The notes under the pieces are model-generated. The model did no database searches and had not been told where the DNA came from. It was given only the letters and a program-made list of their open reading frames with translations. A DNA stretch of 64,000 bases. Origin: an uncultured virus (IMG/VR IMGVR_UViG_3300046837_000353) (Duplodnaviria > Heunggongvirae > Uroviricota > Caudoviricetes). Below, piece after piece: positions 1 to 64,000 of this stretch; the first letter of the stretch is position 1, and each line of letters starts with the position of its first letter. The stretch spans positions 1 to 64,000 of IMG/VR virus record IMGVR_UViG_3300046837_000353. One strand, written 5' to 3'. The position numbers and the translations under genes were made by a program.

Positions 1-750
1 CTAGGCAGAGGCGAGATTGCCCTTGCCGTTCTTCCGGCGACGCAGCTTACCCACGACACCCATACCAATAAGCGAGGTGCCAAAGATAATCAGCGAAGCA
101 GGTTCGGGCACCGCTTGCGTAGTGACGATTGATTGGGTACGCCCAACCAACGACGCACCAGCGATCAGCGTACCGGTGGTCCCTTCCGACAGGGAGTAGG
201 GACCGGTGCTGTCGAACACACCTGAAAAGTTCTGCGAGAACGAGTCAGGATCGACCACGGCAGCGTGCGTCAGGGTTGCAAGCAAAGTCCCCGGCAGATC
301 AGTCGGGGTGTCCGCGCCTTGCGTGTTCGCCGCATCACCAAAGAACGTCTCAGTGACGCTGGAGCCGATACCGGATTGGAACGTCCCGGCGCCACTAGCG
401 GTGAACGCCGTGACCGGACCCAAGAAGCTGGTCCCACTCACGGCAAGCTGAATCGAAACCGTACCCGTGTTATTGTTGATCACCTGAAACGAGGAGGTGT
501 TCAACGAGTTTGACGGTCCGATTACCTGAGTCTGTGCTGATCCGAGGAACTGCACACCGGCGATCGTCTGATTGGCAATTTGCAACTGACCAACTGCGTT
601 GTTGGTGTCGCAAGCTGCCTGATCTGCGCAGACGAATGAAGTACCGTTGATGTCTGCGGCGATCTGTAGTGTCGCGTTAGCCGAACCTGCCAACGCCAAC
701 CCACCCGCAAGGATGGTGCTGGCTAAGGCTAGGTTTTTGAGCTTACTCAT
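1..750 (-). CDS. PEP-CTERM sorting-domain surface protein
   Basis: N-terminal signal peptide (..AGSANA), Thr/Ser/Gly/Ala-rich body, C-terminal VPEPASLIIFGTSLIGMGVVGKLRRRK (PEP motif, TM helix, basic tail). Confidence 0.92.
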   Translation of the reverse strand: MSKLKNLALASTILAGGLALAGSANATLQIAADINGTSFVCADQAACDTNNAVGQLQIANQTIAGVQFLGSAQTQVIGPSNSLNTSSFQVINNNTGTVSIQLAVSGTSFLGPVTAFTASGAGTFQSGIGSSVTETFFGDAANTQGADTPTDLPGTLLATLTHAAVVDPDSFSQNFSGVFDSTGPYSLSEGTTGTLIAGASLVGRTQSIVTTQAVPEPASLIIFGTSLIGMGVVGKLRRRKNGKGNLASA

Positions 751-861
751 ATTTACCTCACTTTGCTAGTCTAGCTAGCAGAGCATTGCAATAGCTATGC
801 CACTAGTGTCTTTGTTTGTTTTCAAGAGGTTAGGTGTTCGAAGGGGTGCAAAGTGTAAAGT

Positions 862-1071
862 TTAGGCGACACTTTCATTGTCGGATTTTACACTTTTTAG
901 TGGGTTCTTTGGGCAATTATCAAAGTGCCATCGAGTTAGTACTCCTCGATTGTTCTTATGCCCACAGTGAGGGCATTCACCCATGCCCTTTGATGTAAAG
1001 AACCTCTCGTTAAAACTAATCGATCGTTCAGGTCGTTTATGTAGTGATCTAATCTCAGACGATTTTGTCAT
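862..1071 (-). CDS. Small Zn-ribbon protein resembling the C-terminal module of phage homing endonucleases
   Basis: CPHCGHKNNRGVLTRWHFDNC motif; no nuclease domain present. Confidence 0.55.
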   Translation of the reverse strand: MTKSSEIRSLHKRPERSISFNERFFTSKGMGECPHCGHKNNRGVLTRWHFDNCPKNPLKSVKSDNESVA

Positions 1072-1523
1072 TGTACTTGATCCTTTTCACGAAGCCACGT
1101 AGTAATATGTCGCTTGATGATCTTGGGATTGATATTTGGTGGTTCATCATGTGCCAAGATGAACTTGCCAACCAGCTCAACAGGGTCCGAGTCCACTGGA
1201 GGTAATCCTGTTTCAAGCCAATTCTTGACCAGTGGGAGTATATCAGGTGCAGTTATGATTAGTTCTTTGAATACATCACTAGCTGGGATCGAGTTGGATG
1301 TGGAGGATCCAACCCTTAAAGCCCCATTGTCACCGATATAGTAGTTCTTCTCCCCATCTTTTTGATAGACTGCATAACGTTGTGATCTGGTTTGCTGTTT
1401 TGTATAACCCATCACTTCAAAGCCAGCGATATACTTTTCACGAAGTGTAGTGGGATTACGATGATTAACATGGCGACGTCGGACCGTACGACGCCTAGGA
1501 GTAGTAAATTGTAAAGGCATCAT
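1068..1523 (-). CDS. Hypothetical protein
   Basis: 151-aa ORF with 4-nt overlaps on both sides. Confidence 0.65.
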   Translation of the reverse strand: MMPLQFTTPRRRTVRRRHVNHRNPTTLREKYIAGFEVMGYTKQQTRSQRYAVYQKDGEKNYYIGDNGALRVGSSTSNSIPASDVFKELIITAPDILPLVKNWLETGLPPVDSDPVELVGKFILAHDEPPNINPKIIKRHITTWLREKDQVQ

Positions 1524-1720
1524 GCTTCTCCATCTTTGAATAACCAGGACCTAACTGCGCAATCCTTGGCCTCCAATAGTTTACGAAGGCAAGTGGTCTT
1601 CTCAGGGTTGTTTGGGTATGTGTCAATACCCGCTGCAAACTCCTGAAAGCTTTTGGATACAGGTTGCAGGTGCTCAGGCAGATGTTTGTACTCGAAAAAC
1701 TGCATTAGGTAGTGAGGCAT
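1520..1720 (-). CDS. Conserved small phage helical-hairpin protein (possibly Acb2/Tad1-like)
   Basis: GGAGG RBS; FFEYKHLPEHLQPVSKSF...PEKTTCLRKLLEAKDCAVR is a recognisable phage family pattern; function is inferred. Confidence 0.65.
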   Translation of the reverse strand: MPHYLMQFFEYKHLPEHLQPVSKSFQEFAAGIDTYPNNPEKTTCLRKLLEAKDCAVRSWLFKDGEA

Positions 1721-1748
1721 TGCGACCTCCTGCAAGTATCAACACAGC

Positions 1749-1784
1749 ATTTAGGCCGGATTGGAAACACCATCCGGCCTAAAT
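1749..1784. terminator. Hairpin or terminator
   Basis: Perfect 13-bp inverted repeat ATTTAGGCCGGAT...ATCCGGCCTAAAT just after the XRE gene stop. Confidence 0.6.
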
Positions 1785-1785
1785 C

Positions 1786-2109
1786 TTAGGCTACTTGTTC
1801 TAGGTCCCCTCGAACATAACGAGGGACTGGAACAGGGCTTCCCCTAGTAAATTTTGCCGTCGCAAGACGCTCAAATTTTCGTAGAAAGGTCAGGTGTTGC
1901 TCGCTTTCCTGGGTTAGGTACCGAACAATCGGCTGACGCATTCTAGCCGGTAGCTTACCGATCCAATAGGTGTCGAAGGTTCGTTTGGAATTCTCTAGGC
2001 GGTTGTAAGTCCATAGGGAGATTCCAAGTGAATCAGCAACCTCTGTTTGCGTCAGTTCAGCGTTCATGCGCGCCTCGCGCAGTACACGACCAATGTTTCT
2101 GTCCATCAT
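1786..2109 (-). CDS. XRE/Cro-C1 family HTH transcriptional regulator
   Basis: IGRVLREARMNAELTQTEVADSLGISLWTYNRLENSKR. Confidence 0.88.
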   Translation of the reverse strand: MMDRNIGRVLREARMNAELTQTEVADSLGISLWTYNRLENSKRTFDTYWIGKLPARMRQPIVRYLTQESEQHLTFLRKFERLATAKFTRGSPVPVPRYVRGDLEQVA

Positions 2110-2159
2110 TGCACCAATCCTGTGAGGCTCACTTGCCTACGTGTTATAAATAAGCATTT

Positions 2160-2175
2160 TTGCGTCGATTTGCAA
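2160..2175 (-). promoter_or_regulatory. TTGC-N8-GCAA promoter/operator upstream of the XRE gene
   Basis: Minus strand CTTGCAAATCGACGCAAAAATGCTTATTTAT. Confidence 0.7.
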
Positions 2176-2333
2176 GAACAGAAAGTGCGGCAGACGATAT
2201 CGTTTCCGTGTAACGAACAACCCCTGGTTCCTACACTGGGGCTGGAAGGAGGACGGACGATATCTTGTAGGACAAGCTGGCATTACTACCAGGCTTCATC
2301 CGCTCACCCGATGGAGATCCTCCTTCACCGTAA

Positions 2334-2651
2334 CTAATGGAGCATGTGACTGGTTGGGCTGAGAGGACGCACCGCATGACCCAAACGTTTCTTTTGCACG
2401 TTCTTTGGTACCAACTTTAGTCCGTTAGTCCGTTCAACGATGTCCCTGGGCTCATTGGCCGGTACGACTCGATAGACCATATGGGCGCCCGCTGCCCGAA
2501 GACGTCCGCGCTCGTAGTGACGCTGTGACACCTGGTCCCAGTTCTTTTCGTACTCGGGCGGGTAAGGGCGCTGGGCCAGATAGTCCTGCCATCCACGTGC
2601 GCTGTACCCGTTGGGCCTAACCTTTGGTAGGTGATTCGCATTCGAGCTCAT
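2334..2651 (-). CDS. Hypothetical early protein
   Basis: Start reassigned to the ATG behind cassette leader GTCAGTAAGGAGA. Confidence 0.7.
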   Translation of the reverse strand: MSSNANHLPKVRPNGYSARGWQDYLAQRPYPPEYEKNWDQVSQRHYERGRLRAAGAHMVYRVVPANEPRDIVERTNGLKLVPKNVQKKRLGHAVRPLSPTSHMLH

Positions 2652-2657
2652 ATGGGT

Positions 2658-2705
2658 TCTCCTTACTGACCCCTTAAATATAAGCGGTTTGCGATGAATT
2701 GCAAG
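2658..2705 (-). promoter_or_regulatory. Repeated promoter-operator-leader cassette
   Basis: CTTGCAATTCATCGCAAACCGCTTATATT...GTCAGTAAGGAGA. Confidence 0.85.
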
Positions 2706-2908
2706 CTTTAATTTGATCTCAGAGTGGGCAGCTTTAGCGGCATCGGCTTCAACGGGTTTCCCCTCCATCTATCCGCTTGACGACGTGCTGCCCGACGCCG
2801 GGAATTAACCCATGCCTAGGGCTTTTTTGCGGGTAGCCGTCCCGCTTCTCATCATGAGGGTTGCATCCTCACTAGCCGGGAGCTACCCCGGCTCGTCGGT
2901 AAGTCCAT

Positions 2909-3409
2909 TTAGGTGGCCATCAGTTCACGAGCAGCAGGACCGTCCTTCCGCCGCCTGCGCCGGCGCTTCAGAAAGGACGTCTGATCCTTCTCGTTCCAGG
3001 ACCGAATGAGTGCCATGTCCAGATAGTCCAGATCGAGACCAAAGTCCTCATAGCCCTGTGCGATCACGTCCAGATAGTGCTGCCCAGGAGGCTGAACACC
3101 ACCGTGGCACATCTGATACACCAGGACATCGGCAACCTTACCGGTCTTGACCATCTTGACCTTGATGTAGATCTTCTCATAGAGACCTCCACCAACGCCC
3201 TCATACATGTCAAGCTCTTTTTCACACTCCCTGGTGATCTTCCAAAGACCACCGGGGCAGCTTTCCTTGCGGTCGTACTCGATATCGGCTACACCGCGAA
3301 ACACCAGGCGTGAGTGGGTGAGATGAAACGAGCCCAGCTTCTTGGCCTTGGGGCATCTGCGCTTCATCGCCTCGACACAGAGATTGCTTCCATAGGCGAA
3401 ATACAACAT
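2909..3409 (-). CDS. Gamma-glutamylcyclotransferase (GGCT/AIG2-like) family protein
   Basis: MLYFAYGSNL..M..RCP, LDMYEG, P...YL..I..GY motifs; start sits behind the cassette RBS. Confidence 0.9.
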   Translation of the reverse strand: MLYFAYGSNLCVEAMKRRCPKAKKLGSFHLTHSRLVFRGVADIEYDRKESCPGGLWKITRECEKELDMYEGVGGGLYEKIYIKVKMVKTGKVADVLVYQMCHGGVQPPGQHYLDVIAQGYEDFGLDLDYLDMALIRSWNEKDQTSFLKRRRRRRKDGPAARELMAT

Positions 3410-3416
3410 GTCGGAA

Positions 3417-3466
3417 TCTCCTTGCTGACTCCCTATATATATAAGCGCTTTGCGATGAATTGCAAG
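3417..3466 (-). promoter_or_regulatory. Repeated promoter-operator-leader cassette
   Basis: CTTGCAATTCATCGCAAAGCGCTTATATAT...GTCAGCAAGGAGA. Confidence 0.85.
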
Positions 3467-3474
3467 CCCCCGCA

Positions 3475-3756
3475 TCAAAAGATTTCGTCCTTGAGTCTGG
3501 GGTTGAGGCGATCCACACCGGGACCCTTGTGCTTGATCCACGGACCCGGCGGGTCGCCCTGACCGTCCCAAACTAACGTAGCAAGGAACGCCTCGTGGCG
3601 GAGTTCGTAGCAATATCGACTGCTATAACCGGTCTCATCCAGACCTGTGAACAGACCAGTGGTAAAGTTCATATTCATCAGGCCGATCCACCTGCCGTCC
3701 TTGAGCTGTCGAACGTTTGTGTAGCCCTCTGATAGGAGCAGCTCTTCGGTGGTCAT
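3475..3756 (-). CDS. Conserved hypothetical phage protein
   Basis: FTTGL..GLDETGY..RYCY...WDG.GDPPGPWIKHKG; coupled to the upstream ORF. Confidence 0.7.
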   Translation of the reverse strand: MTTEELLLSEGYTNVRQLKDGRWIGLMNMNFTTGLFTGLDETGYSSRYCYELRHEAFLATLVWDGQGDPPGPWIKHKGPGVDRLNPRLKDEIF

Positions 3757-3884
3757 GATCGATCCTGAATGATGTGAATGACGATGGGTGCACGCGGCAT
3801 TGAGCCGAGTTGGTACCCCAATAGTCCACACGCTGCGATGAATGTGATTAGTATCACCGCAAGAATAACTTCAGACCAGTGCAT
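3753..3884 (-). CDS. Small single-TM membrane protein
   Basis: MHWSEVILAVILITFIAACGLLGYQLG; fits tightly between neighbouring genes. Confidence 0.5.
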   Translation of the reverse strand: MHWSEVILAVILITFIAACGLLGYQLGSMPRAPIVIHIIQDRS

Positions 3885-3885
3885 G

Positions 3886-4194
3886 TTAATCCATTCGACA
3901 AACTTCGAACTCACCACCGGGCTGCACAATGGCAACCCATGAATGATTGTAGAAGCGGATCAACTCATTCCGAAGAATGGTCTCGGCTAGCAGTTTAACC
4001 GGTGGGTCGCCTGGGTACTGCAGGTCACCATTGGCCAGCATGGTGAACCCCTGGAAAGGGACCCACCCGCCACCGTGACCATAGGACCGATCGAACTGCT
4101 CCCGCGCGGGCATAGGATTGCCCTCGTTGAGAAACAGTGGGATGTATCCGAGCATCTCGATCGTTGCCTGTGGGTGCTTCATCGTCCAGATCAT
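3886..4194 (-). CDS. Conserved hypothetical phage protein
   Basis: GGAG RBS; Y.HGGGW.PF...LQYPGDPP...RMD. Confidence 0.7.
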   Translation of the reverse strand: MIWTMKHPQATIEMLGYIPLFLNEGNPMPAREQFDRSYGHGGGWVPFQGFTMLANGDLQYPGDPPVKLLAETILRNELIRFYNHSWVAIVQPGGEFEVCRMD

Positions 4195-4314
4195 CGGTTT
4201 CTCCAGTTATTAGATCCGTGCGCCGTTGCCGTGTGGTGTTGCTGCGCAGTATTTCGCCACCGTGTAAGGTGCGCCTTGGCGCACGGCTTGGCGTCGTGCA
4301 TGTGGGTCATTGGG

Positions 4315-4548
4315 TCATCCTGGGCCATTGCTTGACATCCGTTCTATCAGTTCATCGGCGCAGTCGAGCCAATCGGTATGCATCTCGGGGTAAGCTCCCT
4401 CTTCACCCACCTGATCCCATGGACGGCTCGTCCGCATCTCGAACATGTCGTACAAGTGTCGGGCGAGGCGCTCGCGGAACTGGCTGTTCGACAGGGCCCG
4501 ATGCCAGCCTGGATTGCGGTCGAGCCATTGTTTGATGGTGGGCTGCAT
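4315..4548 (-). CDS. Hypothetical protein
   Basis: AAGGAG RBS before MQPTIK. Confidence 0.6.
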   Translation of the reverse strand: MQPTIKQWLDRNPGWHRALSNSQFRERLARHLYDMFEMRTSRPWDQVGEEGAYPEMHTDWLDCADELIERMSSNGPG

Positions 4549-4572
4549 TGTGATTACTCCTTGTAAGTCCAT

Positions 4573-4809
4573 TCAGTGCGTGGTTTCGGTTTCGTCAACC
4601 AGCAGGCCGATCCGAACGAGGTCGGCAACGAAATCTTCTGCGCTGCCGCACCGCACCCGCTTGCCCGTTTGTAGCAAGACTCTGCCTTGGGTCTCTTTCA
4701 TAAACTTGCGATCGTTATCTGATTGCGTGAAAGAAATCTTGTGCAGTTCTTTCACAATACCCTCTGGGGTCGTTGCCCCCAGAGGTTGTCCATCATTGGT
4801 CCGGTACAT
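4573..4809 (-). CDS. Hypothetical protein directly downstream of the amidoligase
   Basis: GGAG RBS, 78 aa. Confidence 0.65.
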   Translation of the reverse strand: MYRTNDGQPLGATTPEGIVKELHKISFTQSDNDRKFMKETQGRVLLQTGKRVRCGSAEDFVADLVRIGLLVDETETTH

Positions 4810-4815
4810 AGCTGC

Positions 4816-6030
4816 TTATCTCCTCTCGGTGATGACACGATTGAGTTGAGCTACCCGCGCCTGCAGGAAAGCCAACTCGTTCGCAGGGATATTAACCGTA
4901 TTTGCAAAATTCTGCAAGGAATCATCTCCCTCGGGCTGCAAACCTTTCACGGCCGCGTCGTAGATGCGCAAGCAAACCCGTACCCAATGCTCTGCTTTGT
5001 CGGCATCGACCGTGCCCTGGTGCTGCCTGAACTCGACCGTTGTGTGTCGCCAGAAGGCTGCGAGATTAACCTTGAGGAACCGCTCAAGTCTATTCTCCAT
5101 TTGTGCGGGATAGCTTGGCATGATGTTTAACAAGCTACCCGCATATGCCAGCGCCAGCTCGTCTATATTGGTGGCGGCTGCAATTAGAAGCGACCTGGCA
5201 CCATCTTCCACCCGCGCTTTGGTCGAGCGGCAATAACTATTGTTATTTGCACGGCGCGTCTGGGAAGTGATAGAGTCAATTGCGCCTTCATAGTGACCAT
5301 AAAGCTTGATCAGATTGCGGAAGAAGTTAACATCTCGGCCTTCTGCGCCGATATGCACGTGAAAGCCTGCCTGGCGGCGAACTGTGCAGCCCTTTTCTTC
5401 CAGAAACTTCATCATCTTACGCATCTGCTGGATGCCCTCGCTGCCTTGCAGCACTGGGGACACCACTTCAATGCCATTTCTACGATCACCAAGCGAACCG
5501 TCCTGCGTGATCTTCCACACATTAGGCCGGACGGGATCACGATAATAACCAATCACTGCTTGAAAGCCTGCGCTGATCATGTCAGCCATAAGGCTGCGTT
5601 GACCCATATTCCGGGGCATGTAGCATTCGATCTCAACGCCGAATGTGTAATCGGTGAGGTCGGCGTCAAGCGCGGTGCTGAGTGCCACAATTGCTGTGCT
5701 GGTGTGAGGCGCCCGTGGACCGCGAGGCGTCACTGTGCCTTCGGTCAACAGCACTTCCGGGAGCTGCTCCAGCAGGCTGGGCATCGGTAAGCGTTCAATC
5801 AGCCAGGTCCGATTTGTGTTTATCACCCGCTGGCGCAAGGCCAGCAAGCGAACGGCCCGCCACCGAACTGAGGTCCAATTGTTGGTCCACTGATTGGTGT
5901 TCCACTGGGACACGCCACTCAGATGATGGCGTACCTGTGTTGCGATGGTCCGATACTCATTGTGGATCTGCTCGTCCCACCAGGCCGGACCTTGGCCATT
6001 GATTGTGGGGGGTAGATTAATGCGAGGCAT
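4816..6030 (-). CDS. Putative amidoligase (COOH-NH2 ligase, Amidoligase_2-like)
   Basis: TFGVEIEC, WKITQDGSL, GIEVVSPVL, GFHVHIG, TVEFRQHQGT. Confidence 0.88.
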   Translation of the reverse strand: MPRINLPPTINGQGPAWWDEQIHNEYRTIATQVRHHLSGVSQWNTNQWTNNWTSVRWRAVRLLALRQRVINTNRTWLIERLPMPSLLEQLPEVLLTEGTVTPRGPRAPHTSTAIVALSTALDADLTDYTFGVEIECYMPRNMGQRSLMADMISAGFQAVIGYYRDPVRPNVWKITQDGSLGDRRNGIEVVSPVLQGSEGIQQMRKMMKFLEEKGCTVRRQAGFHVHIGAEGRDVNFFRNLIKLYGHYEGAIDSITSQTRRANNNSYCRSTKARVEDGARSLLIAAATNIDELALAYAGSLLNIMPSYPAQMENRLERFLKVNLAAFWRHTTVEFRQHQGTVDADKAEHWVRVCLRIYDAAVKGLQPEGDDSLQNFANTVNIPANELAFLQARVAQLNRVITERR

Positions 6031-6037
6031 GAGCTTG

Positions 6038-6086
6038 TCTCCGTTCTGACAAAGCTATATATAAGCTTTTTGCAGCACATTGCAAG
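6038..6086 (-). promoter_or_regulatory. Repeated promoter-operator-leader cassette
   Basis: CTTGCAATGTGCTGCAAAAAGCTTATATAT...GTCAGAACGGAGA. Confidence 0.85.
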
Positions 6087-6418
6087 CTATCATGCAAAAT
6101 GATTTGAATTCTTTTATTGAGCGTTGTCAAAGGCTTACGATGGGTTTATGGACGAATTTCGGGCGACTGTACGGCACCGGAAGTGGGGGTTTCGGACCCT
6201 TCGAGTACATAGCAGTGGGATACGAATACCGCGCTCCACGAGCCTTGAGGCCGGCCTTTGTGAAACGACCCTTGAATGGACTTACGCGGCCGAAAACGTA
6301 ACGAATCACTAGGACGGTGAGGCCGATCACGTTCAGACCGACCCACACCGCCAGAACTATTCCAGCGGTTAGCACCCCTAACCCCCCACCCTTGAATTGA
6401 ACCCAAAAAGTAGCAGCG

Positions 6419-6520
6419 TATTGCAATGCGGTGCAATAGCTAATTTCGCAGGTCAGGTATGCAAGTTTGCATATTGCAATGCGGTGCAATATCGCTTACA
6501 TTTCCTGAGTCAGATGGAGA
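6419..6520 (+). promoter_or_regulatory. Duplicated TTGC-N8-GCAA site plus cassette leader
   Basis: TATTGCAATGCGGTGCAATA at 6419 and 6472, then GTCAGATGGAGA before ATG 6527. Confidence 0.75.
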
Positions 6521-6526
6521 ATTTTT

Positions 6527-6724
6527 ATGAAGCTCTGGATTTTGACTTTCGCCCTTGACGACGACCACTTCGTTGGGACTTTCTCCACCGAGGAGAAGGC
6601 GCAGGCAGCATCAGCTGCCTTTTCCAAGGATGCCGAGCAGGCAACGATGTGGATATCGATTGTCCCGGTCGAACTTGATAACGACGATCTGGTCGATATT
6701 GAATTGTGCGGTACGGGCGACTAG
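6527..6724 (+). CDS. Small acidic hypothetical phage protein
   Basis: VGTFSTEEKAQAA pattern; behind a cassette. Confidence 0.65.
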   Translation: MKLWILTFALDDDHFVGTFSTEEKAQAASAAFSKDAEQATMWISIVPVELDNDDLVDIELCGTGD

Positions 6725-6726
6725 AC

Positions 6727-6909
6727 ATGAGTTACCTCGTTGGACGACTGATCAACGAATACCAGATTCACGCATTCTACTACTGCCAGACCCTGGAAGA
6801 AGCAAAGTCTGTCTGTGCAGTTGAATGGGTTGGTCAACACAATATCTGGAGCGGCAAGGATTATGATGACGATACGATATACGTCATCATAAAGCGGACT
6901 CCAAATTAA
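6727..6909 (+). CDS. Hypothetical protein
   Basis: ATG 2 nt after the preceding stop. Confidence 0.5.
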   Translation: MSYLVGRLINEYQIHAFYYCQTLEEAKSVCAVEWVGQHNIWSGKDYDDDTIYVIIKRTPN

Positions 6910-6968
6910 ATCTCGTCTGAATGCTTATTTCCTTTTGCAGTTTTGTGCAAAGCCTATAAGCTTGCAAT

Positions 6969-7295
6969 ATGCCCGTCAGCAAGCAAACACCGCTAACAGC
7001 TCAAGCGACTCACGAGCATAATTTTGAGCAGTCTTACGCTGACTGGGAAGCCTCGGTGTTTGATAGGGCTGCTTACTTTGCAGTGATCGAGCTGCGCTAT
7101 GGTGGGCGTGGCCAGCAAAGATACACAAAGTGGACGGTTCTCCCCTGGGCACTGCGCTATGCGCGGGAACATGTGGAGACCGGTCCCTGTGTGTATGCCG
7201 TAGTAGAGTCTGGAAGGTTTACAGTTCTCGACCGCGAAAAGTGGGATGATTGGGAAACACGTTGGCGTCGGTCTAGAGAACACATCAAAGCCTGA
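6969..7295 (+). CDS. Hypothetical protein
   Basis: 108-aa ORF downstream of TTGC-N8-GCAA at 6935-6950. Confidence 0.6.
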   Translation: MPVSKQTPLTAQATHEHNFEQSYADWEASVFDRAAYFAVIELRYGGRGQQRYTKWTVLPWALRYAREHVETGPCVYAVVESGRFTVLDREKWDDWETRWRRSREHIKA

Positions 7296-7299
7296 CTGA

Positions 7300-8634
7300 A
7301 TGGAGTTATTCCCTTACCAGCGGAAGGGGGTAACTTTTCTAGAACGCAGAAAAGGTCGCGCTCTAATTGCCGACGAGATGGGACTGGGAAAGACAGTCCA
7401 AGTATTAGGTTGGTTGCAGCATCGACGGTCGTATAGACCTACAATCATAATCTGTCCTACGTCTGTCAGATTACACTGGCAATCACTTATTCGCTTAATG
7501 TTGCACGAAGAGTGTTATCTGCCTTATTCTCAAACGGCTGCGGGTATAGGGTATGAAAATCAATCTTTCATTATCATTCATTACAGTATTGTACCTTTCT
7601 GGGTTGACTGGTTAAGAGCTCTAAAACCAAAGGTTATCGTGGTGGATGAAGCTCAGGCTATAAAGACCAACAATACAAAACGCACCAACGCTGTAAAGGC
7701 TTTGGCTCGTAAAGTCCCGCATGTTATTGGCTTGACTGGTACTCCGATCGTTAATCGACCAAGCGAAGCATTCAACATTTTGCAGATAATTGATCGCAAA
7801 ACCTTTCCCAATCAACGAAAGTATGCTGAGCGATATTGTGATCGTAAGCTGACATACTGGGGTTGGGATGAGTCTGGTGCAATCAACATTCCTGAACTCC
7901 ATGAGCTCTTATCTTCGGTTATGTTGCGCAGGCGCAAGGTGGATGTATTAAAGAGTCTACCACCAAAGATACGCAGCTTCGTCCCACTTGAGTTGACCAA
8001 TCGTAAGGAATACACCGCAGCTGAAAAGGACTTTATTGGCTATGTAAGGGAAACAGAGGGTAAGGAGGCAGCGAAAAAAGCAAACAAGGCTGCGGCACTT
8101 ACAAAGGTTACTTTTCTGCGTTTGTTAGCAGCTCGAGGTAAACTAGAACAGGCAATTGATTGGATTGCTAATACAATAGAGGAACAGAAGCTAGTTGTTT
8201 TTGCAGTCCATCGTGAAATTCTTGACCCTGTTTTTAACGCATTTCGTAAAGTTGCTGTACGAGTTGATGGTAGTGTAAATGAAGCCGAGCGTGGTCGTGC
8301 TATTGATCGGTTTCAGAAGGATCCAAAGTGCAGGTTATTCGTTGGACAAACACAAGCAGCAGGTACCGGAATAACACTGACCGCAGCGAGTAATGTTGCA
8401 TTTCTGGAACTGCCGTGGACTCCGGGGGACTTGTTGCAATGTGAAGATAGGTGTCATAGGATTGGTCAGGTCAATTCAGTGACAATACATTATCTTCTAG
8501 CAGCAAACACAATAGATGAAAAGATGGCGGATCTGATAGACAGGAAGCGTAGAATTTTAGACTCCGTGCATGATGGGGAAACCTTCCCATCAATCTTAGC
8601 TGAGTTGTTAAACCATTACAATAAACGGGGGTAA
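7300..8634 (+). CDS. SNF2-family (SMARCAL1/HARP-like) helicase/annealing ATPase
   Basis: ADEMGLGKT, DEAQ, LTGTP..NRP, AAGTGITLTAA, QCEDRCHRIGQ. Confidence 0.93.
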   Translation: MELFPYQRKGVTFLERRKGRALIADEMGLGKTVQVLGWLQHRRSYRPTIIICPTSVRLHWQSLIRLMLHEECYLPYSQTAAGIGYENQSFIIIHYSIVPFWVDWLRALKPKVIVVDEAQAIKTNNTKRTNAVKALARKVPHVIGLTGTPIVNRPSEAFNILQIIDRKTFPNQRKYAERYCDRKLTYWGWDESGAINIPELHELLSSVMLRRRKVDVLKSLPPKIRSFVPLELTNRKEYTAAEKDFIGYVRETEGKEAAKKANKAAALTKVTFLRLLAARGKLEQAIDWIANTIEEQKLVVFAVHREILDPVFNAFRKVAVRVDGSVNEAERGRAIDRFQKDPKCRLFVGQTQAAGTGITLTAASNVAFLELPWTPGDLLQCEDRCHRIGQVNSVTIHYLLAANTIDEKMADLIDRKRRILDSVHDGETFPSILAELLNHYNKRG

Positions 8635-8636
8635 CT

Positions 8637-9104
8637 ATGGAAGTAGCGATACCAACTAAGCTAGCGATTAAGTTCGCATACAGCACAGGTATTGAGGTCG
8701 GATACCTGTTTTCCGAAGCGGTGGAAGCCTATTGGAAGGCCACAATTGATCCCAAATATGACCCGCGCAAAGCATCTTTCAAGACTTACGCCACCACCTG
8801 TGTCTATCGTCATCTCTGCAGTGTGATTGCGGAGTACAAGCGTAAGTATCCTGACTATGATCAGATTAGCGAAGACATGGTTAGTCAGGAACCTAGCCCC
8901 GAGGATGTTTACTATTTCAAGGAGATAGTGAGTCAGTTACCGGATGATGGTAAGTATGTGATCCATTTGGTGTTGGAAGTGCTGGATGGTATTCCTGCTT
9001 ATCGGGCCCGTGCGGCAATTCGTAAAATGCTAAAGGGACAGTGGGCCTCTGTTCGGATTGACACAGCATTTCACTCTGTTAGCCTGATGCTGAAAGAGGC
9101 GTAG
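8637..9104 (+). CDS. Phage sigma-70-like factor (region 2-like)
   Basis: L.SEA..AYWKA...YDPRKASFKTYATTCVYRHL resembles sigma regions 2.2-2.4. Confidence 0.6.
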   Translation: MEVAIPTKLAIKFAYSTGIEVGYLFSEAVEAYWKATIDPKYDPRKASFKTYATTCVYRHLCSVIAEYKRKYPDYDQISEDMVSQEPSPEDVYYFKEIVSQLPDDGKYVIHLVLEVLDGIPAYRARAAIRKMLKGQWASVRIDTAFHSVSLMLKEA

Positions 9105-10031
9105 TTGGACATCCTTGAAATCTACCGTAGGCATGGTGTGCACTATCAGACGGAAGGTGATAGGCATACCACGCGCGGGTGGGTCAATTGTCGCTGCCCG
9201 TTCTGCACGGGCAGCCCCGGCCTGCATTTAGGCTTTAACTTACAACACAAGTTCTTTAGATGCTGGCGCTGCGGTTGGCACAGCACCGTTGATACATTGA
9301 TTGAATTATGCCGCGTCTCATCCGAACAAGCTCGTCAACTGTACTATGAGCTTGGTGCCTCCGGTGGACCTTTTGTCCCGCGAGTGGACAAGACATCAAG
9401 GCTAATCAATCTATCTCGGTACAAGCGGCCTACAGATGTTGGCCCCTTACGTCCTTCTCACAAGCGATACTTGGCTGGTAGAGGCTTTGATCCTGAGAAG
9501 ATTGAAGCAGAATGGCATGTATGCAGCACGGGACCTTTAGCCTATCTTGACAATATCGACTACCGGTACAGGCTGTTCATTCCTATCGTGTGGAATGATA
9601 GAGAAGTGTCCTTTCAATGCAGAGATGTCACAGGCAAGTCAGACATCAAGTACCGAGCTTGCCCACTGGATCGCGAGGCTATGCACCACAAGAATATCTT
9701 GTATGGCAGGCCGGATTGCTGGGGTTCCAGGGTCGGTATAGCGGTGGAGGGTGTCACGGATGTCTGGAGGCTGGGTGCTCAAGCCTTTGCCGTGCTTGGC
9801 ATTGAGTACAAAATAGAGCAAGTGGTCCTAATCAAGAAGTTTTTTGATCGGATTGCCATTGTATTTGATGGGGATAGGCAAGCGCAGAGGCAGGCAAGAG
9901 AGCTGGGCTCTAGGCTGGATGCTATGGGAGTCGACACCTTTATTTACAAGCTTGATAAAGGCGTCGATCCCGGTAGCATGTCAGATGATGATGCGAAGCA
10001 TCTAGTTAAGACGCTTCAAACTCCGCGGTAA
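9105..10031 (+). CDS. DNA primase (Zn finger plus TOPRIM)
   Basis: CPFC..H...CWRC zinc finger; VEGVTD, FDGD..AQ..A, DPG TOPRIM motifs. Confidence 0.88.
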   Translation: MDILEIYRRHGVHYQTEGDRHTTRGWVNCRCPFCTGSPGLHLGFNLQHKFFRCWRCGWHSTVDTLIELCRVSSEQARQLYYELGASGGPFVPRVDKTSRLINLSRYKRPTDVGPLRPSHKRYLAGRGFDPEKIEAEWHVCSTGPLAYLDNIDYRYRLFIPIVWNDREVSFQCRDVTGKSDIKYRACPLDREAMHHKNILYGRPDCWGSRVGIAVEGVTDVWRLGAQAFAVLGIEYKIEQVVLIKKFFDRIAIVFDGDRQAQRQARELGSRLDAMGVDTFIYKLDKGVDPGSMSDDDAKHLVKTLQTPR

Positions 10032-10135
10032 GCACCTCTCGAGGCAGGGATGCAAGTCGTGCATCACGCATAAGGTCCAACTATCGTCGCTGTGAGTTGT
10101 ATTAATTCACTATACAACGTTTGTTTTGGATCCAT

Positions 10136-11404
10136 TTATGTTACTCTTAAGTTATACTTAAGAAATCTTTTGACCAAAGTTGTTGACTTTATTCTACGTC
10201 GAGTTAATGCAGAAAGCATCATCATAGTTACTCCAACTATCACTATTGAAACTTTGTCGTTCATATCTCCCACAATGAAAATTGGTTGTAGAATTAATGT
10301 CATCAAAACTCCAGTACAAAATGTAACAAGAGAATTCTGACCTAAAAGAATGACTGGCTTGGAAACAGTCCATCTTAAGAATTCACTCTCTCGACTGACA
10401 AAGCTATTAATAACAATCACCACTGCTAGAAAATTAGCTAGTCGGACTGGTGCTAGAAATTCTTTACTTTGAAATAGTCTCCATGGCAAACCACCAGGAA
10501 AGATGAGTTCATTTACCGATGGTATGCTAAAAATTGCGCATCCTATAACAATAGTCCAAGCTCCAATAGTTATCCAATTCCATTTATTAACTATATAAAT
10601 TTCTCTGTTCTTAATCGGAATAAACTCTGGAATTAGAATTCTTCTTCTATGAGTTTGAAGATGTCGAATTGATGCACCTATGACAAATAGGAATTGCCAT
10701 GACAAAGGATTTACCCAATGAGCACTGTTAAAATATGGAATATCCCACAATATAATTAAAGTCGAAAAGTAAATTGAAAAGGAAACTAGTAACGTTACCA
10801 ACACATTCTTCCTAAGAGCATATAGAATAATCGGAAGAATTGCTAGGAGCATCATATATACTGGCAAAACTCCTAGAAATGGTACCTTAAACTTAAAAGA
10901 AACTAGCGCATCGATAGCTTGCTGAAAGACAGTATCAATTGAGATATAAGGAGATGACTCACCAGAAATTACTACATACAAAAAGTAGAATAAGAAAATC
11001 AGAAAGTTGGCTATGTATAGCTTACCAACTCGTTTGTAAATTTTAGTAGCTGTTGGTCGTATTCCATAGTTATTCAACATACTTCCATAGACCAAATAAG
11101 AAATGTATCCTGAGATACAAATGAAAACCTCCGATGCATCGAAGAAAGTGAAATAGCGAAGGAGTAGCGGTGATCCATGAACATGATCATAAAAGATCAA
11201 AATGAGAGCGATTCCTCGAAAGAAATCTACTCTGGGATCACGAGAGCTAAGGTAGTCAGCCGGCATCATTACACCGGTGGTACCGCGCCGATTCTCTTCA
11301 ATCGGCAAAGTGTCGATATGACTTCCCTTCTGAAAATCAGCGCGTGGTTTTGGGAGACGGGACAATCTATGCTCCCAACGATACATCATTTCGGCGTAAT
11401 CCAT
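10136..11404 (-). CDS. opgC: OpgC-family membrane acyl(succinyl)transferase
   Basis: RDPRVDFFRGIALILIFYDH, DASEVFICISG, LPVY, NPLSWQFLF, LGQNSL..FC; about 10 TM segments; start placed at the AAAGGA RBS. Confidence 0.85.
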   Translation of the reverse strand: MDYAEMMYRWEHRLSRLPKPRADFQKGSHIDTLPIEENRRGTTGVMMPADYLSSRDPRVDFFRGIALILIFYDHVHGSPLLLRYFTFFDASEVFICISGYISYLVYGSMLNNYGIRPTATKIYKRVGKLYIANFLIFLFYFLYVVISGESSPYISIDTVFQQAIDALVSFKFKVPFLGVLPVYMMLLAILPIILYALRKNVLVTLLVSFSIYFSTLIILWDIPYFNSAHWVNPLSWQFLFVIGASIRHLQTHRRRILIPEFIPIKNREIYIVNKWNWITIGAWTIVIGCAIFSIPSVNELIFPGGLPWRLFQSKEFLAPVRLANFLAVVIVINSFVSRESEFLRWTVSKPVILLGQNSLVTFCTGVLMTLILQPIFIVGDMNDKVSIVIVGVTMMMLSALTRRRIKSTTLVKRFLKYNLRVT

Positions 11405-11415
11405 AACAGTTCCTT

Positions 11416-12672
11416 TCATCTCATAAACCAACGACTAATCACTTGCTTCACTCCTTTCATTGGGGAACCCCACCTTTGCCTTACTTCTTTGGCTTGTTTT
11501 TGTACTGTTATCTTTAATGGTGGATTGTGTCTTTTATGTAGTTCTTCAATTACAGCAGTGATGTCTCCTAACTTTCCATCAAAACCTACCTCAAGAACAG
11601 CTAGTGACGCAATCGAATAGGCTTCAAGCAGACGTGGTACCCATTGTGTTCTCCGCTTTAGATCCATTGGAAGGATCTTTTTCCCCACATTATTTTCAAG
11701 ATTCACCCAGTTTATTGCCCGGATTTTCAGCGTTTCCATAGTTAGAAGAGCATCATTCGGATAACCAAGTATTTTAATTTCATGTATCTTATTCCAAAAC
11801 ATCTGTTTATATTCATTAATCAAGCCCATTTCAAAGGTATAGCGCATGGCTCGGTGAAGTTTTTGATTACCTCGCTGTCCATGTTCCAAGTGGGTTAGTA
11901 TGTGAAACCATGCGTCCTCAAACGGATCTCTACTGGGCTTCAGTCTAGGACGACGATACTTGGTGATGGATGAAGGTGTAACTTCCACCACTTCCTTAAC
12001 TTTGGGTAACGGTGCGGGTGGAGGCAACACAGGAGGAGTTAATAACTTAGGTGGTGCTTCCGGGTATACCTTGGGTGCACGTTTGCGCCTGGCCGCACCC
12101 GCGCGAGGTAGAGTAGATTTCTCAGGTGGAGCCTGAATTATCTCTGGTGGGATTGGTGGTACCTGCGCAGCATATGTCGCCGCTTCTGCTTCCCGACATC
12201 CGTTAATAAGTGCTGCAACCTTATCCAAATTAACCCCATTACCATTGGATTGCGGATTAGTTACAGAGACTTCGTTATTACAGGTAGGACATGTATAAGC
12301 AGGTTTTTGATTGGAAGATGGCCAATGGGATAGATAACGTTTATTCCCACAATCTACACAAGCAGTCGTATCAGGCTTAAGCCGAATAAAATCAGAACGT
12401 TGCAGACGGGGAATATTTCCCCGACTGTTTTTTCCCTGATCATCTTGACGCTCAATGAGTGGGCGGACATATGATATAAATAACCGCCATCGGGCAGTAT
12501 GCAAACCTACATCAATCGGTGAATCTCCTCTGCCATTAATCCGGGAGGATCGGCGGAGGGCTAGATGGGGTGGAATTGATTCTTCCACCCCAGCAAAGAG
12601 CCCTCCTAACCGAACCCAAGACTCTGGGTTCGCCGCTAGATTAGCGACGGTTTGTTGTCGCCAGGTTAGCAT
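11416..12672 (-). CDS. Hypothetical protein with Zn ribbon and Pro-rich linker
   Basis: CVDC...CPTC; PPVLPPPAPLP. Confidence 0.7.
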   Translation of the reverse strand: MLTWRQQTVANLAANPESWVRLGGLFAGVEESIPPHLALRRSSRINGRGDSPIDVGLHTARWRLFISYVRPLIERQDDQGKNSRGNIPRLQRSDFIRLKPDTTACVDCGNKRYLSHWPSSNQKPAYTCPTCNNEVSVTNPQSNGNGVNLDKVAALINGCREAEAATYAAQVPPIPPEIIQAPPEKSTLPRAGAARRKRAPKVYPEAPPKLLTPPVLPPPAPLPKVKEVVEVTPSSITKYRRPRLKPSRDPFEDAWFHILTHLEHGQRGNQKLHRAMRYTFEMGLINEYKQMFWNKIHEIKILGYPNDALLTMETLKIRAINWVNLENNVGKKILPMDLKRRTQWVPRLLEAYSIASLAVLEVGFDGKLGDITAVIEELHKRHNPPLKITVQKQAKEVRQRWGSPMKGVKQVISRWFMR

Positions 12673-13685
12673 ATCGGCGAGGCAGCCTGTGCTAACCCTG
12701 AGGATGCGGAACCACCCTGCATCCGAATGATCCTCTCGAGTTCGGCTTGCACCTTGTTGAGATGATCCTTCAAATCCAGAATCGCATTAAGGGAATCACG
12801 GGGATTTACCAATGCGGATAGATGCAGATGCTCAACTCCCTTGCTGGCCTGCCTGCTCAATCCACGGCAACCACCAATAAACTTTGTTCCCATAGTGGAG
12901 GAGGTCTTACCAACCCGGGACTTGATGCGACGCTGCTCTTCCTCGGCCTGATCGTGATACTTCTTAACCACGGCCATCTCAGCATCCTGTCCCTTGGTCT
13001 TTACGGCATTGACATCACGAACCATATTCTCAACCGTTCTGCCCGTGACGGAGTAGTAATGGGGCAGTTCGGCCGCCTTCTGATAGACGATATCTGAGCC
13101 GATTTTATTGAGAGCAATGATTGTGTTCTGGGGTTGATTGCCATTATCGAAGTCGAACCCCAGCTTCGATGCACGCTTAATCCCCTGATACTCATTCCAA
13201 GCACTCAATGCTGTGGCGGCGGGAATGTGGAACATCTTCGCCAGCTCAGGAATGGTAGTATTGGGAAACTTTTCGTGCATCGAGAAGATATGATGCGTGA
13301 CATCTTGCCTGGTATCACGCTTGCCTTCGATACCGTTAAGCAAGCGCAGCAACAGCTCCTGACGATACTGATCAGGCTCAGTCACGATATAAGCATCATG
13401 CCAGTCGAGTTTGCAGTCCTTGGTCGCCTTAATCCGGTGCATTCCTGTACCGACAAGGTATTTGGCTTGATCGACTGCAAAGACAACAATCGCCGGAAAT
13501 GGAGCGCCCTCAAGCATGGCTAGGCCATACTCGTTGACGAGCAAATCATCAATTTTTCGCCTTAGACGAGCTGGATTTTCCTCACTCGCCTTGAGATCAA
13601 TATCGCTGAATAGCAGTTTCTCCACATAGCGAAACTTGTAGTTACCCTGCTTAAATAGGGCTTCAGTTCCTGCGTGTTTTGTCAT
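12666..13685 (-). CDS. ParB/Srx-like N-terminal domain protein
   Basis: V.EY..AM.EGA.FPAIVV....YLVGTGMHRIKA followed by an HTH-like segment. Confidence 0.65.
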   Translation of the reverse strand: MTKHAGTEALFKQGNYKFRYVEKLLFSDIDLKASEENPARLRRKIDDLLVNEYGLAMLEGAPFPAIVVFAVDQAKYLVGTGMHRIKATKDCKLDWHDAYIVTEPDQYRQELLLRLLNGIEGKRDTRQDVTHHIFSMHEKFPNTTIPELAKMFHIPAATALSAWNEYQGIKRASKLGFDFDNGNQPQNTIIALNKIGSDIVYQKAAELPHYYSVTGRTVENMVRDVNAVKTKGQDAEMAVVKKYHDQAEEEQRRIKSRVGKTSSTMGTKFIGGCRGLSRQASKGVEHLHLSALVNPRDSLNAILDLKDHLNKVQAELERIIRMQGGSASSGLAQAASPIC

Positions 13686-13775
13686 AATCCTTTCCTTTCA
13701 ATGTACGTCAGCAGTTAGTATATATATGCTCGCGCAACACATTGCAAGCTATTTTTGCGACGGCTTGCAATTCAT

Positions 13776-14660
13776 TCATTCTTCCTCTATTAGTCCAGCT
13801 TCTCGTAATGCAGTTATATACGATTCGAGGTATGGAATCATTAGTTTCAACCGATTGACTAATTCGGTTGCAGATCGACCAAAATCAATCTGTTCACCAT
13901 TATCCGCCTCCCGACGTATATTATGTAAAAGTGCTTCTTGTATGGCAGTTACAAGTTTTCCAGGACTGTAATGTCGCGAATTCATAAAGTTTGAGATACT
14001 CAGTAGTCGGTCATCAATTAGTACCTTATCTCGAAGTAAGTTTGTAATTCTGGTGGGGTGTAGATGGACTCTACCATATTGTTGGGTAAAGGCTAGATGG
14101 TCCTGAATTGGTGCGTCTATTGGTGGACGTTCAACTTCACCCGGTTGTGTCCATGGTGTTAGGGTCATTGGTGGTATAACAATAGGTGTTCGCCTAACTG
14201 GTGCTTGGCGAACAGGTGTTTGTCTGGTTAATGGTGGGGTGGTAGATCTTTGGGGTCGATTTTGTCTTAATTCCTTTATTTTGGCTGTTTGTTGAGTTTT
14301 GGTCATTCCTATGAAACGGTGTTGTTCAGGAATAGGTAGATCTCGAGCGATGAACACAATTGAACCAATTGCAAATTCTTTTCGATCCATAAGCTCTATT
14401 ATTTCTGGAATACCTTTCTCAACGACAGTCACTGCTTCATATGCTGTGCTTCTATTACTAAGACCAACTCGTTTTGCTGCATCATCTGGACTTAGAAAAG
14501 CAACTCCAGTATACTGCAGTTGCTCTTGACGGTGGTCCCCACCATGCGGTCTCACAATCTTCTTGAACCAACCGGCTCGTTCACTGATCTTGTAACCGTC
14601 TCGCATTTCGTTCTCGTCTATTTCAGGTATTATGATTTCATCGATGTTTATACTTGTCAT
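13776..14660 (-). CDS. Hypothetical protein with a ParB-type HTH-like segment
   Basis: HGGDHR...DDAAKRVGLSNRSTAYEAVTVVEKGIPEIIE. Confidence 0.6.
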   Translation of the reverse strand: MTSINIDEIIIPEIDENEMRDGYKISERAGWFKKIVRPHGGDHRQEQLQYTGVAFLSPDDAAKRVGLSNRSTAYEAVTVVEKGIPEIIELMDRKEFAIGSIVFIARDLPIPEQHRFIGMTKTQQTAKIKELRQNRPQRSTTPPLTRQTPVRQAPVRRTPIVIPPMTLTPWTQPGEVERPPIDAPIQDHLAFTQQYGRVHLHPTRITNLLRDKVLIDDRLLSISNFMNSRHYSPGKLVTAIQEALLHNIRREADNGEQIDFGRSATELVNRLKLMIPYLESYITALREAGLIEEE

Positions 14661-14723
14661 TGTTCTATCTCATAAAAGAGGAAGGCGGACGGCTGTTGCC
14701 GCCCGCCCCCTTTGATCAGTTTC

Positions 14724-15713
14724 TTATTGTGCTGCTTCGGCCAGTTCTGCAGGTTCGATAAAGCGCGGGAAACGCTCATCGGTGCGCAGAAAGAGACCAT
14801 TGCGACCAATTCCCTTATCCTGTTTAAACAGATTGAATGCCTTGATCAGCAGAGCGAGACGTGGACCATACTTAAGATCCATGTCGTTCTCCTGAGTAGA
14901 CAACAACTTGTTACGCAGGTGCAGGATGGGATCATGTTCGTCAAGATTTGCTCCGGAACCCAGAGGACGGAAGAAATCCTCAAGCACATCGTTCCCGTAA
15001 AGCGTCAAGATCTTCGAAGCACTAAAGATCGCCGCCGGTTTGTTACCGATGACTTTGACTGCCGTAGGGTAGTTGGCCGAAACGTGATGTGCAGCGGCTC
15101 CCACCTCAGGATGCTGGCGACTATAATTCAGCACTTCAATATTAGTGAAGGGCCGAATGACAGGTTGCTTGTTGGTAACGACCAGTGCATTATGGTCGTA
15201 TCGCCAAGCCAGCTTAATCGCACCCGCGACCGAAGCCGCCATGCCGTTTGCACCAGCTGTGTACAAGGCATCTGCCGCGTTCCTCGGCTTAGAATCGTCA
15301 ATGAACGCAAACAGAGAGTCATGCACTGGTATATCACACACCACGTAAGTTTCGAATGTGACACCTGACATGTAGCAAGCCCATAGCCGATGCTGTGCAT
15401 CCCACACTTGGCCATCAGTTGTGATCAAAATTGCCTGACCAGTCTTGATCCACATGTCCGCAATCATGCAAGCGGCATACTTACGGATAGCTGAAAGTGA
15501 AAGCTTCCGATTTACCTTGTTACGCCGAAGGAGCTTCTCGGCGATTTCTGGTGTGATTGTGCACCAACCAGTGGTAACAGGAAGTTCGGTGGGAGGAAGT
15601 TGTGTAGCTGACCATTCATCGAACCTAGTGACCAACTCCTGAAAAGCTAGTGCACTACAAGTATCAAGGTCGATGGTGACAGCTGGACTCCAAGTGGTAT
15701 TAGGTTCTGGCAT
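14724..15713 (-). CDS. ParB-like / DGQHR-type domain protein
   Basis: ITPEIAEKLL..N..NRKLS...KYA..M...W...GQAI....DAQHRLWA. Confidence 0.7.
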   Translation of the reverse strand: MPEPNTTWSPAVTIDLDTCSALAFQELVTRFDEWSATQLPPTELPVTTGWCTITPEIAEKLLRRNKVNRKLSLSAIRKYAACMIADMWIKTGQAILITTDGQVWDAQHRLWACYMSGVTFETYVVCDIPVHDSLFAFIDDSKPRNAADALYTAGANGMAASVAGAIKLAWRYDHNALVVTNKQPVIRPFTNIEVLNYSRQHPEVGAAAHHVSANYPTAVKVIGNKPAAIFSASKILTLYGNDVLEDFFRPLGSGANLDEHDPILHLRNKLLSTQENDMDLKYGPRLALLIKAFNLFKQDKGIGRNGLFLRTDERFPRFIEPAELAEAAQ

Positions 15714-15872
15714 TTTTACCCTTTCTTCTGTGCGGACGACAAATTGTCTGTTGCACGCGCTTAATGTAGCGGAGTTCAAATTCGATTGCAAGATAAAAAT
15801 TTTGCGTGTACTGCAATTGCAGATTATTGCATAACAGCTATGCAAAAACGCTTCAATCAACGCATTTTCTGC

Positions 15873-15901
15873 TTGCAATGAATTGCAAAATATGCTAGGC
15901 T
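15873..15901 (+). promoter_or_regulatory. Sigma70-like promoter overlapping TTGC-N8-GCAA
   Basis: TTGCAA-17 nt-TAGGCT. Confidence 0.65.
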
Positions 15902-15906
15902 CATAA

Positions 15907-16010
15907 TGCAGCAGGTTGCTGCGACCGTGTGCACAACGGGGTTCAATAACAGGGCAATCGCTCTGCCAACTATCTGGGTAGGAATGGCGAACCAGCAGCG
16001 ACTTGTTGTA
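15907..16010 (+). ncRNA. Candidate structured non-coding RNA (about 104 nt)
   Basis: 16-bp terminal helix with four G-U pairs enclosing multibranch hairpins; starts at the expected TSS of the promoter above. Confidence 0.5.
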
Positions 16011-16033
16011 CTATCTTTGGAAAGGACAGCATC

Positions 16034-16204
16034 GTGGTATCAGCAAAAACATTACAAGAGATTGCAAAGGTCATCTTAAGGCATGTTACACCTGAAGTGG
16101 CTGATGCGATATGCCAAGACCTGATGAAGGTTCAGGGAAACAAGAGTTATACAGATACAGTTCATCATCTGGGAATTCTGCTTCAAAGGATCACCCTAAT
16201 CTAG
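16034..16204 (+). CDS. Small hypothetical protein (56 aa; not in ORF track)
   Basis: AAAGGA RBS, GTG start, MVSAKTLQEIAKVILRHVTPEVADAICQDLMKVQGNKSY... Confidence 0.55.
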   Translation: MVSAKTLQEIAKVILRHVTPEVADAICQDLMKVQGNKSYTDTVHHLGILLQRITLI

Positions 16205-16209
16205 CCTTG

Positions 16210-16370
16210 AATTGAGTCTTGATTTCAGGCCTTTCTAAGTCAAGACTCAATTAGCCTTTTCACTAATTCATAAAGTGATAAATAACTAAATTAACCTTTA
16301 GGTTAATGATGCGCGCGACCGTGCGTGCGCAGGCGTGCGTCATGCGCGCATATATACGCGTACGCGCGCA
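16210..16370. other. Candidate replication origin or protein-binding region
   Basis: 13-bp inverted repeat, AT-rich tract, ATTAACCT-TT-AGGTTAAT palindrome and an alternating purine-pyrimidine run near the strand switch. Confidence 0.35.
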
Positions 16371-16537
16371 AGACGATGTAAGAGTCAAGAAATTTTTGGT
16401 GCTGGCTCAAATCAGGTATTGCTTTTCGTCGCAAGATCAGTTATATATATCTTTGGAGGTGTAGTACCTCCCAGGCCGGTTTTGATGCGTTCCGGCAACC
16501 CATCAATAAACGCACGCGGGCCAGGAGGCCCTATTAA

Positions 16538-16990
16538 ATGCCTGATGGTAACTTCAAACCACCCGCTCCACCCCTTCCAGCGACTATTGCTGATTGGGAT
16601 GCAGCACGAGTCAATCGCAATTTGCCGAGGAGTCTCAATGATATTGTTGAAGAGATTCATCGTCGGCTAGTTGTCGATGATTCAGAGACTGGTCGTGATT
16701 ATCGTAAGTATCTGTTTGCTATTTGGCCAAGCGAAGCGATCGAAGGTGCGATCGTTTATGACGACGCCAAGGCAGCGATGATCATCCAGCAATTTGCGCA
16801 GGATGTTGGCATTGAAATTCCTGCGAGTAGCAACAAGATCGACCCGATCGTAAAGTCGCTGCACGTAACGCTAAGTCGTTATGAGCAGTCGAGAAAGCAA
16901 CGTCGGGATGTGGTCCAAGGCATTCCTGTTACTCGTCGTCGTGGTCGTCCGCGTCGTAATCAGACCGACGATAACAACAACAACGAGTAG
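16538..16990 (+). CDS. Hypothetical protein with a basic RRRGRPRR (AT-hook-like) tail
   Basis: GGAGG RBS; promoter with TTGC-N8-GCAA at 16419. Confidence 0.7.
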   Translation: MPDGNFKPPAPPLPATIADWDAARVNRNLPRSLNDIVEEIHRRLVVDDSETGRDYRKYLFAIWPSEAIEGAIVYDDAKAAMIIQQFAQDVGIEIPASSNKIDPIVKSLHVTLSRYEQSRKQRRDVVQGIPVTRRRGRPRRNQTDDNNNNE

Positions 16991-16999
16991 GTATCTTGG

Positions 17000-17028
17000 G
17001 TGAGGGGGATCAGCCCCCCTCACTTTTT
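17000..17028 (+). terminator. Intrinsic terminator
   Basis: GTGAGGGGG-loop-CCCCCTCAC-TTTTT. Confidence 0.8.
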
Positions 17029-17042
17029 ATAAGGATGTAACA

Positions 17043-18137
17043 ATGCCTGAGGATAATGTCTTTCCAATGCCAACACCGTTAGATCGACTAGCTGCCTTAA
17101 TCCCACGAGATCTTGAGCGGCAGAAACTTGGCCGTCAAGAATGGATTGAAGGGTCATTCAATCTTTGTATCCACCTCGCTGAAGCTAAGGCACTTCATCC
17201 AGCGACTGTTGAATTCAGTCAGTGGTGTACTGATAACGGTTTTGGTGAGACCGTTATTAGTTCTGATAAAAGAGCCGCCGCTATTAAAATGGGTCAGCAA
17301 CCTGAGGCTTTACGTGTAGCATTAGAAATAACAAAACGTAGTTCGTTAGAAACAATCTACGATAACGACTTTAGAAGCTCGACTTCGGAACGTTCCGAAG
17401 TCGATAGCCGCGCGGATAGCTCAAACGAACCAACACCAACACCAACACCAACACCAACACCAACACCAACACCAACACCAACACCAACACCAACACCAAC
17501 TAATACAACTACATCAAGACCAACACCAACACCAACTAATACAACTACATCAAGACCAAGAACGGAGAGACCAGTGCAAGAGCCACCTCGTGATAGGGTA
17601 GACGAGGTTCTTCGTCGACTGGATGCAGGAGAACCAGTCACTAGGGTTGTAATTGCTGAAGTGTTTAATTGTGGTGAAACCGCAGCATCAAATGCAATCC
17701 TTGTAGCGCAAGTGGAACGTCGGATTAGACAGGAACCCACTCCAGTTGCTGTTACTGAGATGCCGGAGAATATGCGACAACGTTACGAAGCCGCAGTTCG
17801 AAAGGCAAGGCGGGAGTTGAAAGTAGAAATCACTGCTGAAGTAAGAGCAGAAGTTCATGCTAATTACGATGTAATGATTTCGGGTGTGAGGAGACGACTT
17901 GAGCGGGCAGATCGACTTATTGCGCGTGATCGTGGTCTTATGCTTCGTCAGGATTATCGAAAACTTCTCGCTGCCTTGCATGTGGATCATAATACGTATG
18001 AACATGCGCGCGAGATGTTTGAACTAGTAAAACGGCTAGAAGATGTTCTGGTAAAACCAGATGATCCACCTAGCCTAACTTTACCAACCAGTGCTGCGGG
18101 TCTTGCCGAATGGGCTAGACAACATAGAAGCAACTAG
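17043..18137 (+). CDS. Hypothetical DNA-binding-like protein with a Pro-Thr repeat linker
   Basis: 364 aa, (PT)12 linker, HTH-like TRVVIAEVFNCGETAA. Confidence 0.7.
   Translation: MPEDNVFPMPTPLDRLAALIPRDLERQKLGRQEWIEGSFNLCIHLAEAKALHPATVEFSQWCTDNGFGETVISSDKRAAAIKMGQQPEALRVALEITKRSSLETIYDNDFRSSTSERSEVDSRADSSNEPTPTPTPTPTPTPTPTPTPTPTPTNTTTSRPTPTPTNTTTSRPRTERPVQEPPRDRVDEVLRRLDAGEPVTRVVIAEVFNCGETAASNAILVAQVERRIRQEPTPVAVTEMPENMRQRYEAAVRKARRELKVEITAEVRAEVHANYDVMISGVRRRLERADRLIARDRGLMLRQDYRKLLAALHVDHNTYEHAREMFELVKRLEDVLVKPDDPPSLTLPTSAAGLAEWARQHRSN
17430..17558 (+). repeat. (CCAACA)n tandem repeat plus a 36-bp duplication
   Basis: About 12 CCAACA units, then PTPTPTNTTTSR encoded twice. Confidence 0.95.
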
Positions 18138-18166
18138 CGAATGTAAGCCTTTAATTCTTAAAGGCT

Positions 18167-18198
18167 AAAAAGGCCCCGCCTTCGGGCGGGGCTTTTTT
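18167..18198 (+). terminator. Intrinsic terminator (likely bidirectional)
   Basis: AAAAAGGCCCCGCC-TTCG-GGCGGGGCTTTTTT. Confidence 0.9.
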
Positions 18199-18259
18199 AT
18201 GTCTGATTTAATAATTCTAGATTGAATAGCCGTATATTAGCTAGGCGGAGGGAAGCCTA

Positions 18260-19039
18260 GTGATCGTTAAGCATGTCGAAATTAAACCAAAACAAGTAAT
18301 CAGGAAATTTGAGTTTGAGCGGACTGAACGCTTTGTTCGGAATGCTGATAAGTGGTATCGTATTGTAGCTGAAATGCTGGCTGAGATTAGACTTGATCGC
18401 GCGCATATGCGGACCAGTGATCAACAGATTGTCAATTGGGTTAAGCAGATTAAGAGGTTTTCAAAGCAGTTAGCTGGTGGGGAACCTCCTATAGTCAGAC
18501 TCTACACTCTGATTAAGTGGTACAAAGATCATTATGACGATGATGAGTACATCCCTAGGGTTGAGTCTGCTACATCATTAGTCAGCAAGTTTGAGAGGCT
18601 TGAAGCTGCGATGATTCGTAGGGTCAAGTTAAAGACGGCTAACGGACATGATTTGTCAATCAAACAGGTGTTGCAGCAGAACGGTATTACACATCCTCGC
18701 ATTGTTGATACAATCGAGAGGGATCTAGTTATTCCAGCCCGAAGGCTTCATCTGTCAGATATGACTAATGATGCGGTATTGACCGATAAGATTGTTGGAC
18801 TGTATAACGAGATCCAGAATGAACGAGCAACGGTAAGACTCTCCCCTGCCGTTAAGCTGAACATTGGTGGCCCATTGGAAGTTATGCGCAGGTATATTAG
18901 TTGGCTAGCTGAAAAGGATTGGGATGCCAGTAGTAGAGTATTGAAATCAGACAGTCCAGCCTTTAACCAGTTTAGGCGGGATTTTCGTAATATGGAGGGT
19001 AATGACCCAGTAAACGGTAAGGAAAGGGTCTATGAATGA
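18260..19039 (+). CDS. Hypothetical protein heading the replication operon
   Basis: GGAGG RBS, GTG start, 259 aa. Confidence 0.7.
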   Translation: MIVKHVEIKPKQVIRKFEFERTERFVRNADKWYRIVAEMLAEIRLDRAHMRTSDQQIVNWVKQIKRFSKQLAGGEPPIVRLYTLIKWYKDHYDDDEYIPRVESATSLVSKFERLEAAMIRRVKLKTANGHDLSIKQVLQQNGITHPRIVDTIERDLVIPARRLHLSDMTNDAVLTDKIVGLYNEIQNERATVRLSPAVKLNIGGPLEVMRRYISWLAEKDWDASSRVLKSDSPAFNQFRRDFRNMEGNDPVNGKERVYE

Positions 19040-19272
19040 GGAAGAAGATTATGTCACCTAGTCGTGGGTTTTACAAGAGAGAAGACCGGGTATTCTGTCG
19101 ATGTGAATTGTGTCGCTTGCGTTTCGGTCGCTTGCTTTACCGAAGAAACTCTAGTGGTCCGGCTTTGGGTATGGGTCGAGACGGTTGGAGTGAGTACAAA
19201 CATGCCTATCCTGTATCAAGATGGGGTGGGCATCGAACTCGCTTTCCTCCCAAGGAAAGGGTTTATGAATGA
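19036..19272 (+). CDS. Small basic hypothetical protein flanked by 22-bp direct repeats
   Basis: ATGA overlaps on both sides. Confidence 0.55.
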   Translation: MRKKIMSPSRGFYKREDRVFCRCELCRLRFGRLLYRRNSSGPALGMGRDGWSEYKHAYPVSRWGGHRTRFPPKERVYE

Positions 19273-19463
19273 GTTATCCTGTTGCTTATGCTTTTATCTT
19301 TTACTTTGTAATGGGTGGTTTCTTTGCAAGTGGTGTTTACCGGGGAATGCGTAAGAACCCTCGCTATACTAGACGTGTGATTGTGTGGGTCACCGTTGTT
19401 ATGGTTGTCTTTATTTGGCCTTATGGTATCTACCTTTTGTTGAAGGAAAGCGGGTATGTCTGA
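19269..19463 (+). CDS. Small two-TM membrane protein
   Basis: Two hydrophobic segments. Confidence 0.6.
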   Translation: MSYPVAYAFIFYFVMGGFFASGVYRGMRKNPRYTRRVIVWVTVVMVVFIWPYGIYLLLKESGYV

Positions 19464-19481
19464 AAGTAGGTGGGGCGACCG

Positions 19482-19703
19482 ATGACTGAGCTGATCGGCA
19501 GCTCGACATATTCCGGCGACGCTTGCCCGTCCTGCGGCTATCGCTACGGCCATGTTGAGCAAGACCACAAACCGGTGATTACGGTCTACTACTCTGATCG
19601 TGCCGACCTCGCCATCGTCGGGTTTCGCTGCCCGCAATGTAACTACGAGTACATGCCCAAGAGATGTTGTCCTGAAACAATTGTAAGGCGGAAGGATAAT
19701 TAG
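19482..19703 (+). CDS. Small Zn-ribbon protein
   Basis: CPSC...CPQC. Confidence 0.55.
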   Translation: MTELIGSSTYSGDACPSCGYRYGHVEQDHKPVITVYYSDRADLAIVGFRCPQCNYEYMPKRCCPETIVRRKDN

Positions 19704-21302
19704 ATGTCTGAATTTATTGAGCGTAGGATAGTAACCGGACTGATCGTAAGCAATGAATTTGCTCGAAAGATAGTCGCCTATTGGCGAGATGACTTGCTGG
19801 TCGCACCGGAATTACAGAAACTGGCTCGTTGGTGTGTAGACTTTTATGAGCAATACCACAAGGTACCCGATCGTGATATTGAAATGATCTTTTTTGATCA
19901 CCTGCGCTCCAATCGGATATCGAAACCAGAAGGTGAGTTGATTGAACAGATTCTGACTCGTATCAGCGATGATTACGAGCGTGGTGATCAATACAATGCA
20001 GGGTATCTGTTTGACCGAGCAGTCGCCTATTTCCGCTCCAGGGAACAGGAAAACCTAAAGGAACAACTGGAAGATCTGACAGATAGGGGAGAAGTAGAGA
20101 GGGCAGATGATCTGCTTAGGTCCTACACTCCAACCAGTTACATTACTTCACTTGGGTTGGAAGTTGGTAGTGAAGAAGGTTACCGAGCAATTGAAGAAGC
20201 CTTTTCAATTGTCTCTCAACCTGTAGTAAAGTATCCCGGTGCCTTTGGTCGGATGGTCAATCCACATATGATTAGGGGTGGATTTGTTGCATTCTTGGCA
20301 CCAGAAAAGCGTGGTAAGACTTGGTTGATGATGGATATTGCGTTTAGGGGATTACGACAAAAGGCAAATGTGGCATTCTTTCAAGCGGGTGACTTAACCC
20401 AGTCTCAGATGCTGCGCAGAACTTGTATTTATATGTCGCGGAGATCAGATCAGGAAGAGTATTGTAAATCTTACTATCGTCCGGTGGGGGATTGTGTAAA
20501 GAATCAATTCAATACTTGTCATAGATCGGATCGTAATTGTAACTTTGGTATTCACGATGAAGAGATAGATTCCTTTGATGAAGATCCTCGCGAGTTTGAG
20601 AATTATGATAAACTGAGCGACTTGGCAAAACGTAATTCTAAGTATCAACCTTGTGACAGTGCGACCTGTAATGAAAGGAGGGGAACTGTATGGTTGAAAA
20701 AGGAGCCTGCGCGTCAACCTTTAACGGCAAAACTTGCGGTAGAGTCTGCCCGTGGGTTCTTTGATAGGTATAAACGTCGATTCAAAGTAATGACTGTTCC
20801 CTCGGATTCGCTTAGTGCTGATGATCTGCGCGGAGCATTGGATGAATGGGAGCACAAGGATGATTTTGTCCCTGACATTATTGTGGTGGATTATGCAGAC
20901 CTGATGACGGCAAGAGTAGCTGAGTTCCGTCACAGGATAGATGCTGTCTGGAAGGGCTTGCGCGCGATCAGTCAGGAGAGACACTCTCTGGTGGTCACAG
21001 CAACTCAAGCGGATGCGAGAAGTTATGCCCAGAACACGTTAAATCTGTCTAACTTCTCAGAGGACAAGCGTAAGTACGCCCACGTTACGGCAATGTATGG
21101 GCTGAATCAAGACCCTAAGGGTCGCGAAAAGATGCTGGGTATTATGCGCATCAACGAACTAGTCGTTCGGGAGGGCATCTTTAATGCCAATAATGACGTG
21201 ATTATCTTACAGGATTTGCGGTCAGGGCGACCGTTTCTTGAGTCCTACGATAAGCTGAGCCATCACATGAGAGGACCCGCCGAAGCGGGTCCTGATTGTT
21301 AG
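19704..21302 (+). CDS. DnaB-like replicative helicase
   Basis: Walker A APEKRGKT, IIVVDYAD, VVTATQA, SEDKRK; Cys-rich insertion. Confidence 0.88.
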   Translation: MSEFIERRIVTGLIVSNEFARKIVAYWRDDLLVAPELQKLARWCVDFYEQYHKVPDRDIEMIFFDHLRSNRISKPEGELIEQILTRISDDYERGDQYNAGYLFDRAVAYFRSREQENLKEQLEDLTDRGEVERADDLLRSYTPTSYITSLGLEVGSEEGYRAIEEAFSIVSQPVVKYPGAFGRMVNPHMIRGGFVAFLAPEKRGKTWLMMDIAFRGLRQKANVAFFQAGDLTQSQMLRRTCIYMSRRSDQEEYCKSYYRPVGDCVKNQFNTCHRSDRNCNFGIHDEEIDSFDEDPREFENYDKLSDLAKRNSKYQPCDSATCNERRGTVWLKKEPARQPLTAKLAVESARGFFDRYKRRFKVMTVPSDSLSADDLRGALDEWEHKDDFVPDIIVVDYADLMTARVAEFRHRIDAVWKGLRAISQERHSLVVTATQADARSYAQNTLNLSNFSEDKRKYAHVTAMYGLNQDPKGREKMLGIMRINELVVREGIFNANNDVIILQDLRSGRPFLESYDKLSHHMRGPAEAGPDC

Positions 21303-21309
21303 CGTTTCT

Positions 21310-21624
21310 TTAGTGGATCGTATTGAGATCGACACCCTTACGATCAAGCCAACCAACAATATCTTGGCAAGCTCTGAGTGCACGATCAAGTGTCTTGAGG
21401 CTGTACACTTCACCGTTGCTCTTCCTGATCTCCTCTTGAAGATCCCCGAGATTGATGTCGCGATTTAGTAGATAGTGCGGCATAATCTTGGCATAGCGAC
21501 CATCGGGTTCCTTGGGCAGCTTCGGTTCTGGTTCCTTAACCAGTCCGAGACGCTGTTCAAGGATTTTAAGACGTGACTCAATCGATACCATCATGAGGAG
21601 GTCTTTTTCGTCTTTTTTGAGCAT
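21310..21624 (-). CDS. Hypothetical protein (counter-oriented insert with its own cassette-type promoter)
   Basis: MLKKDEKD start; TTGC-N8-GCAA/GCTTATAT promoter at 21721-21747. Confidence 0.6.
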   Translation of the reverse strand: MLKKDEKDLLMMVSIESRLKILEQRLGLVKEPEPKLPKEPDGRYAKIMPHYLLNRDINLGDLQEEIRKSNGEVYSLKTLDRALRACQDIVGWLDRKGVDLNTIH

Positions 21625-21720
21625 AGCATTTCCATAGGTTTGGGTGATCCAATGAGCGGAAAATTCCCGCCCGGCTGGGTTAAGTGTCGTATGTGAATTC
21701 CCATCCTCATGATAAGGTAC

Positions 21721-21747
21721 ATATAAGCATTTTGCGGCACATTGCAA
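21721..21747 (-). promoter_or_regulatory. Repeated promoter/operator
   Basis: TTGCAATGTGCCGCAAAATGCTTATAT, identical to the copy at 62700. Confidence 0.85.
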
Positions 21748-21864
21748 TAGCTGGTGTGGTAAAAAAATTGCTCAAAGTAGCAATTTTGTGCTTGTCATGC
21801 GCGACAGCATCAGCTATTATCCGCTGTGTTCGCAAATTCGCAACACAGGATAGAGGAGCAAAAA

Positions 21865-22386
21865 GTGGTAACCAGAGCGCAATTGGTTGACGCGGCCAAC
21901 GAGCTCAACACGGTTCTTTCGCTCGATCCAAAGATTGATCTGAAGATGGCCGTCATTGAGCTTACAGCCAGCGTCCATGAGGCAGGTGAACTGCTGCGAC
22001 CGGGAGACGATGTCTCTCCGGAAACACAGGCCATCGTTGATGCGTTGAAAGCCGGTACCGAACCGGCCGAGGCGGAACAGGAGCCCGAGCCCGAGGTCGA
22101 AGAGGAGGGTGAGGTTGTCACCAAGCCTCGTCGTACTCGTGGTGACACGGCCGCACCCGCAACTACGCCAACTCGGCGTGGTGGTGGGTTCCGCTATGAA
22201 GGCAGTGGTGCTCAGAAGATGGACCTGGCGCTGATGCGCGGTGGGCCCATTAGCGATCTGGCCGAAGAGGCTGGTGTCAAGAAGGGAATGCTGCGCGCCC
22301 ATGCAAAGTTTCGGGCGAAGAGCGGCAAGTGGTCGATGAGCGAGGATGGTGAATACATCCAGTTGACCAAGCTCGACGCTGCATAG
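21865..22386 (+). CDS. Hypothetical protein with an acidic linker and a C-terminal HTH-like domain
   Basis: GAGGAG RBS, GTG start; ISDLAEEAGVKKGMLRAH. Confidence 0.65.
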   Translation: MVTRAQLVDAANELNTVLSLDPKIDLKMAVIELTASVHEAGELLRPGDDVSPETQAIVDALKAGTEPAEAEQEPEPEVEEEGEVVTKPRRTRGDTAAPATTPTRRGGGFRYEGSGAQKMDLALMRGGPISDLAEEAGVKKGMLRAHAKFRAKSGKWSMSEDGEYIQLTKLDAA

Positions 22387-22403
22387 CCCAATGTTGCTGA
22401 AAT

Positions 22404-22440
22404 AGGGTGGGCGAAAATTTATTTTTCGCCTGCCCTTTTT
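22404..22440 (+). terminator. Intrinsic terminator
   Basis: AGGGTGGGCGAAAA-loop-TTTTCGCCTGCCCT-TTTT. Confidence 0.85.
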
Positions 22441-22492
22441 CATGTGTTCGAATTCGCGTATAATAATTTGATGCCTATTTTTGGGGGAAGCA

Positions 22493-23062
22493 ATGGTTGA
22501 TTGGTTAAAGGTCAGACAAGGAGTCATTGATATTCTGGATGGTTTGGGATTGGATGCTAGAGATCCAAACTTTTTCGATACACCGGATCGGGTTGTGCGG
22601 GCTTATCAAGAGATCTTTGCAGGTCTAGATGAACGGAATACCGTTGAAGAGATGCTTAAAAGTGTGTTCCCCTGTGAACACCAACAGATGATTTTAGTTA
22701 AACATGTTGAAGTGTTTAGTATGTGTCCTCATCATCTTCTTCCAGTCCGTTATGATATTACGGCTGGGTACTTACCTGGTCCGGGGATTCGAGCAAAGGT
22801 CTTGGGCCTGTCAAAATTGGCTAGGATCACAAAGCTTCTAGCTGCCCGACCTGTTCTTCAGGAGCAAGTGGTTAACGATATCGCCAATACTCTAATGCGT
22901 ATACCTGAATGTCGTGGGGCTGGCTGCATTGCTACTGGTGAACACTATTGTATGCGTATGCGTGGAGTCAATCAGAGTGGCTCAATTGTTGTTACCAGCG
23001 CCTTGCGTGGTGAGTTCTTATCTGATTCAATGGTCCGTGAAGAATTCATGGACTTTAGATAG
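22493..23062 (+). CDS. folE: GTP cyclohydrolase I
   Basis: DTPDRVVRAY, SMCPHHLLP, GLSKLAR, LQEQ, HYCMRMRGV. Confidence 0.95.
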   Translation: MVDWLKVRQGVIDILDGLGLDARDPNFFDTPDRVVRAYQEIFAGLDERNTVEEMLKSVFPCEHQQMILVKHVEVFSMCPHHLLPVRYDITAGYLPGPGIRAKVLGLSKLARITKLLAARPVLQEQVVNDIANTLMRIPECRGAGCIATGEHYCMRMRGVNQSGSIVVTSALRGEFLSDSMVREEFMDFR

Positions 23063-23071
23063 GAGAAGTAG

Positions 23072-23731
23072 ATGGGTATCGCTGTTGTTACTGGAGCATC
23101 TTCTGGTATTGGTAAGGCAATCTATGATCACTTTAATACAAGCGACCGGTTTGATAGTGTTGTTGGTATAGCTAAGAACGGTCCGGATCTTGAATATGAC
23201 TTGTCGAGTGAGAAGGATATTCAAGAGATTGTGGATGACCTGCGCACCGCAGGTGACATTTCTTGTCTTGTAAATTGTGCGGGAATTTTGAAGCTTGAAG
23301 AGGTTGGAAATGAAGGTCAGATATTTGACGTTAACTTTTGGGCGCCATACTACCTGACTAATGCACTAAAGCATGAGTTGATTGCTGCACGTGGTTGTGT
23401 TATCAATATTGCCTCAGTTAGTGGGATGATTGCCGAGCCTGAGATTCCGATCTATGCCGCATCTAAGGCCGCGCTGATTTCACTGACCAAGAGTCTCGCT
23501 ATTAGGTTCTCACCCTTTTTTGTTAGGGTGAATTGCATTAGTCCTGGATTTGTTAAGACGAATCTGATTCCGGGTGATACACCAATTGAACTTCTCAACG
23601 CAATCCCCTTAGGGTTTGAAGCAGAACCCGCAATGCTCCTTCCAGTCGTCGATATGATACTTGATTGTCCTTACGTTACTGGTGCAAACTTTGTAGTTGA
23701 CGGCGGGGGTTCTTGTAGAGCTGCAATGTAA
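23072..23731 (+). CDS. SDR family oxidoreductase
   Basis: VTGASSGIG, NCAG, YAASK, VNCISPG, VDGG. Confidence 0.93.
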   Translation: MGIAVVTGASSGIGKAIYDHFNTSDRFDSVVGIAKNGPDLEYDLSSEKDIQEIVDDLRTAGDISCLVNCAGILKLEEVGNEGQIFDVNFWAPYYLTNALKHELIAARGCVINIASVSGMIAEPEIPIYAASKAALISLTKSLAIRFSPFFVRVNCISPGFVKTNLIPGDTPIELLNAIPLGFEAEPAMLLPVVDMILDCPYVTGANFVVDGGGSCRAAM

Positions 23732-23764
23732 TGTGAGACACGGTGCCACGTAAGGGAAGGTAAG

Positions 23765-24835
23765 ATGTCTGAATTACACACACCACGGTACTCCTGCATA
23801 TTCCAGTCGAGAATGTGCCCACGTTCTTGTTCCTATTGTCTGAGCAAAGACGTTAGAGGAGATGGGACTTTTCTGTCACCGGAGCAATGGGCAGATGCAT
23901 TACACATTCTGGAGTATCATGGTGTCCAGTTCCACTTGTTTATCGGTAATGAACTGTTTTCCTATTCCGATCCTGTTGGCTTTGTCAAGGCAATCAAACC
24001 CTTCTATGGGAGGTATGGTATCTATTCGACATTCCCACCAGGATGGACTGAAAAATATTTTGATGACTGTATTAACGCTGGTCTGTATAACATCTCTGGT
24101 GGTGTGGACGTCCTTCCCGGGTTACATAAGACAGGTGACGTCCACATTGATCGCAAGGCTCAAGCGGTGCTTAGTTGGTTGGAGTATGCGCTGATGCGCG
24201 GTGTACCGGACGTGCAAGCGCAAATTACTATTCATCGACACAATTACGATAAGCTCTATCCATTGCTTGACTTGTGTACAGAAAAGGGGATGTGGGTTGG
24301 GTGTTCTCTAGTAGAAGCATCTGCGGATGGACTACACGATTTTTACGGTACTGCTGATACAATGACTGAATGGTTAATACCAGCAGATGAACGTAACAAG
24401 TTTAGCGATGAGATGTACAAGTTAGCGGATGAGGTTGCCACCGGCAGGTGGAAGATGCAGTTACCACCAACATACTTTCGTGAACTAGCAGATCGTGAAG
24501 TGAGGCGTGATCCTTGGCATTGCAGTTTGCCTATGCTGATCTCAATTGAAGAGGATGGTTCTCTGCGCGGGTGCGGGTATAGGGGACCACTATCAGAAAA
24601 ATATTCGATATTCGACCTTCGTGAGGGCGGAAAGTTGCCCATGTCTGAGTATATAAGGTTGCAGAGGGAAAAGACCAGTCAGTGCCCTGGTTGTGGAGTT
24701 GGTGGCGGGGCTTGGTCGTTCTGGTGGATGGCTGAGTATTGGTTAAAGGGTGATGTGGCAATGGGAGACAGAATCTTCCAGACACATGCACCGGGGCATC
24801 TCTTTGAAGCGACGGTGAGACAGGATGAGCAATAA
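23765..24835 (+). CDS. Radical SAM enzyme with a SPASM/twitch-like C-terminus
   Basis: CPRSCSYC (CxxxCxxC); C-terminal C..(I)EEDGSLRGC...CPGC. Confidence 0.85.
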   Translation: MSELHTPRYSCIFQSRMCPRSCSYCLSKDVRGDGTFLSPEQWADALHILEYHGVQFHLFIGNELFSYSDPVGFVKAIKPFYGRYGIYSTFPPGWTEKYFDDCINAGLYNISGGVDVLPGLHKTGDVHIDRKAQAVLSWLEYALMRGVPDVQAQITIHRHNYDKLYPLLDLCTEKGMWVGCSLVEASADGLHDFYGTADTMTEWLIPADERNKFSDEMYKLADEVATGRWKMQLPPTYFRELADREVRRDPWHCSLPMLISIEEDGSLRGCGYRGPLSEKYSIFDLREGGKLPMSEYIRLQREKTSQCPGCGVGGGAWSFWWMAEYWLKGDVAMGDRIFQTHAPGHLFEATVRQDEQ

Positions 24836-25082
24836 GCCAACAGTTGCTGAAGTGATGATAAAATTTCTTGTTGAAGAAAAGATTGCCAATCCTCATTCGA
24901 CATCTAAGAATGCCTCGGATGAAGAAGCGATAGCAATTTACGATAATTGTGTGGCATTTGTTGAGCGTTATTACCCTGATGTTACTACAGAAGAACTCCG
25001 CAAGGCTTTTCGTAAAGTACACAAGACTCCAGCGTCGAAGATGTGGGCTATAGCGAATAAGTACAAGGGTGGTACTGCATGA
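24825..25082 (+). CDS. Hypothetical protein
   Basis: Overlapping operon ORF. Confidence 0.6.
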   Translation: MSNKPTVAEVMIKFLVEEKIANPHSTSKNASDEEAIAIYDNCVAFVERYYPDVTTEELRKAFRKVHKTPASKMWAIANKYKGGTA

Positions 25083-25756
25083 AGTCCTATTCAAAGAAGA
25101 CAATCAAGCGATTTAACCTAACCATTGAAGGTGATGAATTTAATGATGCTGAACAGAATAAATCACTCTATGATGATCACGTGAGTGGATATGATGAGTT
25201 GACTAAGTTGTTAGACATCAATGATACAACCTATGTCTATCGTAAGGTACTCAATGTTGGTGCAGGTTCGGGTTCTCCGTTAAAGTTTCCCCATCCAGTT
25301 GATATGTACTATCTTGAGCCCAATCCAGATCGGGTTGAAGAGATTGATGTCGATCGTGATGATAACATAATCTCTGGTTGGTGTGAGAACATCGAGACTG
25401 AACTAAAGTTTGATATGATTATCTGTTGGGGAACATTGTGCTTTGTACGTTCTATACCAGAAACCCTAATTCAGTTTAATGATCGTTTGTTTAAAGAAGG
25501 TATGTTGGTACTAGATGTAGTTAAATCAACATCATTCCCACTATGCCAGACTGCTGATCCTGATAGTTTTATTAGAAATGTGAGTTTGTATGGGTTTGAA
25601 TTACAACATCGTATCCCCTTTGATCATTTGGGACACAATCGTGAGGGGATTCGCTTTAAGAAGGTTCGCGACTTTGACCCTAGGTATCTGCGGATGCCTC
25701 AGGCTAAGGATGGCTTGAGGAACTTCATCCCTGAGAGAGACTGGTTTCTATCTTAG
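25079..25756 (+). CDS. Class I SAM-dependent methyltransferase-like protein
   Basis: VLNVGAGSG, LEPN, FDMIICWGTLCFV, L.KEGMLVL. Confidence 0.8.
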   Translation: MKSYSKKTIKRFNLTIEGDEFNDAEQNKSLYDDHVSGYDELTKLLDINDTTYVYRKVLNVGAGSGSPLKFPHPVDMYYLEPNPDRVEEIDVDRDDNIISGWCENIETELKFDMIICWGTLCFVRSIPETLIQFNDRLFKEGMLVLDVVKSTSFPLCQTADPDSFIRNVSLYGFELQHRIPFDHLGHNREGIRFKKVRDFDPRYLRMPQAKDGLRNFIPERDWFLS

Positions 25757-25766
25757 AGGAGATAAC

Positions 25767-26321
25767 ATGACACCTGGTCTAGTCGTTCTTACCAGCGGTG
25801 GTTTTGATAGTGCATTATTGTTACACATGGCAAAGCGGATGAACTATAATCCAATCGCCCTATTGATTGATTATGGTCAGAAACACGTTCGGGAATTGGA
25901 TGCTGCTGTTAAGTTGTGCGATGATCTCCAGGTTTCCTTTAAGCGGATGAAGGTTGATCTTGCTCAAGCAGTTGACTCTGGGTTGACTGGTACTTTGCAG
26001 GGTGGTAAGTATGAGGGACTGCATGAGATGCACGTCCCTGGACGCAACACTATCTTTGTTGGTCTAGCTCTGTCACTGGCAGAAGCTGTCGGTGCAACAA
26101 AGATTTGGTATGGAGCGAATTTTGAGGACCGGATAAATGAGTTTGCGGACTGCAAACAAGACTGGGTCCTCGAGATGAACAAGTCTCTAAAGATCGCGGG
26201 AAGCTACCCAGTGGAGTTGGAAGCCCCTTTGCTTGGGATGCGCAAGGACACTATTGTGCGCATGGGTAAGCTGTACCACGATATTAAGGAAGAGGAGGTT
26301 CACAGTGGGTATGCCGTCTAA
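25767..26321 (+). CDS. queC: QueC-like 7-cyano-7-deazaguanine synthase lacking the C-terminal Zn site
   Basis: SGGFDS, DYGQKH..E, VPGRNTIF, ADC, APLL..K; ends HSGYAV where QueC has SCY..CGxCxxC. Confidence 0.85.
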   Translation: MTPGLVVLTSGGFDSALLLHMAKRMNYNPIALLIDYGQKHVRELDAAVKLCDDLQVSFKRMKVDLAQAVDSGLTGTLQGGKYEGLHEMHVPGRNTIFVGLALSLAEAVGATKIWYGANFEDRINEFADCKQDWVLEMNKSLKIAGSYPVELEAPLLGMRKDTIVRMGKLYHDIKEEEVHSGYAV

Positions 26322-27132
26322 TAATGATAAGAAGATTCTTCACTGGAGATCCACGGCAAACGGAGGTGATCCTTCTTCTCCTACACAACCGGATTTGCCT
26401 GATGGGTTTATCACTATAAGGGAGGCTGTTAGTCTTACAGGTTTTTCTAAAACAACTATTCGTAAAACAAAAGTGACCCATCGACAAGAATGGCGTAGGA
26501 TAGATGGGAGGGTATTTGTACGCAAAGACTTTATCTTGGAATATTGTGCGGTTAGAGCTAGGCTTAGGGCTAGACCTGAACCCAGGAGGCGGAAAAAGAA
26601 GTACCCTAATCGTGTACCTGCTCGTTTTTTACTGCCTCTTAAACCAGGTGAATGGTTTATTAGGACTGAAGTTGAGAGGAGAAAGGGAACAGAAGGTGTA
26701 TACCTTCACTTTGTCTCTGGTGATGATCTTTCCGATCTGAATATCTACTCGTTTGATTGTATGTATAACGCGCTTAAAGCTGGTGGGTATTCTGAACTTA
26801 AAGGTTTACCAGAATGGACTGCAGTGACGGTTCCTAAGAATCGTAATATTCCGCAGTTAGAATTTGAACACAAGTATACAAAGAGGGAACAGGGTTTAGG
26901 TCATGTATGCCGAATTGGTACAACGGATGGTGCAGCTATTCCTTCCTGGATGAAGGCTCCTGGTTTGATGAAAGGTAAAATGGAGAGGGAATCGTTTGTA
27001 GGAAAGACTATTCTGCGAATTACGGCTACTCAAATGATCGAGATGGAGGGTTTTACACCTGGAGAGTTTGTGGACGAACGTATAAAAGAAGAAGGAAAAG
27101 CTTACTGGGGTCCTCTTTGGGATTTAACTTGA
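26311..27132 (+). CDS. Hypothetical protein with an N-terminal HTH
   Basis: FITIREAVSLTGFSKTTIRK. Confidence 0.6.
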   Translation: MPSNNDKKILHWRSTANGGDPSSPTQPDLPDGFITIREAVSLTGFSKTTIRKTKVTHRQEWRRIDGRVFVRKDFILEYCAVRARLRARPEPRRRKKKYPNRVPARFLLPLKPGEWFIRTEVERRKGTEGVYLHFVSGDDLSDLNIYSFDCMYNALKAGGYSELKGLPEWTAVTVPKNRNIPQLEFEHKYTKREQGLGHVCRIGTTDGAAIPSWMKAPGLMKGKMERESFVGKTILRITATQMIEMEGFTPGEFVDERIKEEGKAYWGPLWDLT

Positions 27133-27136
27133 GGGA

Positions 27137-27523
27137 ATGAAAATGGAAGAGCAGATCGCACACACTATGCTGATGAATAAGCACTATAGCCCGATGGTTG
27201 TCAGGAAGACCTCAACATGGGGCTTCCCAGTGTTTGTTGCTTTGATCACCGATGACGACTTGGCGGATCTGGATCAGGTTATTCTAAAGTTTATGCTGGA
27301 TGCAAAGGCAGTCAACGGGTGGTCAGATAATATTCAAAAGATGCGCAACCTGGCGGGAGCAATGGTTGAGATGCTCAATAATAGGTATCCGAAGGTTGAA
27401 GGATCAGCTGTGATAATTTATTCAGACAAATGCTTCATCTCTAGTTTGCATGGCGATCTGATGACACATCTTAGTTGTAAAGTTGAACTTTTCGAGCTTC
27501 TCAATATGAGTACTGGAGTTTAG
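27137..27523 (+). CDS. Hypothetical protein
   Basis: 128-aa operon ORF. Confidence 0.65.
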   Translation: MKMEEQIAHTMLMNKHYSPMVVRKTSTWGFPVFVALITDDDLADLDQVILKFMLDAKAVNGWSDNIQKMRNLAGAMVEMLNNRYPKVEGSAVIIYSDKCFISSLHGDLMTHLSCKVELFELLNMSTGV

Positions 27524-27525
27524 TT

Positions 27526-27675
27526 ATGTCTCGTCCACGTGGGTATAAACATACTGAGGCTACCCGAAAGAAGCTTAGTGAAGGAACTAAATTACGTTAT
27601 GAGGCTGGGATATTGATGGGGTTTCGTGCTAAACCGTTGTCTGAGGAGGCACACGTTATGCTCAATTCCGTGTGA
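27526..27675 (+). CDS. NUMOD3-motif mini-protein (49 aa; not in ORF track)
   Basis: GGAG RBS; MSRPRGYKHTEATRKKLSEG. Confidence 0.5.
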   Translation: MSRPRGYKHTEATRKKLSEGTKLRYEAGILMGFRAKPLSEEAHVMLNSV

Positions 27676-28124
27676 CAAAAGATGAGAAGTCATCTAAGGA
27701 ATTAGCCATCTATGTCAACCATGCAGTGGATGGACACGTTTGCGCTGACTGTTCTATGTTTGATCCACCTGCCTCTTGCAATGCAGTGGCTGGTCCAATT
27801 AGTCCAGCGGGTCATTGCAGTTTCTGGACGGCCAAAGAAAACAATCTAAGAATAAGCAGTTTCCAAGGCTTACCCGTATTTATTGAGACATCTAAAGGTG
27901 AAAGACGTAGACAAGATTGGCCTATTATGCCAGCACACTATGGATTTATTACTATGACTAACTCACCAGAAAAGAATGATGGATTAGACGTCTTTATTGG
28001 AGACAATAAAGCCTGTCGTCACTGTTGGATTATTGACCAAATCCATCCAGATACAGAGGAGTTTGTCAATGACTTCCGAGATTCGTGGTCTTGTAACTTG
28101 CGAAATTCAAGAGATGCTCCATGA
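27672..28124 (+). CDS. HiPIP-like 4-Cys domain fused to a truncated inorganic-pyrophosphatase-like domain
   Basis: CADCSMF..PASC.AVAGPISPAGHCSFW; GLPVFIETSKGERR...MPAHYGFI...DGLDVFIG...IIDQ. Confidence 0.6.
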   Translation: MTKDEKSSKELAIYVNHAVDGHVCADCSMFDPPASCNAVAGPISPAGHCSFWTAKENNLRISSFQGLPVFIETSKGERRRQDWPIMPAHYGFITMTNSPEKNDGLDVFIGDNKACRHCWIIDQIHPDTEEFVNDFRDSWSCNLRNSRDAP

Positions 28125-28582
28125 CGATAGCGATATGGGCTCCCCATGCAGATGACGAGATAATTGGTTGCTACCATGTACTTATGTCTAAAGAAAAGGT
28201 ACAAGTATACTATGGGGGGATTGTTGAAGATGGCTGCAAGAGAGCCTCTAGACTATTCGGTTTCGAATTTTACCATCTCAGCAATCTCGCTCGTCCTTGG
28301 GATGTCGTCTATGCTCCTGATCCTAATGTGGATATGCATCCGGAGCATCGCCGATTAGGCCAGATGGCCCATCAAATGTTTAGGGCGGGCAAGATAAGGC
28401 GAGTAATTCACTATTGTACAACGATGCAGGCGCCGTATATATTTGAAGTACCAGATCCCGAGGCAAAGCGGAATGCGTTGAATCAATGCTATCCTGAAAA
28501 GGGAGATTTATGGCGATACGAATGGAAATATGTATTATTTGAAGGATACTGGGAGGTATTAAGATTGGATCATAGAAAATGA
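28121..28582 (+). CDS. PIG-L/LmbE-family deacetylase-like protein
   Basis: APHADDEIIG and HPEHR metal-binding motifs. Confidence 0.8.
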   Translation: MTIAIWAPHADDEIIGCYHVLMSKEKVQVYYGGIVEDGCKRASRLFGFEFYHLSNLARPWDVVYAPDPNVDMHPEHRRLGQMAHQMFRAGKIRRVIHYCTTMQAPYIFEVPDPEAKRNALNQCYPEKGDLWRYEWKYVLFEGYWEVLRLDHRK

Positions 28583-29526
28583 GACTGATAGTTGTACCCC
28601 AATATCCTGCGCAGCTACGATATCAATCCTGGTGGTTGACACGACTTGAAGATTACTATCTGTACTTTGATAAGGTACTTATCCTCCACCCACCGCAGTT
28701 TACCAATCAAGCTCATTTAAGTGGTGAATTTGCCCCGGCAATGGCGGCAATTGATTATGAGGTTAGACAGATCAGTTTGTATAATCAGTTAGTAATTGAT
28801 GAAGAGGATGATATATTACTTCTTTGTGATATTAGCTTTCCTGGACTATTCTCATCTGTTTTATTTCATAAGCGTCCTAAGAAATGCTTTGCCATTTGCC
28901 ACGCAACATCGCTTAATAGGTATGATTACTTTGCTGCGGTGCGTCCCGGGAAGTGGAGAGTGGAAACAGGGACTAGCAAGATATTTGATAAGATTTTTGT
29001 GGCAAGTGAGTATCATAAGGAGCGGTTAGGCTGGAAGAACACGGTGGTGATCAAGTTTCCGTTACCAAAGATTGATGAATTAGTGGAAAAGCGGTTGAGT
29101 AAGGAGCAACAACATCACCATAGTAGATCGTTTATTAGTGTGGCCCGGAAAGGGGTGCAAAAGATTGATTTAGAATTGGAGAGGTTTTTTGAATGGAGTG
29201 AGAGGACTAGTATACACAGGTTTTATCAAACTAAAGGTAAGACTTGGACTGATTACTATGGATTTGTTGAGGCTGGGCGGTTTATGATTATTACTTCCCG
29301 CGAAGAGACTTATGGCTATCAAGTCATAGACGCGTTATCAGTAGGCACTATTCCACTTGCTCCAAGAGCATTGTCCTACCCTGAATTGTTACCAGATGAA
29401 AATTTATACGAACCCGGAAGGGCTACTGATCTGATAGATACGTATAAAAGGTATGGAGATAAGCCCGCGCCTCCTTTGTGGGAAGACAAGTTCTTTGAGT
29501 TCACAGCAACTGAGATGAAAAGATGA
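28579..29526 (+). CDS. GT-B (GT4-like) glycosyltransferase
   Basis: FVASEYHK; SREETYGYQVIDAL..G.IPLAP..LSYPELL. Confidence 0.8.
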   Translation: MRLIVVPQYPAQLRYQSWWLTRLEDYYLYFDKVLILHPPQFTNQAHLSGEFAPAMAAIDYEVRQISLYNQLVIDEEDDILLLCDISFPGLFSSVLFHKRPKKCFAICHATSLNRYDYFAAVRPGKWRVETGTSKIFDKIFVASEYHKERLGWKNTVVIKFPLPKIDELVEKRLSKEQQHHHSRSFISVARKGVQKIDLELERFFEWSERTSIHRFYQTKGKTWTDYYGFVEAGRFMIITSREETYGYQVIDALSVGTIPLAPRALSYPELLPDENLYEPGRATDLIDTYKRYGDKPAPPLWEDKFFEFTATEMKR

Positions 29527-30611
29527 AAAACTATGTGGTAATGTTGGATAGCGGTGCCTGGACTGCCCATACCAAGGGTATGACGATTAACTTGGATAAG
29601 TATGCAGAATTTGTTCATCAGAATAAACATCTGTTTGGTGGTGGTGTGTTCAATTTGGACTTCATAGATCCACCGGTCTCTGCTGCATACCAGACTGAAT
29701 CAGCTGAAAAGAGCTATAAGAACTGGATTGAGCTGCGCAAGCTTGGGATTGATACCATACCTGTTCACCATATTGGCGATGATGACGAGTCATACCTAAA
29801 GAAGTATTTAGAGCAGACTGATTATATTGGAATTGGTGCAATTGCCAAACTAAACGCTGAAGCTCGAATTTACGGACTTGATTATATCTGGAAAGAATAT
29901 CTGTCAAATAAGGATGGTACGCCCAGGTATAGATGTCATGGTCTTGGTTTGACTGATATCAAGATCACGCTGCGCTATCCTTGGTTCTCTGTGGATAGTA
30001 CTCGTGCGATTATGCTGGCTGCACATGGTGGTATCTTGCTGCCTAAACTTGATGGTGACAAGTTCTCCTACAGAGAGATATACCAGGTTGCGGTGAGTAA
30101 TCAAGGTCGTAGTCATTATCGGGGTAAGGGTGATAGTTTTTATGGCATGTCAAAGCTCATCCAGGGTCAGATAAAGCACTATTGTACTTCGTTAGGTTAT
30201 GAGTTGGATGATTCTATTGCGGGACGTACACTTAATCCCCTGATGAAGAGTCGAAAGAAGGTAGATGGTAAGTGGACGTCAGATTTTGCTTCACGTCAAT
30301 TGGGGTTCCCTGAAGAAGCTGCGCTTGCTGATGCTCCTTTAGTAAGTAACAATGTAGATGAGAAGAACTTGTCGGCAAGCTGGGTTCCCAGGTTTATCTT
30401 TAATCTATATGTGTCGGATCAGTTTATCAAGTATTGGCGCACACAAGGTAAAACGATCAGGATCTATAATGTAGTTGGTGGAGGCAATGTGTTCGACACG
30501 TTTGTTGTTGGATCACAGAGTGTCCCAGCTAATAGATGCTTGGTCAGTTATGCTAGGCTTTCCGGTTCCTTTCTTGATCGGTTAAAAGAGGTTGTCAATG
30601 GACATCACTAG
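29523..30611 (+). CDS. TGT-fold DNA transglycosylase (DpdA-like)
   Basis: MLDSGAWT, NLDFI, IPVHH, YIGIG, HGLG, SVDST; sits in a folE/queC cluster. Confidence 0.75.
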   Translation: MKNYVVMLDSGAWTAHTKGMTINLDKYAEFVHQNKHLFGGGVFNLDFIDPPVSAAYQTESAEKSYKNWIELRKLGIDTIPVHHIGDDDESYLKKYLEQTDYIGIGAIAKLNAEARIYGLDYIWKEYLSNKDGTPRYRCHGLGLTDIKITLRYPWFSVDSTRAIMLAAHGGILLPKLDGDKFSYREIYQVAVSNQGRSHYRGKGDSFYGMSKLIQGQIKHYCTSLGYELDDSIAGRTLNPLMKSRKKVDGKWTSDFASRQLGFPEEAALADAPLVSNNVDEKNLSASWVPRFIFNLYVSDQFIKYWRTQGKTIRIYNVVGGGNVFDTFVVGSQSVPANRCLVSYARLSGSFLDRLKEVVNGHH

Positions 30612-31614
30612 AGAAGCATTAACAAAGGCAATTGGTTTAGTTGTACCAGGTATTGCGAGGAAGGAAGTCTTTGATCAGGCTAATAAACTAGCCTTTGATC
30701 AAGGTAATCTGATATCTTACAATGATCAAGTTTCGATCTTTCACCCGCTTGAAGGAAGCGAAGAACTTTCCGGTGCTCTTGATGGTCGTCGCTTGTACGA
30801 CCTTCTGAACAAGACTGATTCTAGTAATGTTAAGATGATCCAAAAGGGTAACAATATTGAAGTAAGTGTTGGAAGGACCACGGTCAGTCTAATCACAGCA
30901 CCGGTGGCTTTACCCTTTGCTGAGATCGACTGGACTGGTGAGGATCAGATTTTACCGAATGATTTTAAGAAGGGGCTAAAGTTGGTTGCTAGTACCTGTG
31001 CGCGCGACATGAGTAGGCCCGTTTTGACCTGCGTTTATATGGCGGGTGAGTATCTGACTGGGTCAGATGGGTATCGCGTAGCCCAGTTTAGGATTGAAGG
31101 GGCGGATCTTCCATCTATTCTGTTACCCGTTACTGCTGCTGAATTGTTAGAGGATGAGGATTACGTTATCAAGACTGTTGCCGTTGGAGAGAAAGGTGAG
31201 TGGGTTAGGTTTGCTACAGAAGACAATACTGTGATTTGTGCGCGTACGTCATCTGGTACTTACCCGGATCTCTCTGCCACATTGTCTACAGAGGGAGAGG
31301 ATATTACTCTACCAAAGAGGTTAACCGAAACACTGGAGCGCGCGCAGATCTTTTCCAAGCGGGATCACAGGATTGACGAAGAGGTTAGAATCACTTTAAG
31401 TGGGACTCAAATTGTTGTTGGGGCTAGTTGTGATGGTGGAACGTTTAAGGAGATTGTGAGGGCAAGTCAAGAAGTCAGTGGTGAGTTTATGTTTAATATA
31501 CATCCTGAGTTCTTGTCGAGAGCTTTAACCGAAGAGAATGCAAACTGTGTCCTAAATACTTCGAAGATTAAGTTTACCGGACCGCAATGGGAACATGTGG
31601 TAGCACTTCGATGA
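30598..31614 (+). CDS. DNA polymerase sliding clamp (beta-like)
   Basis: D.SRPVLTCVY, GSDGYRVA, GTYPD; 338 aa. Confidence 0.85.
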   Translation: MDITREALTKAIGLVVPGIARKEVFDQANKLAFDQGNLISYNDQVSIFHPLEGSEELSGALDGRRLYDLLNKTDSSNVKMIQKGNNIEVSVGRTTVSLITAPVALPFAEIDWTGEDQILPNDFKKGLKLVASTCARDMSRPVLTCVYMAGEYLTGSDGYRVAQFRIEGADLPSILLPVTAAELLEDEDYVIKTVAVGEKGEWVRFATEDNTVICARTSSGTYPDLSATLSTEGEDITLPKRLTETLERAQIFSKRDHRIDEEVRITLSGTQIVVGASCDGGTFKEIVRASQEVSGEFMFNIHPEFLSRALTEENANCVLNTSKIKFTGPQWEHVVALR

Positions 31615-31799
31615 AGAAAGCTCAAGGTAATGATTTAGTTGAGGTCTCCGGCGAAGTTCGCAGTGAAACGGAGAAAGCCTATAGGTTTTATGACGGGAAA
31701 GAATACGTTTGGCTGCCTAAATCTCTGTGTGAGTGGGATAAAGGTGCTAAGGAAATGACAATGCCCGAATGGCTTGCGCAGGACAAAGGACTCATCTAA
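31611..31799 (+). CDS. Conserved small phage protein
   Basis: ETEKAY...VWLPKS...MPEWLA.DKGLI. Confidence 0.7.
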   Translation: MKKAQGNDLVEVSGEVRSETEKAYRFYDGKEYVWLPKSLCEWDKGAKEMTMPEWLAQDKGLI

Positions 31800-32059
31800 T
31801 GCGTATACACATCTATGAAGAAGAACTAGGTGAAGGTGTCGAACTTATCCGCAAGGATAACGTTAATGGTAACGAGACTTTTTATGGTCTTCGTATATGG
31901 CTTAAATCACCAAAAGAGATACTTGAGCATTCTACACCAGAAGATGACGATCGTAATGCCGTAACTTTTTGGTGCCGCTCAAAGGATGACCTGTTTGGGA
32001 TGCTGGTTTCCATGTCAGATGCACTTGGTTGTTCGAGAATCACAAGGCTCGACGGGTGA
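31799..32059 (+). CDS. Hypothetical protein
   Basis: TAATG-coupled ORF. Confidence 0.6.
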   Translation: MRIHIYEEELGEGVELIRKDNVNGNETFYGLRIWLKSPKEILEHSTPEDDDRNAVTFWCRSKDDLFGMLVSMSDALGCSRITRLDG

Positions 32060-32062
32060 TAA

Positions 32063-33298
32063 ATGCCAATACCGAGGTTATTCGGGGATAATGAACCTCC
32101 AGCTAAAGGTGGGCTGGGTAAACCTCTGTCATGTGTATCTTGTGGTCTGTATAATGGACCAATCAACCCAAAGATGCCTCCCTTCGGGGATTTCAAGAAA
32201 CAGATTATGGTTATTGGTGAAGGACCCGGTGAACAAGAGGATCGAAAAGGTAGACCATTCCAGGGACCAACCGGTAATGCTATCAAAGAAGCATTGAGTG
32301 ATCTTGGTATTGATCTATTTCGTGATTGTATAAATTTGAATGCAGTTAATTGTCGACCACCTAGTAATAGAGCACCATCTGTCCACGAGATTGCGTGTTG
32401 TAGAGCGCGGATAGTGTCCCCCGCTATAGCTGCGCATAGTCCTCGATTAATGCTGCTACTGGGCGGGAGCGCCGTTACTAGTGTCCTTGGAAGTGTGCTA
32501 CCGGAAGCGCAGGACTCGAGCATTGGAAAGTGGCGTGGTTTTCACATCCCTCTACCGGAATTAGGTGCCTGGATTTGCCCAACGTATCATCCCAGTTATG
32601 TTTCCAGGTCCAGTGATAGGCCTGAAGTAGAGACAGTTTGGAAGAATGATTTGAAACAAGCTATTGACTTGCTAAATGTATCTGTACCCAGAGTAGAGAT
32701 TTTACGTAATAGGATTGTTCTTCTTCATGGTGAAGAAGAGATTCTTAGAGCATTGAATAGGGTAAAAGTACGAAAAGGTCTGTTCTCATTTGATTATGAG
32801 ACTGTAGGATTAAGTGCAAAGTTACACAGTATAGTTTGTGCGTCTTTTTGTCAGTCACCTGAGCGTGCGTATGCGTTTATGTTTACTGATGCTTCCGAGG
32901 CTGTTCGTCAAGCTTGGCGGGATATTCTAGTAAACGAAGATATTGGTAAGATCTCACATAATCTATCATTTGAATATGAGTGGAGCCGCTTCCATTTTGA
33001 TATTGATGAGATAAATTGGGCTTGGGATAGTATGCTTGCAGCACATGTTATTGATAATCGTACGGGTATTTGTGGGTTAAAGTTTCAATCTTTTATCAAT
33101 TTTGGTGTTGTAGGGTATGAGAATTTAATCGATCCCTATTTAAAGTCTGTAACACCGCGAGATCCCACTGCGCCAAACCGTATACTAGAGTTTATAGAGA
33201 GGCATGGTGAAGATGAATGCCTAATCTATTGCGGGATTGACTCCCTTCTCGCCTATAGGTTAACCATGAAGCAAATGAAAGAGATTGAAGATGGCTGA
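32063..33298 (+). CDS. Family-4 uracil-DNA glycosylase domain fused to a PolA 3'-5' exonuclease (N-terminal part of a split DNA polymerase)
   Basis: CVSC, GEGPG..E, NCRPP.NR, TYHPS; then FDYET, HNLSFE, DSMLAAH, YCGIDS. Confidence 0.9.
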   Translation: MPIPRLFGDNEPPAKGGLGKPLSCVSCGLYNGPINPKMPPFGDFKKQIMVIGEGPGEQEDRKGRPFQGPTGNAIKEALSDLGIDLFRDCINLNAVNCRPPSNRAPSVHEIACCRARIVSPAIAAHSPRLMLLLGGSAVTSVLGSVLPEAQDSSIGKWRGFHIPLPELGAWICPTYHPSYVSRSSDRPEVETVWKNDLKQAIDLLNVSVPRVEILRNRIVLLHGEEEILRALNRVKVRKGLFSFDYETVGLSAKLHSIVCASFCQSPERAYAFMFTDASEAVRQAWRDILVNEDIGKISHNLSFEYEWSRFHFDIDEINWAWDSMLAAHVIDNRTGICGLKFQSFINFGVVGYENLIDPYLKSVTPRDPTAPNRILEFIERHGEDECLIYCGIDSLLAYRLTMKQMKEIEDG

Positions 33299-33497
33299 TG
33301 TTCACTTTGATTTTGGTATTTGGAATCAAAAGGCAGGTTGGATAGGAAAGTGCCCTAAACATGGTCCTCAGCAGAGTGGTCTTTCTATTTCCCTCCCACC
33401 CCTAATTAGAAATTATTGTGGTGAATGTTTAATTGAATTGTTAGATCAGTTTTGTCATCCTCTGGAGTACGTCAATGAAAATGATGGAAGCCTATAA
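33291..33497 (+). CDS. Small Cys/His protein between the two polymerase halves
   Basis: CPKHG...YCGEC; overlaps both neighbours. Confidence 0.55.
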   Translation: MADVHFDFGIWNQKAGWIGKCPKHGPQQSGLSISLPPLIRNYCGECLIELLDQFCHPLEYVNENDGSL

Positions 33498-34854
33498 GCT
33501 GCTCCAACGAGGGGCTGAAGCTCTTACCCTTGTAGAGGAAGCGGGGATTTGTATTGATCTTGTTTATGTTAGGGAGAAACTGGCTTGGGTTGAGCAAAAG
33601 TTAAAGCAGTCAGAATTACGACTAAAGAGCAGTGAGTTAGGCATTGCTTGGCTTGGTCGCTATGGTGATGCAATGAAGATTCAAAGTGTCCCTCAATTGA
33701 GACACATCCTTTATCAGGATATGCGAGCTAAACCATTCAAGATGTCTGAGGGTGGTGAAGAGAGTACAAACGAGGAATCCCTTCGACAGACTAATGTTGA
33801 TGGTGTTGTCCATTTGTTGCGGATGCGGAGGCTGAAAAAGGCTAAAGATGTTTTGAAAGTGTTGATTAGATCTACAGTCAATGGCAAGATCCACCCATCT
33901 TTTCTGTTGCATACAGTATCAACGTATAGATCGTCTAGTGCTGATCCCAACCTGCAGAATATACCAGCCCGAGATAAAGAAATTATGGACATCTGTAGAA
34001 GGGCGTTTCTTCCCAGCCCTGGTCATATTTTGATGGAGATTGACTTTTCAGGTATTGAAGTCGGTATTGCAGCAACTTATCACAAAGATCCTGTAATGAT
34101 TAAGTACTTACAGGATGAGACAAGTGATATGCACGGGGATATGGCAGGTGAGATTTTCTTGCTGCCCAAATTGAATACCCCTCTCAAAGAGATGGAAGGT
34201 GGGTATACATTAAGGCAGTCAGCAAAGAACGGGTTTGTCTTCCCGCAATTCTACGGTGACTATTACGAGCCCTGCGCGCTTAATGTCGCTTGTTCCTGGT
34301 GCAAGCTACCAAAGGATGGAATGTGGAAGCCTAATCACGGTGTTGTATTTAATGGTAAACCCATAGGGGAACATTTGATATCTAAAGACATTGATTCGTT
34401 TAGTGTATTTGTTGATCACATGGAACGGGTACAAAACAACTTTTGGGGCAAGCGTTTCAAAGTATATAATGCTTGGAGAAAGACTTGGCATTCTAAGTAC
34501 CAAAAGACCGGTGAATTTGAAATGAAGACCGGGTTTAGGGTCTCCGGTGTTATGGAAAAGAATCAAGTAATCAATTTCCCTGTACAAGGGGCCGCATTCC
34601 ATTGTTTGTTATGGTCTTTGATTGAAATGGTAAAGCAGTTAAAGGGTTGGCAGAGTAAGGTGGTTGGTGAGATACACGACAGTATGCTGATAGATGCACA
34701 TCCAGACGAGATCTCTGATATTATTCTAATGGCGCAGCAAATCTGCACGGTCGATCTACCAAACCACTGGTCTTGGATAGATATACCTATGCGTATCGAA
34801 GTTGCTGCCTCAGAAATAGATGGTAACTGGGCTGAAATGAAAGGTGCAGCATGA
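33475..34854 (+). CDS. Family A DNA polymerase, polymerase domain
   Basis: TYRSSSADPNLQNIP, DFSGIE (motif A), RQSAK..F...YG (motif B), NFPVQG, IHDS (motif C). Confidence 0.93.
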   Translation: MKMMEAYKLLQRGAEALTLVEEAGICIDLVYVREKLAWVEQKLKQSELRLKSSELGIAWLGRYGDAMKIQSVPQLRHILYQDMRAKPFKMSEGGEESTNEESLRQTNVDGVVHLLRMRRLKKAKDVLKVLIRSTVNGKIHPSFLLHTVSTYRSSSADPNLQNIPARDKEIMDICRRAFLPSPGHILMEIDFSGIEVGIAATYHKDPVMIKYLQDETSDMHGDMAGEIFLLPKLNTPLKEMEGGYTLRQSAKNGFVFPQFYGDYYEPCALNVACSWCKLPKDGMWKPNHGVVFNGKPIGEHLISKDIDSFSVFVDHMERVQNNFWGKRFKVYNAWRKTWHSKYQKTGEFEMKTGFRVSGVMEKNQVINFPVQGAAFHCLLWSLIEMVKQLKGWQSKVVGEIHDSMLIDAHPDEISDIILMAQQICTVDLPNHWSWIDIPMRIEVAASEIDGNWAEMKGAA

Positions 34855-35810
34855 GTTTATATCAAAAATATCGTCCCCATTCTTTTGCTGAGATGGTCGG
34901 TAATGAAACGCTTGTATCTAATCTTAAAGGGTTGTTGGCTCTTGATGATCCTCCACATGCTTTTCTATTTCACGGACCCACTGGGTGTGGAAAAACGACA
35001 CTGGGGAGGATAGTCGCAACCGAGTTAGGTTGTCATGAACAAGACTTTAAGGAAATAGACACTGCTGACTTTCGTGGTATTGATACTGCTCGTACTATTA
35101 GGCATAACGCACACTATAAGGCATTGGGTGGCACCAGACGTGCCTGGCTTATTGATGAGGCACATAAGCTGACTAATGATGCGCAAAATGCTTTGTTAAA
35201 GGGTCTGGAAGATCCACCAGATCATTGTTTTTATGTGCTTGCTACTACTGATCCTGATAAGCTTCTTGATACAATAAAGGGTAGATGCTCTGTTCACACG
35301 GTCAGTCCATTGACTATACCGAATATGGTCAGGTTAATGGTTAAGGTATGCGCCCGTGAGCATGTATCTTTACCAAAGAATGTACTAAGTGCTGTAGCGC
35401 TTAAGGCTTCACTTGGGTTTGACGCTGACAAAGTTGATATTGATAAAGCCGAGATATGTTATCCCAGACACGCTCTTCAGCTTTTAGAAAAAGTCGTTGC
35501 GGCGGGTCCAGATGATTATATTAAGGTAATTGAAGCGTCCGACAATATAGCTAAGAATGCAGACAGGTTGGTGACATCGTTGCTTCAAAAACATCGTTGG
35601 CGTCAAGTTAGTTCGATTCTATCGATAATTCCTGAAGATGATGTTGAAATAACCCGTAGGCGTGTAATTGGTTATGCTCGTCAGGTTCTGTTGAATGGAG
35701 ATGGGAATGACGTTGCTGCTGAAATAATTCATCATTTTTCAGCACCATTCTTTGATAGTGGACCTCCTGGTCTAGCATTGGCATGTTATATGGTAATCAA
35801 AAGTGGGTGA
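34851..35810 (+). CDS. Clamp loader AAA+ subunit (DnaX-like)
   Basis: LYQKYRP..F.E.VG, GPTGCGKTT, IDEAHKLT..AQNALLK.LE. Confidence 0.92.
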   Translation: MSLYQKYRPHSFAEMVGNETLVSNLKGLLALDDPPHAFLFHGPTGCGKTTLGRIVATELGCHEQDFKEIDTADFRGIDTARTIRHNAHYKALGGTRRAWLIDEAHKLTNDAQNALLKGLEDPPDHCFYVLATTDPDKLLDTIKGRCSVHTVSPLTIPNMVRLMVKVCAREHVSLPKNVLSAVALKASLGFDADKVDIDKAEICYPRHALQLLEKVVAAGPDDYIKVIEASDNIAKNADRLVTSLLQKHRWRQVSSILSIIPEDDVEITRRRVIGYARQVLLNGDGNDVAAEIIHHFSAPFFDSGPPGLALACYMVIKSG

Positions 35811-35841
35811 CGTAATCGTATAATATAGTAGGAGATGTCAA

Positions 35842-36309
35842 GTGTCCTATGAGCAAGACATTGAGATTGATGAATCCGCTCTAGATGTAGAATGGGTAGA
35901 TCATTCACGTAGGATGCTTGTGTACACAACCAATGCAGCTGAGGCACATCGCGATATGGATTTGGCAAAGGCGCAAGTTGACTATGTTAAAGCCCGACTT
36001 GATAAAGAAGTAAGAGAAGATCCCAGGGCGTTTGGTCTTGGAGATCGTATAACAGAGGGAGCAATTTCTTCTGTAATTACTATCAATGATGAATATGATG
36101 CAATTAATCGAGACTATATTGAAAAGAAGTATCAATATGAGGTGGCCACTGGAGTTGTTAAGTCGTTTGAGCATCGCAAAAGTGCCTTGGAAAATTTAGT
36201 GAGGCTGCATGGGCAAAGTTACTTTGCAGGACCCTCGGTTCCGCATAATTTATCCGAAGAGAGGCAAAAGCGAATTAATCGATCTATTAGACTACAGAGG
36301 AGAAATTGA
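35842..36309 (+). CDS. Coiled-coil protein, possibly a UvsY-like recombination mediator
   Basis: Helical 155-aa protein upstream of SSB and RecA; function is inferred. Confidence 0.5.
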   Translation: MSYEQDIEIDESALDVEWVDHSRRMLVYTTNAAEAHRDMDLAKAQVDYVKARLDKEVREDPRAFGLGDRITEGAISSVITINDEYDAINRDYIEKKYQYEVATGVVKSFEHRKSALENLVRLHGQSYFAGPSVPHNLSEERQKRINRSIRLQRRN

Positions 36310-36495
36310 TTGGAATTTGCAATCGCAATCGTGGTTGTGGGTTTAGCCGCCTTGCCTTTCTATGTTTTTGTATTGGCTAAGTGCGCAGCATCGGGTTGGG
36401 CCGCTGGGACGATATCTTATCTGTCCTATACACGGAGGAAACAATCTAATGGCAAAGAGTCGCTTCACGAGTTTCAAGGACAAGATTGTCTTTAA
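36310..36495 (+). CDS. Small membrane protein
   Basis: GGAG RBS, TTG start, hydrophobic N-terminus. Confidence 0.45.
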   Translation: MEFAIAIVVVGLAALPFYVFVLAKCAASGWAAGTISYLSYTRRKQSNGKESLHEFQGQDCL

Positions 36496-37600
36496 CGCTA
36501 CTCAACAGCGTAACAAGGCAGCAAATTACGGTCATTTATCCATCCCGCGAGGATTTACGGTCTTCAAGGAAGAGCCCGGTTCCCGCATTTCTATTGATAT
36601 TATGTCTTATGTTGTCACAGACCCCAACCATCCAGATAAGGATGAGACAACGGGTAGTGCTGAAAAGGGTGGTCTTTGGTACCGTCGCCCTTACAAGTTG
36701 CATCGTAATGTTGGTGCTGATAAGTCATCGGTTGTCTGCCCCACAAGTATTGGGAAGAAGTGTCCGATTTGCGAGTATCGGTCAAAACTTCTTTCTGATG
36801 GTGTGGATTGGAAAGATGATGCAGTAAAGAACGCCCGTCCCAGTTCGCGGTCACTTTATTTGATTATTCCCAAGGATAACAAGAAGTTTGAAGAGAAACC
36901 GCATCTTTGGGATATATCGGACTTTCTGTTCCAGGCTAAGTTGAATAATGAGATTGAGGAAAACCCTGATGAGCTTGGGGATTTTCCGCATCCTGCTAAT
37001 GGGTTGACGTTAAAGATCCGATTCTCTGAAGAGAAGCTTGGTGGGAACACGTTTGCGGAAACCTCGCGCATTGATTTTGAACAGCGTGGGTATGCTTACG
37101 ATGATGCCACTATTGATGCACTGCCCTCACTTGACGAGGTCGTTACAATTAAGGATTACAAGGAAATCCAAAAGATGTTCCTTGAGGGTGGGGATGATGA
37201 TGAACCAGAGGAAGAGAAACCAGTTATTCAGGTTACTCGTATCTCTGCGCGAACCGCACCCGCGCGAACTACACCAATAAGAACTGTTGTTGTACCTATA
37301 GAGGAAGAGACCGAAGAGGAACCAGAGGAGGAGCCCGAAGAGCCCGAAGAGGAGACACGTACGCCTTCTGTTTACCGTAGGCCTACACCGGTAGCGAAAC
37401 CTGCAGAAAAGCCCGCAGCAAAGCCTCTAACACGTGGAGCGCCTCCGCCTGCTGCTCGTCCTGCTAAGGTAGCGGCCCCAGCTGAAGCTGGTACTTGTCC
37501 CCACGGATTTGTATTTGGTGAGGAATGCGATAAGCACGATCAGTGCGAAGATTGTCCAGTTTGGACTGATTGCTACAATGCGAGTGGAAAAGCAGCATAA
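36449..37600 (+). CDS. Single-stranded DNA-binding protein (gp32-like)
   Basis: H.VG..K..VVCP...GKKCPICE, acidic/Pro-rich tail, terminal Cys cluster; directly before RecA. Confidence 0.7.
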   Translation: MAKSRFTSFKDKIVFNATQQRNKAANYGHLSIPRGFTVFKEEPGSRISIDIMSYVVTDPNHPDKDETTGSAEKGGLWYRRPYKLHRNVGADKSSVVCPTSIGKKCPICEYRSKLLSDGVDWKDDAVKNARPSSRSLYLIIPKDNKKFEEKPHLWDISDFLFQAKLNNEIEENPDELGDFPHPANGLTLKIRFSEEKLGGNTFAETSRIDFEQRGYAYDDATIDALPSLDEVVTIKDYKEIQKMFLEGGDDDEPEEEKPVIQVTRISARTAPARTTPIRTVVVPIEEETEEEPEEEPEEPEEETRTPSVYRRPTPVAKPAEKPAAKPLTRGAPPPAARPAKVAAPAEAGTCPHGFVFGEECDKHDQCEDCPVWTDCYNASGKAA

Positions 37601-38640
37601 TGACAGCATCACCTGATCTTGCACAACAAGTAGAGGCTAGGTTAAAGAAGCCTCTTGTAAGGCGTTCCCCCTTAGCAGGTACTGAGCACGTTATCTCCAC
37701 AGGATCTACTTTGCTTGATATGGCAATCTCCGGTGGTCGCTTTAAAGAAGGCGGCCTACCGGGTGGGATCCTGGTTGAGATCTTTGGTCCTTCCAGTTGT
37801 GGCAAGACTGTGATGTTGTGTGAACTTGCGGGCGCTGTGCAACGCAAGGGTGGTAGGGTAATGTTTCGTGATCCGGAGGCTAGACTAAATGCGCAGTTCG
37901 CTAAGTTGTTTGGGTTTAAGGTTGAAGATTGCGACTACAAGCAACCTGATACGGTGCCTGAATTATTTGAGCCAGTCAGAAGTTGGAATCCTGAGTCCGA
38001 GAATGGCACGATTAATGGTGTCTTTGCGGACTCGCTTGCAGCGCTATCAACTAAGATGGAAATGGAGGATGCAGATAAATACGGGATGCGTAGAGCAAAA
38101 GAATTTAGTGAAGAATGCCGGAAAACGTGTCGAATCCTGACCCAGCGCAATCTATTGATGGTTTGTTCTAATCAGGTTAGGCAAAATATTGATACAAACC
38201 CCTTTGCCGAAAAGTATACCAGTCCCGGTGGCGTCTCCATTGGCTTTTATTCAAGTCTGAGGTTGCGTTGTCATACACCAAAAAAGATTGGGATTGAAAA
38301 AGATATTGGCAAGAGTAAGTTTAAGCGGGTTGTAGGTGTTGAAACTTCAGTTGAAGTGTATAAGAGCAGCCTGGATGTTCCATTCCGTACAGCACCATTG
38401 TATATCATGTACGACTTTGGCATAGACGACATCCGCGCTAATTTAATCTACAATAAGTCGATAGTGGGCTCCCAAACGTATAATATTGGTGAAAGAAGGT
38501 TGCATACTGGTCTTGATAAATCTATTAGAATAGTCGAAGAAGAGGGACTTGAACCAGAATTAAAGAAAGAGACTATTCAATTATGGCACGAAGTTGAAGA
38601 GAAGTTTAAGATAAATCGCAAACCAAAGAGGCGAGAGTGA
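37600..38640 (+). CDS. RecA/UvsX-like recombinase
   Basis: ISTGSTLLD, EIFGPSSCGKT, DSLAAL, NQVR, PGG..I.FYSSLR. Confidence 0.95.
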   Translation: MTASPDLAQQVEARLKKPLVRRSPLAGTEHVISTGSTLLDMAISGGRFKEGGLPGGILVEIFGPSSCGKTVMLCELAGAVQRKGGRVMFRDPEARLNAQFAKLFGFKVEDCDYKQPDTVPELFEPVRSWNPESENGTINGVFADSLAALSTKMEMEDADKYGMRRAKEFSEECRKTCRILTQRNLLMVCSNQVRQNIDTNPFAEKYTSPGGVSIGFYSSLRLRCHTPKKIGIEKDIGKSKFKRVVGVETSVEVYKSSLDVPFRTAPLYIMYDFGIDDIRANLIYNKSIVGSQTYNIGERRLHTGLDKSIRIVEEEGLEPELKKETIQLWHEVEEKFKINRKPKRRE

Positions 38641-38824
38641 GTGACCAAGGTAGAACAACCAGATATATTTACGCGGCAGGGTCCCTGGTTGAAGCTGACT
38701 TAGGGTCCAGATATAATTACTTGTATTTCTTTATTGGAGTTTTGATCGTGGCAGCAATAGGAGGTGGATTGTATGTAGGAACTTACGTAGTGTCTGCGTG
38801 TTTTTCGAAGTGAAGGAGGAATAG

Positions 38825-39256
38825 ATGGAGAAGCGTCGTCTAGATGATCTGTGGGCCTATGACAAGTTCAGTCGTGCAGTAAAGGAAGAGCACGGCCTTG
38901 ATCCTAGGAGCCACATTCGTTACCTTGAAGACCGTCGCGGTTGTTGCGTTGTTCTCGTCGTAAAGAAAAGCTCTTATAGCTGGGCTATCGACGAGGGCAA
39001 TTTCAATTGGCTAGTCAACCTGCAGCGTCGCAATCGTGTAGACCAGACTTATGTTGCTCTGGTTGAGGATTGGGATAATGGAGAGATCATCAACTATGAC
39101 ACTGCGTTGAATGTTGACAGTCGCCTTCGCAATGTCCCACCCAATAACGGTGATGACGGAGGCACTTATTGGTGGGTGGACGAGAATTTCACCCCCAGCG
39201 GTGGTACCGGTGGTGTGCTGAGTAGGGGTCGCACCCTCACGAAGTCGCCGTTCTAA
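38825..39256 (+). CDS. Hypothetical protein
   Basis: AAGGAGG RBS, 143 aa. Confidence 0.7.
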   Translation: MEKRRLDDLWAYDKFSRAVKEEHGLDPRSHIRYLEDRRGCCVVLVVKKSSYSWAIDEGNFNWLVNLQRRNRVDQTYVALVEDWDNGEIINYDTALNVDSRLRNVPPNNGDDGGTYWWVDENFTPSGGTGGVLSRGRTLTKSPF

Positions 39257-39775
39257 ATGAAGGCAGGTTCCGGTAAAGGTAAAGGGGCAGCTTTCGAGCG
39301 TGAAGTCTCTCGAAGGCTGTCCCTTTGGTTATCGGAGGGTAAGCGAGATGATCTCTTGTGGCGCAGTGCTATGAGTGGTGGTCTCGCTACCTTACAATAT
39401 AGAAAAGACAAGATAAATTTAACACAATCTGGAGATCTGAGTGCGGTAGGGGAAGGTGCGTACGAATTCTGTGAAAAGACCTTTGTTGAATGTAAGCACT
39501 ATCAGGATTTGCAGATAGGCCGTTCCATTGTAAATAAGACAGGTGGGTTGATTACCTTCTGGAAGATAGTGGTTAGGGAGGCTCGTAAGTATGATAAACG
39601 ACCTCTGTTGATTGCAAAGCAGAATAGGTATCCCACTATTGTAGTCACTGATACAAGGCATCCTCGTCTCTGGTTAAACCCTATTGTAACAGTGGACCAC
39701 TGGGAAGTGCCTGCCTTCGTATATAATTTTGACAGTGTTACAAGTGTACGTAGACCGCTTAGGAGAGGTAATTGA
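39257..39775 (+). CDS. Holliday junction resolvase (Hjc-like PD-(D/E)XK)
   Basis: GKGKGAAFEREV, GDL, VECK, PLLIAKQNR. Confidence 0.82.
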   Translation: MKAGSGKGKGAAFEREVSRRLSLWLSEGKRDDLLWRSAMSGGLATLQYRKDKINLTQSGDLSAVGEGAYEFCEKTFVECKHYQDLQIGRSIVNKTGGLITFWKIVVREARKYDKRPLLIAKQNRYPTIVVTDTRHPRLWLNPIVTVDHWEVPAFVYNFDSVTSVRRPLRRGN

Positions 39776-39776
39776 A

Positions 39777-39974
39777 ATGGATATTAACTTGAAGAATGCT
39801 TATACAAAACTTATCAATAAGCATTATTCAGCGGTTCAAACCGACACGCTTCTAGGTAATTGCGCAGATGATGATAAGTTTCTTAGACTTGAAAGAACTG
39901 CCAAACAATTCTGGGCAGACTATCACGAAGCTGAAAAAGAATTTCTCGCATTGTTGGAAGGAAAGGGTAATTGA
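39777..39974 (+). CDS. Hypothetical protein flanked by 15-bp direct repeats
   Basis: RBS and tight packing. Confidence 0.6.
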   Translation: MDINLKNAYTKLINKHYSAVQTDTLLGNCADDDKFLRLERTAKQFWADYHEAEKEFLALLEGKGN

Positions 39975-39975
39975 A

Positions 39976-40254
39976 ATGGACGACGAAAAGAAAGTAATGA
40001 TTCCAGTCATTCAATTTGGTGGGATGCGCCCGCCGCGTATCCGTGGCCCCGGTGAGGAGCTAAGCCGCCGCATGGGTGAAGGCTTTTCAGAGGCAATGGG
40101 TGATGAGGCGATTCGGGCTGACTTGGTGCTGGAAGTATTGGCCGTTTGGGTCACCGCACTGATTAAGGTACATCCGTCATGCCAGGAATATCTGGAAGGG
40201 TTCTTTATGGAGACGCTGGCGAATAGTTTATCCGAAGGTAATTCTATTCAATAG
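39976..40254 (+). CDS. Hypothetical protein
   Basis: Operon ORF. Confidence 0.6.
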   Translation: MDDEKKVMIPVIQFGGMRPPRIRGPGEELSRRMGEGFSEAMGDEAIRADLVLEVLAVWVTALIKVHPSCQEYLEGFFMETLANSLSEGNSIQ

Positions 40255-40263
40255 AGTAGGTGG

Positions 40264-40500
40264 ATGATGACTGATCTAAGTGGATTCACGTTATTTAAGA
40301 CAGGTGGGCGTTGGCAATTGTCAACTCGGCAGGAAGGACGTGATGGTTGGGATGTCCGATTCATAGGTAATGAGCTTGCACAGGATATTTTTGAGAAGAT
40401 CGCTACTGGTGTAGAACTTCCACCGGTTGTACATAGGAAAGTATTAGCATTATCACCGGATCCTATTGTAGCTAAGCCTAAGTTTGTTCGGGGAAACTAA
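40264..40500 (+). CDS. Hypothetical protein
   Basis: Operon ORF. Confidence 0.6.
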   Translation: MMTDLSGFTLFKTGGRWQLSTRQEGRDGWDVRFIGNELAQDIFEKIATGVELPPVVHRKVLALSPDPIVAKPKFVRGN

Positions 40501-41471
40501 TGTACCTGCTCTTTACCGACACCCATTGGGATGACAATCCTGTTAATGAATACCGGTGGCAGATCTTTGATAAAATCGAAGAGATTAAGACTCAATACCC
40601 GATTACCCACACGTTTAATCTCGGCGATGCGGTTGATCGTAAGGATAGGTTTACTGGTGCTTTTGTCAATCGTCTGTTTGAGCATCTTAAACAAGTGGCA
40701 CCCATAACAATACTTCGTGGTAATCATGATACCACGCTTCGTCCTCCTAATTATTTTGATTTTATGTCTGAGGAGTTTCTCAGATCCAAGATCAACTATG
40801 TGGCAAAACCAGTCCCGTTCAATGATGGATTACTATTGTTACCATTCTCTGCAAAGCCAAAAGAAGATTGGAAGGGACTCAATTTTAGGGACTACAAAGC
40901 TGTATTTATGCACGCTACAGTCACCGGTGCTATCATTGAAAACGGGCAAGTAATGGAGAACCGAGGGTTCCCAATGATACCCGGTGATGTAAAGTTTTAT
41001 AGTGGTGACGTCCATGTACCACAAGACGTTCGCAATATTACTTATGTTGGTTGTCCTTACCCTATTAAGTTTGGTGATAGGTTTCCCTGCCGTATATTAC
41101 TTCTTGATGAAGATACTTTTCTCATAATGGAAGAGATCAAACTAACCCCTCCACGTAAGCTCATGGTTGATATTAGGGATATTGAAGGGTTAGAAAAGAT
41201 AAGAGTAAGGCAAGGTGATCAAGTAAAGATACGATTTTCCTGCAATCCTGCTGATATAGATTCCTTTGGACAGACCGAAGCTGCAATCTTGCGGTGGGCA
41301 AAAGAGCGTGGGGTAACGATCGCCGGTACAGAAGTGATCGTAAGCTCCACGTATAATAGGGATGTAGACACCAATCAGACACCTGAAATGATACTTAGGC
41401 GGTTTGCCGAACATGAAGGATTGACTGATGATATGCTTGGGGTTGGATTGATTATGTTGAAGGAGATGTAG
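40500..41471 (+). CDS. SbcD/Mre11-like metallophosphoesterase nuclease
   Basis: DTHW, LGD, GNHD, MH, SGDVH, YVG.P..FGD. Confidence 0.9.
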   Translation: MYLLFTDTHWDDNPVNEYRWQIFDKIEEIKTQYPITHTFNLGDAVDRKDRFTGAFVNRLFEHLKQVAPITILRGNHDTTLRPPNYFDFMSEEFLRSKINYVAKPVPFNDGLLLLPFSAKPKEDWKGLNFRDYKAVFMHATVTGAIIENGQVMENRGFPMIPGDVKFYSGDVHVPQDVRNITYVGCPYPIKFGDRFPCRILLLDEDTFLIMEEIKLTPPRKLMVDIRDIEGLEKIRVRQGDQVKIRFSCNPADIDSFGQTEAAILRWAKERGVTIAGTEVIVSSTYNRDVDTNQTPEMILRRFAEHEGLTDDMLGVGLIMLKEM

Positions 41472-41705
41472 ATGTTAAAGGGGATCGCTGAAGAAAAGGA
41501 CGGTCGCAAAGTTGTACTGATTGGCCTGTCACGTAAAAATCTAGAAATACTTATGGCTGAAATGTTAGATACTCACATCAGGGTATCTGGCAAGGAAATG
41601 GGCATCCCCATGGATATACTCATTTTCTCTGGTGAGACCGAAGAAGTAATGTCGCTTATGATGACTCAGAAAAATACCAAGATGTATCTACATTCGGATG
41701 AGTAA
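41472..41705 (+). CDS. Hypothetical protein
   Basis: AAGGAG RBS; LIGLSRKN...IFSGETE. Confidence 0.65.
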   Translation: MLKGIAEEKDGRKVVLIGLSRKNLEILMAEMLDTHIRVSGKEMGIPMDILIFSGETEEVMSLMMTQKNTKMYLHSDE

Positions 41706-41937
41706 GCAACGATGGGGAAATTACGGTATTAGATGGGAAAAGGGCTTCTGGGTAGTTCATATCATCTGGATGTATTATGGTGGTGATCGTCATTGGTGTT
41801 CCAGTAGTCGTATGTTAAAGCGCAGATCCAAATCATTGCCTCGATTGTTAGAGAAGATGTCTAATGCTGAAGCGGTGATGCTGTTTCCTACTGCGGAGAA
41901 ATGTAATGTCATCGTTCAAACCGACTCTTTGCATTGA
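41698..41937 (+). CDS. Hypothetical protein
   Basis: Overlapping ORF; weak support. Confidence 0.4.
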   Translation: MSKQRWGNYGIRWEKGFWVVHIIWMYYGGDRHWCSSSRMLKRRSKSLPRLLEKMSNAEAVMLFPTAEKCNVIVQTDSLH

Positions 41938-42301
41938 TTTTGATGGTGTGATCCATCATTACTCTAGAGGTTGGCAGGATGGGGCTATCTATGATGATGC
42001 TGTCCCTGGATTCTTTGAATGGTTAAAAATAACGCAGAAGCACTTTCGGATCGTTATCTATTCTTCTCGATCGGATACACCTGAAGGTATTGAATTAATG
42101 AAAGATTGGCTAACTAAACAATACGCTGTATGGCTTCGTGGAACCGGGAATGTAGGGGTCATTGAGGAGATTGAGTTTTCTAATGTTAAGCCACCCGCTT
42201 GGTTGACTATTGATGATCGAGCAATTCACTTTAAGGGTGATTGGTCTGCACCGGAACTTAGTGTTGATGCTATGCTTAACTTTAAACCATGGAATGGCTA
42301 G
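41906..42301 (+). CDS. HAD-superfamily phosphatase-like protein
   Basis: CIDFDGVIH, IYSSR, KPPA...IDDRA. Confidence 0.8.
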   Translation: MSSFKPTLCIDFDGVIHHYSRGWQDGAIYDDAVPGFFEWLKITQKHFRIVIYSSRSDTPEGIELMKDWLTKQYAVWLRGTGNVGVIEEIEFSNVKPPAWLTIDDRAIHFKGDWSAPELSVDAMLNFKPWNG

Positions 42302-44086
42302 ATGAAACGGGTCGATTTAATACGAGTTGACCTGTCAAACTTTCGTTCCTTTGTGCGGGCTACTAGTATTGAGTTTAGTCCTAGTGCTGGGCTGAAGCTT
42401 ATTAGTGGCAGCAATGAAATGGAACCTGCACTGGGGGCAAATGGTGCGGGCAAGTCTACTGTATGGGATGCGGTATGTTGGTGTGTATCTGATAGATCGA
42501 TCAAGGGGCTTAGGACATCTGAGTTAGTTAGTTATGGTAAGGATAAGACTCAAGTAACAACGTATTGGGATATTGAAGGTATAATAGTTAGAGTGGACCG
42601 CACGGGTCCACCCAGTCATGTCTTTATTGATGGTGATCCAGCCACCACAGAAGATGTTGAGCGTCTATTAGGATTGTCTCGGTCTAGATTTCTCAACTCA
42701 GTGATCTTTGGGCAAGCTGTACCCCTGTTTATAGACCTACCCGTACCGGCACGTGGAGACCTGCTGGACGAGGTCTTAGATCTCGAGCTATGGATGCAGG
42801 CCGCAGATAAAGCTAGTGTACAGCACCGGAGCAAGGCTGCAGAGCTGGTGGAACTACAGAATACCATTGCAAGGGTCACTGGCCGCATAGAAGGTCTCCC
42901 AGATGTCGATAGACTAGCTGAAATGGAGGGTAACTGGGAGGATGAAAGAAAGGCTAGAGTACGTCAGTTAAAGACCAGGCTTAAGATTGTACAGGGTGAA
43001 TTGAGAACATTAGGCATTCCAACTGAGGATGTAGTTGTAGATGTTGCAGCTCGAAAGAAGGAGTACGAAGCTCAGCGGTATAGGCTGCACGCATACGAAA
43101 GGGAAAGTGGAAAGCTTAGGGCAAAGTGGGATAGGTTTGTTGAGGAGATGACATTTATTGAAGAGAATAGTGCATGTCCCGTCTGCGGGCAGGATATTGG
43201 GAAGGAGTACGCTGAAATCCATGGTCAACACCTGAAGGAAGGGTGCGAGAAGGCATTTGAAGAGCTTGAGGCCCAGAAATCGCTGATAGAACGTGCTGCA
43301 AATCGACTAAAAGCCTTAGAATCGGCTTGGACGGCCGCCATGCAAGCAGAATCTGCAGCCAAGCAAGCATTTGCAGTGATAAAGGCTAACGTGGTAGCAA
43401 AAACCAGGGAGGTAAAAGGCCTTCAGGAACAGGTAGACCAAGCTAATGCTGAAGTAAATCCCTATACAGAACAGAAGATCAAGGCTTTACATGATAAGGA
43501 TCTTCTTGAAGCTGAATTACTATTTAAGCGAGATGAGGAAAAAGCACAGGTATCCCATCTTGCAAAACTTAACTATTGGCGGCAGGGGTTTAGAAAGGTT
43601 CGCTTGTTCTGTCTTGAAAACGTATTACAAGAGTTAACAGTAGAAACAAGGAATTCTCTGTTAGCATTGGGATTGATTGGTTGGAAGATTGCCTTTAAAA
43701 CAGCAACAGAGACCAAGTCTGGATCAGTAAAGTTAGGTGTGCAGGTGGATGTTCACCCACCAAATGCTACACATGGTAGGTTTAGTAAGTTTGATGTCTT
43801 AAGTGGTGGTGAAGGGCAGCGGGCAAGACTGGCGGGTAGTTTGGGTCTTGCCAGTCTGGTGCAAAGATGGGCAGGAGTCCACTATAACTTTGAAGTGTGG
43901 GATGAACCGACCGCGTGGTTGTCCTCTGAGGGTGTTGAGAATTTGTTGGATTGTTTGTCTTACAGGGCAGATTCACAACAAAAGAGTGTTTGGTTGTGTG
44001 ATCATAGAGCATTGATGCATAGTTCCTTTGCAGAGACTTATTCAGTCGTAAAAAATAATTTAGGAAGCCACTGGGAAAGGGTTTAG
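42302..44086 (+). CDS. SbcC/Rad50-like ATPase
   Basis: NFRSF, GANGAGKST, CPVCGQ zinc hook, LSGGEGQR, WDEP. Confidence 0.93.
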   Translation: MKRVDLIRVDLSNFRSFVRATSIEFSPSAGLKLISGSNEMEPALGANGAGKSTVWDAVCWCVSDRSIKGLRTSELVSYGKDKTQVTTYWDIEGIIVRVDRTGPPSHVFIDGDPATTEDVERLLGLSRSRFLNSVIFGQAVPLFIDLPVPARGDLLDEVLDLELWMQAADKASVQHRSKAAELVELQNTIARVTGRIEGLPDVDRLAEMEGNWEDERKARVRQLKTRLKIVQGELRTLGIPTEDVVVDVAARKKEYEAQRYRLHAYERESGKLRAKWDRFVEEMTFIEENSACPVCGQDIGKEYAEIHGQHLKEGCEKAFEELEAQKSLIERAANRLKALESAWTAAMQAESAAKQAFAVIKANVVAKTREVKGLQEQVDQANAEVNPYTEQKIKALHDKDLLEAELLFKRDEEKAQVSHLAKLNYWRQGFRKVRLFCLENVLQELTVETRNSLLALGLIGWKIAFKTATETKSGSVKLGVQVDVHPPNATHGRFSKFDVLSGGEGQRARLAGSLGLASLVQRWAGVHYNFEVWDEPTAWLSSEGVENLLDCLSYRADSQQKSVWLCDHRALMHSSFAETYSVVKNNLGSHWERV

Positions 44087-44112
44087 TTATCGTATAAAAT
44101 AAGTATTCAGCT

Positions 44113-44400
44113 GTGGGGATAGCTATGGTATGGATCCCTCCTCAAGATATTAACCTCTCTCCACCTCCTGAAGATGGTGAAGAATTAAAGAAGACATTGA
44201 TGCGTCGTCGGGAGATACGTGGCACAGGTGTATGTGCCATGTGTGAGAATTCGGTATTTGGTCGTGATTTAACACTTGATAATGATGATGGTATTTGTGA
44301 GCTCGGGGATTTTGAAGGGGGAGATATTTTGTGTTTTTGGTGCTTTGAGGATTACGTATTTGGTGACCCTAATGACTTTACACCTGGAGGACATGCGTGA
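44113..44400 (+). CDS. Hypothetical Cys-containing protein
   Basis: CAMC...CFWC. Confidence 0.5.
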   Translation: MGIAMVWIPPQDINLSPPPEDGEELKKTLMRRREIRGTGVCAMCENSVFGRDLTLDNDDGICELGDFEGGDILCFWCFEDYVFGDPNDFTPGGHA

Positions 44401-44852
44401 TGTATCAGGTAGTCAAGCGCTACGGTCATGAAGAAGGTTGGTCTTGTACATTCCGGCAACATCGAGCAACTCACTCTCATTGCCGGTTTATACATGGTTA
44501 CCCACTAGCATTTGAAATCACTTTTGAATGCGAATTTCTTGATGCTCGTAACTGGTGTATAGACTTTGGTGGACTGAAGCCACTAAAGGCTTGGCTCCAG
44601 TCAATGTTTGATCACAAGATGCTTGTTGCGGAAGATGATCCGCAGATTGAGTTCTTTAAGCTAATCGCAGACGGTGGTAATGCCATTGCCGACATTGTTA
44701 TTGTACCCGATGTTGGATGTGAAAAGTTTGCTGAAATGGCCTATTATGAAGCGGATCGAATACTTGGGGAGATTGGAGAGAAGCCTAGGGTTAAATTGAG
44801 GTCTGTGCGAGTGTCTGAGCATGGAGGCAATAGTGCCATCTTCTCAGGATGA
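44397..44852 (+). CDS. queD: 6-carboxy-5,6,7,8-tetrahydropterin synthase
   Basis: HCRFIHGY, DFGGLK, FDHKML, GCEKFA, VSEHGGNSA. Confidence 0.92.
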   Translation: MMYQVVKRYGHEEGWSCTFRQHRATHSHCRFIHGYPLAFEITFECEFLDARNWCIDFGGLKPLKAWLQSMFDHKMLVAEDDPQIEFFKLIADGGNAIADIVIVPDVGCEKFAEMAYYEADRILGEIGEKPRVKLRSVRVSEHGGNSAIFSG

Positions 44853-45093
44853 TTTTTTTGAGTTTCGGCCGAGAGGTGTCTTAGCTCATCGAGGTGATCG
44901 ATTGGAGCAGCTTCGCGAATTACGGCAAGCTGGTGCACCTCGTTTTATGGTGCGACATAATCAATTAAGTCTGTGGGCATACAGACAAGCGTTAAAGAAC
45001 CCTGCATACTTTTGCAAGGATGTAACCATTCCTGGTCTGCAAGAGAATTTCGTTAAGTTTGTTATGATACACTATACAGCGGGACGAACATAA
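44821..45093 (+). CDS. Hypothetical protein
   Basis: Fills the gap between queD and queE. Confidence 0.45.
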   Translation: MEAIVPSSQDDFFEFRPRGVLAHRGDRLEQLRELRQAGAPRFMVRHNQLSLWAYRQALKNPAYFCKDVTIPGLQENFVKFVMIHYTAGRT

Positions 45094-45797
45094 TGCCCGA
45101 TACGATCCTCATAGCGGAATTGTTTGGTCCTGTTCTGCAAGGGGAGGGTGCACTAGCGGGAAAGGCTAGTCACTTTATTCGCACTAGTGGTTGCAGTTAC
45201 CGTTGCACTTGGTGTGACTCTATGCACGCTGTTGACCCAGATCAGATTCAAGCAAATTCTAGAAAGATGCCTATTGAAGATATTCTTAGAGAGGTAGAGG
45301 AACTACCAAAGGTTCCCTGGGTTACATTATCTGGTGGTGATCCGGTTGCTTGGGATTTGACTCATTTATGTCTTGAATTAAAGATGATGGGTTACAAGGT
45401 TGCTGTTGAAACGCAAGGTGCATTGTGGAATGACTGGCTTGAATTTTCTACCTTTGTAACCTGTTCCCCCAAACCACCCAGTAGTGGGATGGTGGATAGG
45501 CTGGACATTGCAATCTTACAAAAGTATTCAGTTAGGTTTCATGACAATATGGTGTTCAAGATAGTTGCTTTTGATGATGAAGATCTTGACTTTGTTCAAC
45601 GTATACATCGCGCCTTCCCAATGATTCCGATGTACATCACGGCTGGTACTCCGGCAGGTGAAGTGTTTGTCCGCAGGAACATTATCGAAGGGTTCCGCAA
45701 GATATCTGAATCTGTATTAAAACGTCCTCAGTTATTTGATGTGACGGTGGGTATACAACAACATGCCCTAATGTATGGGCGGGAGTTGGGGAGATAG
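45093..45797 (+). CDS. queE: 7-carboxy-7-deazaguanine synthase (radical SAM)
   Basis: ELFGPVLQGEG, FIRTSGCSYRCTWCDS, SGGDP, VETQG, SPKPPSSG. Confidence 0.95.
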   Translation: MPDTILIAELFGPVLQGEGALAGKASHFIRTSGCSYRCTWCDSMHAVDPDQIQANSRKMPIEDILREVEELPKVPWVTLSGGDPVAWDLTHLCLELKMMGYKVAVETQGALWNDWLEFSTFVTCSPKPPSSGMVDRLDIAILQKYSVRFHDNMVFKIVAFDDEDLDFVQRIHRAFPMIPMYITAGTPAGEVFVRRNIIEGFRKISESVLKRPQLFDVTVGIQQHALMYGRELGR

Positions 45798-45936
45798 ATG
45801 GAAGAGATTCGCTTTACCGAGTGTCCGGAATGCGGTAAAGAGGTAAAGTATCTGTGGGATGGAGGAGTCATCCCAACGGAACAATACGTTTTGATTGTCG
45901 ATTCGATATATCATACCAAGTGCTGGGAGAAGTTAG

Positions 45937-46356
45937 TTGACGAGCACCCGACAGAAGGTTAATCTATTCTGGTCTGATATTGATCACGCGAGTAATCGTT
46001 TGATTAAGAAGATGCGAGAGGATTCAATTGTAAAGCCTACAAGTATAATCATGCCGGTATATCGTGGTGGATTAGTTCCTGGTTCAATGCTTGCCTATGA
46101 GTTTGATATTAAGGAGTTGATATGTATTGATCCAAAGATTAGTTATGTTATGTCTCATTACTCTGATTTGATAGTTGTTGATGACGTTTATGACACGGGT
46201 TCGACTTTTGCAAAATTGCAAAACTTCTACCCACACGCTACTTACGTCGCATTGTTCTCCAAGATTCCTTACGGTTGTCATTACTATGGTAAGCTGGTGG
46301 ATCCAGATGATTGGTTGGTGTTCCCTTGGGCAAAGAATGATGAAGTAAACAGATGA
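45937..46356 (+). CDS. Type I phosphoribosyltransferase (Gpt-like)
   Basis: RGGLVPG, VVDDVYDTGST, WLVFPW. Confidence 0.85.
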   Translation: MTSTRQKVNLFWSDIDHASNRLIKKMREDSIVKPTSIIMPVYRGGLVPGSMLAYEFDIKELICIDPKISYVMSHYSDLIVVDDVYDTGSTFAKLQNFYPHATYVALFSKIPYGCHYYGKLVDPDDWLVFPWAKNDEVNR

Positions 46357-46556
46357 ACCGTTACGAAGACCCAAAAGATCCATTCAATAGTGACTTCTAT
46401 TGGACGGGTAAAGCATGTATTGAAAAGGGTTGTGAAAAGCCTGCTGGAACGTATTGGTCTCGGCTTTGGTGCTTTGATCACAATGTTAAAAGAATGCGTC
46501 GGATAGATAAGTCTCTTGAACCATTTCGGCATGTGTTAGATGAGAAATCCTCCTAA
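46353..46556 (+). CDS. Hypothetical protein
   Basis: C..KGC.KPAGT.W...WCF.H. Confidence 0.6.
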   Translation: MNRYEDPKDPFNSDFYWTGKACIEKGCEKPAGTYWSRLWCFDHNVKRMRRIDKSLEPFRHVLDEKSS

Positions 46557-46737
46557 ACCCATCCGGGTGTTCTTTAGTCCATTGTCTCGTCGCTTTTACG
46601 CGACTCGAGCATACCGTGAAGAAGAAAATGGTCTAATCATTGTCACCGGGGAGAAGTTTGATGTAACTAATGACATCGCTGGGTTGATTGAACAGCATAA
46701 CGTCACATTCAAGATACGAGAAGAGGTGGAGGAATAG
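46540..46737 (+). CDS. Conserved small phage protein
   Basis: SPLSRRFYA...TGEKFDVTND. Confidence 0.65.
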   Translation: MRNPPKPIRVFFSPLSRRFYATRAYREEENGLIIVTGEKFDVTNDIAGLIEQHNVTFKIREEVEE

Positions 46738-47079
46738 ATGGCGTTCATTCTTGAAATTCAAATGGATAACGTAAAGCATCATCTGGTGATGCCGGATATG
46801 GACACGGCCAAATGCTGGCTTGCTAAGCTTGAACCCCATGTTGGTGTCCGCTTTAAGAATCGTGAGACCGAACAAATGCGGATACCGTCAGTGGAGGGCG
46901 AGGCCGTTATCTCTTTGGAGCACATCATCAGTGCGCGGGCGATCGACGGGAAGATCTATCAAGACGCAGTTTCGGAAGAGAGAATCGCCGAGCGCACCGA
47001 GTTCGCCAATATATTCCGTAAGGTTGACTCTGAAATCTGGGAGAAGATCTTAGAACGACTAGAGTCTAAAAAGGAGTAA
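46738..47079 (+). CDS. Hypothetical protein
   Basis: GGAGG RBS. Confidence 0.65.
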   Translation: MAFILEIQMDNVKHHLVMPDMDTAKCWLAKLEPHVGVRFKNRETEQMRIPSVEGEAVISLEHIISARAIDGKIYQDAVSEERIAERTEFANIFRKVDSEIWEKILERLESKKE

Positions 47080-47083
47080 ACCA

Positions 47084-48832
47084 ATGGGTCCACAAACTGA
47101 ATCTGCTGATCGTCTTCATGCAATGAAGTATCGATCACCCGGTGAAGACTTTCGTGAGTCAATGAATCGAGTGGCCTTTGGTCTAAAGGACTCGGATAAC
47201 CACTATCATCAGTTTAGAGAGGTTATCCTAGACCAGCGTTTCCTCACCGGTGGCAGGATTCAGTCCGCTGTGGGCTCCTCCAAGCACGTTACTGCTCATA
47301 ACTGTTACGTGTCAGGGACTATAGCTGACTCCTATGTTGAAGGACCGGGCTCTATTATGCACCGGGCGCATGAAGCGGCAGCAACGATGCGCATGGGAGG
47401 TGGGATTGGCTACGACTTTTCAACTCTACGTCCAAGAGGAGAATTGGTTGCTAAGTTGCAATCTCAGTCTTCTGGACCTGTCTCCTTTATGCACATTTAT
47501 GACGCTGTATGTCTTGCCACTGCGTCCTCCGGGCACCGGAGAGGCGCTCAAATGGGAATCCTACGGATCGATCATCCCGACATCGAAGAATTCATTCATG
47601 CTAAAAATAATCGTGATAAGTTGGTGGGATTCAATATTAGCGTGGCAGTAACTGATGAGTTTATGGAAGCGGTAGCAAAGGGTAGTGAGTTTGCGCTGCG
47701 CTGGGGTGGTAAAGTTTATCGGTACGTGGATGCGCAGGAACTGTGGGAAAACCTGATGCGGTCTACCTGGGATTGGGGTGAGCCCGGTGTAGTCTTTATC
47801 GATACAATCAACCGCATGAACAACCTGTACTACTGCGAGATCATTGCTGCCACTAATCCTTGTAGTGAACAACCCTTGCCACCCTTTGGTGCTTGTCTGC
47901 TTGGATCGTTCAACCTTGTCAAGTATCTGTCTCGGCAGCCACTAAGGTTGATGAACTCACTTGATACTCTCCCGTCACCATGGTCATTTGATTCTGATAG
48001 GTTAAGGGCGGATGTCCCACCTGTGGTTAGGGCACTGGATAATGTTGTTGATAAGACTCGTTATCCCTTGGCAGAGCAACGTGGGGAGGCTATCACCAAG
48101 CGCAGGATGGGGATTGGGATTACAGGACTTGCCAATGCTGGTGAGGCACTGGGGTTCCCCTATGGGTCTGAAGCGTTTTGCTACTTTGAATCTGCTGTCT
48201 TGGAGACTATTGAAGAGGCAGCTTACTTGGCAAGTGCGGATCTTGCTGAGGAAAAGGGTGCATTCCCATTGTTTGATGCGGAGCGTTATCTTGAAGGTGA
48301 GCACGTTAAGCGTCTATCGGAAGAAGTTCAGTATGCCATCAGAAAGAAGGGAATCCGCAATTCGCATCTGACCTCTATTGCACCCACAGGCACAATCTCG
48401 CTTTGCGCTGACAATGTAAGCTCTGCCCTGGAGCCTGTATTTGCCTATCGGCAAGAGCGTCCGATCAATACACCCACCGGTGCAATGATCGACGTGCTTG
48501 ATGACTATGGGGCTAAGTTCTTGCAGGTGAGGGGAAAGCTGGCTGCAGATGTTACCGCAGATGAGCATCTCAAAGTCCTGTTGGCGGCACAACCACACTT
48601 AGACTCTGCTGCTTCCAAGACAGTGAATATGGATGGTCGAAAGATGCCTTGGGCGGACTTTAAGGCGATCTATCAAACAGTGTGGGAGAATGGTGGTAAG
48701 GGCTGCGCCACATTTAACAGCGCTGGTAAGCGGGGCAGCCTGCTTAGTGATGCAGAGCGCGAGGACCCACCGGTATACGAAGGGGATTCGTGCGAGGTGG
48801 ACCCACTAACTGGAAGGCGTAGTTGTGAGTAA
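47084..48832 (+). CDS. nrdJ: Class II (AdoCbl-dependent) ribonucleotide reductase
   Basis: GGRI, NCYV, GGGIGYDFS.LRP, RRGAQMG, TNPCSEQPL, ACLLGSFNL, IAPTGTIS; no beta subunit nearby. Confidence 0.9.
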   Translation: MGPQTESADRLHAMKYRSPGEDFRESMNRVAFGLKDSDNHYHQFREVILDQRFLTGGRIQSAVGSSKHVTAHNCYVSGTIADSYVEGPGSIMHRAHEAAATMRMGGGIGYDFSTLRPRGELVAKLQSQSSGPVSFMHIYDAVCLATASSGHRRGAQMGILRIDHPDIEEFIHAKNNRDKLVGFNISVAVTDEFMEAVAKGSEFALRWGGKVYRYVDAQELWENLMRSTWDWGEPGVVFIDTINRMNNLYYCEIIAATNPCSEQPLPPFGACLLGSFNLVKYLSRQPLRLMNSLDTLPSPWSFDSDRLRADVPPVVRALDNVVDKTRYPLAEQRGEAITKRRMGIGITGLANAGEALGFPYGSEAFCYFESAVLETIEEAAYLASADLAEEKGAFPLFDAERYLEGEHVKRLSEEVQYAIRKKGIRNSHLTSIAPTGTISLCADNVSSALEPVFAYRQERPINTPTGAMIDVLDDYGAKFLQVRGKLAADVTADEHLKVLLAAQPHLDSAASKTVNMDGRKMPWADFKAIYQTVWENGGKGCATFNSAGKRGSLLSDAEREDPPVYEGDSCEVDPLTGRRSCE

Positions 48833-49118
48833 CCGATCCAATCGCAACCGAACGGCGCGCGCGGAGCGGATCGTCGACGTTGTGCTCGCCGAATTTGGGC
48901 AAGCGGTGATCCGCAAAATATCGATGCGCGACGCGATGGTGGCAGCATGTGCCGCCGCTTTGATCGATAGGGAGGGCCATCAAACGCCCTGCTTGTCGGC
49001 GCTCGCCAGCGGCGACGCGTGCCAGCCAGACGAGACGTTAAAGCGTTGCGCGATCTGCGGCTTTGTCGTCGATACGAAATTCGCCGCTGAAAAGCCGACT
49101 GTGAGGATGCGGCCATGA
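48825..49118 (+). CDS. Hypothetical protein (GC-rich patch)
   Basis: Overlapping ORF. Confidence 0.45.
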   Translation: MSNRSNRNRTARAERIVDVVLAEFGQAVIRKISMRDAMVAACAAALIDREGHQTPCLSALASGDACQPDETLKRCAICGFVVDTKFAAEKPTVRMRP

Positions 49119-49348
49119 CCAGCACGGTTGTTCATGCGAACGATTTGGATCGGGCACGCGCCTTGCTCGCCAACGACCCTGATGAAATGGATGAGGAGTG
49201 GCTCGCGGAGATTATCGCTGTCGTCCGAGCCGAGGCAGTCGCGGCTGAGCGCGAGCGCATCGCCCGCCGGGTCGTCCTCGTCACTCATCACTTCTTGAAC
49301 TCCTTAGCTAAATCTGGACCGCCAAACCTACCAAGTGGTGAGAAGTAG
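49115..49348 (+). CDS. Hypothetical protein (GC-rich patch)
   Basis: AVRAEAVAAERERIA phage-type motif. Confidence 0.5.
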   Translation: MTSTVVHANDLDRARALLANDPDEMDEEWLAEIIAVVRAEAVAAERERIARRVVLVTHHFLNSLAKSGPPNLPSGEK

Positions 49349-49566
49349 CAGTTAGGATCGGCTAAGTCCTTCTGGTATTGTTCACCAAGGACATCTTCCA
49401 TTTCCATGATACGCTTGAGGCATAGCTCAGCGTATCTTCGTCTACTAATGATATTTCTAACGATGTTGCGCAGGTGGGTTAAGTCCAGATCGCCAACAGC
49501 AATCCTCTTGCCGTCTTTCGTAACCCAGTATTCTTCCTGAGCATCTTTTTGAGCTTTGGTTGTCAT
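49288..49566 (-). CDS. Conserved hypothetical phage protein
   Basis: W.TKDGKRI.V.DL...HLRNI. Confidence 0.65.
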   Translation of the reverse strand: MTTKAQKDAQEEYWVTKDGKRIAVGDLDLTHLRNIVRNIISRRRYAELCLKRIMEMEDVLGEQYQKDLADPNCYFSPLGRFGGPDLAKEFKK

Positions 49567-49580
49567 TCTGGTAAGTCCAT

Positions 49581-51317
49581 TCAGAACGGAATTCCGTCAT
49601 CGAGCTTGCGCTGGTAGACAATCTCGGTTGCCTTTCTCACGCCTTCACTATTTTCCCTGGGGTTGATTGCCACCTGCGCAAGCGCAGCATGAGAGTTGAT
49701 CTGAGGGGTGCGCGCGTCCAAAGCCCGCTCGATCACTTCCTGCTTCTCGACGATGGTGTGGGCCATGATAGAATCGACCGATCCATCGAACACCAGGTGC
49801 TGCACCAGGACCGAACCTTGCTGACCGATACGGTGCAGACGATCTTCGCATTGGCTGATCGTACCAGGCACCCAATCCAGCTCGGCAAAGATCACCAGCT
49901 GAGCGGCGGTCAGTGTAAGCCCAAGACCGGCGGCATGGATTGAACCAATAAACAGGTGGCAATTCGGGTCGTGTTGGAACTTGTCGACCTGCTGCGACCG
50001 CGCATTAGGTGGCGTCTCGCCGGTGACCACTGCTGCGGTGGGGAACTCTGCTTGCAGAGCATGGCCCACATCGTGATGATGAACGAACACCACAACTTTG
50101 TCCTCGGCCTCAAGGCATTCCTTGAGATGCTCGATGACGTTCGGAATCTTGGCGACCGCTGTATCGTGTCGAACTTGCGACATCTCTTCGAAGGCGATCT
50201 TGTTCGCACCATGCAGCTTCCGGATGGAGGCATTATACCCATCCTTGTCGCCCTGCGCGCGTGCCTCCCGCGCGGCTTCTTCTGCGGCCTCTATGGTATC
50301 ACGATAGCGTTTGTACACCGAGAGCTCAGCCGCAATGGCCGTCCCTGAGTGGGTGCTGGGCGGGAGGATAATGACCTGCCTGCGCTTTGCTGGCATTTCG
50401 GTCATAACTTCTGACTTCAACCGGCGCACCATAAACTTGCTGCGCAGGCGCTGCTGAAGTTCACCCAGATTTGAGGCACCATTAAAGTCCCAACCATACC
50501 CATTGTGATGGGCTTCGGTATAGCGCTTCATGAATGTGAAGAAGTGCCGGCCCAGACCCTGAGGATCGAGCGCATGGACCAAAGTCCACAGTTCCTTTGG
50601 CCGGTTTACGATCGGAGTACCGGTCATAAAGATTTTACGCTTGGCGCTAATTGGCTTGACGACCTTGGCCGGGTCTTTGTCTTCGTGACCGAGCAAGATC
50701 CTCGTCCGCTGGGCGTTTTCATTCTTGACCATGTGGCACTCGTCGACAATGAGCAGGTCCCACTTACGAGCGTCAATTGCTGCGCGGTGCTTGATCAGAA
50801 TGTCGTAATTGATGATTACGATATTGCCGGTCGGGAAAGTCCCATTGGCAATTTCGATTGAGAACTTGCGGACCAGCCACTTGTTCATCTCCCGCGCCCA
50901 GTTCACCTTGAGCGAGGCGGGGCAGACCACAAGGACTGTCTGGATCGAAGTGTCTAGGTTGATCACCCCGATTGCCTCGATCGTCTTGCCCAAGCCCATT
51001 TCGTCCCCGATGAGGGTGGCAGGCTTGCTGGCGGCATAGGCAATGCCGGCAAGCTGATAGGGCAGATAGGCAAGCCCGTTAGGTACGGGAACCTGGGCGG
51101 TGGCACCCGTGGCATAGCTGCTGGCGATGGCTGTGTTTGCCTGGTCCGCAGCGCTCGAATCGAGCTTGGCCGCGACCAGTACGTCCTCGGTCCACCACAG
51201 TTTCGTGGTCGGATCCCAGTGAAAGCCGGCGGCCTTAACTACGTCCTTGGTCGCCCAATCGAACGCAAACCGCGCGATCCACCGGGCACCGGATTTCTCA
51301 ACTTTGATAGGGTTCAC
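49581..51317 (-). CDS. Second SNF2/HARP-like helicase with an N-terminal HARP-like domain
   Basis: KDVVKAAGFHWDPTTKLWW; GDEMGLGKT, DECH, TGTPIVNRP, QCEDRLHRIGQ; ends DDGIPF. Confidence 0.93.
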   Translation of the reverse strand: MNPIKVEKSGARWIARFAFDWATKDVVKAAGFHWDPTTKLWWTEDVLVAAKLDSSAADQANTAIASSYATGATAQVPVPNGLAYLPYQLAGIAYAASKPATLIGDEMGLGKTIEAIGVINLDTSIQTVLVVCPASLKVNWAREMNKWLVRKFSIEIANGTFPTGNIVIINYDILIKHRAAIDARKWDLLIVDECHMVKNENAQRTRILLGHEDKDPAKVVKPISAKRKIFMTGTPIVNRPKELWTLVHALDPQGLGRHFFTFMKRYTEAHHNGYGWDFNGASNLGELQQRLRSKFMVRRLKSEVMTEMPAKRRQVIILPPSTHSGTAIAAELSVYKRYRDTIEAAEEAAREARAQGDKDGYNASIRKLHGANKIAFEEMSQVRHDTAVAKIPNVIEHLKECLEAEDKVVVFVHHHDVGHALQAEFPTAAVVTGETPPNARSQQVDKFQHDPNCHLFIGSIHAAGLGLTLTAAQLVIFAELDWVPGTISQCEDRLHRIGQQGSVLVQHLVFDGSVDSIMAHTIVEKQEVIERALDARTPQINSHAALAQVAINPRENSEGVRKATEIVYQRKLDDGIPF

Positions 51318-51323
51318 TGTGCA

Positions 51324-51373
51324 TCTCCGTTCTGACAGCTATACATATAAGCGCTCTTGCGCTCGATTGCAAG
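51324..51373 (-). promoter_or_regulatory. Repeated promoter-operator-leader cassette
   Basis: CTTGCAATCGAGCGCAAGAGCGCTTATATGT...GTCAGAACGGAGA. Confidence 0.85.
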
Positions 51374-51409
51374 CTTGAAATGCACAGCACCTCAAATCAT
51401 TGTATGGAC

Positions 51410-51616
51410 TTACTGGGTCTGTAAACGGATAAGCCGTTGGAGATGCCGATTCAAGATGTCGATGCGGTGGCCGAAGTTGATCATCTCGTCAGTCAAACCT
51501 TTCAGGCTGATGTTGAGTCGACTGAGGCTGATGGTTACAAACTCTTGCTCTTGGCGCACTATGCCGATGTCTGCTTGTATGGAGCTGAAGAGTCGAAAGA
51601 TTTCTTCATCGGTCAT
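51410..51616 (-). CDS. Small coiled-coil hypothetical protein
   Basis: MTDEEIFRLF start after AGGTGAG. Confidence 0.5.
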   Translation of the reverse strand: MTDEEIFRLFSSIQADIGIVRQEQEFVTISLSRLNISLKGLTDEMINFGHRIDILNRHLQRLIRLQTQ

Positions 51617-51620
51617 AATC

Positions 51621-51884
51621 TCACCTATTAACAAGGCCGCACATGCCGTGCCTTGTTTCTGGTTTGTCCTTGTGCTGTTGCCAGCCGATCCACTGCCACG
51701 CCATGCAGCGGGAGGCGATGCAGAGACACCACTGATCGGGTTCCCCATCCATTTTTCGATTGGCAGTAAATGGTTGTTCTCCCACATCGAGATCATTTGC
51801 CTTGGCACGCGCGAACGGGCACCACTTGGTTCGAGCTTCCTCTTCCTCCATCCCTCCGATATCGACTTCGTCAAAGATGCTCAT
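51621..51884 (-). CDS. Cys-rich hypothetical phage protein
   Basis: EEEARTKWCPFAR...CIASRCMAWQW...G.CGL. Confidence 0.7.
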   Translation of the reverse strand: MSIFDEVDIGGMEEEEARTKWCPFARAKANDLDVGEQPFTANRKMDGEPDQWCLCIASRCMAWQWIGWQQHKDKPETRHGMCGLVNR

Positions 51885-52234
51885 TTGTCAATCTCCTCAT
51901 CCCACTCGAGAGCTCGTGCATCCCAGTGGGCATTCTCCGCATCTATGTCACCAGCCCACTGACGCTCGGCCTCTGCCAGAAGTGCCACCTGCGCAAAGCT
52001 CCGCACTAGACCATGTGGTGGCTTGGGCATGTCGGTTCGAGTCCAGGTCAGATCCTCATCGTAGTCGATGTAGCAGCTCGGATCACCGACGTCACCACAT
52101 AGTGGACATTCAGGACAAATGCACTCATCAAGACGCTGACCACAAACGTTGCAGGGACCGTCATCCGTCTGGTTATACGGTGCATTAGGGTCGTTTGCTG
52201 CACCGGGTGGGTAGGACCAACCAAAGATACCCAT
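51881..52234 (-). CDS. Cys-rich hypothetical phage protein
   Basis: FGWSYPPG...CNVCG..CICPECPLCGDVGDP.CY. Confidence 0.7.
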   Translation of the reverse strand: MGIFGWSYPPGAANDPNAPYNQTDDGPCNVCGQRLDECICPECPLCGDVGDPSCYIDYDEDLTWTRTDMPKPPHGLVRSFAQVALLAEAERQWAGDIDAENAHWDARALEWDEEIDK

Positions 52235-52235
52235 T

Positions 52236-52490
52236 TTAGTTTATCCTTCTCTTGATGATTTCGTCTCTGACATAACGTGCTTGTTTGAACTCGTCGGCGA
52301 AGATTTTCCACATTGTGAATTCAAAGAATTCTATTTCTTGTTTGGTGAATTTCCTGCTCAATCCAAGCATTGTGCCGGCAGTTATCATTAGTAATGCTGC
52401 ACCTTCTTCGGATCCCCCGGCAAGGTTAAAGTCTGTAACGAATTTTGTCACCTTTTTTTGGTTTTCTCTTACGTCTTTGGAGATAGCCAT
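52236..52490 (-). CDS. Hypothetical protein
   Basis: GGAGG RBS. Confidence 0.6.
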   Translation of the reverse strand: MAISKDVRENQKKVTKFVTDFNLAGGSEEGAALLMITAGTMLGLSRKFTKQEIEFFEFTMWKIFADEFKQARYVRDEIIKRRIN

Positions 52491-53014
52491 CAGGCGTTTC
52501 CTCCAATGGGTAAGATGTTATCGATAAGCTGACCAGCAAAGGCCATGTCATCCGAGGTTGTTTCGGGTATCAGCTGACTGATCTTACCCTTCCAGTCCCG
52601 CTTAATCTCGAAGATTCGAGACTTGGTGTTGGTCCCATCGGTTGCCAGTGCAATAACCACTTCCCGTCTCTCGGGATGTAAGCTTGGGCGTGTTGTCTTT
52701 GTTAGATCAACGCCGGGTCCGTAAGATGGGGACACCCAGGCTTCGGATAGGTTGGAGAGCATAACGGCGTGCATCCCCTTGGCTGCCTCTCTGAGGGCTG
52801 CAAGCATGATCTGTTTTTCCGTGTCATTCTCCCACGGGCAACTGATGATGGACAGTTCATCCCGTGGGGAAACGAGAACAAATACAGGTACGAGCTGTTT
52901 TATACGCTCCACCAATAGCATATGGTGAGCCTGCTTTTCAGCAAGCTCAAGTAAGACGTCAAGTGACATGGCCTTTTCGGCTTTGAATGTCGAGATCGTG
53001 TGTGATTTACTCAT
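52490..53014 (-). CDS. Conserved hypothetical phage protein
   Basis: SEAW...RPSLHPERREV. Confidence 0.7.
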   Translation of the reverse strand: MSKSHTISTFKAEKAMSLDVLLELAEKQAHHMLLVERIKQLVPVFVLVSPRDELSIISCPWENDTEKQIMLAALREAAKGMHAVMLSNLSEAWVSPSYGPGVDLTKTTRPSLHPERREVVIALATDGTNTKSRIFEIKRDWKGKISQLIPETTSDDMAFAGQLIDNILPIGGNA

Positions 53015-53453
53015 CGTCATTTTCCGTCCCAACCATCTCGGCATGGTACTCGGCGAAGTGTTGCTGTTGCGCTTCATCGGCAGCAACGAAGACACTTAGC
53101 GGCAAGTCCGGGTAGTCCTGCTCTGCCAACACGCGTTCGATATAAGCCGGGTATTCAGCGTTAGTTATCGGTTCACGAAACCAATCCGGTGCACAGAAGA
53201 AGCCCGGTCCCGGCATGTTACGAGCCTTAGCGGTTATTAGCGCGTTGAGCTTGGGCTTGCCCAAGTCTTCGCATACCCAACCGACAATAGCTAACGGTCT
53301 GCCTTGACTACGGCGCCAGATACCGGTGACAGCTTCGGCATCGATGTAGTGATAGTCCTCGGCTCTCGTACGGCGACTCATATGCAGGACAGTACGTGAT
53401 ACGTAATAGAGCTGGCGTGCCTCCTTGGCGTACTTTAGGCGTGGTCTAGGCAT
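53007..53453 (-). CDS. Hypothetical protein
   Basis: GAGGA RBS, 148 aa. Confidence 0.65.
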   Translation of the reverse strand: MPRPRLKYAKEARQLYYVSRTVLHMSRRTRAEDYHYIDAEAVTGIWRRSQGRPLAIVGWVCEDLGKPKLNALITAKARNMPGPGFFCAPDWFREPITNAEYPAYIERVLAEQDYPDLPLSVFVAADEAQQQHFAEYHAEMVGTENDDE

Positions 53454-53455
53454 AA

Positions 53456-53563
53456 CTACGATCCTCTCTTACGATTACGCGGACGGCGCTGATAGCGCTT
53501 ACCGCTTGGCCTAACCTTAGGCCGGATAGCCCGCACGACGCGGGCAATGGGGTTGCGTTTCAT
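53456..53563 (-). CDS. 35-aa basic peptide, ArfA-like pattern (not in ORF track)
   Basis: MKRNPIARVVRAIRPKVRPSGKRYQRRPRNRKRGS; AGGTG RBS; fills the intergenic gap exactly. Confidence 0.55.
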   Translation of the reverse strand: MKRNPIARVVRAIRPKVRPSGKRYQRRPRNRKRGS

Positions 53564-53570
53564 GTGGCAC

Positions 53571-53846
53571 CTAGTCGTTAAAGATCACAATGTCGGTCCG
53601 CCGAGCTTCCGGATGGGCTTTAACGTCCACCGGCTCCGGCATGTAATACCAGGCCAGAACATCGCCATCCCGGTCGGTGTCCTCGTGGTGCAGCCTGTAC
53701 CGCACCACCGTACCGGTCTTGTCGGACTTTAAGGCGATCACCGGGCTCAGTGGGTGGCGCAACTGCAGAGTGGAAATCTCCTGTGAGAAAGACCCGCCAC
53801 GATAGCTGAAATCGCTGGTGCTGAGGTTCATCATCCGGGTAAGCAT
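53571..53846 (-). CDS. Hypothetical early protein
   Basis: Behind a cassette; F..EIS.L...S.KTG....Y......DGDV.AW...IVIFND. Confidence 0.7.
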   Translation of the reverse strand: MLTRMMNLSTSDFSYRGGSFSQEISTLQLRHPLSPVIALKSDKTGTVVRYRLHHEDTDRDGDVLAWYYMPEPVDVKAHPEARRTDIVIFND

Positions 53847-53852
53847 TCGAAA

Positions 53853-53899
53853 TCTCCTTACTGACAAGCTATAATAGCGCTTTTGCAGCGATTTGCAAG
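53853..53899 (-). promoter_or_regulatory. Repeated promoter-operator-leader cassette
   Basis: CTTGCAAATCGCTGCAAAAGCGCTATTAT...GTCAGTAAGGAGA. Confidence 0.8.
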
Positions 53900-54052
53900 C
53901 TCAAATTAGAGCTTCCTGTTTCGCTTGATCAATCGGGCTATCGATAGCCTTCCCACAATTTGCACATGCCCCCGGAAGGGTGGAAATTCCACCCTTCCAG
54001 TTCGGGTTTTGATCTCCTTTGAAGGATCGTCTTTTACTATAATCCCGTGGCA

Positions 54053-54487
54053 TTACAACCCCATAATTGCCCGACATTCAGGCCCGAGGCCTGAATCCAC
54101 ACTCTCAGGAACGGTGAGCTTCCTGCCGCATCGACCGCAATTTCCGGAGTGTCGGATCTCCATTTGGGGAGGCATCCGCTCCTCGACGATCCGGTTCCAG
54201 AAGAACTCGAACGCCTTGACCGGGATGCTGTCCGGAGTGTACTTCGACTTGCCCGTGAGCTTGAACATCTTCTGGCAACCCGCCAGGACACCCATGTACC
54301 GGTAGTCGGAGTAGTTGTCCGGGCCGACGAGCAGGCCCACGAACCACATCTCCTTCGGGGCCCCGTCGTCGTCCTTGGCCTGGCTGACCTTGAACGTGTA
54401 CCGCGCGCCCGTCTTCTCACTGGTGAGGGTCAGGGTGGCATTACCGGCGAGGGTGTAGGCTTTGACATCGGCTGCATTCGAAAACAT
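54053..54487 (-). CDS. DUF6011-like Zn-finger protein
   Basis: AGNATLTL.S..TG.RYTFKV...CGRCGRKLTVPES..SGLGPEC. Confidence 0.75.
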   Translation of the reverse strand: MFSNAADVKAYTLAGNATLTLTSEKTGARYTFKVSQAKDDDGAPKEMWFVGLLVGPDNYSDYRYMGVLAGCQKMFKLTGKSKYTPDSIPVKAFEFFWNRIVEERMPPQMEIRHSGNCGRCGRKLTVPESVDSGLGPECRAIMGL

Positions 54488-54492
54488 TTTGA

Positions 54493-54540
54493 TCTCCATT
54501 TCTGACTCTCTAAATATAAGCGCTTTGCGCTGAATTGCAA
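54493..54540 (-). promoter_or_regulatory. Repeated promoter-operator-leader cassette
   Basis: TTGCAATTCAGCGCAAAGCGCTTATATT...GTCAGAAATGGAGA. Confidence 0.85.
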
Positions 54541-54614
54541 TAGCCCGTGCGAAAATAATTGAAAAAGATTCTCATCGGCTTCGTATGGACTTACCGGTGC
54601 CTGCTCAGGCGGAC

Positions 54615-54638
54615 GGGGGTAGCGCTTTTGCTACCCCC
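54615..54638. terminator. GC hairpin after the 54659 gene
   Basis: GGGGGTAGCG-CTTT-TGCTACCCCC. Confidence 0.55.
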
Positions 54639-54658
54639 TTAGCTAATTAGCTAATTGG

Positions 54659-54907
54659 CTAATGGAGCGTAGGATGATAAATCGGGTCCTCAAAGCGCAG
54701 CGCAAGCGCTAGGTCCAAGGGCTCTTCGATATAATATTCGGCGCGCTCAATGGCGAATTCCCAATCGGTTTGACCGTTTTTTGTGGCTTCGGATACGGCC
54801 GTCCGTTTCACGTCCGCAGCAAACACAGCGCAAAATTCGTCGTCAATGTCAAGATCGATTGCGTCAACATTTGCGTCGATAAAGGCGAGGAAATCGATTT
54901 CGGTCAT
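54659..54907 (-). CDS. Acidic hypothetical early protein
   Basis: Behind a cassette; very Asp/Glu-rich. Confidence 0.65.
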   Translation of the reverse strand: MTEIDFLAFIDANVDAIDLDIDDEFCAVFAADVKRTAVSEATKNGQTDWEFAIERAEYYIEEPLDLALALRFEDPIYHPTLH

Positions 54908-54915
54908 TTTGTGCA

Positions 54916-54961
54916 CTCCTGTCTGACCGCTTACATATAAGCATTTTGCGGTGGAATGCAA
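54916..54961 (-). promoter_or_regulatory. Repeated promoter-operator-leader cassette
   Basis: TTGCATTCCACCGCAAAATGCTTATATGT...GTCAGACAGGAG. Confidence 0.85.
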
Positions 54962-55123
54962 TACCTCAAGCTGAAATAGCTAATTTCTTTTACGCAAGCT
55001 AAATCAAGGTGTTACATCGTAGAAATCGATCTCTCATACAGCTCGTATGCAGCCGAAAGTGGGTGTCCGTGGCGCATAGTAGCGGAAATCGAACACCGCA
55101 CTAGAGGTGCCTTGAGGCCGTTT

Positions 55124-55777
55124 CTAGAAGCTCAGGTGGTTTGTCGCCACCCGGCACTTGTGCTGACCCTTGACATTCGATGTCGCGCTGCCGCACGGCA
55201 TGAGCTTCGAATCTGGGTCCTTGAAAACCAACCCTTCGACCGGGGGCTTGCCTGGCATGTTTCGGATGGAGTCAAACCATTCGGTGAACGAATGCAGGTG
55301 GCTGTGGGCTAGCCAAACTCCAGGGCAGATGACGGTGTGTGTATGATGGATCTCCCGCTGGCTATGGTCATGTCCGTCACAAAGCCATTTTAGCAATCTC
55401 ATCCGATCTCGATAGGTGACGCCGACCAGATAATTGCCGTTTTCAACCAGCAAATCGTGGAGGTAGATCGTGTCCCGAACGCCGACACCCTTGGAGTGCA
55501 GTAGTTCGCCAACGAACACATACCACCCTGTGCCTGGAAATAGGCGCTTCTGAAAAGCATTCCACCGGTCACCGGGTTGCCAGATGAGCTTGTTGGCAGG
55601 ACCTGCGCGGCCCATGGCGAAGTTTGACTGATCGGGGCGAACGTACAGGGTCGTACACGTTCCATTCATCTTTGCTTGGCCCAACCACCCGCTTGCCTCG
55701 TAGTTGTGTAGAGTTGAGGGTGCCCCGGCCGTAGTTGGCCGGGGCGGATAAAGGTAGCGGTACATTGGGTAGTGCAT
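55124..55777 (-). CDS. Minimal ATP-dependent ligase-type nucleotidyltransferase (adenylation domain only)
   Basis: QAKMNG (motif I), FVGEL (III), LHDLL (IIIa), EGLVFK (IV), QHKCR (V); no OB domain. Confidence 0.7.
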   Translation of the reverse strand: MHYPMYRYLYPPRPTTAGAPSTLHNYEASGWLGQAKMNGTCTTLYVRPDQSNFAMGRAGPANKLIWQPGDRWNAFQKRLFPGTGWYVFVGELLHSKGVGVRDTIYLHDLLVENGNYLVGVTYRDRMRLLKWLCDGHDHSQREIHHTHTVICPGVWLAHSHLHSFTEWFDSIRNMPGKPPVEGLVFKDPDSKLMPCGSATSNVKGQHKCRVATNHLSF

Positions 55778-55800
55778 GACAATATTTCCTAGCTTAGGAT

Positions 55801-56400
55801 TTAGAAGAATTCCGCCCAATAGGGATTATCACCCTTATTCAGTCTGTATTCGCAACGAATGCCATGAGGCACCCGAAGCGAGCAGTTATTCTTCACCCAG
55901 GAATCACTGGCGTAACTCCACTTTACGGCGATAAACCACATTGCACCGAGAATTTGGTCGGGAGGAACCTTGCATGTTGCAATCGGATCGGGGTCTGTCA
56001 GCCGGCCGTTAGGAAGGATTAATCCCATCAAGCATTGAAAAGGACGCCCTTGAGTTAGTCTATTCATGCTGTCCCGAACGGGATAGGGATCGTTGCCGGA
56101 CAATTCGTTGCAGCGCATCTGGATTCGATTAGTTGGGTATAAATAATTTCCCATTTGAATAGCGTTTCCGTCCCCGGCATATTTGTTAGCGAGATTACAA
56201 ACAACCTGGTCGGGGTCTGGCATCGAATACTCGGATTGGGGTACTGGATCCACTTTCTGGACGTTGGGTTGTAGTATTGATCTGCACTTTGCAATGAAGT
56301 CGGCTGGCCAACCATCACAGCCCCCTTGCTCGGTGGCGTAAGCAGGTAGGGCAAAAGCCGACATAATGGCGATCCCGGCTAATAGTTGTAACTTTTTCAT
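55801..56400 (-). CDS. Secreted Cys-rich protein
   Basis: Signal peptide MKKLQLLAGIAIMSAFALPAYA; 8 Cys. Confidence 0.7.
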   Translation of the reverse strand: MKKLQLLAGIAIMSAFALPAYATEQGGCDGWPADFIAKCRSILQPNVQKVDPVPQSEYSMPDPDQVVCNLANKYAGDGNAIQMGNYLYPTNRIQMRCNELSGNDPYPVRDSMNRLTQGRPFQCLMGLILPNGRLTDPDPIATCKVPPDQILGAMWFIAVKWSYASDSWVKNNCSLRVPHGIRCEYRLNKGDNPYWAEFF

Positions 56401-56423
56401 CGTAGTTTCCTTTCTAACTTTGA

Positions 56424-57164
56424 CTAGATGGCCTTGAGGGAACCGGTGAGCATCTTCTTGACCTGTGCCTTGGCGTCACCTGGGGTCAGCAGCGGCTTGA
56501 CGATTTCCCAAGCCTTCCCGATGTCCTTGAACGCGGGGGTGAGGCTGACTCGGGCGATGAGACCGAACACCGTTTCGACCTGCTCGACCGGGAGGCGGAA
56601 CACCGCATCGGTCGCGCTGTCACTGACCACCATTTTGCTGCTGGCAGGAACCGAGATCACGAAATCCTCCGGGATCCCTTTGACTCCGCTCAAAGCTTTG
56701 TCGATCTTCTTGAGCAGGTCCTCGTTGCTGGCGTAGATCGGATTGATCTGCAAGCTGGCCGGGATCGATTCCAGAATCTCCGCAAAGCCCGGGACCGCCG
56801 TGATGTTGCCATCGGTGTCGTGAACCACATCACCGACCATTTCGGCGAGAAGCTCAACCTCGTCGGTGCTGAGCGGGCTTGCGGTGCTGCGCTTGGTGAT
56901 GGCAACACGGCCAGTGGCCTCGCCCTCAACCAGGGAGAGGTGGTCCGGCTTGCTGTGACGCTCGATTCCGGTCTCGATGAGCTGCTCGATCGCGCTCGAC
57001 TTCAGCGCCTCCTTTTTCAGGTCGAGCAGGCCCTTGATCGCCTTCATGCAGGCGTCAAGAGCTGCCACCTCGGCCAGACCCTCGATCGTGGTCGTGGACT
57101 TTGGCGGCGCCTTGCCCTTAACGGCCACCGGCAAAACGGCTACTTTTTTGGCATTTGCAAACAT
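56424..57164 (-). CDS. Hypothetical early protein
   Basis: Behind a cassette; GC3-rich codons. Confidence 0.75.
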   Translation of the reverse strand: MFANAKKVAVLPVAVKGKAPPKSTTTIEGLAEVAALDACMKAIKGLLDLKKEALKSSAIEQLIETGIERHSKPDHLSLVEGEATGRVAITKRSTASPLSTDEVELLAEMVGDVVHDTDGNITAVPGFAEILESIPASLQINPIYASNEDLLKKIDKALSGVKGIPEDFVISVPASSKMVVSDSATDAVFRLPVEQVETVFGLIARVSLTPAFKDIGKAWEIVKPLLTPGDAKAQVKKMLTGSLKAI

Positions 57165-57169
57165 TTTCG

Positions 57170-57218
57170 TCTCCATTTCTGACTCTGTAAATATAAGCAT
57201 TTTGCGGGGAATTGCAAG
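57170..57218 (-). promoter_or_regulatory. Repeated promoter-operator-leader cassette
   Basis: CTTGCAATTCCCCGCAAAATGCTTATATT...GTCAGAAATGGAGA. Confidence 0.85.
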
Positions 57219-57730
57219 CCCTGTTTTCAAAAGATTTGATGCAGGAGTACCCACGCGAATGGGCTTAACGGGATGAGGCAGATTATGAGTTTGGTCATGG
57301 ATCGTACTCGTCATTTCCTATTTCTGGATAGATCTCATCATTTTCGATGTCATTCCAGACGTCTCTTATGAACTTCAGCAATCTTCTCATTGAATTATCC
57401 TGGTTTAGTCAGCCGCTAACGGATAGTTGAGCTCACAAAGGTGATCATGATAATCCTCACCAAGATGTGAGCGGGCATCCTTCCGTGAGTCAGCAGCTTC
57501 AAGGCAGTTGAAGCAATTGACTTCACGTGGAGTGCGTCGATAGCCAGGCTGGTTGTTAGGGTAGTGCATTCCGCAAAGCGTAGCGGTCTCCCCACCACAG
57601 GTCTGATAAAGATATGCGTGATTACGGTCGCCCGAATAGAAGGTGACACTGAGCGGCGGCACGTATCTAGGGTAGTTATCGTTGGCTGCGAAAGCATAGA
57701 TAACGGTGGACACGACAGTCTCCGATCGAG

Positions 57731-57757
57731 AAAAAGCCCCGCCCGAAGGCGGGGCTT
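57731..57757 (-). terminator. Intrinsic terminator with the same stem-loop as 18167
   Basis: Minus strand AAGCCCCGCC-TTCG-GGCGGGGCTTTTT. Confidence 0.85.
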
Positions 57758-57769
57758 GTGTTTGAGGGG

Positions 57770-57997
57770 TTAGGCTGCGACGCCCATAGCGCGGAGGTGC
57801 TTGCAGGGCTTTTTCTGGTGCGCGGGGCCCTTCTGGTAGATGTGACCCGGGCAAGAGCACTGCCAGTTGTCCGAGCCACGACGCTGCGCGATCGTGTAGG
57901 TCCGGCCGCTGGTGCTGGTTAGCGCGAAGCGGGAAACCCACTGGTCGCTGGCCGGGAGGGACTGCAGGTTTTTGACGGTTGAGCTGAGATTTGACAT
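57770..57997 (-). CDS. SWIM zinc-finger protein
   Basis: S.SGRTY.I...WQCSCPGH...PCKHL. Confidence 0.8.
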   Translation of the reverse strand: MSNLSSTVKNLQSLPASDQWVSRFALTSTSGRTYTIAQRRGSDNWQCSCPGHIYQKGPAHQKKPCKHLRAMGVAA

Positions 57998-58002
57998 TTC
58001 GG

Positions 58003-58049
58003 TCTCCATTCTGACTCTATACATATAAGCGCTTTGCAGCTCATTGCAA
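58003..58049 (-). promoter_or_regulatory. Repeated promoter-operator-leader cassette
   Basis: TTGCAATGAGCTGCAAAGCGCTTATATGT...GTCAGAATGGAGA. Confidence 0.85.
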
Positions 58050-58080
58050 TACCCTGAGCGAAAAAAGGTATCAAAAAGAC

Positions 58081-58114
58081 AAAAAAATGCCCCCGGACTT
58101 TCGGGGCACTTTTT
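58081..58114. terminator. Bidirectional intrinsic terminator
   Basis: A7-TGCCCC...GGGGCA-CTTTTT. Confidence 0.7.
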
Positions 58115-58152
58115 CCTGCGTTTTAGAGCGGGTTATATGATTTTTTGCATGA

Positions 58153-58446
58153 TCAATCATTCCTTGGATGTGGGTAAGAGCATCGGGTAGGGTCTTTTTC
58201 AACGCACGGGTTTGCCCCGTCCTTGCACTTCCAGCAGGCGCTGTCACGAAACCGGCCTTTGGGCAGTGTGCTGGTATCGACTTTTGTCACTCCGTCTTCT
58301 GATGATACCTCGAACACAGTGGCGCTATTCTTCGGATCACGTTGAATCTCTTGGGCAGCTAGTGCAGCGGAGATAGGTCCTGCTGCTGTTAACTCGACCT
58401 CCCAAGATACGATGTAAGTTTTCTTTGTCACAAGCACTCCTTTCAT
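58153..58446 (-). CDS. Hypothetical protein
   Basis: Y.VSWEV...AA.P..AA..A..IQRDP...ATVFEV; C-terminal Cys cluster. Confidence 0.65.
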   Translation of the reverse strand: MKGVLVTKKTYIVSWEVELTAAGPISAALAAQEIQRDPKNSATVFEVSSEDGVTKVDTSTLPKGRFRDSACWKCKDGANPCVEKDPTRCSYPHPRND

Positions 58447-58883
58447 GATGCGAATGTTCCATCAGGCCAGATGATAAACACTGGTTTCTTAGCAATTCGG
58501 GCCATCCGGATAGTCATCCAGGTACCGGAACGTTGTTCTTCTTTGAACATTTTGGGTGCTGCCACTAGTAAGTCTGTCTCGGACACTATCATCCGGTTTC
58601 GATCACGGTAATCCAGAGCTGGGAAGATTCGAATGGGACTATTTGGGGACTCTTTCCAGGCTCTCTTTTTGGGATCTTCCGGTGGATGAAGGACTAGGGA
58701 AAGGCTAAGACTGAAGGCAATGTCGTGTGCTTGGGCATCAGCCCCGATGCAGTCACCGTGATGAAACTCCGCGTTGTCATAACCAAGGGTGGCACCTAGC
58801 AGGAAGCCACGGAGGGCATCGTGCTGCGACAGCGACATGCCTAGTTGAGTGCCGGTAAATCCGATCTTTATCAAAGGGATCAT
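58443..58883 (-). CDS. SLOG-superfamily (DprA/YspA-like) protein
   Basis: IGFTGT, HHGDCIGADAQAH, RNRMIV, SGTWMTIRMA. Confidence 0.7.
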   Translation of the reverse strand: MIPLIKIGFTGTQLGMSLSQHDALRGFLLGATLGYDNAEFHHGDCIGADAQAHDIAFSLSLSLVLHPPEDPKKRAWKESPNSPIRIFPALDYRDRNRMIVSETDLLVAAPKMFKEEQRSGTWMTIRMARIAKKPVFIIWPDGTFAS

Positions 58884-58995
58884 GGGCCCACCAGATATCC
58901 GATTAGGGCGAGGAGGCCGAACACGATAAAGATGCGGCCCAGATTGCGCAGCACGGCCATGATAAAGAAGGCCAGTAGGATGCCTCCAGCGATGA

Positions 58996-59244
58996 CTAGC
59001 ATGACGTCGCCTTCCGCAGTACATCAGCTACCTTTTTGATGTAGCCCGCCTTGGCGTAGTTGCTGCATTGGATATGCGTGGCGATTTCGGCCCGCAGTTC
59101 CTCAAGGACAGCTTGCCGCTGCCCCTGTTGCCACTGCGTGATCAACGCCATCCCCTCCTCCTCGGAATGGTAAGCCCAAGGCAACGTCTTCATCCGTTCC
59201 AGGGCCTCGGCTTCGGTTTTCGGGTTCAGAATAAGTGTGGTCAT
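58996..59244 (-). CDS. Hypothetical early protein
   Basis: Behind the cassette at 59251. Confidence 0.7.
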   Translation of the reverse strand: MTTLILNPKTEAEALERMKTLPWAYHSEEEGMALITQWQQGQRQAVLEELRAEIATHIQCSNYAKAGYIKKVADVLRKATSC

Positions 59245-59250
59245 TTTGGC

Positions 59251-59300
59251 TCTCCGTTCTGACATCCATACATATAAGCGCTTTTGCGGCGATTTGCAAG
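59251..59300 (-). promoter_or_regulatory. Repeated promoter-operator-leader cassette
   Basis: CTTGCAAATCGCCGCAAAAGCGCTTATATGT...GTCAGAACGGAGA. Confidence 0.85.
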
Positions 59301-59424
59301 CACAAAGTCAAAGGAAACGGCGACCCTATAAGCCGCCGTCTCCCCCGCACCTCCAAGAGGTTGCGGTTACCGGGTGGTCCCACCCTGCCCGGAGCAGGTC
59401 GTCAGAAGGAGATTTGGCTGGGAC

Positions 59425-59664
59425 CTAGCCAACTCTGTGTAACTCCGTGATAAACTTTACAAATCCTGTATAGTCCCCACGTTTCATCTGTTTAACCACT
59501 TCCATAGCTCGTTCCTTCGTGAGGAGTCGAGCTGCGGTCTCGGGCGATAGTTGCGCATCGTACCAGTATCGAGCATCGCCTTGATCTGCTTCGTGTGTAC
59601 CTAGGAATTTGAGAGCCTTATTGAACTCCCGCCACCAGAGGTGGAATGTAGGTTCGGTCATCAT
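59425..59664 (-). CDS. Hypothetical protein
   Basis: Coupled ORF. Confidence 0.6.
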   Translation of the reverse strand: MMTEPTFHLWWREFNKALKFLGTHEADQGDARYWYDAQLSPETAARLLTKERAMEVVKQMKRGDYTGFVKFITELHRVG

Positions 59665-59990
59665 TTGATTCCCGTGATCAGATCAAAGATGGCATCGAAA
59701 TTCTTGTGGTACAACGCCTGCTCGACTGCATGGTGGGCAACCGAACGTGCTTCGGCGTTCCGCGCGCGCACCGCCGAGTTGTATTGGACCAGTGCACCCG
59801 GTGACGTAAAGCCCAGTGCCTTGCAGGCGACCATATCGAACGCCTCCTTGGCGGTGGCACCGATCTCGCAATGCTGCCCGATTCGGGCTACAAAGCCCTT
59901 GGGGCAGTTGTTCACGAAACCGACCTTTTTACGGCCCTCCGTGATGTTCCAGCAGGAGGCGCTAATTTGGGCGAGTCTGTACGTGGTCAT
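59661..59990 (-). CDS. Hypothetical early protein
   Basis: Behind the cassette at 59996. Confidence 0.7.
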   Translation of the reverse strand: MTTYRLAQISASCWNITEGRKKVGFVNNCPKGFVARIGQHCEIGATAKEAFDMVACKALGFTSPGALVQYNSAVRARNAEARSVAHHAVEQALYHKNFDAIFDLITGIK

Positions 59991-59995
59991 TTTCG

Positions 59996-60043
59996 TCTCC
60001 GTTCTGACAGCTTATATATAAGCGCTTTGCGCTACAATGCAAG
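59996..60043 (-). promoter_or_regulatory. Repeated promoter-operator-leader cassette
   Basis: CTTGCATTGTAGCGCAAAGCGCTTATATAT...GTCAGAACGGAGA. Confidence 0.85.
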
Positions 60044-60244
60044 CTTTAATTTTGCCTCACCGGAAATTTCTAGCCATCCATTCTCATCAGAGATGAGGAT
60101 TGGAGTCCCATCAAACTTTAGGGAGCGGAAAATATTGGTGCCACATTCCGGGCAGTATGTCGGCAAACGTGGGTTGACCCAACAGAGTAGCTGGCCGCAG
60201 CACGGTGTCTGGATCAGCCTAAAGTGGATTCGTTCTCTGGTCAT
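60032..60244 (-). CDS. Small Zn-ribbon protein
   Basis: PCCGQLLCWVNPRLPTYCPECG. Confidence 0.65.
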   Translation of the reverse strand: MTRERIHFRLIQTPCCGQLLCWVNPRLPTYCPECGTNIFRSLKFDGTPILISDENGWLEISGEAKLKLAL

Positions 60245-60516
60245 TGTGGATCACCAATACGACCACTAGGCTTACGTACGTTCTCATCGATCAGCCAGTC
60301 GTCTTCTTCCATCCAAGCCATGAGGTCAGCACATAGGCGGTTCCAGCCTCTCTCAACCTTCGGCGGGATGTTCAAGTCGGGAATGCTGATCTCGGCACCT
60401 AGCTGATTGGCGCATTCGGCCACCCTGCGCAAGCTTAGTCGTAGGGTGGCGAGTTGCTCTTCAGGTGTTTGCATTTGTTCCGTTCCCTGGTCATTGTGGT
60501 CTTCGGGTACGTTCAT
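60241..60516 (-). CDS. Hypothetical protein
   Basis: Coupled ORF; start may be MQTP at 60476. Confidence 0.55.
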   Translation of the reverse strand: MNVPEDHNDQGTEQMQTPEEQLATLRLSLRRVAECANQLGAEISIPDLNIPPKVERGWNRLCADLMAWMEEDDWLIDENVRKPSGRIGDPQ

Positions 60517-61520
60517 TGTCTTACTTTGATGTGTCTGCTAATTGTTTCGCCTTGGCCCCGCATATACGGCTCGACAATCCAGTGCTTGTTTCCTCGTCTA
60601 GCCAAGTACCTGCTGACCATGTGGATTCGCGGTGACTTGCGGGTGAACCCTAATGGTGTACGGATTTGCTGCGCGCGCTCGGCAGCGTTAAGATGAATGG
60701 TTACCCGGGTATGGTCTAGTCTGGGGACTTCATGCCGCTTGACGCGGGCTTTGTTCAGCTTGGATTGATCTACTGGTGTATAGTGAACGATGGGTCGACT
60801 GGCAGTTAGTAGCATCATGATCGCCCAGACCGTAATGTATTCACCATAAACATCGGCGTAGGCTGCTTCTCTTTGATGTGGATTTCTGTTGAGAAACATC
60901 TCACCCCATCTATTAGGTGAATGCTCCGCTGTTTCCCAAATCTGGAATAGAGCTTCCTTTTGGATTGGGTTGTCCGTCCATAGCCTGGCTAGGTTAGCTA
61001 TTGACAATCCTAACGTGTTTTCGATCGGTTGTTTGATTCGTTGGTCTAGGTTAAAGTAAGCTGAAATTGGGGCAATGTTGGCCGGGTTTAGATCCTTTGA
61101 GATTTGTAACCCGTCCATTATTGGGCTTTCCCATGCCCAGGTCACTTGTCCCTTTCGACCACCTTTTTCACATTCAAGGAAAAACCCAACACGTACTGGT
61201 ATGGGTCTGCCGGGTTCGTTAATCACGGCATCTGGGAACCTACGACGTAGGTTCTCACGACCGCTTTCTTCCCATTCCACCCACATCTTTGTATAAGGTA
61301 TGTGACAATGAGCCATTGCCTCCAACAGGACTTTGGGGCGGCCAAAGGTTAGTTCGGTCGCGGTGTGAATGGCATTGGTATCAAGCAGAAATCTCGGTGC
61401 CCCCTTTAGTTTATCTTCCATAGCACCAAAGATGGCAATGATGGGATTGAATGGTCTTGTCTTGGCAAGACCAGCCATCTCCACTATGTTGTCCATCAGG
61501 TACATTTGATGATTTCCCAC
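60513..61520 (-). CDS. Conserved hypothetical phage protein
   Basis: C-terminal KLNKARVKR...SPRIHMV.RY....W.V.PY.RG. Confidence 0.75.
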   Translation of the reverse strand: MGNHQMYLMDNIVEMAGLAKTRPFNPIIAIFGAMEDKLKGAPRFLLDTNAIHTATELTFGRPKVLLEAMAHCHIPYTKMWVEWEESGRENLRRRFPDAVINEPGRPIPVRVGFFLECEKGGRKGQVTWAWESPIMDGLQISKDLNPANIAPISAYFNLDQRIKQPIENTLGLSIANLARLWTDNPIQKEALFQIWETAEHSPNRWGEMFLNRNPHQREAAYADVYGEYITVWAIMMLLTASRPIVHYTPVDQSKLNKARVKRHEVPRLDHTRVTIHLNAAERAQQIRTPLGFTRKSPRIHMVSRYLARRGNKHWIVEPYMRGQGETISRHIKVRQ

Positions 61521-62197
61521 CCTTCGATTGTTGGGAGTAGTGGATCTTCCCAGCGAAGTTGCGGATTTTCCTGCATCAGTCGATTGATCTCTTCGACGGG
61601 TGTAAACTCACCATCAAACAGTTTGCGGGTCAAGATATGATATTGATGACCCATGACCATCTGGTTTATGATCACGATTGTGGGATCCCAGACGTACATA
61701 AGTTTTATGTTTGGATGATGCGGCCACAACACCGCTCTAGTAATTGCGGATGGTGGGATTGTGCCCCTATGGGCGCAGGTACCTAGATGTTGTAGAGATG
61801 CCTCCCACCATGTGGTGTCTGTACCGTCCTTATTCTGGGTAGGCCAGTTGAAAGTGAATTGCTGCTTCCGGTAGTGTATAGTCCGTTCTTTCATCGAGCC
61901 GGGTACCGGGTTATCGATCTTTCGGCTTCCCTGTTCTAGAAAGTCCTCATCGGGGTAGAGGTTAAGTGGGAATAGCTTGTCGGTGTCGATTTCAATAACG
62001 GCGCAGAGAGGCTCTTTGCCTTTGGAAGCGTTGAACGCGAAATATGGGGCGTAGCTGTTCGTCAGGTACACACACTTTGGGTTGCTGTTGACCGTATACT
62101 TCCAGTTGTTGACTCCTTTCGCACCCCTTGGGTGTATTCCTATCTTTAGAATGTTGTTAAGCCAGGCACCGTTAGTGCCGTGATAGAGTTTTACCAT
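61496..62197 (-). CDS. Possible ADP-ribosyltransferase-fold (Tpt1/PARP-like) protein
   Basis: LYHGT...ILKIGI.P, VYLT, VIEID, DEDF. Confidence 0.5.
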   Translation of the reverse strand: MVKLYHGTNGAWLNNILKIGIHPRGAKGVNNWKYTVNSNPKCVYLTNSYAPYFAFNASKGKEPLCAVIEIDTDKLFPLNLYPDEDFLEQGSRKIDNPVPGSMKERTIHYRKQQFTFNWPTQNKDGTDTTWWEASLQHLGTCAHRGTIPPSAITRAVLWPHHPNIKLMYVWDPTIVIINQMVMGHQYHILTRKLFDGEFTPVEEINRLMQENPQLRWEDPLLPTIEGWEIIKCT

Positions 62198-62200
62198 CTC

Positions 62201-62401
62201 TCAGTTTCCATATTGTTTGATGATTAGGTGAGCTGTCTCTATTAGCTCAGCTATAGGAACCTTTATGACAGACTGTGTCACTCCAGTCGCTTTGTCAAGC
62301 ATAGTGACATAGACTGAAGTAACACCACGTTGGCCTACACCAACGTCAACAATCTCAATGATGTGACTTTCCCCCTTCATTCGGATGATTTGATCAGCCA
62401 T
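62201..62401 (-). CDS. Hypothetical protein
   Basis: Coupled ORF (MADQII). Confidence 0.55.
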   Translation of the reverse strand: MADQIIRMKGESHIIEIVDVGVGQRGVTSVYVTMLDKATGVTQSVIKVPIAELIETAHLIIKQYGN

Positions 62402-62588
62402 TATGCACCCCCGCACGAGCGACACGTTCGATCTGGTCGACTGTCAGCCCTGAGATTTCGGATAGGGCCTGCACTGCCCGTTCTATCTTTACGGCACCCC
62501 ACATGTCCCTCGGTTTGGTGTCTCTCAACCAGACGAGGAAGGAGCAGAGGTCGGTAAGTGCTTTGATCTGATTTGATGTGATTTCCAT
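62394..62588 (-). CDS. Hypothetical protein
   Basis: MEITSNQ start downstream of the promoter at 62638. Confidence 0.55.
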   Translation of the reverse strand: MEITSNQIKALTDLCSFLVWLRDTKPRDMWGAVKIERAVQALSEISGLTVDQIERVARAGVHNG

Positions 62589-62637
62589 TTCCCGATCCTG
62601 TGCTGCCGGATCACCCGGCGTCTGGTTACTATCATCA

Positions 62638-62746
62638 TATATAAGCGCTTTGCAACGAATTGCAAGCACAAAATGATCTAAAAAATCCGACACGGGGACT
62701 TGCAATGTGCCGCAAAATGCTTATATGTATGGAGTCAGAATGGAGA
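62638..62746. promoter_or_regulatory. Back-to-back pair of cassette promoters
   Basis: Minus copy 62638-62666 and plus copy 62699-62746 (CTTGCAATGTGCCGCAAAATGCTTATATGTATGGAGTCAGAATGGAGA). Confidence 0.88.
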
Positions 62747-62751
62747 CCGAT

Positions 62752-63009
62752 ATGACCAAGTTCGTGAGAGATCAATTTAGCTACTGGGGTGGGTATCTGA
62801 CCTACGGGCCGGAACGCCTTTTTATCGCCCGCTTCAAGTACGCCTCGACCTCCAGCAAGCCCCGGTGGATCACGTTCATGTGCAAGAATTTCACCGTGGA
62901 AGAGTGGCAGGCTGCGCGCGCTCAGGACAAGGCGCCGCTCGACATCATGCGCTCGAAGGGTTTCGAGCTCACTCATATCCTCAAGTGGCGTCGTGAGGGT
63001 GTGATCTAG
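62752..63009 (+). CDS. Conserved hypothetical phage protein
   Basis: F.Y.GGYLTY....FIARFKY....W.TF..KNFTVEEW...APL.I..SKG. Confidence 0.75.
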   Translation: MTKFVRDQFSYWGGYLTYGPERLFIARFKYASTSSKPRWITFMCKNFTVEEWQAARAQDKAPLDIMRSKGFELTHILKWRREGVI

Positions 63010-63022
63010 AAAGGAGTGGAAA

Positions 63023-63361
63023 ATGCCGTATATCACAATCACCGTTAAACCGTACGATACCCTGGCCACCGCGGCCAGGGATTGCCACGGCAAGACGCCC
63101 AGCCTCAAAGTGCTGCAAAAGGCGGTTGGTGGGTACATCGAAACCGTGCCGCACCTGACCAGCATCGAGCTCGATGGCAAGCGGGTGCGCTGCACCGCCT
63201 ACGCCAACGAGGAGGGCCGATTGCACGATCTGCCCCGTAACCACCACATGAGTAACCTCTGGAAGCGGGAGTTGCTGCGCCAGTCACCGAACGCCGAATT
63301 CCGCTACGAACCCGAGCTTTACGGGCCAGTGGTCTTCGTTGTCAAGGCCTCGGTCAAGTAG
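63023..63361 (+). CDS. DUF3846-like protein
   Basis: LQKAVGGYIETV...ANEEGRL.DLPRN...GPVV. Confidence 0.75.
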   Translation: MPYITITVKPYDTLATAARDCHGKTPSLKVLQKAVGGYIETVPHLTSIELDGKRVRCTAYANEEGRLHDLPRNHHMSNLWKRELLRQSPNAEFRYEPELYGPVVFVVKASVK

Positions 63362-63377
63362 GTTTTCGAGCGCTGGG

Positions 63378-63477
63378 AAAAGCGGGCTTTGCGCCCGCTT
63401 TTTCAGCTCGGGGGTATTGCAATCGGCATTAGCAGCGTAGCGCAAGAAAAGGCCCCGTTTAGGCGGGGCTTTTTTTG
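63378..63477 (+). terminator. Two tandem intrinsic terminators
   Basis: AAAAGCGGGC-TTTGC-GCCCGCTTTTT and AAAAGGCCCCGTTT-AGGCGGGGCTTTTTTT. Confidence 0.8.
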
Positions 63478-63639
63478 TAAAGTTTGTGTACTACCAAATT
63501 TTTTGCTTGCAATCGTTAGCTTTGAATAGCATACTACCAACGCTCATCCAAGAAACTAATAACATGTTTAACTACCAACGCTCTAATCATAGGGCTGCGG
63601 TAGCTCTCTGTGCTTGCGGGAGTGGGGAATGGAGAGCAG

Positions 63640-64000
63640 ATGGCATGGGCTTGCTTTCAAACTTATGGTGCTCAGGAACGTAAAGCTGTCGAGAACCTGA
63701 CTCGACAGGGTCTAGACGCGTTTTGCCCGTTCTACACCAAACCCGTACTTCCATCTATCCGAGCACGAGGTCCTAAGGACGCTCCGTTATTTCCCTGTTA
63801 CGGTTTTGTCTATCTTGAAGATAAGACGCAGTGGGGAATCCCCGGAAATACATACGGGGTCATTCGGCTTTTAACAGGAAACAAGTTAGATCCAAGACCT
63901 TTATGGGTGGCTACCACCTATATCGAGACAATTTATGAGATTCAAGCAAAGTTTGGTGGGAATGTCTTACCGGTTGATACGATAGTCAGAGTAAAAACTA
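63640..64000 (+). CDS. NusG/RfaH-family transcription antiterminator (partial; runs off the window; not in ORF track)
   Basis: GGAG RBS; my translation MAWACFQTYGAQERKAVENLTRQGLDAFCP...APLFPCYGFV...W....TYGVIRLL fits the NGN domain. Confidence 0.8.
   Translation, partial: MAWACFQTYGAQERKAVENLTRQGLDAFCPFYTKPVLPSIRARGPKDAPLFPCYGFVYLEDKTQWGIPGNTYGVIRLLTGNKLDPRPLWVATTYIETIYEIQAKFGGNVLPVDTIVRVKT

Follow-up and report, generated by a model that had tools for sequence, protein, structure and literature searches.

A structured RNA predicted at the head of an early transcript of a soil phage: leader or orphan small RNA

Stable small RNAs are typically organized with their two ends paired and nested three-way junctions inside. 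Y RNAs are one example (PMC4201824, in part), and the relevant portion of that report gives as criteria for the YrlA group a GNCGAAN0-1G motif near the 5' end, T and D stem-loops on either side of an acceptor-like stem, and a gene for Ro60/Rsr (TROVE) within about 4 kb on the same strand. RppH and RNase E require single-stranded 5' termini, and 5' structure is stabilizing (part of PMC3997798); larger obstacles to scanning by RNase E protect more, in a graded manner (part of PMC9943677). Metastable hairpins that block the Shine-Dalgarno (SD) sequence have a precedent in a section of PMC6733600. For valyl tRNA-like structures (TLS-Val), the pertinent part of PMC7749636 lists a 7-nt loop whose NAC anticodon precedes AC, a pseudoknotted acceptor directly before NCCA, a T arm capped by two G-C pairs, and a T stem and acceptor that together make 12 bp. 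Here, an element at 15907 to 16010 on the plus strand of a phage genome is compared with these systems.

The window, a 64-kb stretch of DNA, is the start of a 74-kb virus record (G000). A second virus record (G001; 93 kb, 98% complete) is identical to it across 4.5 kb around the element and adds genes for the head, contractile tail, and baseplate. The phage encodes 7-deazaguanine genes and a full replication set. The 7-deazaguanine DNA-modification set lies at 22481 to 45797 of the window and includes GTP cyclohydrolase, QueC-, QueD-, and QueE-like, and TGT-like genes; the DNA polymerase is represented by two neighboring open reading frames (ORFs; 32063 to 33298 and 33475 to 34854). Among the sequencing runs listed as carrying the phage, all 24 come from soil or rhizosphere and none is an RNA run. 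We infer an alphaproteobacterial host, because the plasmid matches of the OpgC gene are mostly alphaproteobacterial and most phage promoters lack a T at -7, as reported for Alphaproteobacteria (PMC8407463, in part).

The element sits in a divergent gap, with an operon of ParB-like ORFs leading leftward and a 56-aa ORF leading rightward. A divergent minus-strand promoter (TTGCAA-17-TACATT, 15763 to 15791) serves the leftward operon, which was identified by PHROG matches. In distant relatives the primase gene lies close to a 259-aa gene; here an 8-kb island (10136 to 18137) that contains the element stands between them. The island is lineage specific and holds an OpgC-family acyltransferase gene (10136 to 11431, minus strand), two ParB-like ORFs, several orphans, and a phrog_5931 ORF, some of whose relatives in phages carry a ParB-like annotation. 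It also includes an ORF-poor tract (16262 to 16395) with palindromes, alternating CG/TA runs, and, near 16380, a third half-copy of the inverted repeat at 16210 to 16252; this tract looks like a replication origin or a protein-binding array. At 17371 to 17540, a six-base tandem repeat with a 26-nt palindrome inside encodes a Thr-Pro run in a 364-aa ORF. Elsewhere, very stable plus-strand-biased hairpins (z about -6) occur within or at the start of coding regions at 39220 to 39400 and at 68880 to 69000 of G000.

The plus strand of 15907 to 16010 folds at -45.8 kcal/mol (z -4.36), and none of 200 dinucleotide shuffles was equally stable. The minus strand gives a z of +0.40, and single-stranded DNA folding is not significant (z -1.19 and -0.73); the fold is specific to RNA and to the plus strand, the signature proposed in a sequence-only reading of this locus. 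The 16-bp helix with four G-U pairs described in that reading is present in full: P1 comprises 16 contiguous pairs (15907 to 15922 with 15995 to 16010), with no mismatch and with G-U at pairs 2, 5, 8, and 11, and its 15 pairs from 15908 have pair probabilities of 0.93 to 1.0. The P1 5' strand is also self-complementary, as a 6-bp hairpin (15908 to 15913 with 15917 to 15922) that is predicted to form first in transcription and is matched in stability by 0.25% of 20,000 composition shuffles. The P1 3' strand has an alternative pairing across the SD spacer and start codon that is 4.5 kcal/mol worse. Inside P1, P2 (15925 to 15939; probability 0.58 to 0.62) carries the palindrome GUGCAC in its loop and has a shifted register (0.34 to 0.38, about 38%) in which CAC is shown in an anticodon-like loop. 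P3 (15940 to 15944 with 15989 to 15993; 0.61) closes a second three-way junction with P4, the CAGGGC/GCTCTG stem (15951 to 15964; 0.92 to 0.98), and P5 (15965 to 15988; 0.49 to 0.59), and G15965 is contested between the CAGGGC stem and the GCCA stem. P1 and P4 are thus the firm parts (0.92 to 1.0). Of the inner stems first proposed, CAGGGC/GCTCTG is retained, whereas CCGT/ACGG, GGTTC/GAACC, and GCCA/TGGC, which belong to P2, P3, and P5, reach only 0.49 to 0.62. Without P1, the interior has a z of -1.6, and 19 of 300 shuffles are as stable.

The start of transcription had been placed at about 15907 to 15908 from the motif TTGCAA-17-TAGGCT. The motif is there, as a candidate sigma-70-type promoter on the plus strand (15873 to 15901) with a -35 TTGCAA, a 17-nt spacer, and a TG-extended -10 TAGGCT (15896 to 15901), and it is the sole plus-strand candidate in 15713 to 16000 with a TTG -35 plus a full T-A-T core. 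Its two halves fare differently under the matrix built from the promoter family of this phage: the upstream box at 15873 scores 21.1 bits (18 members, 17 of which score 19.4 to 26.6), whereas the -10 part scores -10.6 bits (members, 3.4 to 14.0), and a generic promoter scan did not list the candidate. The -35 is part of a palindromic TTGC-N8-GCAA box of the phage (15873 to 15888), which scores about equally in reverse and so may also be an operator-like site. The predicted start, G15908, is the seventh base after the -10, the place at which 11 of 18 family promoters have a G; weaker alternative starts lie at about 15851 and at about 15914, the latter of which would shorten P1.

The family pattern has 21 matches, compared with 4.6 ± 2.1 in shuffles. 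Its approximately 18 promoters are spread over both strands from 2160 to 62730 of the window (e.g., 2704, 3465, 6085, 51372, 54540, 57217, and 58049 on the minus strand and 62700 on the plus strand). The layout is TTGCAA, an internal GCAA that completes the inverted repeat TTGC-N8-GCAA, a -10 of the TATAT type in which the -7 T is mostly missing, and, after it, GTCAG and an SD sequence; 13 of the 18 have leaders of 18 to 22 nt. Boxes without a good -10 cluster near 6411 to 6489, 13732 to 13770, and 15817 to 15888 and may be operators. The leader of the plus-strand promoter that follows (16419) is long as well, at 84 nt, and opens with a 7-bp hairpin (region 16458 to 16540).

P1 begins at the predicted +1, G15908, as a 15-bp helix. 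Helices of -22 kcal/mol or better anchored at the 5' end occur in 4 of 29,534 five-base start windows of the record, and P1 is the strongest of them (-24.8 kcal/mol). Multiplied by the number of promoter sites, the rate of the other three gives a probability of about 0.002 (23 family-like sites) to 0.012 (120 loose sites) that some promoter start would carry such a helix. The leader is also the most structured among 23 promoter-like starts (z -4.24; the next is -2.59). The coincidence of P1 with the +1 is the main reason to believe in the RNA, and selection on the fold appears likely to us. The modelling as a whole suggests a real RNA fold, probably selected, at the head of an early phage transcript and outside the catalogued families.

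Covariance models of Rfam 15, including those for riboswitches (preQ1 and SAM among them), ribozymes, tRNA, transfer-messenger RNA (tmRNA), SRP, and C4, gave no match at gathering score in the 64,000 bases, and ARAGORN found no genes, in agreement with the initial statement that the element resembles no tRNA, riboswitch, or ribozyme. At E values up to 10, the only overlaps are RF00233, the tymoviral valyl tRNA-like structure (17.1 bits, with 40 needed), and a snoRNA fragment of 10 nt. The view that the element belongs to no catalogued RNA family survives these sequence comparisons. The gathering of homologues suggested at the outset did return copies, in three other virus records and three run contigs that span the element, all of them 100% identical. 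It returned no non-identical homologue, and no covariation was obtainable. Four DNA runs have no differing letters, and three of the four span the element and may be its source. With 361 nt as the query, blastn found no match in phages at an E value of ≤1 (three short chance matches at E 4) and only two short matches at E 4 in plasmids. In viral contigs, an exact 16-mer occurs at 13 loci, namely, three identical copies and 10 unrelated sites. A first gapped pattern found at least 119 loci, of which 80 were scored, with a best E value of 7.4 among the matches listed; a second found 69 loci, of which 66 were scored after the three identical copies were left out, with a best E value of 0.016 in three loci. 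Those three were rejected, being an AT-rich hairpin that lacks P2 and contains the pattern because the search selected for it, and a 16/17 match of 15942 to 15958 in G001, inside coding sequence that follows a structural gene, was judged to be chance. A single-sequence covariance model (R1), which has low power, gave two matches in 83 sources, both to itself; in two sets of whole records, 1 of 23 and 2 of 44 matched, and every match was an identical copy. For DnaB, identity to the nearest non-identical relatives in viral contigs does not exceed 53% (best 80 of 522), and closer ones (65 to 75%) are found in the protein collection. Six short words had no occurrence in the part of the supplements of the viral csRNA catalogue (PMC10690425) that was searched, and the element may be present in that catalogue or elsewhere in print, the literature searches having been aimed at analogues. 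A literature search found no paper on phage RNase III leaders.

The 3' arm of P1 ends, as originally described, just before the ribosome-binding site of the 56-aa ORF (16034 to 16204, plus strand): an SD-like GGAAAGGA at 16019 to 16026 precedes its GTG. The protein belongs to an unnamed small-protein family with a conserved L-x4-G-N-x-S-F motif. A full HMMER scan found 18 relatives, 19 members with the protein itself, at an E value of ≤0.001, and a profile found 27; no PHROG or Pfam family matches, and sequence searches of the ESM Atlas and PDB returned nothing usable. The existence of relatives indicates that the ORF is a real gene, and since it faces away from the upstream operon, a promoter is required in the gap. 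The terminator scan found none between the RNA and the ORF. An AT-rich inverted repeat follows the ORF (16210 to 16252, plus strand; -20.8 kcal/mol); its U-run is atypical, and the terminator scan did not list it, but it is a possible end of the transcription unit. The simplest unit would consist of the promoter, a 126-nt leader, the ORF, and this hairpin, about 345 nt in all.

Homologues of the 56-aa protein occur in varied genomic contexts, and the RNA does not accompany them. The low-power model R1 had no match in 80 metagenome loci of the ORF family, taken from 99, some of which have little upstream DNA, or in five viral loci, and nhmmer with the RNA found identical copies only. Upstream regions of 2 of 34 ORF homologues fold as unusually (z -3.1 and -3.9), without sequence likeness. 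As the ORF homologues lack the RNA, a conserved cis-regulator of the family is argued against, which narrows the initial proposal of an uncatalogued noncoding RNA or a leader of the small ORF; the rest of that proposal accords with the lack of an Rfam match and with a helix at the likeliest start. In two loci (L315, 2501 to 2656; L092, 3001 to 3129), the homologues lie between fdhD and a nifS-type cysteine desulfurase gene, a possible hint of sulfur or Fe-S metabolism for some family members. A leaderless 57-aa ORF (15906 to 16079) that starts 2 nt before the predicted +1 was put aside, having no Pfam match and no non-identical tblastn match in the loci.

Our best reading, which we hold tentatively, is that the element is a 126-nt self-closing 5' leader that would hide the 5' end from decay and keep the ribosome-binding site open. 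Host sigma-70 RNA polymerase would start at G15908, and the resulting early mRNA, which encodes the 56-aa protein, would probably be monocistronic. In the predicted fold the first 15 nt pair with 15995 to 16009, which leaves no unpaired 5' base on the transcript and closes off its first 102 nt as a domain. By the known decay pathways, RppH and RNase E would be denied a single-stranded 5' end, and a large obstacle would be set before the coding region; this combination of blocked entry and obstacle size is what recommends the protective leader. P1 would also tie up the strand that could otherwise cover the start codon, leaving usable the SD sequence that lies 9 nt downstream. In silico, opening the ribosome-binding site costs 1.6 kcal/mol with P1 formed and 7.6 kcal/mol without it (5' arm in its own hairpin), because the start codon is then covered by the 3' arm. 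The outcome would be a long-lived, translatable message, whose inner arms may either offer a surface for binding protein or act as filler. Several observations weigh against the leader: all copies are identical, so that covariation is unobtainable; the -10 is a poor fit to its family, and transcription could start at either of two other sites; protecting the end would take no more than a simple 5' hairpin, and 100 nt exceeds that need; ORF homologues lack the leader; and short leaders prevail in the promoter family. If it is a leader, it represents an economical natural arrangement: a single long-range helix conceals the 5' end and at the same time keeps the ribosome-binding site accessible, ahead of a gene from an uncharacterized small-protein family spread across soil metagenomes. 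This would be a useful but modest finding.

End-to-end pairing with nested three-way junctions would suit a stand-alone noncoding RNA, a closed domain of about 102 nt released by cleavage in the U-rich unpaired stretch that follows P1 and then trimmed to the helix. Such an RNA would work in trans, either scaffolding proteins or serving as a decoy, and might dimerize through the palindromic loop of P2 (self-duplex, -12.7 kcal/mol); the ORF would be a passenger. We regard this as possible but doubtful. It is in keeping with an RNA that does not travel with the ORF family and that lies in an island absent between the primase and 259-aa genes of distant relatives, yet the 3' end has no terminator, the interior is poorly determined, no partner gene was found (TROVE, PF05731, 0 of 1 in the 98%-complete G001; controls positive in 2 of 14 genomes), and no antisense target in the phage rises above shuffled controls (best, -28.9 versus -24.0 to -29.9). 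A discrete RNA released in this way would be an uncatalogued small phage RNA of the start of infection and a candidate host-takeover or counter-defense RNA. We think it unlikely that the fold arose by chance in a long, unselected 5' untranslated region rich in CAG/CUG-type triplets. A block-shuffled 118-kb composite yields 0 to 4 (mean, 1.6) long-range helices of -22 kcal/mol or better, so P1 is unusual only by its position; the fold ranks 39th of 7,394 windows of its own record, though it is the most strand asymmetric among 7 strong asymmetric windows; and the weak interior, the lack of a non-identical homologue in any search, and the post hoc choice of promoter all favor chance. Chance has more difficulty with the coincidence of the helix with the predicted +1 (about 0.002 to 0.012, as above), with the G-U identity of all four non-Watson-Crick pairs on the plus strand, with the outlying position of the leader among the 23 promoter starts, and with the survival of the fold against triplet shuffles, none of 900 of which matched it.

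A two-state translational switch or timer seems improbable. The 5' arm would first form its local hairpin, so that the 3' arm covers the SD spacer and GUG (off); translation would come on once P1 replaces this fold, either with time or through ligand or protein binding. In stepwise folding the 5' hairpin does persist in the most stable structure until the chain reaches about 15996, few shuffles yield so stable an arm hairpin, and the off state is worse by only the 4.5 kcal/mol given above. However, the hairpin that blocks the ribosome-binding site is equalled by 266 of 2,000 shuffles (13%) and stays below 0.4% at equilibrium from 15 to 55°C, for which reason an RNA thermometer was also rejected. 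No riboswitch family matches even at E values up to 10, and the 7-deazaguanine genes are 6 to 30 kb away; together with the chance-level blocking fold, this removes the ground for preQ0/preQ1 or SAM, which had been suggested as ligands to probe. Very improbable, in our view, is an early transcript that is a masked mimic of the valyl tRNA-like termini found in plant RNA viruses. P1 would keep it closed until processing freed it, and 15908 to 15994 would form a D-like hairpin, a CAC anticodon arm, and a 3+5-bp acceptor pseudoknot ending in ACCA. The best Rfam alignment of the element is to RF00233, from the 5' end (17.1 bits, E 0.07 to 0.11), and a 3/5 pseudoknot with ACCA and an upstream T-loop word, a pattern tuned post hoc, is found at this one site in 118 kb and at one site across 20 shuffles. 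Set against this, the RF00233 gathering score is 40, only the 5' half aligns while the 3' half of the model is skipped, and RF00233 run on the record gave no match. The drawable pseudoknot (15950 to 15952 with 15963 to 15965, plus 15958 to 15962 with 15986 to 15990, before ACCA at 15991 to 15994) competes with P3 and P4, and such an acceptor pattern is found at 49 of 4,705 NCCA sites. The CAC loop is confined to the minor register of P2 (about 38%), where it sits above a G-G mismatch, and the bases after CAC are AA, not AC. Since P3 makes the T-loop word and ACC complements of each other, they are not independent. Because no T stem can form around 15942 to 15948, the CAC register needs 15940 to 15943, which it shares with the T-loop word, and ACCA is internal and paired in P3, the element falls outside TLS-Val as delimited in that part of PMC7749636. 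A true mimic would serve as a decoy for host tRNA-targeting defenses or tRNA enzymes. The least probable explanation, hardly to be credited, lies at the DNA level: a palindromic operator would occupy +1 to +15, with a degenerate repeat of it at +88, and P1 would be a by-product. The 5' arm does read as a perfect 6-3-6 palindrome where transcription is predicted to begin, and 10 of 15 positions of the 3' arm agree with it, but the 3' arm is nearer to the reverse complement (11 of 15, spacer included), with every difference G-U compatible. Moreover, of nine sites within two mismatches in 118 kb, the eight others are all at two, and DNA folding is not significant.

Compared with the described systems, the element shares features with several. 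Like RF00233, it has two 5' hairpins, which align weakly, with CAC in the second loop, and a possible 3/5 pseudoknot with ACCA about 85 nt downstream; unlike RF00233, it scores far below gathering, lacks a T arm, would not lie at a 3' terminus in the predicted transcript, belongs to a DNA phage, and has tRNA-like features that are mutually exclusive. The aapA3 type I toxin mRNA (PMC6733600, in part) also has a structured leader before a small ORF and an early hairpin later displaced by a long-range helix. The ORF here differs from the short hydrophobic peptides of type I toxins, its alignment pointing to an amphipathic-looking soluble family; no antisense promoter was found, unlike in type I toxin systems, and the fold blocking the ribosome-binding site is not significant. 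With the YrlA Y RNAs, as portrayed in part of PMC4201824, it has in common a length of about 100 nt and a predicted long stem joining both ends (the predicted fold lies within the Y RNA size and shape of 80 to 130 nt with an end-joining stem), three or four inner stem-loops in an order recalling V-T-AS-D, and a GGUUCAA word. Unlike in YrlA, the 5' arm has no GNCGAAN0-1G (a partial GGCGAA is at 15986 to 15991, near the 3' end), and the T-loop-like word (15940 to 15948) is not closed by a T stem and pairs in P3; YrlA identity was rejected on these two grounds and for want of a Ro60 gene and an Rfam match. The 5' stem-loop leaders in the parts of PMC3997798 and PMC9943677 considered here have, like the element, a base-paired 5' terminus at the start, here a predicted one, then an open ribosome-binding site and a short ORF. 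The element departs from them in its 15- to 16-bp long-range helix around about 70 nt with two predicted three-way junctions, and it has no sequence family. Beside these systems, the element, as modelled, is a structured phage leader or an orphan small RNA.

Follow-up and report, generated by a model that had tools for sequence, protein, structure and literature searches.

A 7-deazaguanine operon with a conserved tailoring core in an uncultured soil phage, and the amino-sugar-bearing base it may make

In an uncultured soil phage, positions 22481-30611 (+ strand) of the window, i.e. of the 64,000-nucleotide stretch analysed here, form a single tightly packed operon of 7-deazaguanine and tailoring genes. 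It is best explained as a 7-deazaguanine DNA-modification operon with a conserved tailoring core of four genes, encoding a QueC enzyme without zinc motif, a tunnel-fold (T-fold) protein, a PIG-L-type enzyme and a GT4-like glycosyltransferase. The initial annotation had proposed that the DNA carries a deazaguanine decorated with an amino sugar. We lean towards this proposal: the glycosyltransferase, the PIG-L-type enzyme and their link to deazaguanine genes were all found, while the product itself is a prediction. The gene arrangement is not due to chance, since all 19 related lineages that could be assessed share it.

Genes of the operon are spaced by -20 to +33 nt, with the sole exception of one 148-nt gap (Table 1). 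Stop and start codons overlap between PIG-L and glycosyltransferase, between glycosyltransferase and DpdA, and between DpdA and the sliding clamp (by 20 nt), and the operon continues through the clamp into a split polymerase whose exonuclease is fused to UDG (Pfam). All the genes initially listed from FolE to DpdA were recovered, co-oriented and running into clamp and polymerase as described, and queD and queE lie where they had been placed, at 44.4-45.8 kb. Three ORFs had been omitted, of 85, 273 and 128 aa, the last encoding the T-fold protein. The other two lack a match in Pfam, PHROG and NCBIfam and occur in 1 of 30 lineages, their own (by tblastn for the 85-aa ORF); in relatives, the QueC and T-fold genes that flank the 273-aa ORF directly adjoin. 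An OpgC/acyltransferase gene of host-surface type (Pfam) also lies in the window.

Table 1. Features of the operon, the adjoining replication module and the distal deazaguanine genes.
Feature	Position	Strand	Evidence or remark
FolE, GTP cyclohydrolase I	22481-23062	+	PF01227 2.8e-51; NCBIfam NF006826 7.2e-55, over cut-off
Short-chain dehydrogenase/reductase (SDR)	23072-23731	+	adh_short 6.4e-29
Second radical SAM enzyme, not QueE	23765-24835	+	PF04055 2.2e-8
ORF of 85 aa, no assigned family	24825-25082	+	private to this phage
Class I SAM-dependent methyltransferase	25079-25756	+	Methyltransf_23 2e-6, 28.1 bits (cut-off 27)
QueC-like PP-loop ATPase (QueC-short)	25767-26321	+	PF06508 1.9e-35
ORF of 273 aa, no assigned family	26311-27132	+	insertion between QueC-short and T-fold gene; private to this phage
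128-aa T-fold protein	27137-27523	+	AF2 model, pLDDT 88.0
150-aa ORF, Cys-rich HiPIP-like N-terminus and InPase (pyrophosphatase-type) domain	27672-28124	+	PF18823 5e-10
PIG-L/LmbE-type metal-dependent deacetylase-like enzyme	28121-28582	+	PF02585 8.2e-4
GT-B (GT4-like) glycosyltransferase	28579-29526	+	AF2 model, pLDDT 91.3, pTM 0.89
DpdA-like DNA guanine transglycosylase	29523-30611	+	phrog_887 1.2e-33, residues 6-180
Sliding clamp	30592-31614	+	phrog_947 1.3e-32; replication module begins here
UDG/exonuclease	32063-33298		family profile matches
PolA	33475-34854		family profile matches
QueD/PTPS-family enzyme	44397-44852	+	PF01242 2.1e-15; phrog_2389 8.8e-37
QueE-like radical SAM CDG synthase	45093-45797	+	phrog_2076 5.7e-32; PF04055 1.1e-9
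Small phosphoribosyltransferase-like protein, 3' of QueE	45937-46356	+	phrog_8995 5.3e-20

The association was assessed in 30 glycosyltransferase lineages (from 38 clusters and 53 loci), 19 of which share the PolA backbone of this phage (group 1). Across the 30, PIG-L is always present, the T-fold protein occurs in 26 and a QueC-like gene in 24. In group 1, QueC-like, T-fold, PIG-L, glycosyltransferase, FolE and DpdA genes occur together in all 19 lineages, DpdA immediately 3' of the glycosyltransferase. These concordant lineages have one backbone, hence much of the count reflects common descent rather than independent association. Other backbones show the same link: L007; the UDG-PolB myoviruses; the cultured Xanthomonas phage X1, with FolE, a PP-loop enzyme, a PIG-L-like protein, a glycosyltransferase (PF00534 8e-12), an annotated transglycosylase, a DpdL-like ORF and an annotated QueE-like gene; and Xanthomonas phage PhiXhv-15, with Gat-QueC, PIG-L, glycosyltransferase and a GFO/IDH/MocA oxidoreductase. 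Altogether, five different backbones combine the PIG-L/glycosyltransferase pair with QueE or with genes of the QueC family. The pair co-occurs with dpdA throughout group 1, but for 11 of the 30 lineages tblastn detected no DpdA and no FolE up to 10 kb away from it. In five of these DpdA-less contigs, fragments 17-59% complete, the profiles detected no DpdA, no FolE and a single QueD. Its ties to QueC-like and T-fold genes are therefore closer than those of the pair to dpdA.

By family assignment, FolE, QueD and QueE would make CDG (7-carboxy-7-deazaguanine) from GTP, and DpdA would swap guanine in DNA for a finished or partly finished deazaguanine. FolE has an alternative ATG start at 22493. 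QueD was found in all four searched genomes of the phage's lineage, and QueE in 17 of 19 group-1 lineages. The phosphoribosyltransferase-like protein (Pfam Pribosyltran 1.8e-4, under its cut-off) is possibly tied to the pathway; a similar stretch sits within the FolE N-terminal extension of L037 and L050. The reported lack of QueF, ArcS and Gat-QueC agrees with our scans, in which neither the 65%-complete nor the 98%-complete copy of the phage gave a QueF over the cut-off and no GATase or ArcS-type Pfam family matched among 64 ORFs. Tblastn with the DpdA-like protein reached 182 phage records, including 9g (2e-18), none covering at least 80% of the query; matches to annotated phage DpdA genes, 9g included, are limited to residues 3-229, and the C-terminal region of about 130 aa is clade-specific, though conserved in alignment A6. 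This alignment has invariant D9, S10, G11, D46, H83, H139, G140 and D158. The DpdA profile matched no solved structure, hence the catalytic residues are matched by spacing only.

The initial annotation overlooked two features that affect the predicted chemistry: the T-fold gene, and the missing zinc motif of QueC. QueC-short matches PF06508 over profile positions 3-184 of 210 only. In alignment A3 it keeps SGGxDS, YxQxHxxE, L, VPxRN, F/Y-PDC, K and the Tyr of WSCY, and ends in SGY(G/A) where L015, L029 and the Gat-QueC of PhiXhv have C(x)8CxxCxxC. Its sequence thus retains the catalytic signature published in PMC13329287, zinc Cys excepted, and lacks the C-terminal zinc motif. In L015 and L029 the same module holds a full QueC, zinc motif included, so that zinc loss is not obligatory. 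The 128-aa protein is a new T-fold family. Foldseek matched its model best to GTP cyclohydrolase I (3e-4), and VIA to 4uqf_A (Z 11.0, rmsd 2.4, 99 aligned), the QueF-like 5jyx_A (Z 9.4) and QueF 4f8b_A (Z 8.3); all its structural neighbours bind purines or pterins. One protein, P0124, joins a zinc-less QueC, a linker and this T-fold domain. The T-fold protein is probably a deazapurine- or pterin-binding partner of QueC-short.

The PIG-L protein of the window scores 20.3 bits, under the PF02585 cut-off of 28.2, and relatives pass it (L057 31.1, L046 29.5, PhiXhv-15 31.2 bits). In alignment A5 (n=28), P8, H9, D11, D12, E13, G16, H73 and H76 are invariant, so the metal-site motifs H-x-D-D-E and H-x-x-H are complete throughout the family. 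The glycosyltransferase has no Pfam match of its own; its homologues, 414 at E<=1e-3, match PF00534, its family profile A1 matches 5i45_A in the PDB (3e-4), and E242/E243...D251 and R190/K195 are kept in the family alignment. Foldseek places its model near TarM (8.7e-8), BshA (2.2e-7), a tetrahydrobiopterin (BH4) glucosyltransferase (3.8e-7) and MshA (4.8e-7). The bacillithiol, mycothiol and GPI pathways typically combine a GT4 enzyme with a PIG-L enzyme. With BshA and MshA among the closest neighbours, lineages with the pair away from detectable DpdA or FolE, and the host-surface-type acyltransferase gene, one might suppose that the DNA holds only a known deazaguanine (e.g. dADG via the zinc-less QueC, dCDG or dPreQ0) and that the pair has another substrate, such as a glycan of the host envelope, a thiol-like metabolite of low molecular weight or a protein of the virion. 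We consider this unlikely. The pair overlaps DpdA and lies inside the replication module, it accompanies QueC-family or QueE genes across backbones, and Pfam scans of the window ORFs found no third thiol-pathway enzyme (Cys ligase). Moreover, the PIG-L of L007 and 8 of the 14 long PIG-L representatives end in a fused DpdL-like T-fold domain. The L007 domain matches ORFs of Cellulophaga phage phiST (8e-6) and Acidovorax phage ACP17 (6e-12), the two phages whose DpdL is the subject of PMC10516641; judging from the HRHxF motif, the matched ORFs are probably that DpdL. Operon structure, co-occurrence in several backbones and gene fusions all tie the glycosyltransferase and PIG-L to deazaguanine genes, as initially claimed.

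For the decorated deazaguanine that we favour, we infer the donor sugar, the acceptor atom and the order of steps as follows. QueC-short and the T-fold protein would adenylate the CDG carboxylate and, without the zinc tail, QueC-short would halt at the amide (ADG or an N-substituted amide) rather than the nitrile. The GT4 enzyme would transfer an N-acetylhexosamine, probably from a UDP-sugar, to the deazaguanine side chain or 2-amino group, the latter as in huimycin. PIG-L would then strip the acetyl group, exposing a cationic amine. Further tailoring of sugar or side chain may come from the second radical SAM enzyme and, in some lineages, from an SDR and a methyltransferase. In lineages with the DpdL-like domain, the carboxylate side chain would be removed by the proposed decarboxylase, which argues against one common side-chain acceptor. 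Assembly on the free base before insertion by DpdA seems more likely than assembly on DNA, because free bases are the substrates of T-fold enzymes, and fusions to pathway enzymes occur for both T-fold types.

The same preference for free bases raises the question of whether the sugar-bearing 7-deazapurine reaches DNA through DpdA at all. It could be a free metabolite or nucleotide, for instance an antimetabolite resembling huimycin, or a precursor that the polymerase would incorporate once the base of a deoxynucleotide had been exchanged. Huimycin, as described in PMC7439116, is a free N2-glycoside made of preQ0, a methyl group and GlcNAc by a glycosyltransferase and a methyltransferase. Our T-fold domain follows nucleoside 2-deoxyribosyltransferase (NDT)-like domains in P0125-P0128 (P0126 alone over the Pfam cut-off), group-2 loci carry a dGTP-diphosphohydrolase/NDT fusion without detected DpdA, and a small phosphoribosyltransferase-like gene lies 3' of QueE. 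Yet an N2-glycoside would be a poor fit to TGT-type pockets as they are known, which counts against this alternative, DpdA directly follows the glycosyltransferase in this phage and throughout its backbone, and every virus known to have deazaguanine in its DNA encodes DpdA, according to PMC10516641. We regard it as improbable.

The remaining genes vary more. The second radical SAM enzyme occurs in 18 of 19 group-1 lineages; it had been called radical SAM/SPASM, and the first part stands, while no SPASM Pfam family matched. Alignment A4 (n=20) shows invariant C18, C22 and C25 plus C253, C270, C307 and C310, a four-Cys auxiliary-cluster pattern that looks twitch/SPASM-like. Its best PDB match is SkfB (5.6e-6), and its Atlas neighbours are radical SAM/SPASM clusters. 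The analogy with BtrN drawn initially goes as far as this pattern, compared with what we take to be the BtrN residues. The SDR (with TGxxxGxG and YxxxK) and the methyltransferase had been seen as parts of the module, but are optional accessories, with orthologues in 10 and 6 of 19 group-1 lineages; clusters of L018, L045, L050 and L007 carry non-orthologous methyltransferases. The HiPIP-like gene is there, with a weak match (NCBIfam Iro 5.9e-5, 23 bits, cut-off 100) and PF18823 over its C-terminal half; it is private to this phage (1 of 30 lineages).

FolE, the PTPS-like protein, SDR and glycosyltransferase might instead make a pterin glycoside, as in cyanobacterial biopterin glucoside, beside a separate deazaguanine pathway. 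Pteridine reductase is among 213 NCBIfam families matched by the SDR, the QueD motif is CxxxHGY instead of CxxxHGH, and the neighbours of the glycosyltransferase model include tetrahydrobiopterin glucosyltransferases in 9th and 25th place (9v0l 3.8e-7, 5ze7 1.3e-6). But this neighbour list is generic GT4, the SDR is missing in 9 of 19 lineages that keep QueC-like, DpdA and mostly QueE genes (17 of 19), and fusions join tailoring enzymes to QueC and DpdL-like domains, making this reading very improbable. Still harder to credit is that the glycosyltransferase decorates a hydroxymethylated pyrimidine (T-even, SP-15 or YerA41-type) independently of deazaguanine. UDG-fused exonucleases are reported in PMC13697223 for phages with glycosylated thymine derivatives, and group-2 loci carry thymidylate-synthase-like genes. 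However, the PIG-L and QueC fusions indicate deazapurines, and PF00303 (thymidylate-synthase-type hydroxymethylase) matched none of four genomes of the phage's lineage (65-100% complete, three of them 94-100%), while control genomes responded; hence there is no hydroxymethyl-pyrimidine acceptor by that route. A Tet/JBP search of lineage genomes returned nothing, and as its control was also silent it is uninformative.

If the amino-sugar-bearing deazaguanine is real, it would replace guanine with a bulky and charged base that shields DNA from host nucleases. Our literature search turned up no account of a deazaguanine that carries a sugar in DNA, where the predicted base would thus be undescribed. 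In 24 of 24 listed runs from soil and rhizosphere, assembly of the phage DNA is normal; any modification that it may carry is no obstacle to sequencing, and nothing more follows. There are parallels for parts of the pathway. QueC-like QatC and Cap9 ligate CDG to amines, according to PMC13329287. The amino-sugar logic of a GT4 enzyme paired with a PIG-L enzyme is consistent with the modelled neighbours BshA and MshA, which, like the neighbour TarM, are GlcNAc transferases.

The gene block is compact. All the genes named in the initial annotation are present on the plus strand between 22481 and 31614, spaced by -20 to +33 nt with the exception of one gap of 148 nt, and family matches place queD and queE where that annotation had put them, at 44.4-45.8 kb. 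Its claim that QueF, ArcS and Gat-QueC are missing also holds: QueF has no match above cut-off in the genome of the phage, and neither GATase nor ArcS-type domains occur among the 64 ORFs scanned with Pfam. The HiPIP-like ORF has a Cys-rich N-terminus whose likeness to the HiPIP-type iron oxidase Iro is weak (5.9e-5; 23 bits for a cut-off of 100), and an InPase domain takes up its C-terminal half. The enzyme described as radical SAM/SPASM, hereafter the second radical SAM enzyme, matches the radical SAM family and has four extra invariant Cys, but no PF13186 match. Three ORFs of the block, of 85, 273 and 128 aa, were missing from the list. There are no tRNA genes, as an alternative target, within the window.

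Features of the window, their family matches and the number of assessable glycosyltransferase (GT) clusters, out of 30, in which each gene was detected
Feature	Position	Strand	Match	GT clusters (of 30)
Gamma-glutamyl cyclotransferase/AIG2-like	2909-3613	-	PF13772 5e-12	
Amidoligase_2	4816-6030	-	PF12224 3.4e-33	
OpgC/acyltransferase_3 membrane protein	10136-11431	-	PF10129 3.1e-62	
FolE	within block	+	PF01227 2.8e-51	19
SDR	within block	+	adh_short 6.4e-29	10
Second radical SAM enzyme	within block	+	PF04055 2.2e-8	18
Class I methyltransferase	within block	+	Methyltransf_23 2e-6	6
QueC-like, 184 aa	within block	+	PF06508 1.9e-35, profile positions 3-184 of 210	24
85-aa ORF	24825-25082	+		1 (window phage only)
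273-aa ORF	26311-27132	+		1 (window phage only)
T-fold protein, 128 aa	27137-27523	+		26
HiPIP/InPase ORF, 150 aa	27672-28124	+	InPase domain PF18823 5e-10, C-terminal half	1 (window phage only)
PIG-L-like	28121-28582	+	8.2e-4, under Pfam cut-off	30
Glycosyltransferase, 315 aa	28579-29526	+	no family match of its own	
DpdA-like	within block	+	phrog_887 1.2e-33	19
UDG fused to 3'-5' exonuclease	32063-33298	+		
Family-A polymerase domain	33475-34854	+		
QueD	44397-44852	+	PF01242 2.1e-15; phrog_2389 8.8e-37	
QueE	45093-45797		phrog_2076 5.7e-32	20
Phosphoribosyltransferase-like	45937-46356	+	phrog_8995 5.3e-20	

The 315-aa protein is a real glycosyltransferase of a large phage family, which counts 414 homologues at E<=1e-3 (1038 candidates scored). 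The protein itself has no Pfam match, and a single-sequence search of the PDB returned none; PF00534 is matched by 14 of the 120 listed homologues, and homologues score above its cut-off in the distant relative L007 (35.4 bits), Xanthomonas phage X1 (45.5) and locus L046 (27.7). A profile of 34 sequences retrieved a PDB entry named 'glycosyl transferases group 1 family protein' (5i45_A, 3e-4). The AlphaFold model (pLDDT 91.3, pTM 0.89) has two Rossmann-like domains, predicting a GT-B fold, and Foldseek gave 267 matches to it at E<=1e-3, nearly all of those listed being glycosyltransferases, several of them named GT4. The nearest are TarM (8.7e-8), BshA (2.2e-7), tetrahydrobiopterin glucosyltransferase (3.8e-7) and MshA (4.8e-7). 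Residues E242, E243...D251 and R190, Q194, K195 are invariant or nearly so in the alignment, and we take them to occupy the EX7E and phosphate-binding positions of GT4 enzymes. No longer fused forms (621-2000 aa) were found, which is weak evidence.

Its neighbour, the PIG-L-like enzyme, looks active. Across 28 aligned members P8, H9, D11, D12, E13, G16, H73 and H76 are invariant, and H-x-D-D and H-x-x-H are presumably the metal and catalytic motifs of MshB-type enzymes. Against PF02585 the window protein scores 20.3 bits for a cut-off of 28.2, whereas relatives reach 29.5-31.2 bits, above it; a single-sequence PDB search gave no match. By exhaustive profile search the family counts 1110 cluster representatives with E<=1e-3, of which 117 have E<=1e-30.

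A scan of IMG/VR with the profile of the glycosyltransferase gave 236 pattern matches, 54 of them confirmed, at 53 loci; these form 38 GT clusters at 95% identity, of which the 30 with at least 4 kb upstream and at least 2 kb downstream are assessable, a gene being counted as present when tblastn with the window protein gave E<=1e-3 (table). Nineteen of these clusters have the clamp, UDG-exonuclease and PolA backbone of the window phage, and every one of them carries PIG-L, T-fold, QueC-like, FolE and DpdA genes, in the order FolE-(SDR)-rSAM-(MTase)-QueC-T-fold-PIG-L-GT-DpdA-clamp. They share a common ancestry and are thus not 19 independent observations. Within this group DpdA accompanies PIG-L and GT in every cluster; in 11 of the 30 clusters tblastn detected no DpdA.

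A second line of evidence comes from gene fusions. The PIG-L protein of L007 (258 aa; L007:2606-3382) has a C-terminal domain of about 100 aa with L-x3-H-R-H-x-F, and LxxxHRHxF is given in the consulted part of PMC10516641 as the signature of DpdL, a QueD paralogue proposed to be a decarboxylase of 7-carboxy-7-deazaguanine (CDG). Used alone, this domain matched 29 phage records. Cellulophaga phage phiST (8e-6) and Acidovorax phage ACP17 (6e-12), from which the DpdL proteins studied in the same paper come, are among them, as are X1, BUDD and PA5oct-like phages. From the common motif, we infer that the matched phiST and ACP17 ORFs are the DpdL genes of that study. Among the best 150 PIG-L representatives, eight of the 14 with at least 220 aa bear the DpdL-like domain (BLASTP 7e-12 to 8e-28), seven of these with HRHxF, and the fusion recurs in L007, P0241, P0242, P0245, P0250, P0257, P0271, P0274 and P0278 (P numbers denote protein cluster representatives). 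In X1 the domain is a separate ORF between the transglycosylase and a QueE-like gene. The window has no DpdL-like sequence (LxxxHRHxF, QueD paralogue), and the L007 fusion protein matches there the PIG-L ORF only. The fusion ties PIG-L to the deazaguanine pathway. One might still argue from the structural neighbours BshA and MshA that the deacetylase and glycosyltransferase act as a pair on an acceptor other than nucleic acid; with the fusion and the shared operon on the other side, we find this rather unlikely.

The QueC-like enzyme is of an unusual kind. The canonical signature, as given in the consulted part of PMC13329287, comprises SGGxDS, YxQxHxxE, L75, VPxRN, YPDC, K165 and C(x)8CxxCxxC, besides a Tyr of the zinc region that is essential. 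The family of the window enzyme retains all these elements but the four zinc Cys: S10, G11, G12, D14 and S15; Y36, Q38, H40 and E43; V90, P91, R93 and N94; and F126, (P127), D128 and C129, the window enzyme reading FADC at the YPDC site. The window enzyme ends in ...HSGYAV, C(x)8CxxCxxC being absent, and the family end, ...F/H-S-G-Y-G/A, falls at the exact site of the canonical W-S-C-Y...C..C..C. All four Cys are missing in 23 of the 26 aligned sequences, while the zinc motif is kept in loci L015 and L029 and in the Gat-QueC of Xanthomonas phage PhiXhv-15. The closest QueC from cultured phages is just 33% identical.

In relatives this short QueC adjoins the gene of the 128-aa protein, from which a 273-aa ORF separates it in the window phage. 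The 128-aa protein has no sequence match in Pfam (PF14489, as for a QueF, included), PHROGs, NCBIfam or the PDB, the last also searched by profile; its family is well conserved, with 21 invariant columns in 26 sequences. The model (pLDDT 88.0) has the order beta-beta-alpha-alpha-beta-beta and resembles GTP cyclohydrolase I (Foldseek 3e-4; VIA Z 11.0 with 4uqf_A, rmsd 2.4, 99 aligned), followed by the QueF-like archaeosine synthase 5jyx_A (Z 9.4), QueF (Z 8.3), and then dihydroneopterin aldolases and PTPS. The predicted fold is that of the T-fold superfamily, as in FolE, QueF, QueD and DHNA; in the model comparisons the neighbours are all purine- or pterin-binding enzymes, and the fold alone gives no function. 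A search for fusions found seven longer proteins with the T-fold domain at E<=1e-3 (8000 candidates scored). In P0124 (354 aa, 11 member sequences) a zinc-less QueC ending in ...FSGYGN is followed by a linker of about 35 aa and then the T-fold domain. P0125-P0128 have an N-terminal nucleoside 2-deoxyribosyltransferase-like domain, above the Pfam cut-off in P0126 and below it in P0125, P0127 and P0128, and the N-termini of P0122 and P0123 have no family match. Complex predictions of PIG-L with the T-fold protein (scores 0.00, 0.34 and 0.00) speak neither for nor against binding. The tetrahydrobiopterin glucosyltransferase near the GT model might bring to mind a pterin glycoside pathway; set beside the QueC fusion, this seems to us a very improbable reading.

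Homology between the T-fold family and the L007 PIG-L fusion was also considered, and hhalign gave a probability of 0.2%, i.e. no relation, so that homology of the two T-fold types is unsupported. The surroundings of the T-fold gene are an insertion hotspot, with an HNH endonuclease in L015 (8813-9472), a small third radical SAM gene in L034 (8986-9555), non-orthologous methyltransferases in L018, L045 and L050, and the 273-aa and HiPIP/InPase ORFs private to the window phage.

The DpdA-like protein is closest to genes of the 9g, Vid5 and Rhizobium phage type. By tblastn only its residues 3-229 were matched, in 182 phage records with 9g (2e-18) among them; none of the matches covers 80% of the query. 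Its profile had no match in the PDB. D9, D46, H83 and D158 are invariant, and judging by spacing the catalytic Asp and His are probably among them. The window DpdA protein and phrog_887 had no match in the X1 and PhiXhv-15 records, where the phrog control was silent too. Inspection by eye showed no docking peptide common to the last 30 residues of the GT, DpdA and polymerase. Among 20 sequences of the second radical SAM enzyme C18, C22, C25 and C253, C270, C307, C310 are invariant, the four extra Cys having a spacing that we take to be BtrN-like; its profile matches in the PDB span the core only, and in the Atlas it neighbours clusters of radical SAM/SPASM proteins. FolE, QueD and QueE, the CDG pathway genes of DpdA-type systems, are all in the window, and QueD was found in 4/4 genomes of the lineage. 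The window QueD reads C-R-F-I-H-G-Y, with Tyr for the second zinc-binding His of the CxxxHGH signature reported in the consulted text of PMC10516641.

Downstream of QueE lies a small phosphoribosyltransferase-like gene. Four relatives have a FolE with an N-terminal extension of about 120 aa (L037:6090-6962, L048:10936-11841, L050:10942-11862 and L052:10950-11858); it matches the phosphoribosyltransferase-like protein by tblastn in L037 and L050, and Pribosyltran weakly in L052 (1.1e-4, below cut-off). One might speculate that the protein returns DpdA-released guanine towards GTP.

Versions of the module are found on other phage backbones. L007 (24-35% identity) has PIG-L, a small PP-loop protein, an unknown ORF, GT (PF00534 9.6e-9), QueD, QueE, FolE, a methyltransferase and DpdA. 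The cultured Xanthomonas phage X1, like BUDD, has FolE, a PAPS-reductase-type PP-loop enzyme, a PIG-L-like gene, a 143-aa ORF, GT (PF00534 8e-12), a gene annotated as 'queuine tRNA-ribosyltransferase', the DpdL-like ORF and an annotated QueE-like gene. The third backbone is that of Xanthomonas phages PhiXhv-12, -15 and -16 and Ep026/Ep032: PhiXhv-15 has, in order, Gat-QueC (PF06508 4.4e-49 plus GATase), PIG-L (3.5e-7, above cut-off), GT and a GFO/IDH/MocA oxidoreductase, with FolE and a radical SAM gene at other genome sites.

A further group of 11 clusters, from myoviruses with a UDG-PolB fusion, has PIG-L in all 11, T-fold in seven, QueC-like in five and QueE-like in three, and neither DpdA nor FolE by tblastn. 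On five of its contigs, 17-59% complete, profiles detected DpdA in 0/5, FolE in 0/5 and QueD in 1/5. A Pfam scan of 71 of the 115 ORFs (omitting L039 and the ORFs farthest from GT in L054 and L029) revealed thymidylate-synthase-like genes, dCMP deaminase and a dGTP-diphosphohydrolase/deoxyribosyltransferase fusion. In these carriers of the QueC, T-fold, PIG-L and GT core, where DpdA was not detected, there is thus a deoxyribosyltransferase fusion, and the T-fold domain is also known in fusion with deoxyribosyltransferase-like domains (L046:6738-7586, L039:5830-6657 and P0125-P0128). Both hint at a nucleotide-level route independent of DpdA. The sugar-bearing deazapurine might be a free metabolite or nucleotide-level precursor and not a DpdA substrate; next to the invariable presence of DpdA in the 19 clusters of the window phage's group, this looks unlikely to us.

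What might the pathway make? FolE, QueD and QueE would produce CDG, and DpdA, by family membership only, would exchange it or a derivative for G in DNA. The short QueC, with the T-fold protein in place of the former zinc tail, may activate the CDG carboxylate with ATP and form an amide, not a nitrile. The glycosyltransferase would move an N-acetylhexosamine onto the acceptor, and deacetylation by the PIG-L enzyme would leave a cationic amino sugar, while the second radical SAM enzyme, the SDR and the methyltransferase could tailor the product further. The HiPIP/InPase ORF, private to the window phage, could drive a PPi-releasing adenylation forward. The sugar might be attached at the side-chain amide or at N2, as in huimycin. 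The side-chain amide has an analogy in GT-B enzymes glycosylating Asn carboxamides. T-fold enzymes use free bases, and fusions to pathway enzymes occur for either T-fold type; this favours assembly at the base level before DpdA, and side-chain linkage over N2. Yet the lineages with DpdL-like domains argue against one common side-chain acceptor.

Our preferred reading, somewhat more probable than not, is a 7-deazaguanine carrying an amino sugar in DNA. In its boldest form, guanine would be replaced by a 7-deazaguanine with a free-amine hexosamine: zinc-less QueC and the T-fold protein, as the two parts of a ligase, would assemble it as a free base together with the GT4 enzyme and PIG-L, and a DpdA whose C-terminal domain is specific to its clade would insert it; in the group where DpdA was not detected, this core might supply a route at the nucleotide level via the deoxyribosyltransferase fusions. 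We put this bolder form forward tentatively, as quite possible but somewhat short of probable. The initial annotation had proposed an amino-sugar deazaguanine, which is supported in part: the genomes link the sugar-tailoring pair strongly to the deazaguanine pathway, and the product is a prediction. Glycosylation of a hydroxymethyl-pyrimidine, the sugar acceptor in known phage DNA, is weakened by the ThyA-type hydroxymethylase gene being found in none of four genomes of the lineage while control genomes responded; a Tet_JBP search was empty as well, but its control was silent. We give this alternative almost no credence.

The parent record is a single-contig virus record of 74,010 bp (65% complete by CheckV), and a second copy of the window phage has 92,966 bp (98% complete by CheckV). 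Its replication module includes two SNF2 helicases, primase, DnaB-like helicase, clamp, clamp loader, UvsX-like recombinase, SbcCD and RNR, whereas terminase, portal and tail-fibre genes are situated past 64 kb. The 9.1-kb block has no near-identical megablast match among 50,697 deposited phage genomes; five IMG/VR contigs contain it at 100% protein identity, and it is held by 24/24 listed soil and rhizosphere runs, which may be its source and a single campaign and are hence not independent. The plus-strand replication and modification module (16000-48000) has a GC content of 0.42-0.48 and a strongly positive GC skew, and the minus-strand block at 48000-60000 has 0.52-0.55 and hardly any family matches. 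The family-A polymerase is split over two genes, one for a 3'-5' exonuclease with a fused UDG domain and one for the polymerase domain; the UDG-PolB fusion occurs in the myovirus carriers, which are unrelated to the window phage's group. UDG-polymerase fusions are reported, in the consulted part of PMC13697223, for phages with glycosylated thymine derivatives. Elsewhere, the AIG2-like gene close to the Amidoligase_2 gene is predicted to form with it a phage pair of peptide-ligase type, and the OpgC/acyltransferase_3 gene, where GC is low (0.38), may be a moron that modifies the host surface.

Of the eight 7-deazaguanine derivatives described from viral DNA, we know of none that bears a sugar; to our knowledge, sugar decoration in DNA is restricted to hydroxymethyl-pyrimidines. 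If our reading is right, natural DNA would have its first glycosylated purine, and a hexosamine-bearing guanine substitute would represent a new chemical class of DNA hypermodification, with consequences for restriction, CRISPR and glycosylase-type defences and for sequencing and enzymology tools. It would also give functions to three large unnamed phage families, those of the GT, PIG-L and T-fold proteins. The prediction is cheaply testable since versions of the module occur in cultured Xanthomonas phages. A full-text literature search, with most subscription journals outside its reach, found no paper on a sugar on deazaguanine in DNA. The words 'glycosyl', 'sugar' and 'deacetylase' do not occur in the main text of PMC10516641, nor do glycosyltransferase, deacetylase or LmbE in the consulted text of the QueC family paper PMC13329287. 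In the text consulted, a 2026 preprint on deazapurine gene clusters prioritises pathways lacking dpdA and never uses 'phage', and the one passage on deazaguanine systems in a jumbo-phage review is without tailoring enzymes.

How does the module compare with known systems? Phage 7-deazaguanine DNA modification systems were reportedly treated by Hutinet in 2019. They combine FolE-QueD-QueE-QueC or Gat-QueC with DpdA1-4, and with DpdL, DpdM and DpdN (Cui et al. 2023, PMC10516641, in the part consulted). The window has likewise FolE, QueD, QueE, an enzyme of the QueC family and a homologue of DpdA in a replication module, but its QueC is without zinc motif, it adds the T-fold protein, PIG-L, GT4 and second radical SAM enzyme, and it lacks QueF, DpdM and DpdN. 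QatC and Cap9 also use a QueC scaffold to activate CDG and form an amide with a non-ammonia nucleophile, Cap9 being similarly short (about 185 aa); yet, according to the consulted text of PMC13329287, they keep a variant of the zinc motif and target protein N-termini in defence, whereas the zinc Cys are missing from the phage enzyme, which would pair with a T-fold protein.

Sugars enter in other pathways. Huimycin and dapiramicin, made from preQ0 with HuiC and HuiG, share the FolE/QueD/QueE/QueC preQ0-type core, a SAM methyltransferase and a GlcNAc-adding GT, which in huimycin acts on the 2-amino group of methylated preQ0; in the consulted text of PMC7439116 they are, unlike the predicted phage product, free actinomycete metabolites, N2-glycosides with O6-methyl, made without deacetylase, T-fold partner or DpdA. 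The phage GT and methyltransferase are likened to HuiG and HuiC by pathway role. With bacillithiol (BshA/B/C), mycothiol (MshA/B/C) and butirosin (BtrM/D) the block has in common a GT4-like fold, as judged from the model, the PIG-L metal-site motif and an adjacent ATP-dependent carboxylate-activating enzyme. GT4 plus PIG-L, with or without an ATP-dependent ligase, is the logic of these pathways; the phage ligase-like enzyme, by contrast, is a QueC homologue and not a Cys ligase, in a context of phage DNA replication. The T4 alpha- and beta-glucosyltransferases act on a hydroxymethyl group of pyrimidines that a ThyA-type hydroxymethylase supplies, and no deacetylase goes with them; like the enzyme of the window they are phage-encoded and of GT-B fold, and they put sugar on a DNA base, 5-hydroxymethylcytosine, evading host nucleases.
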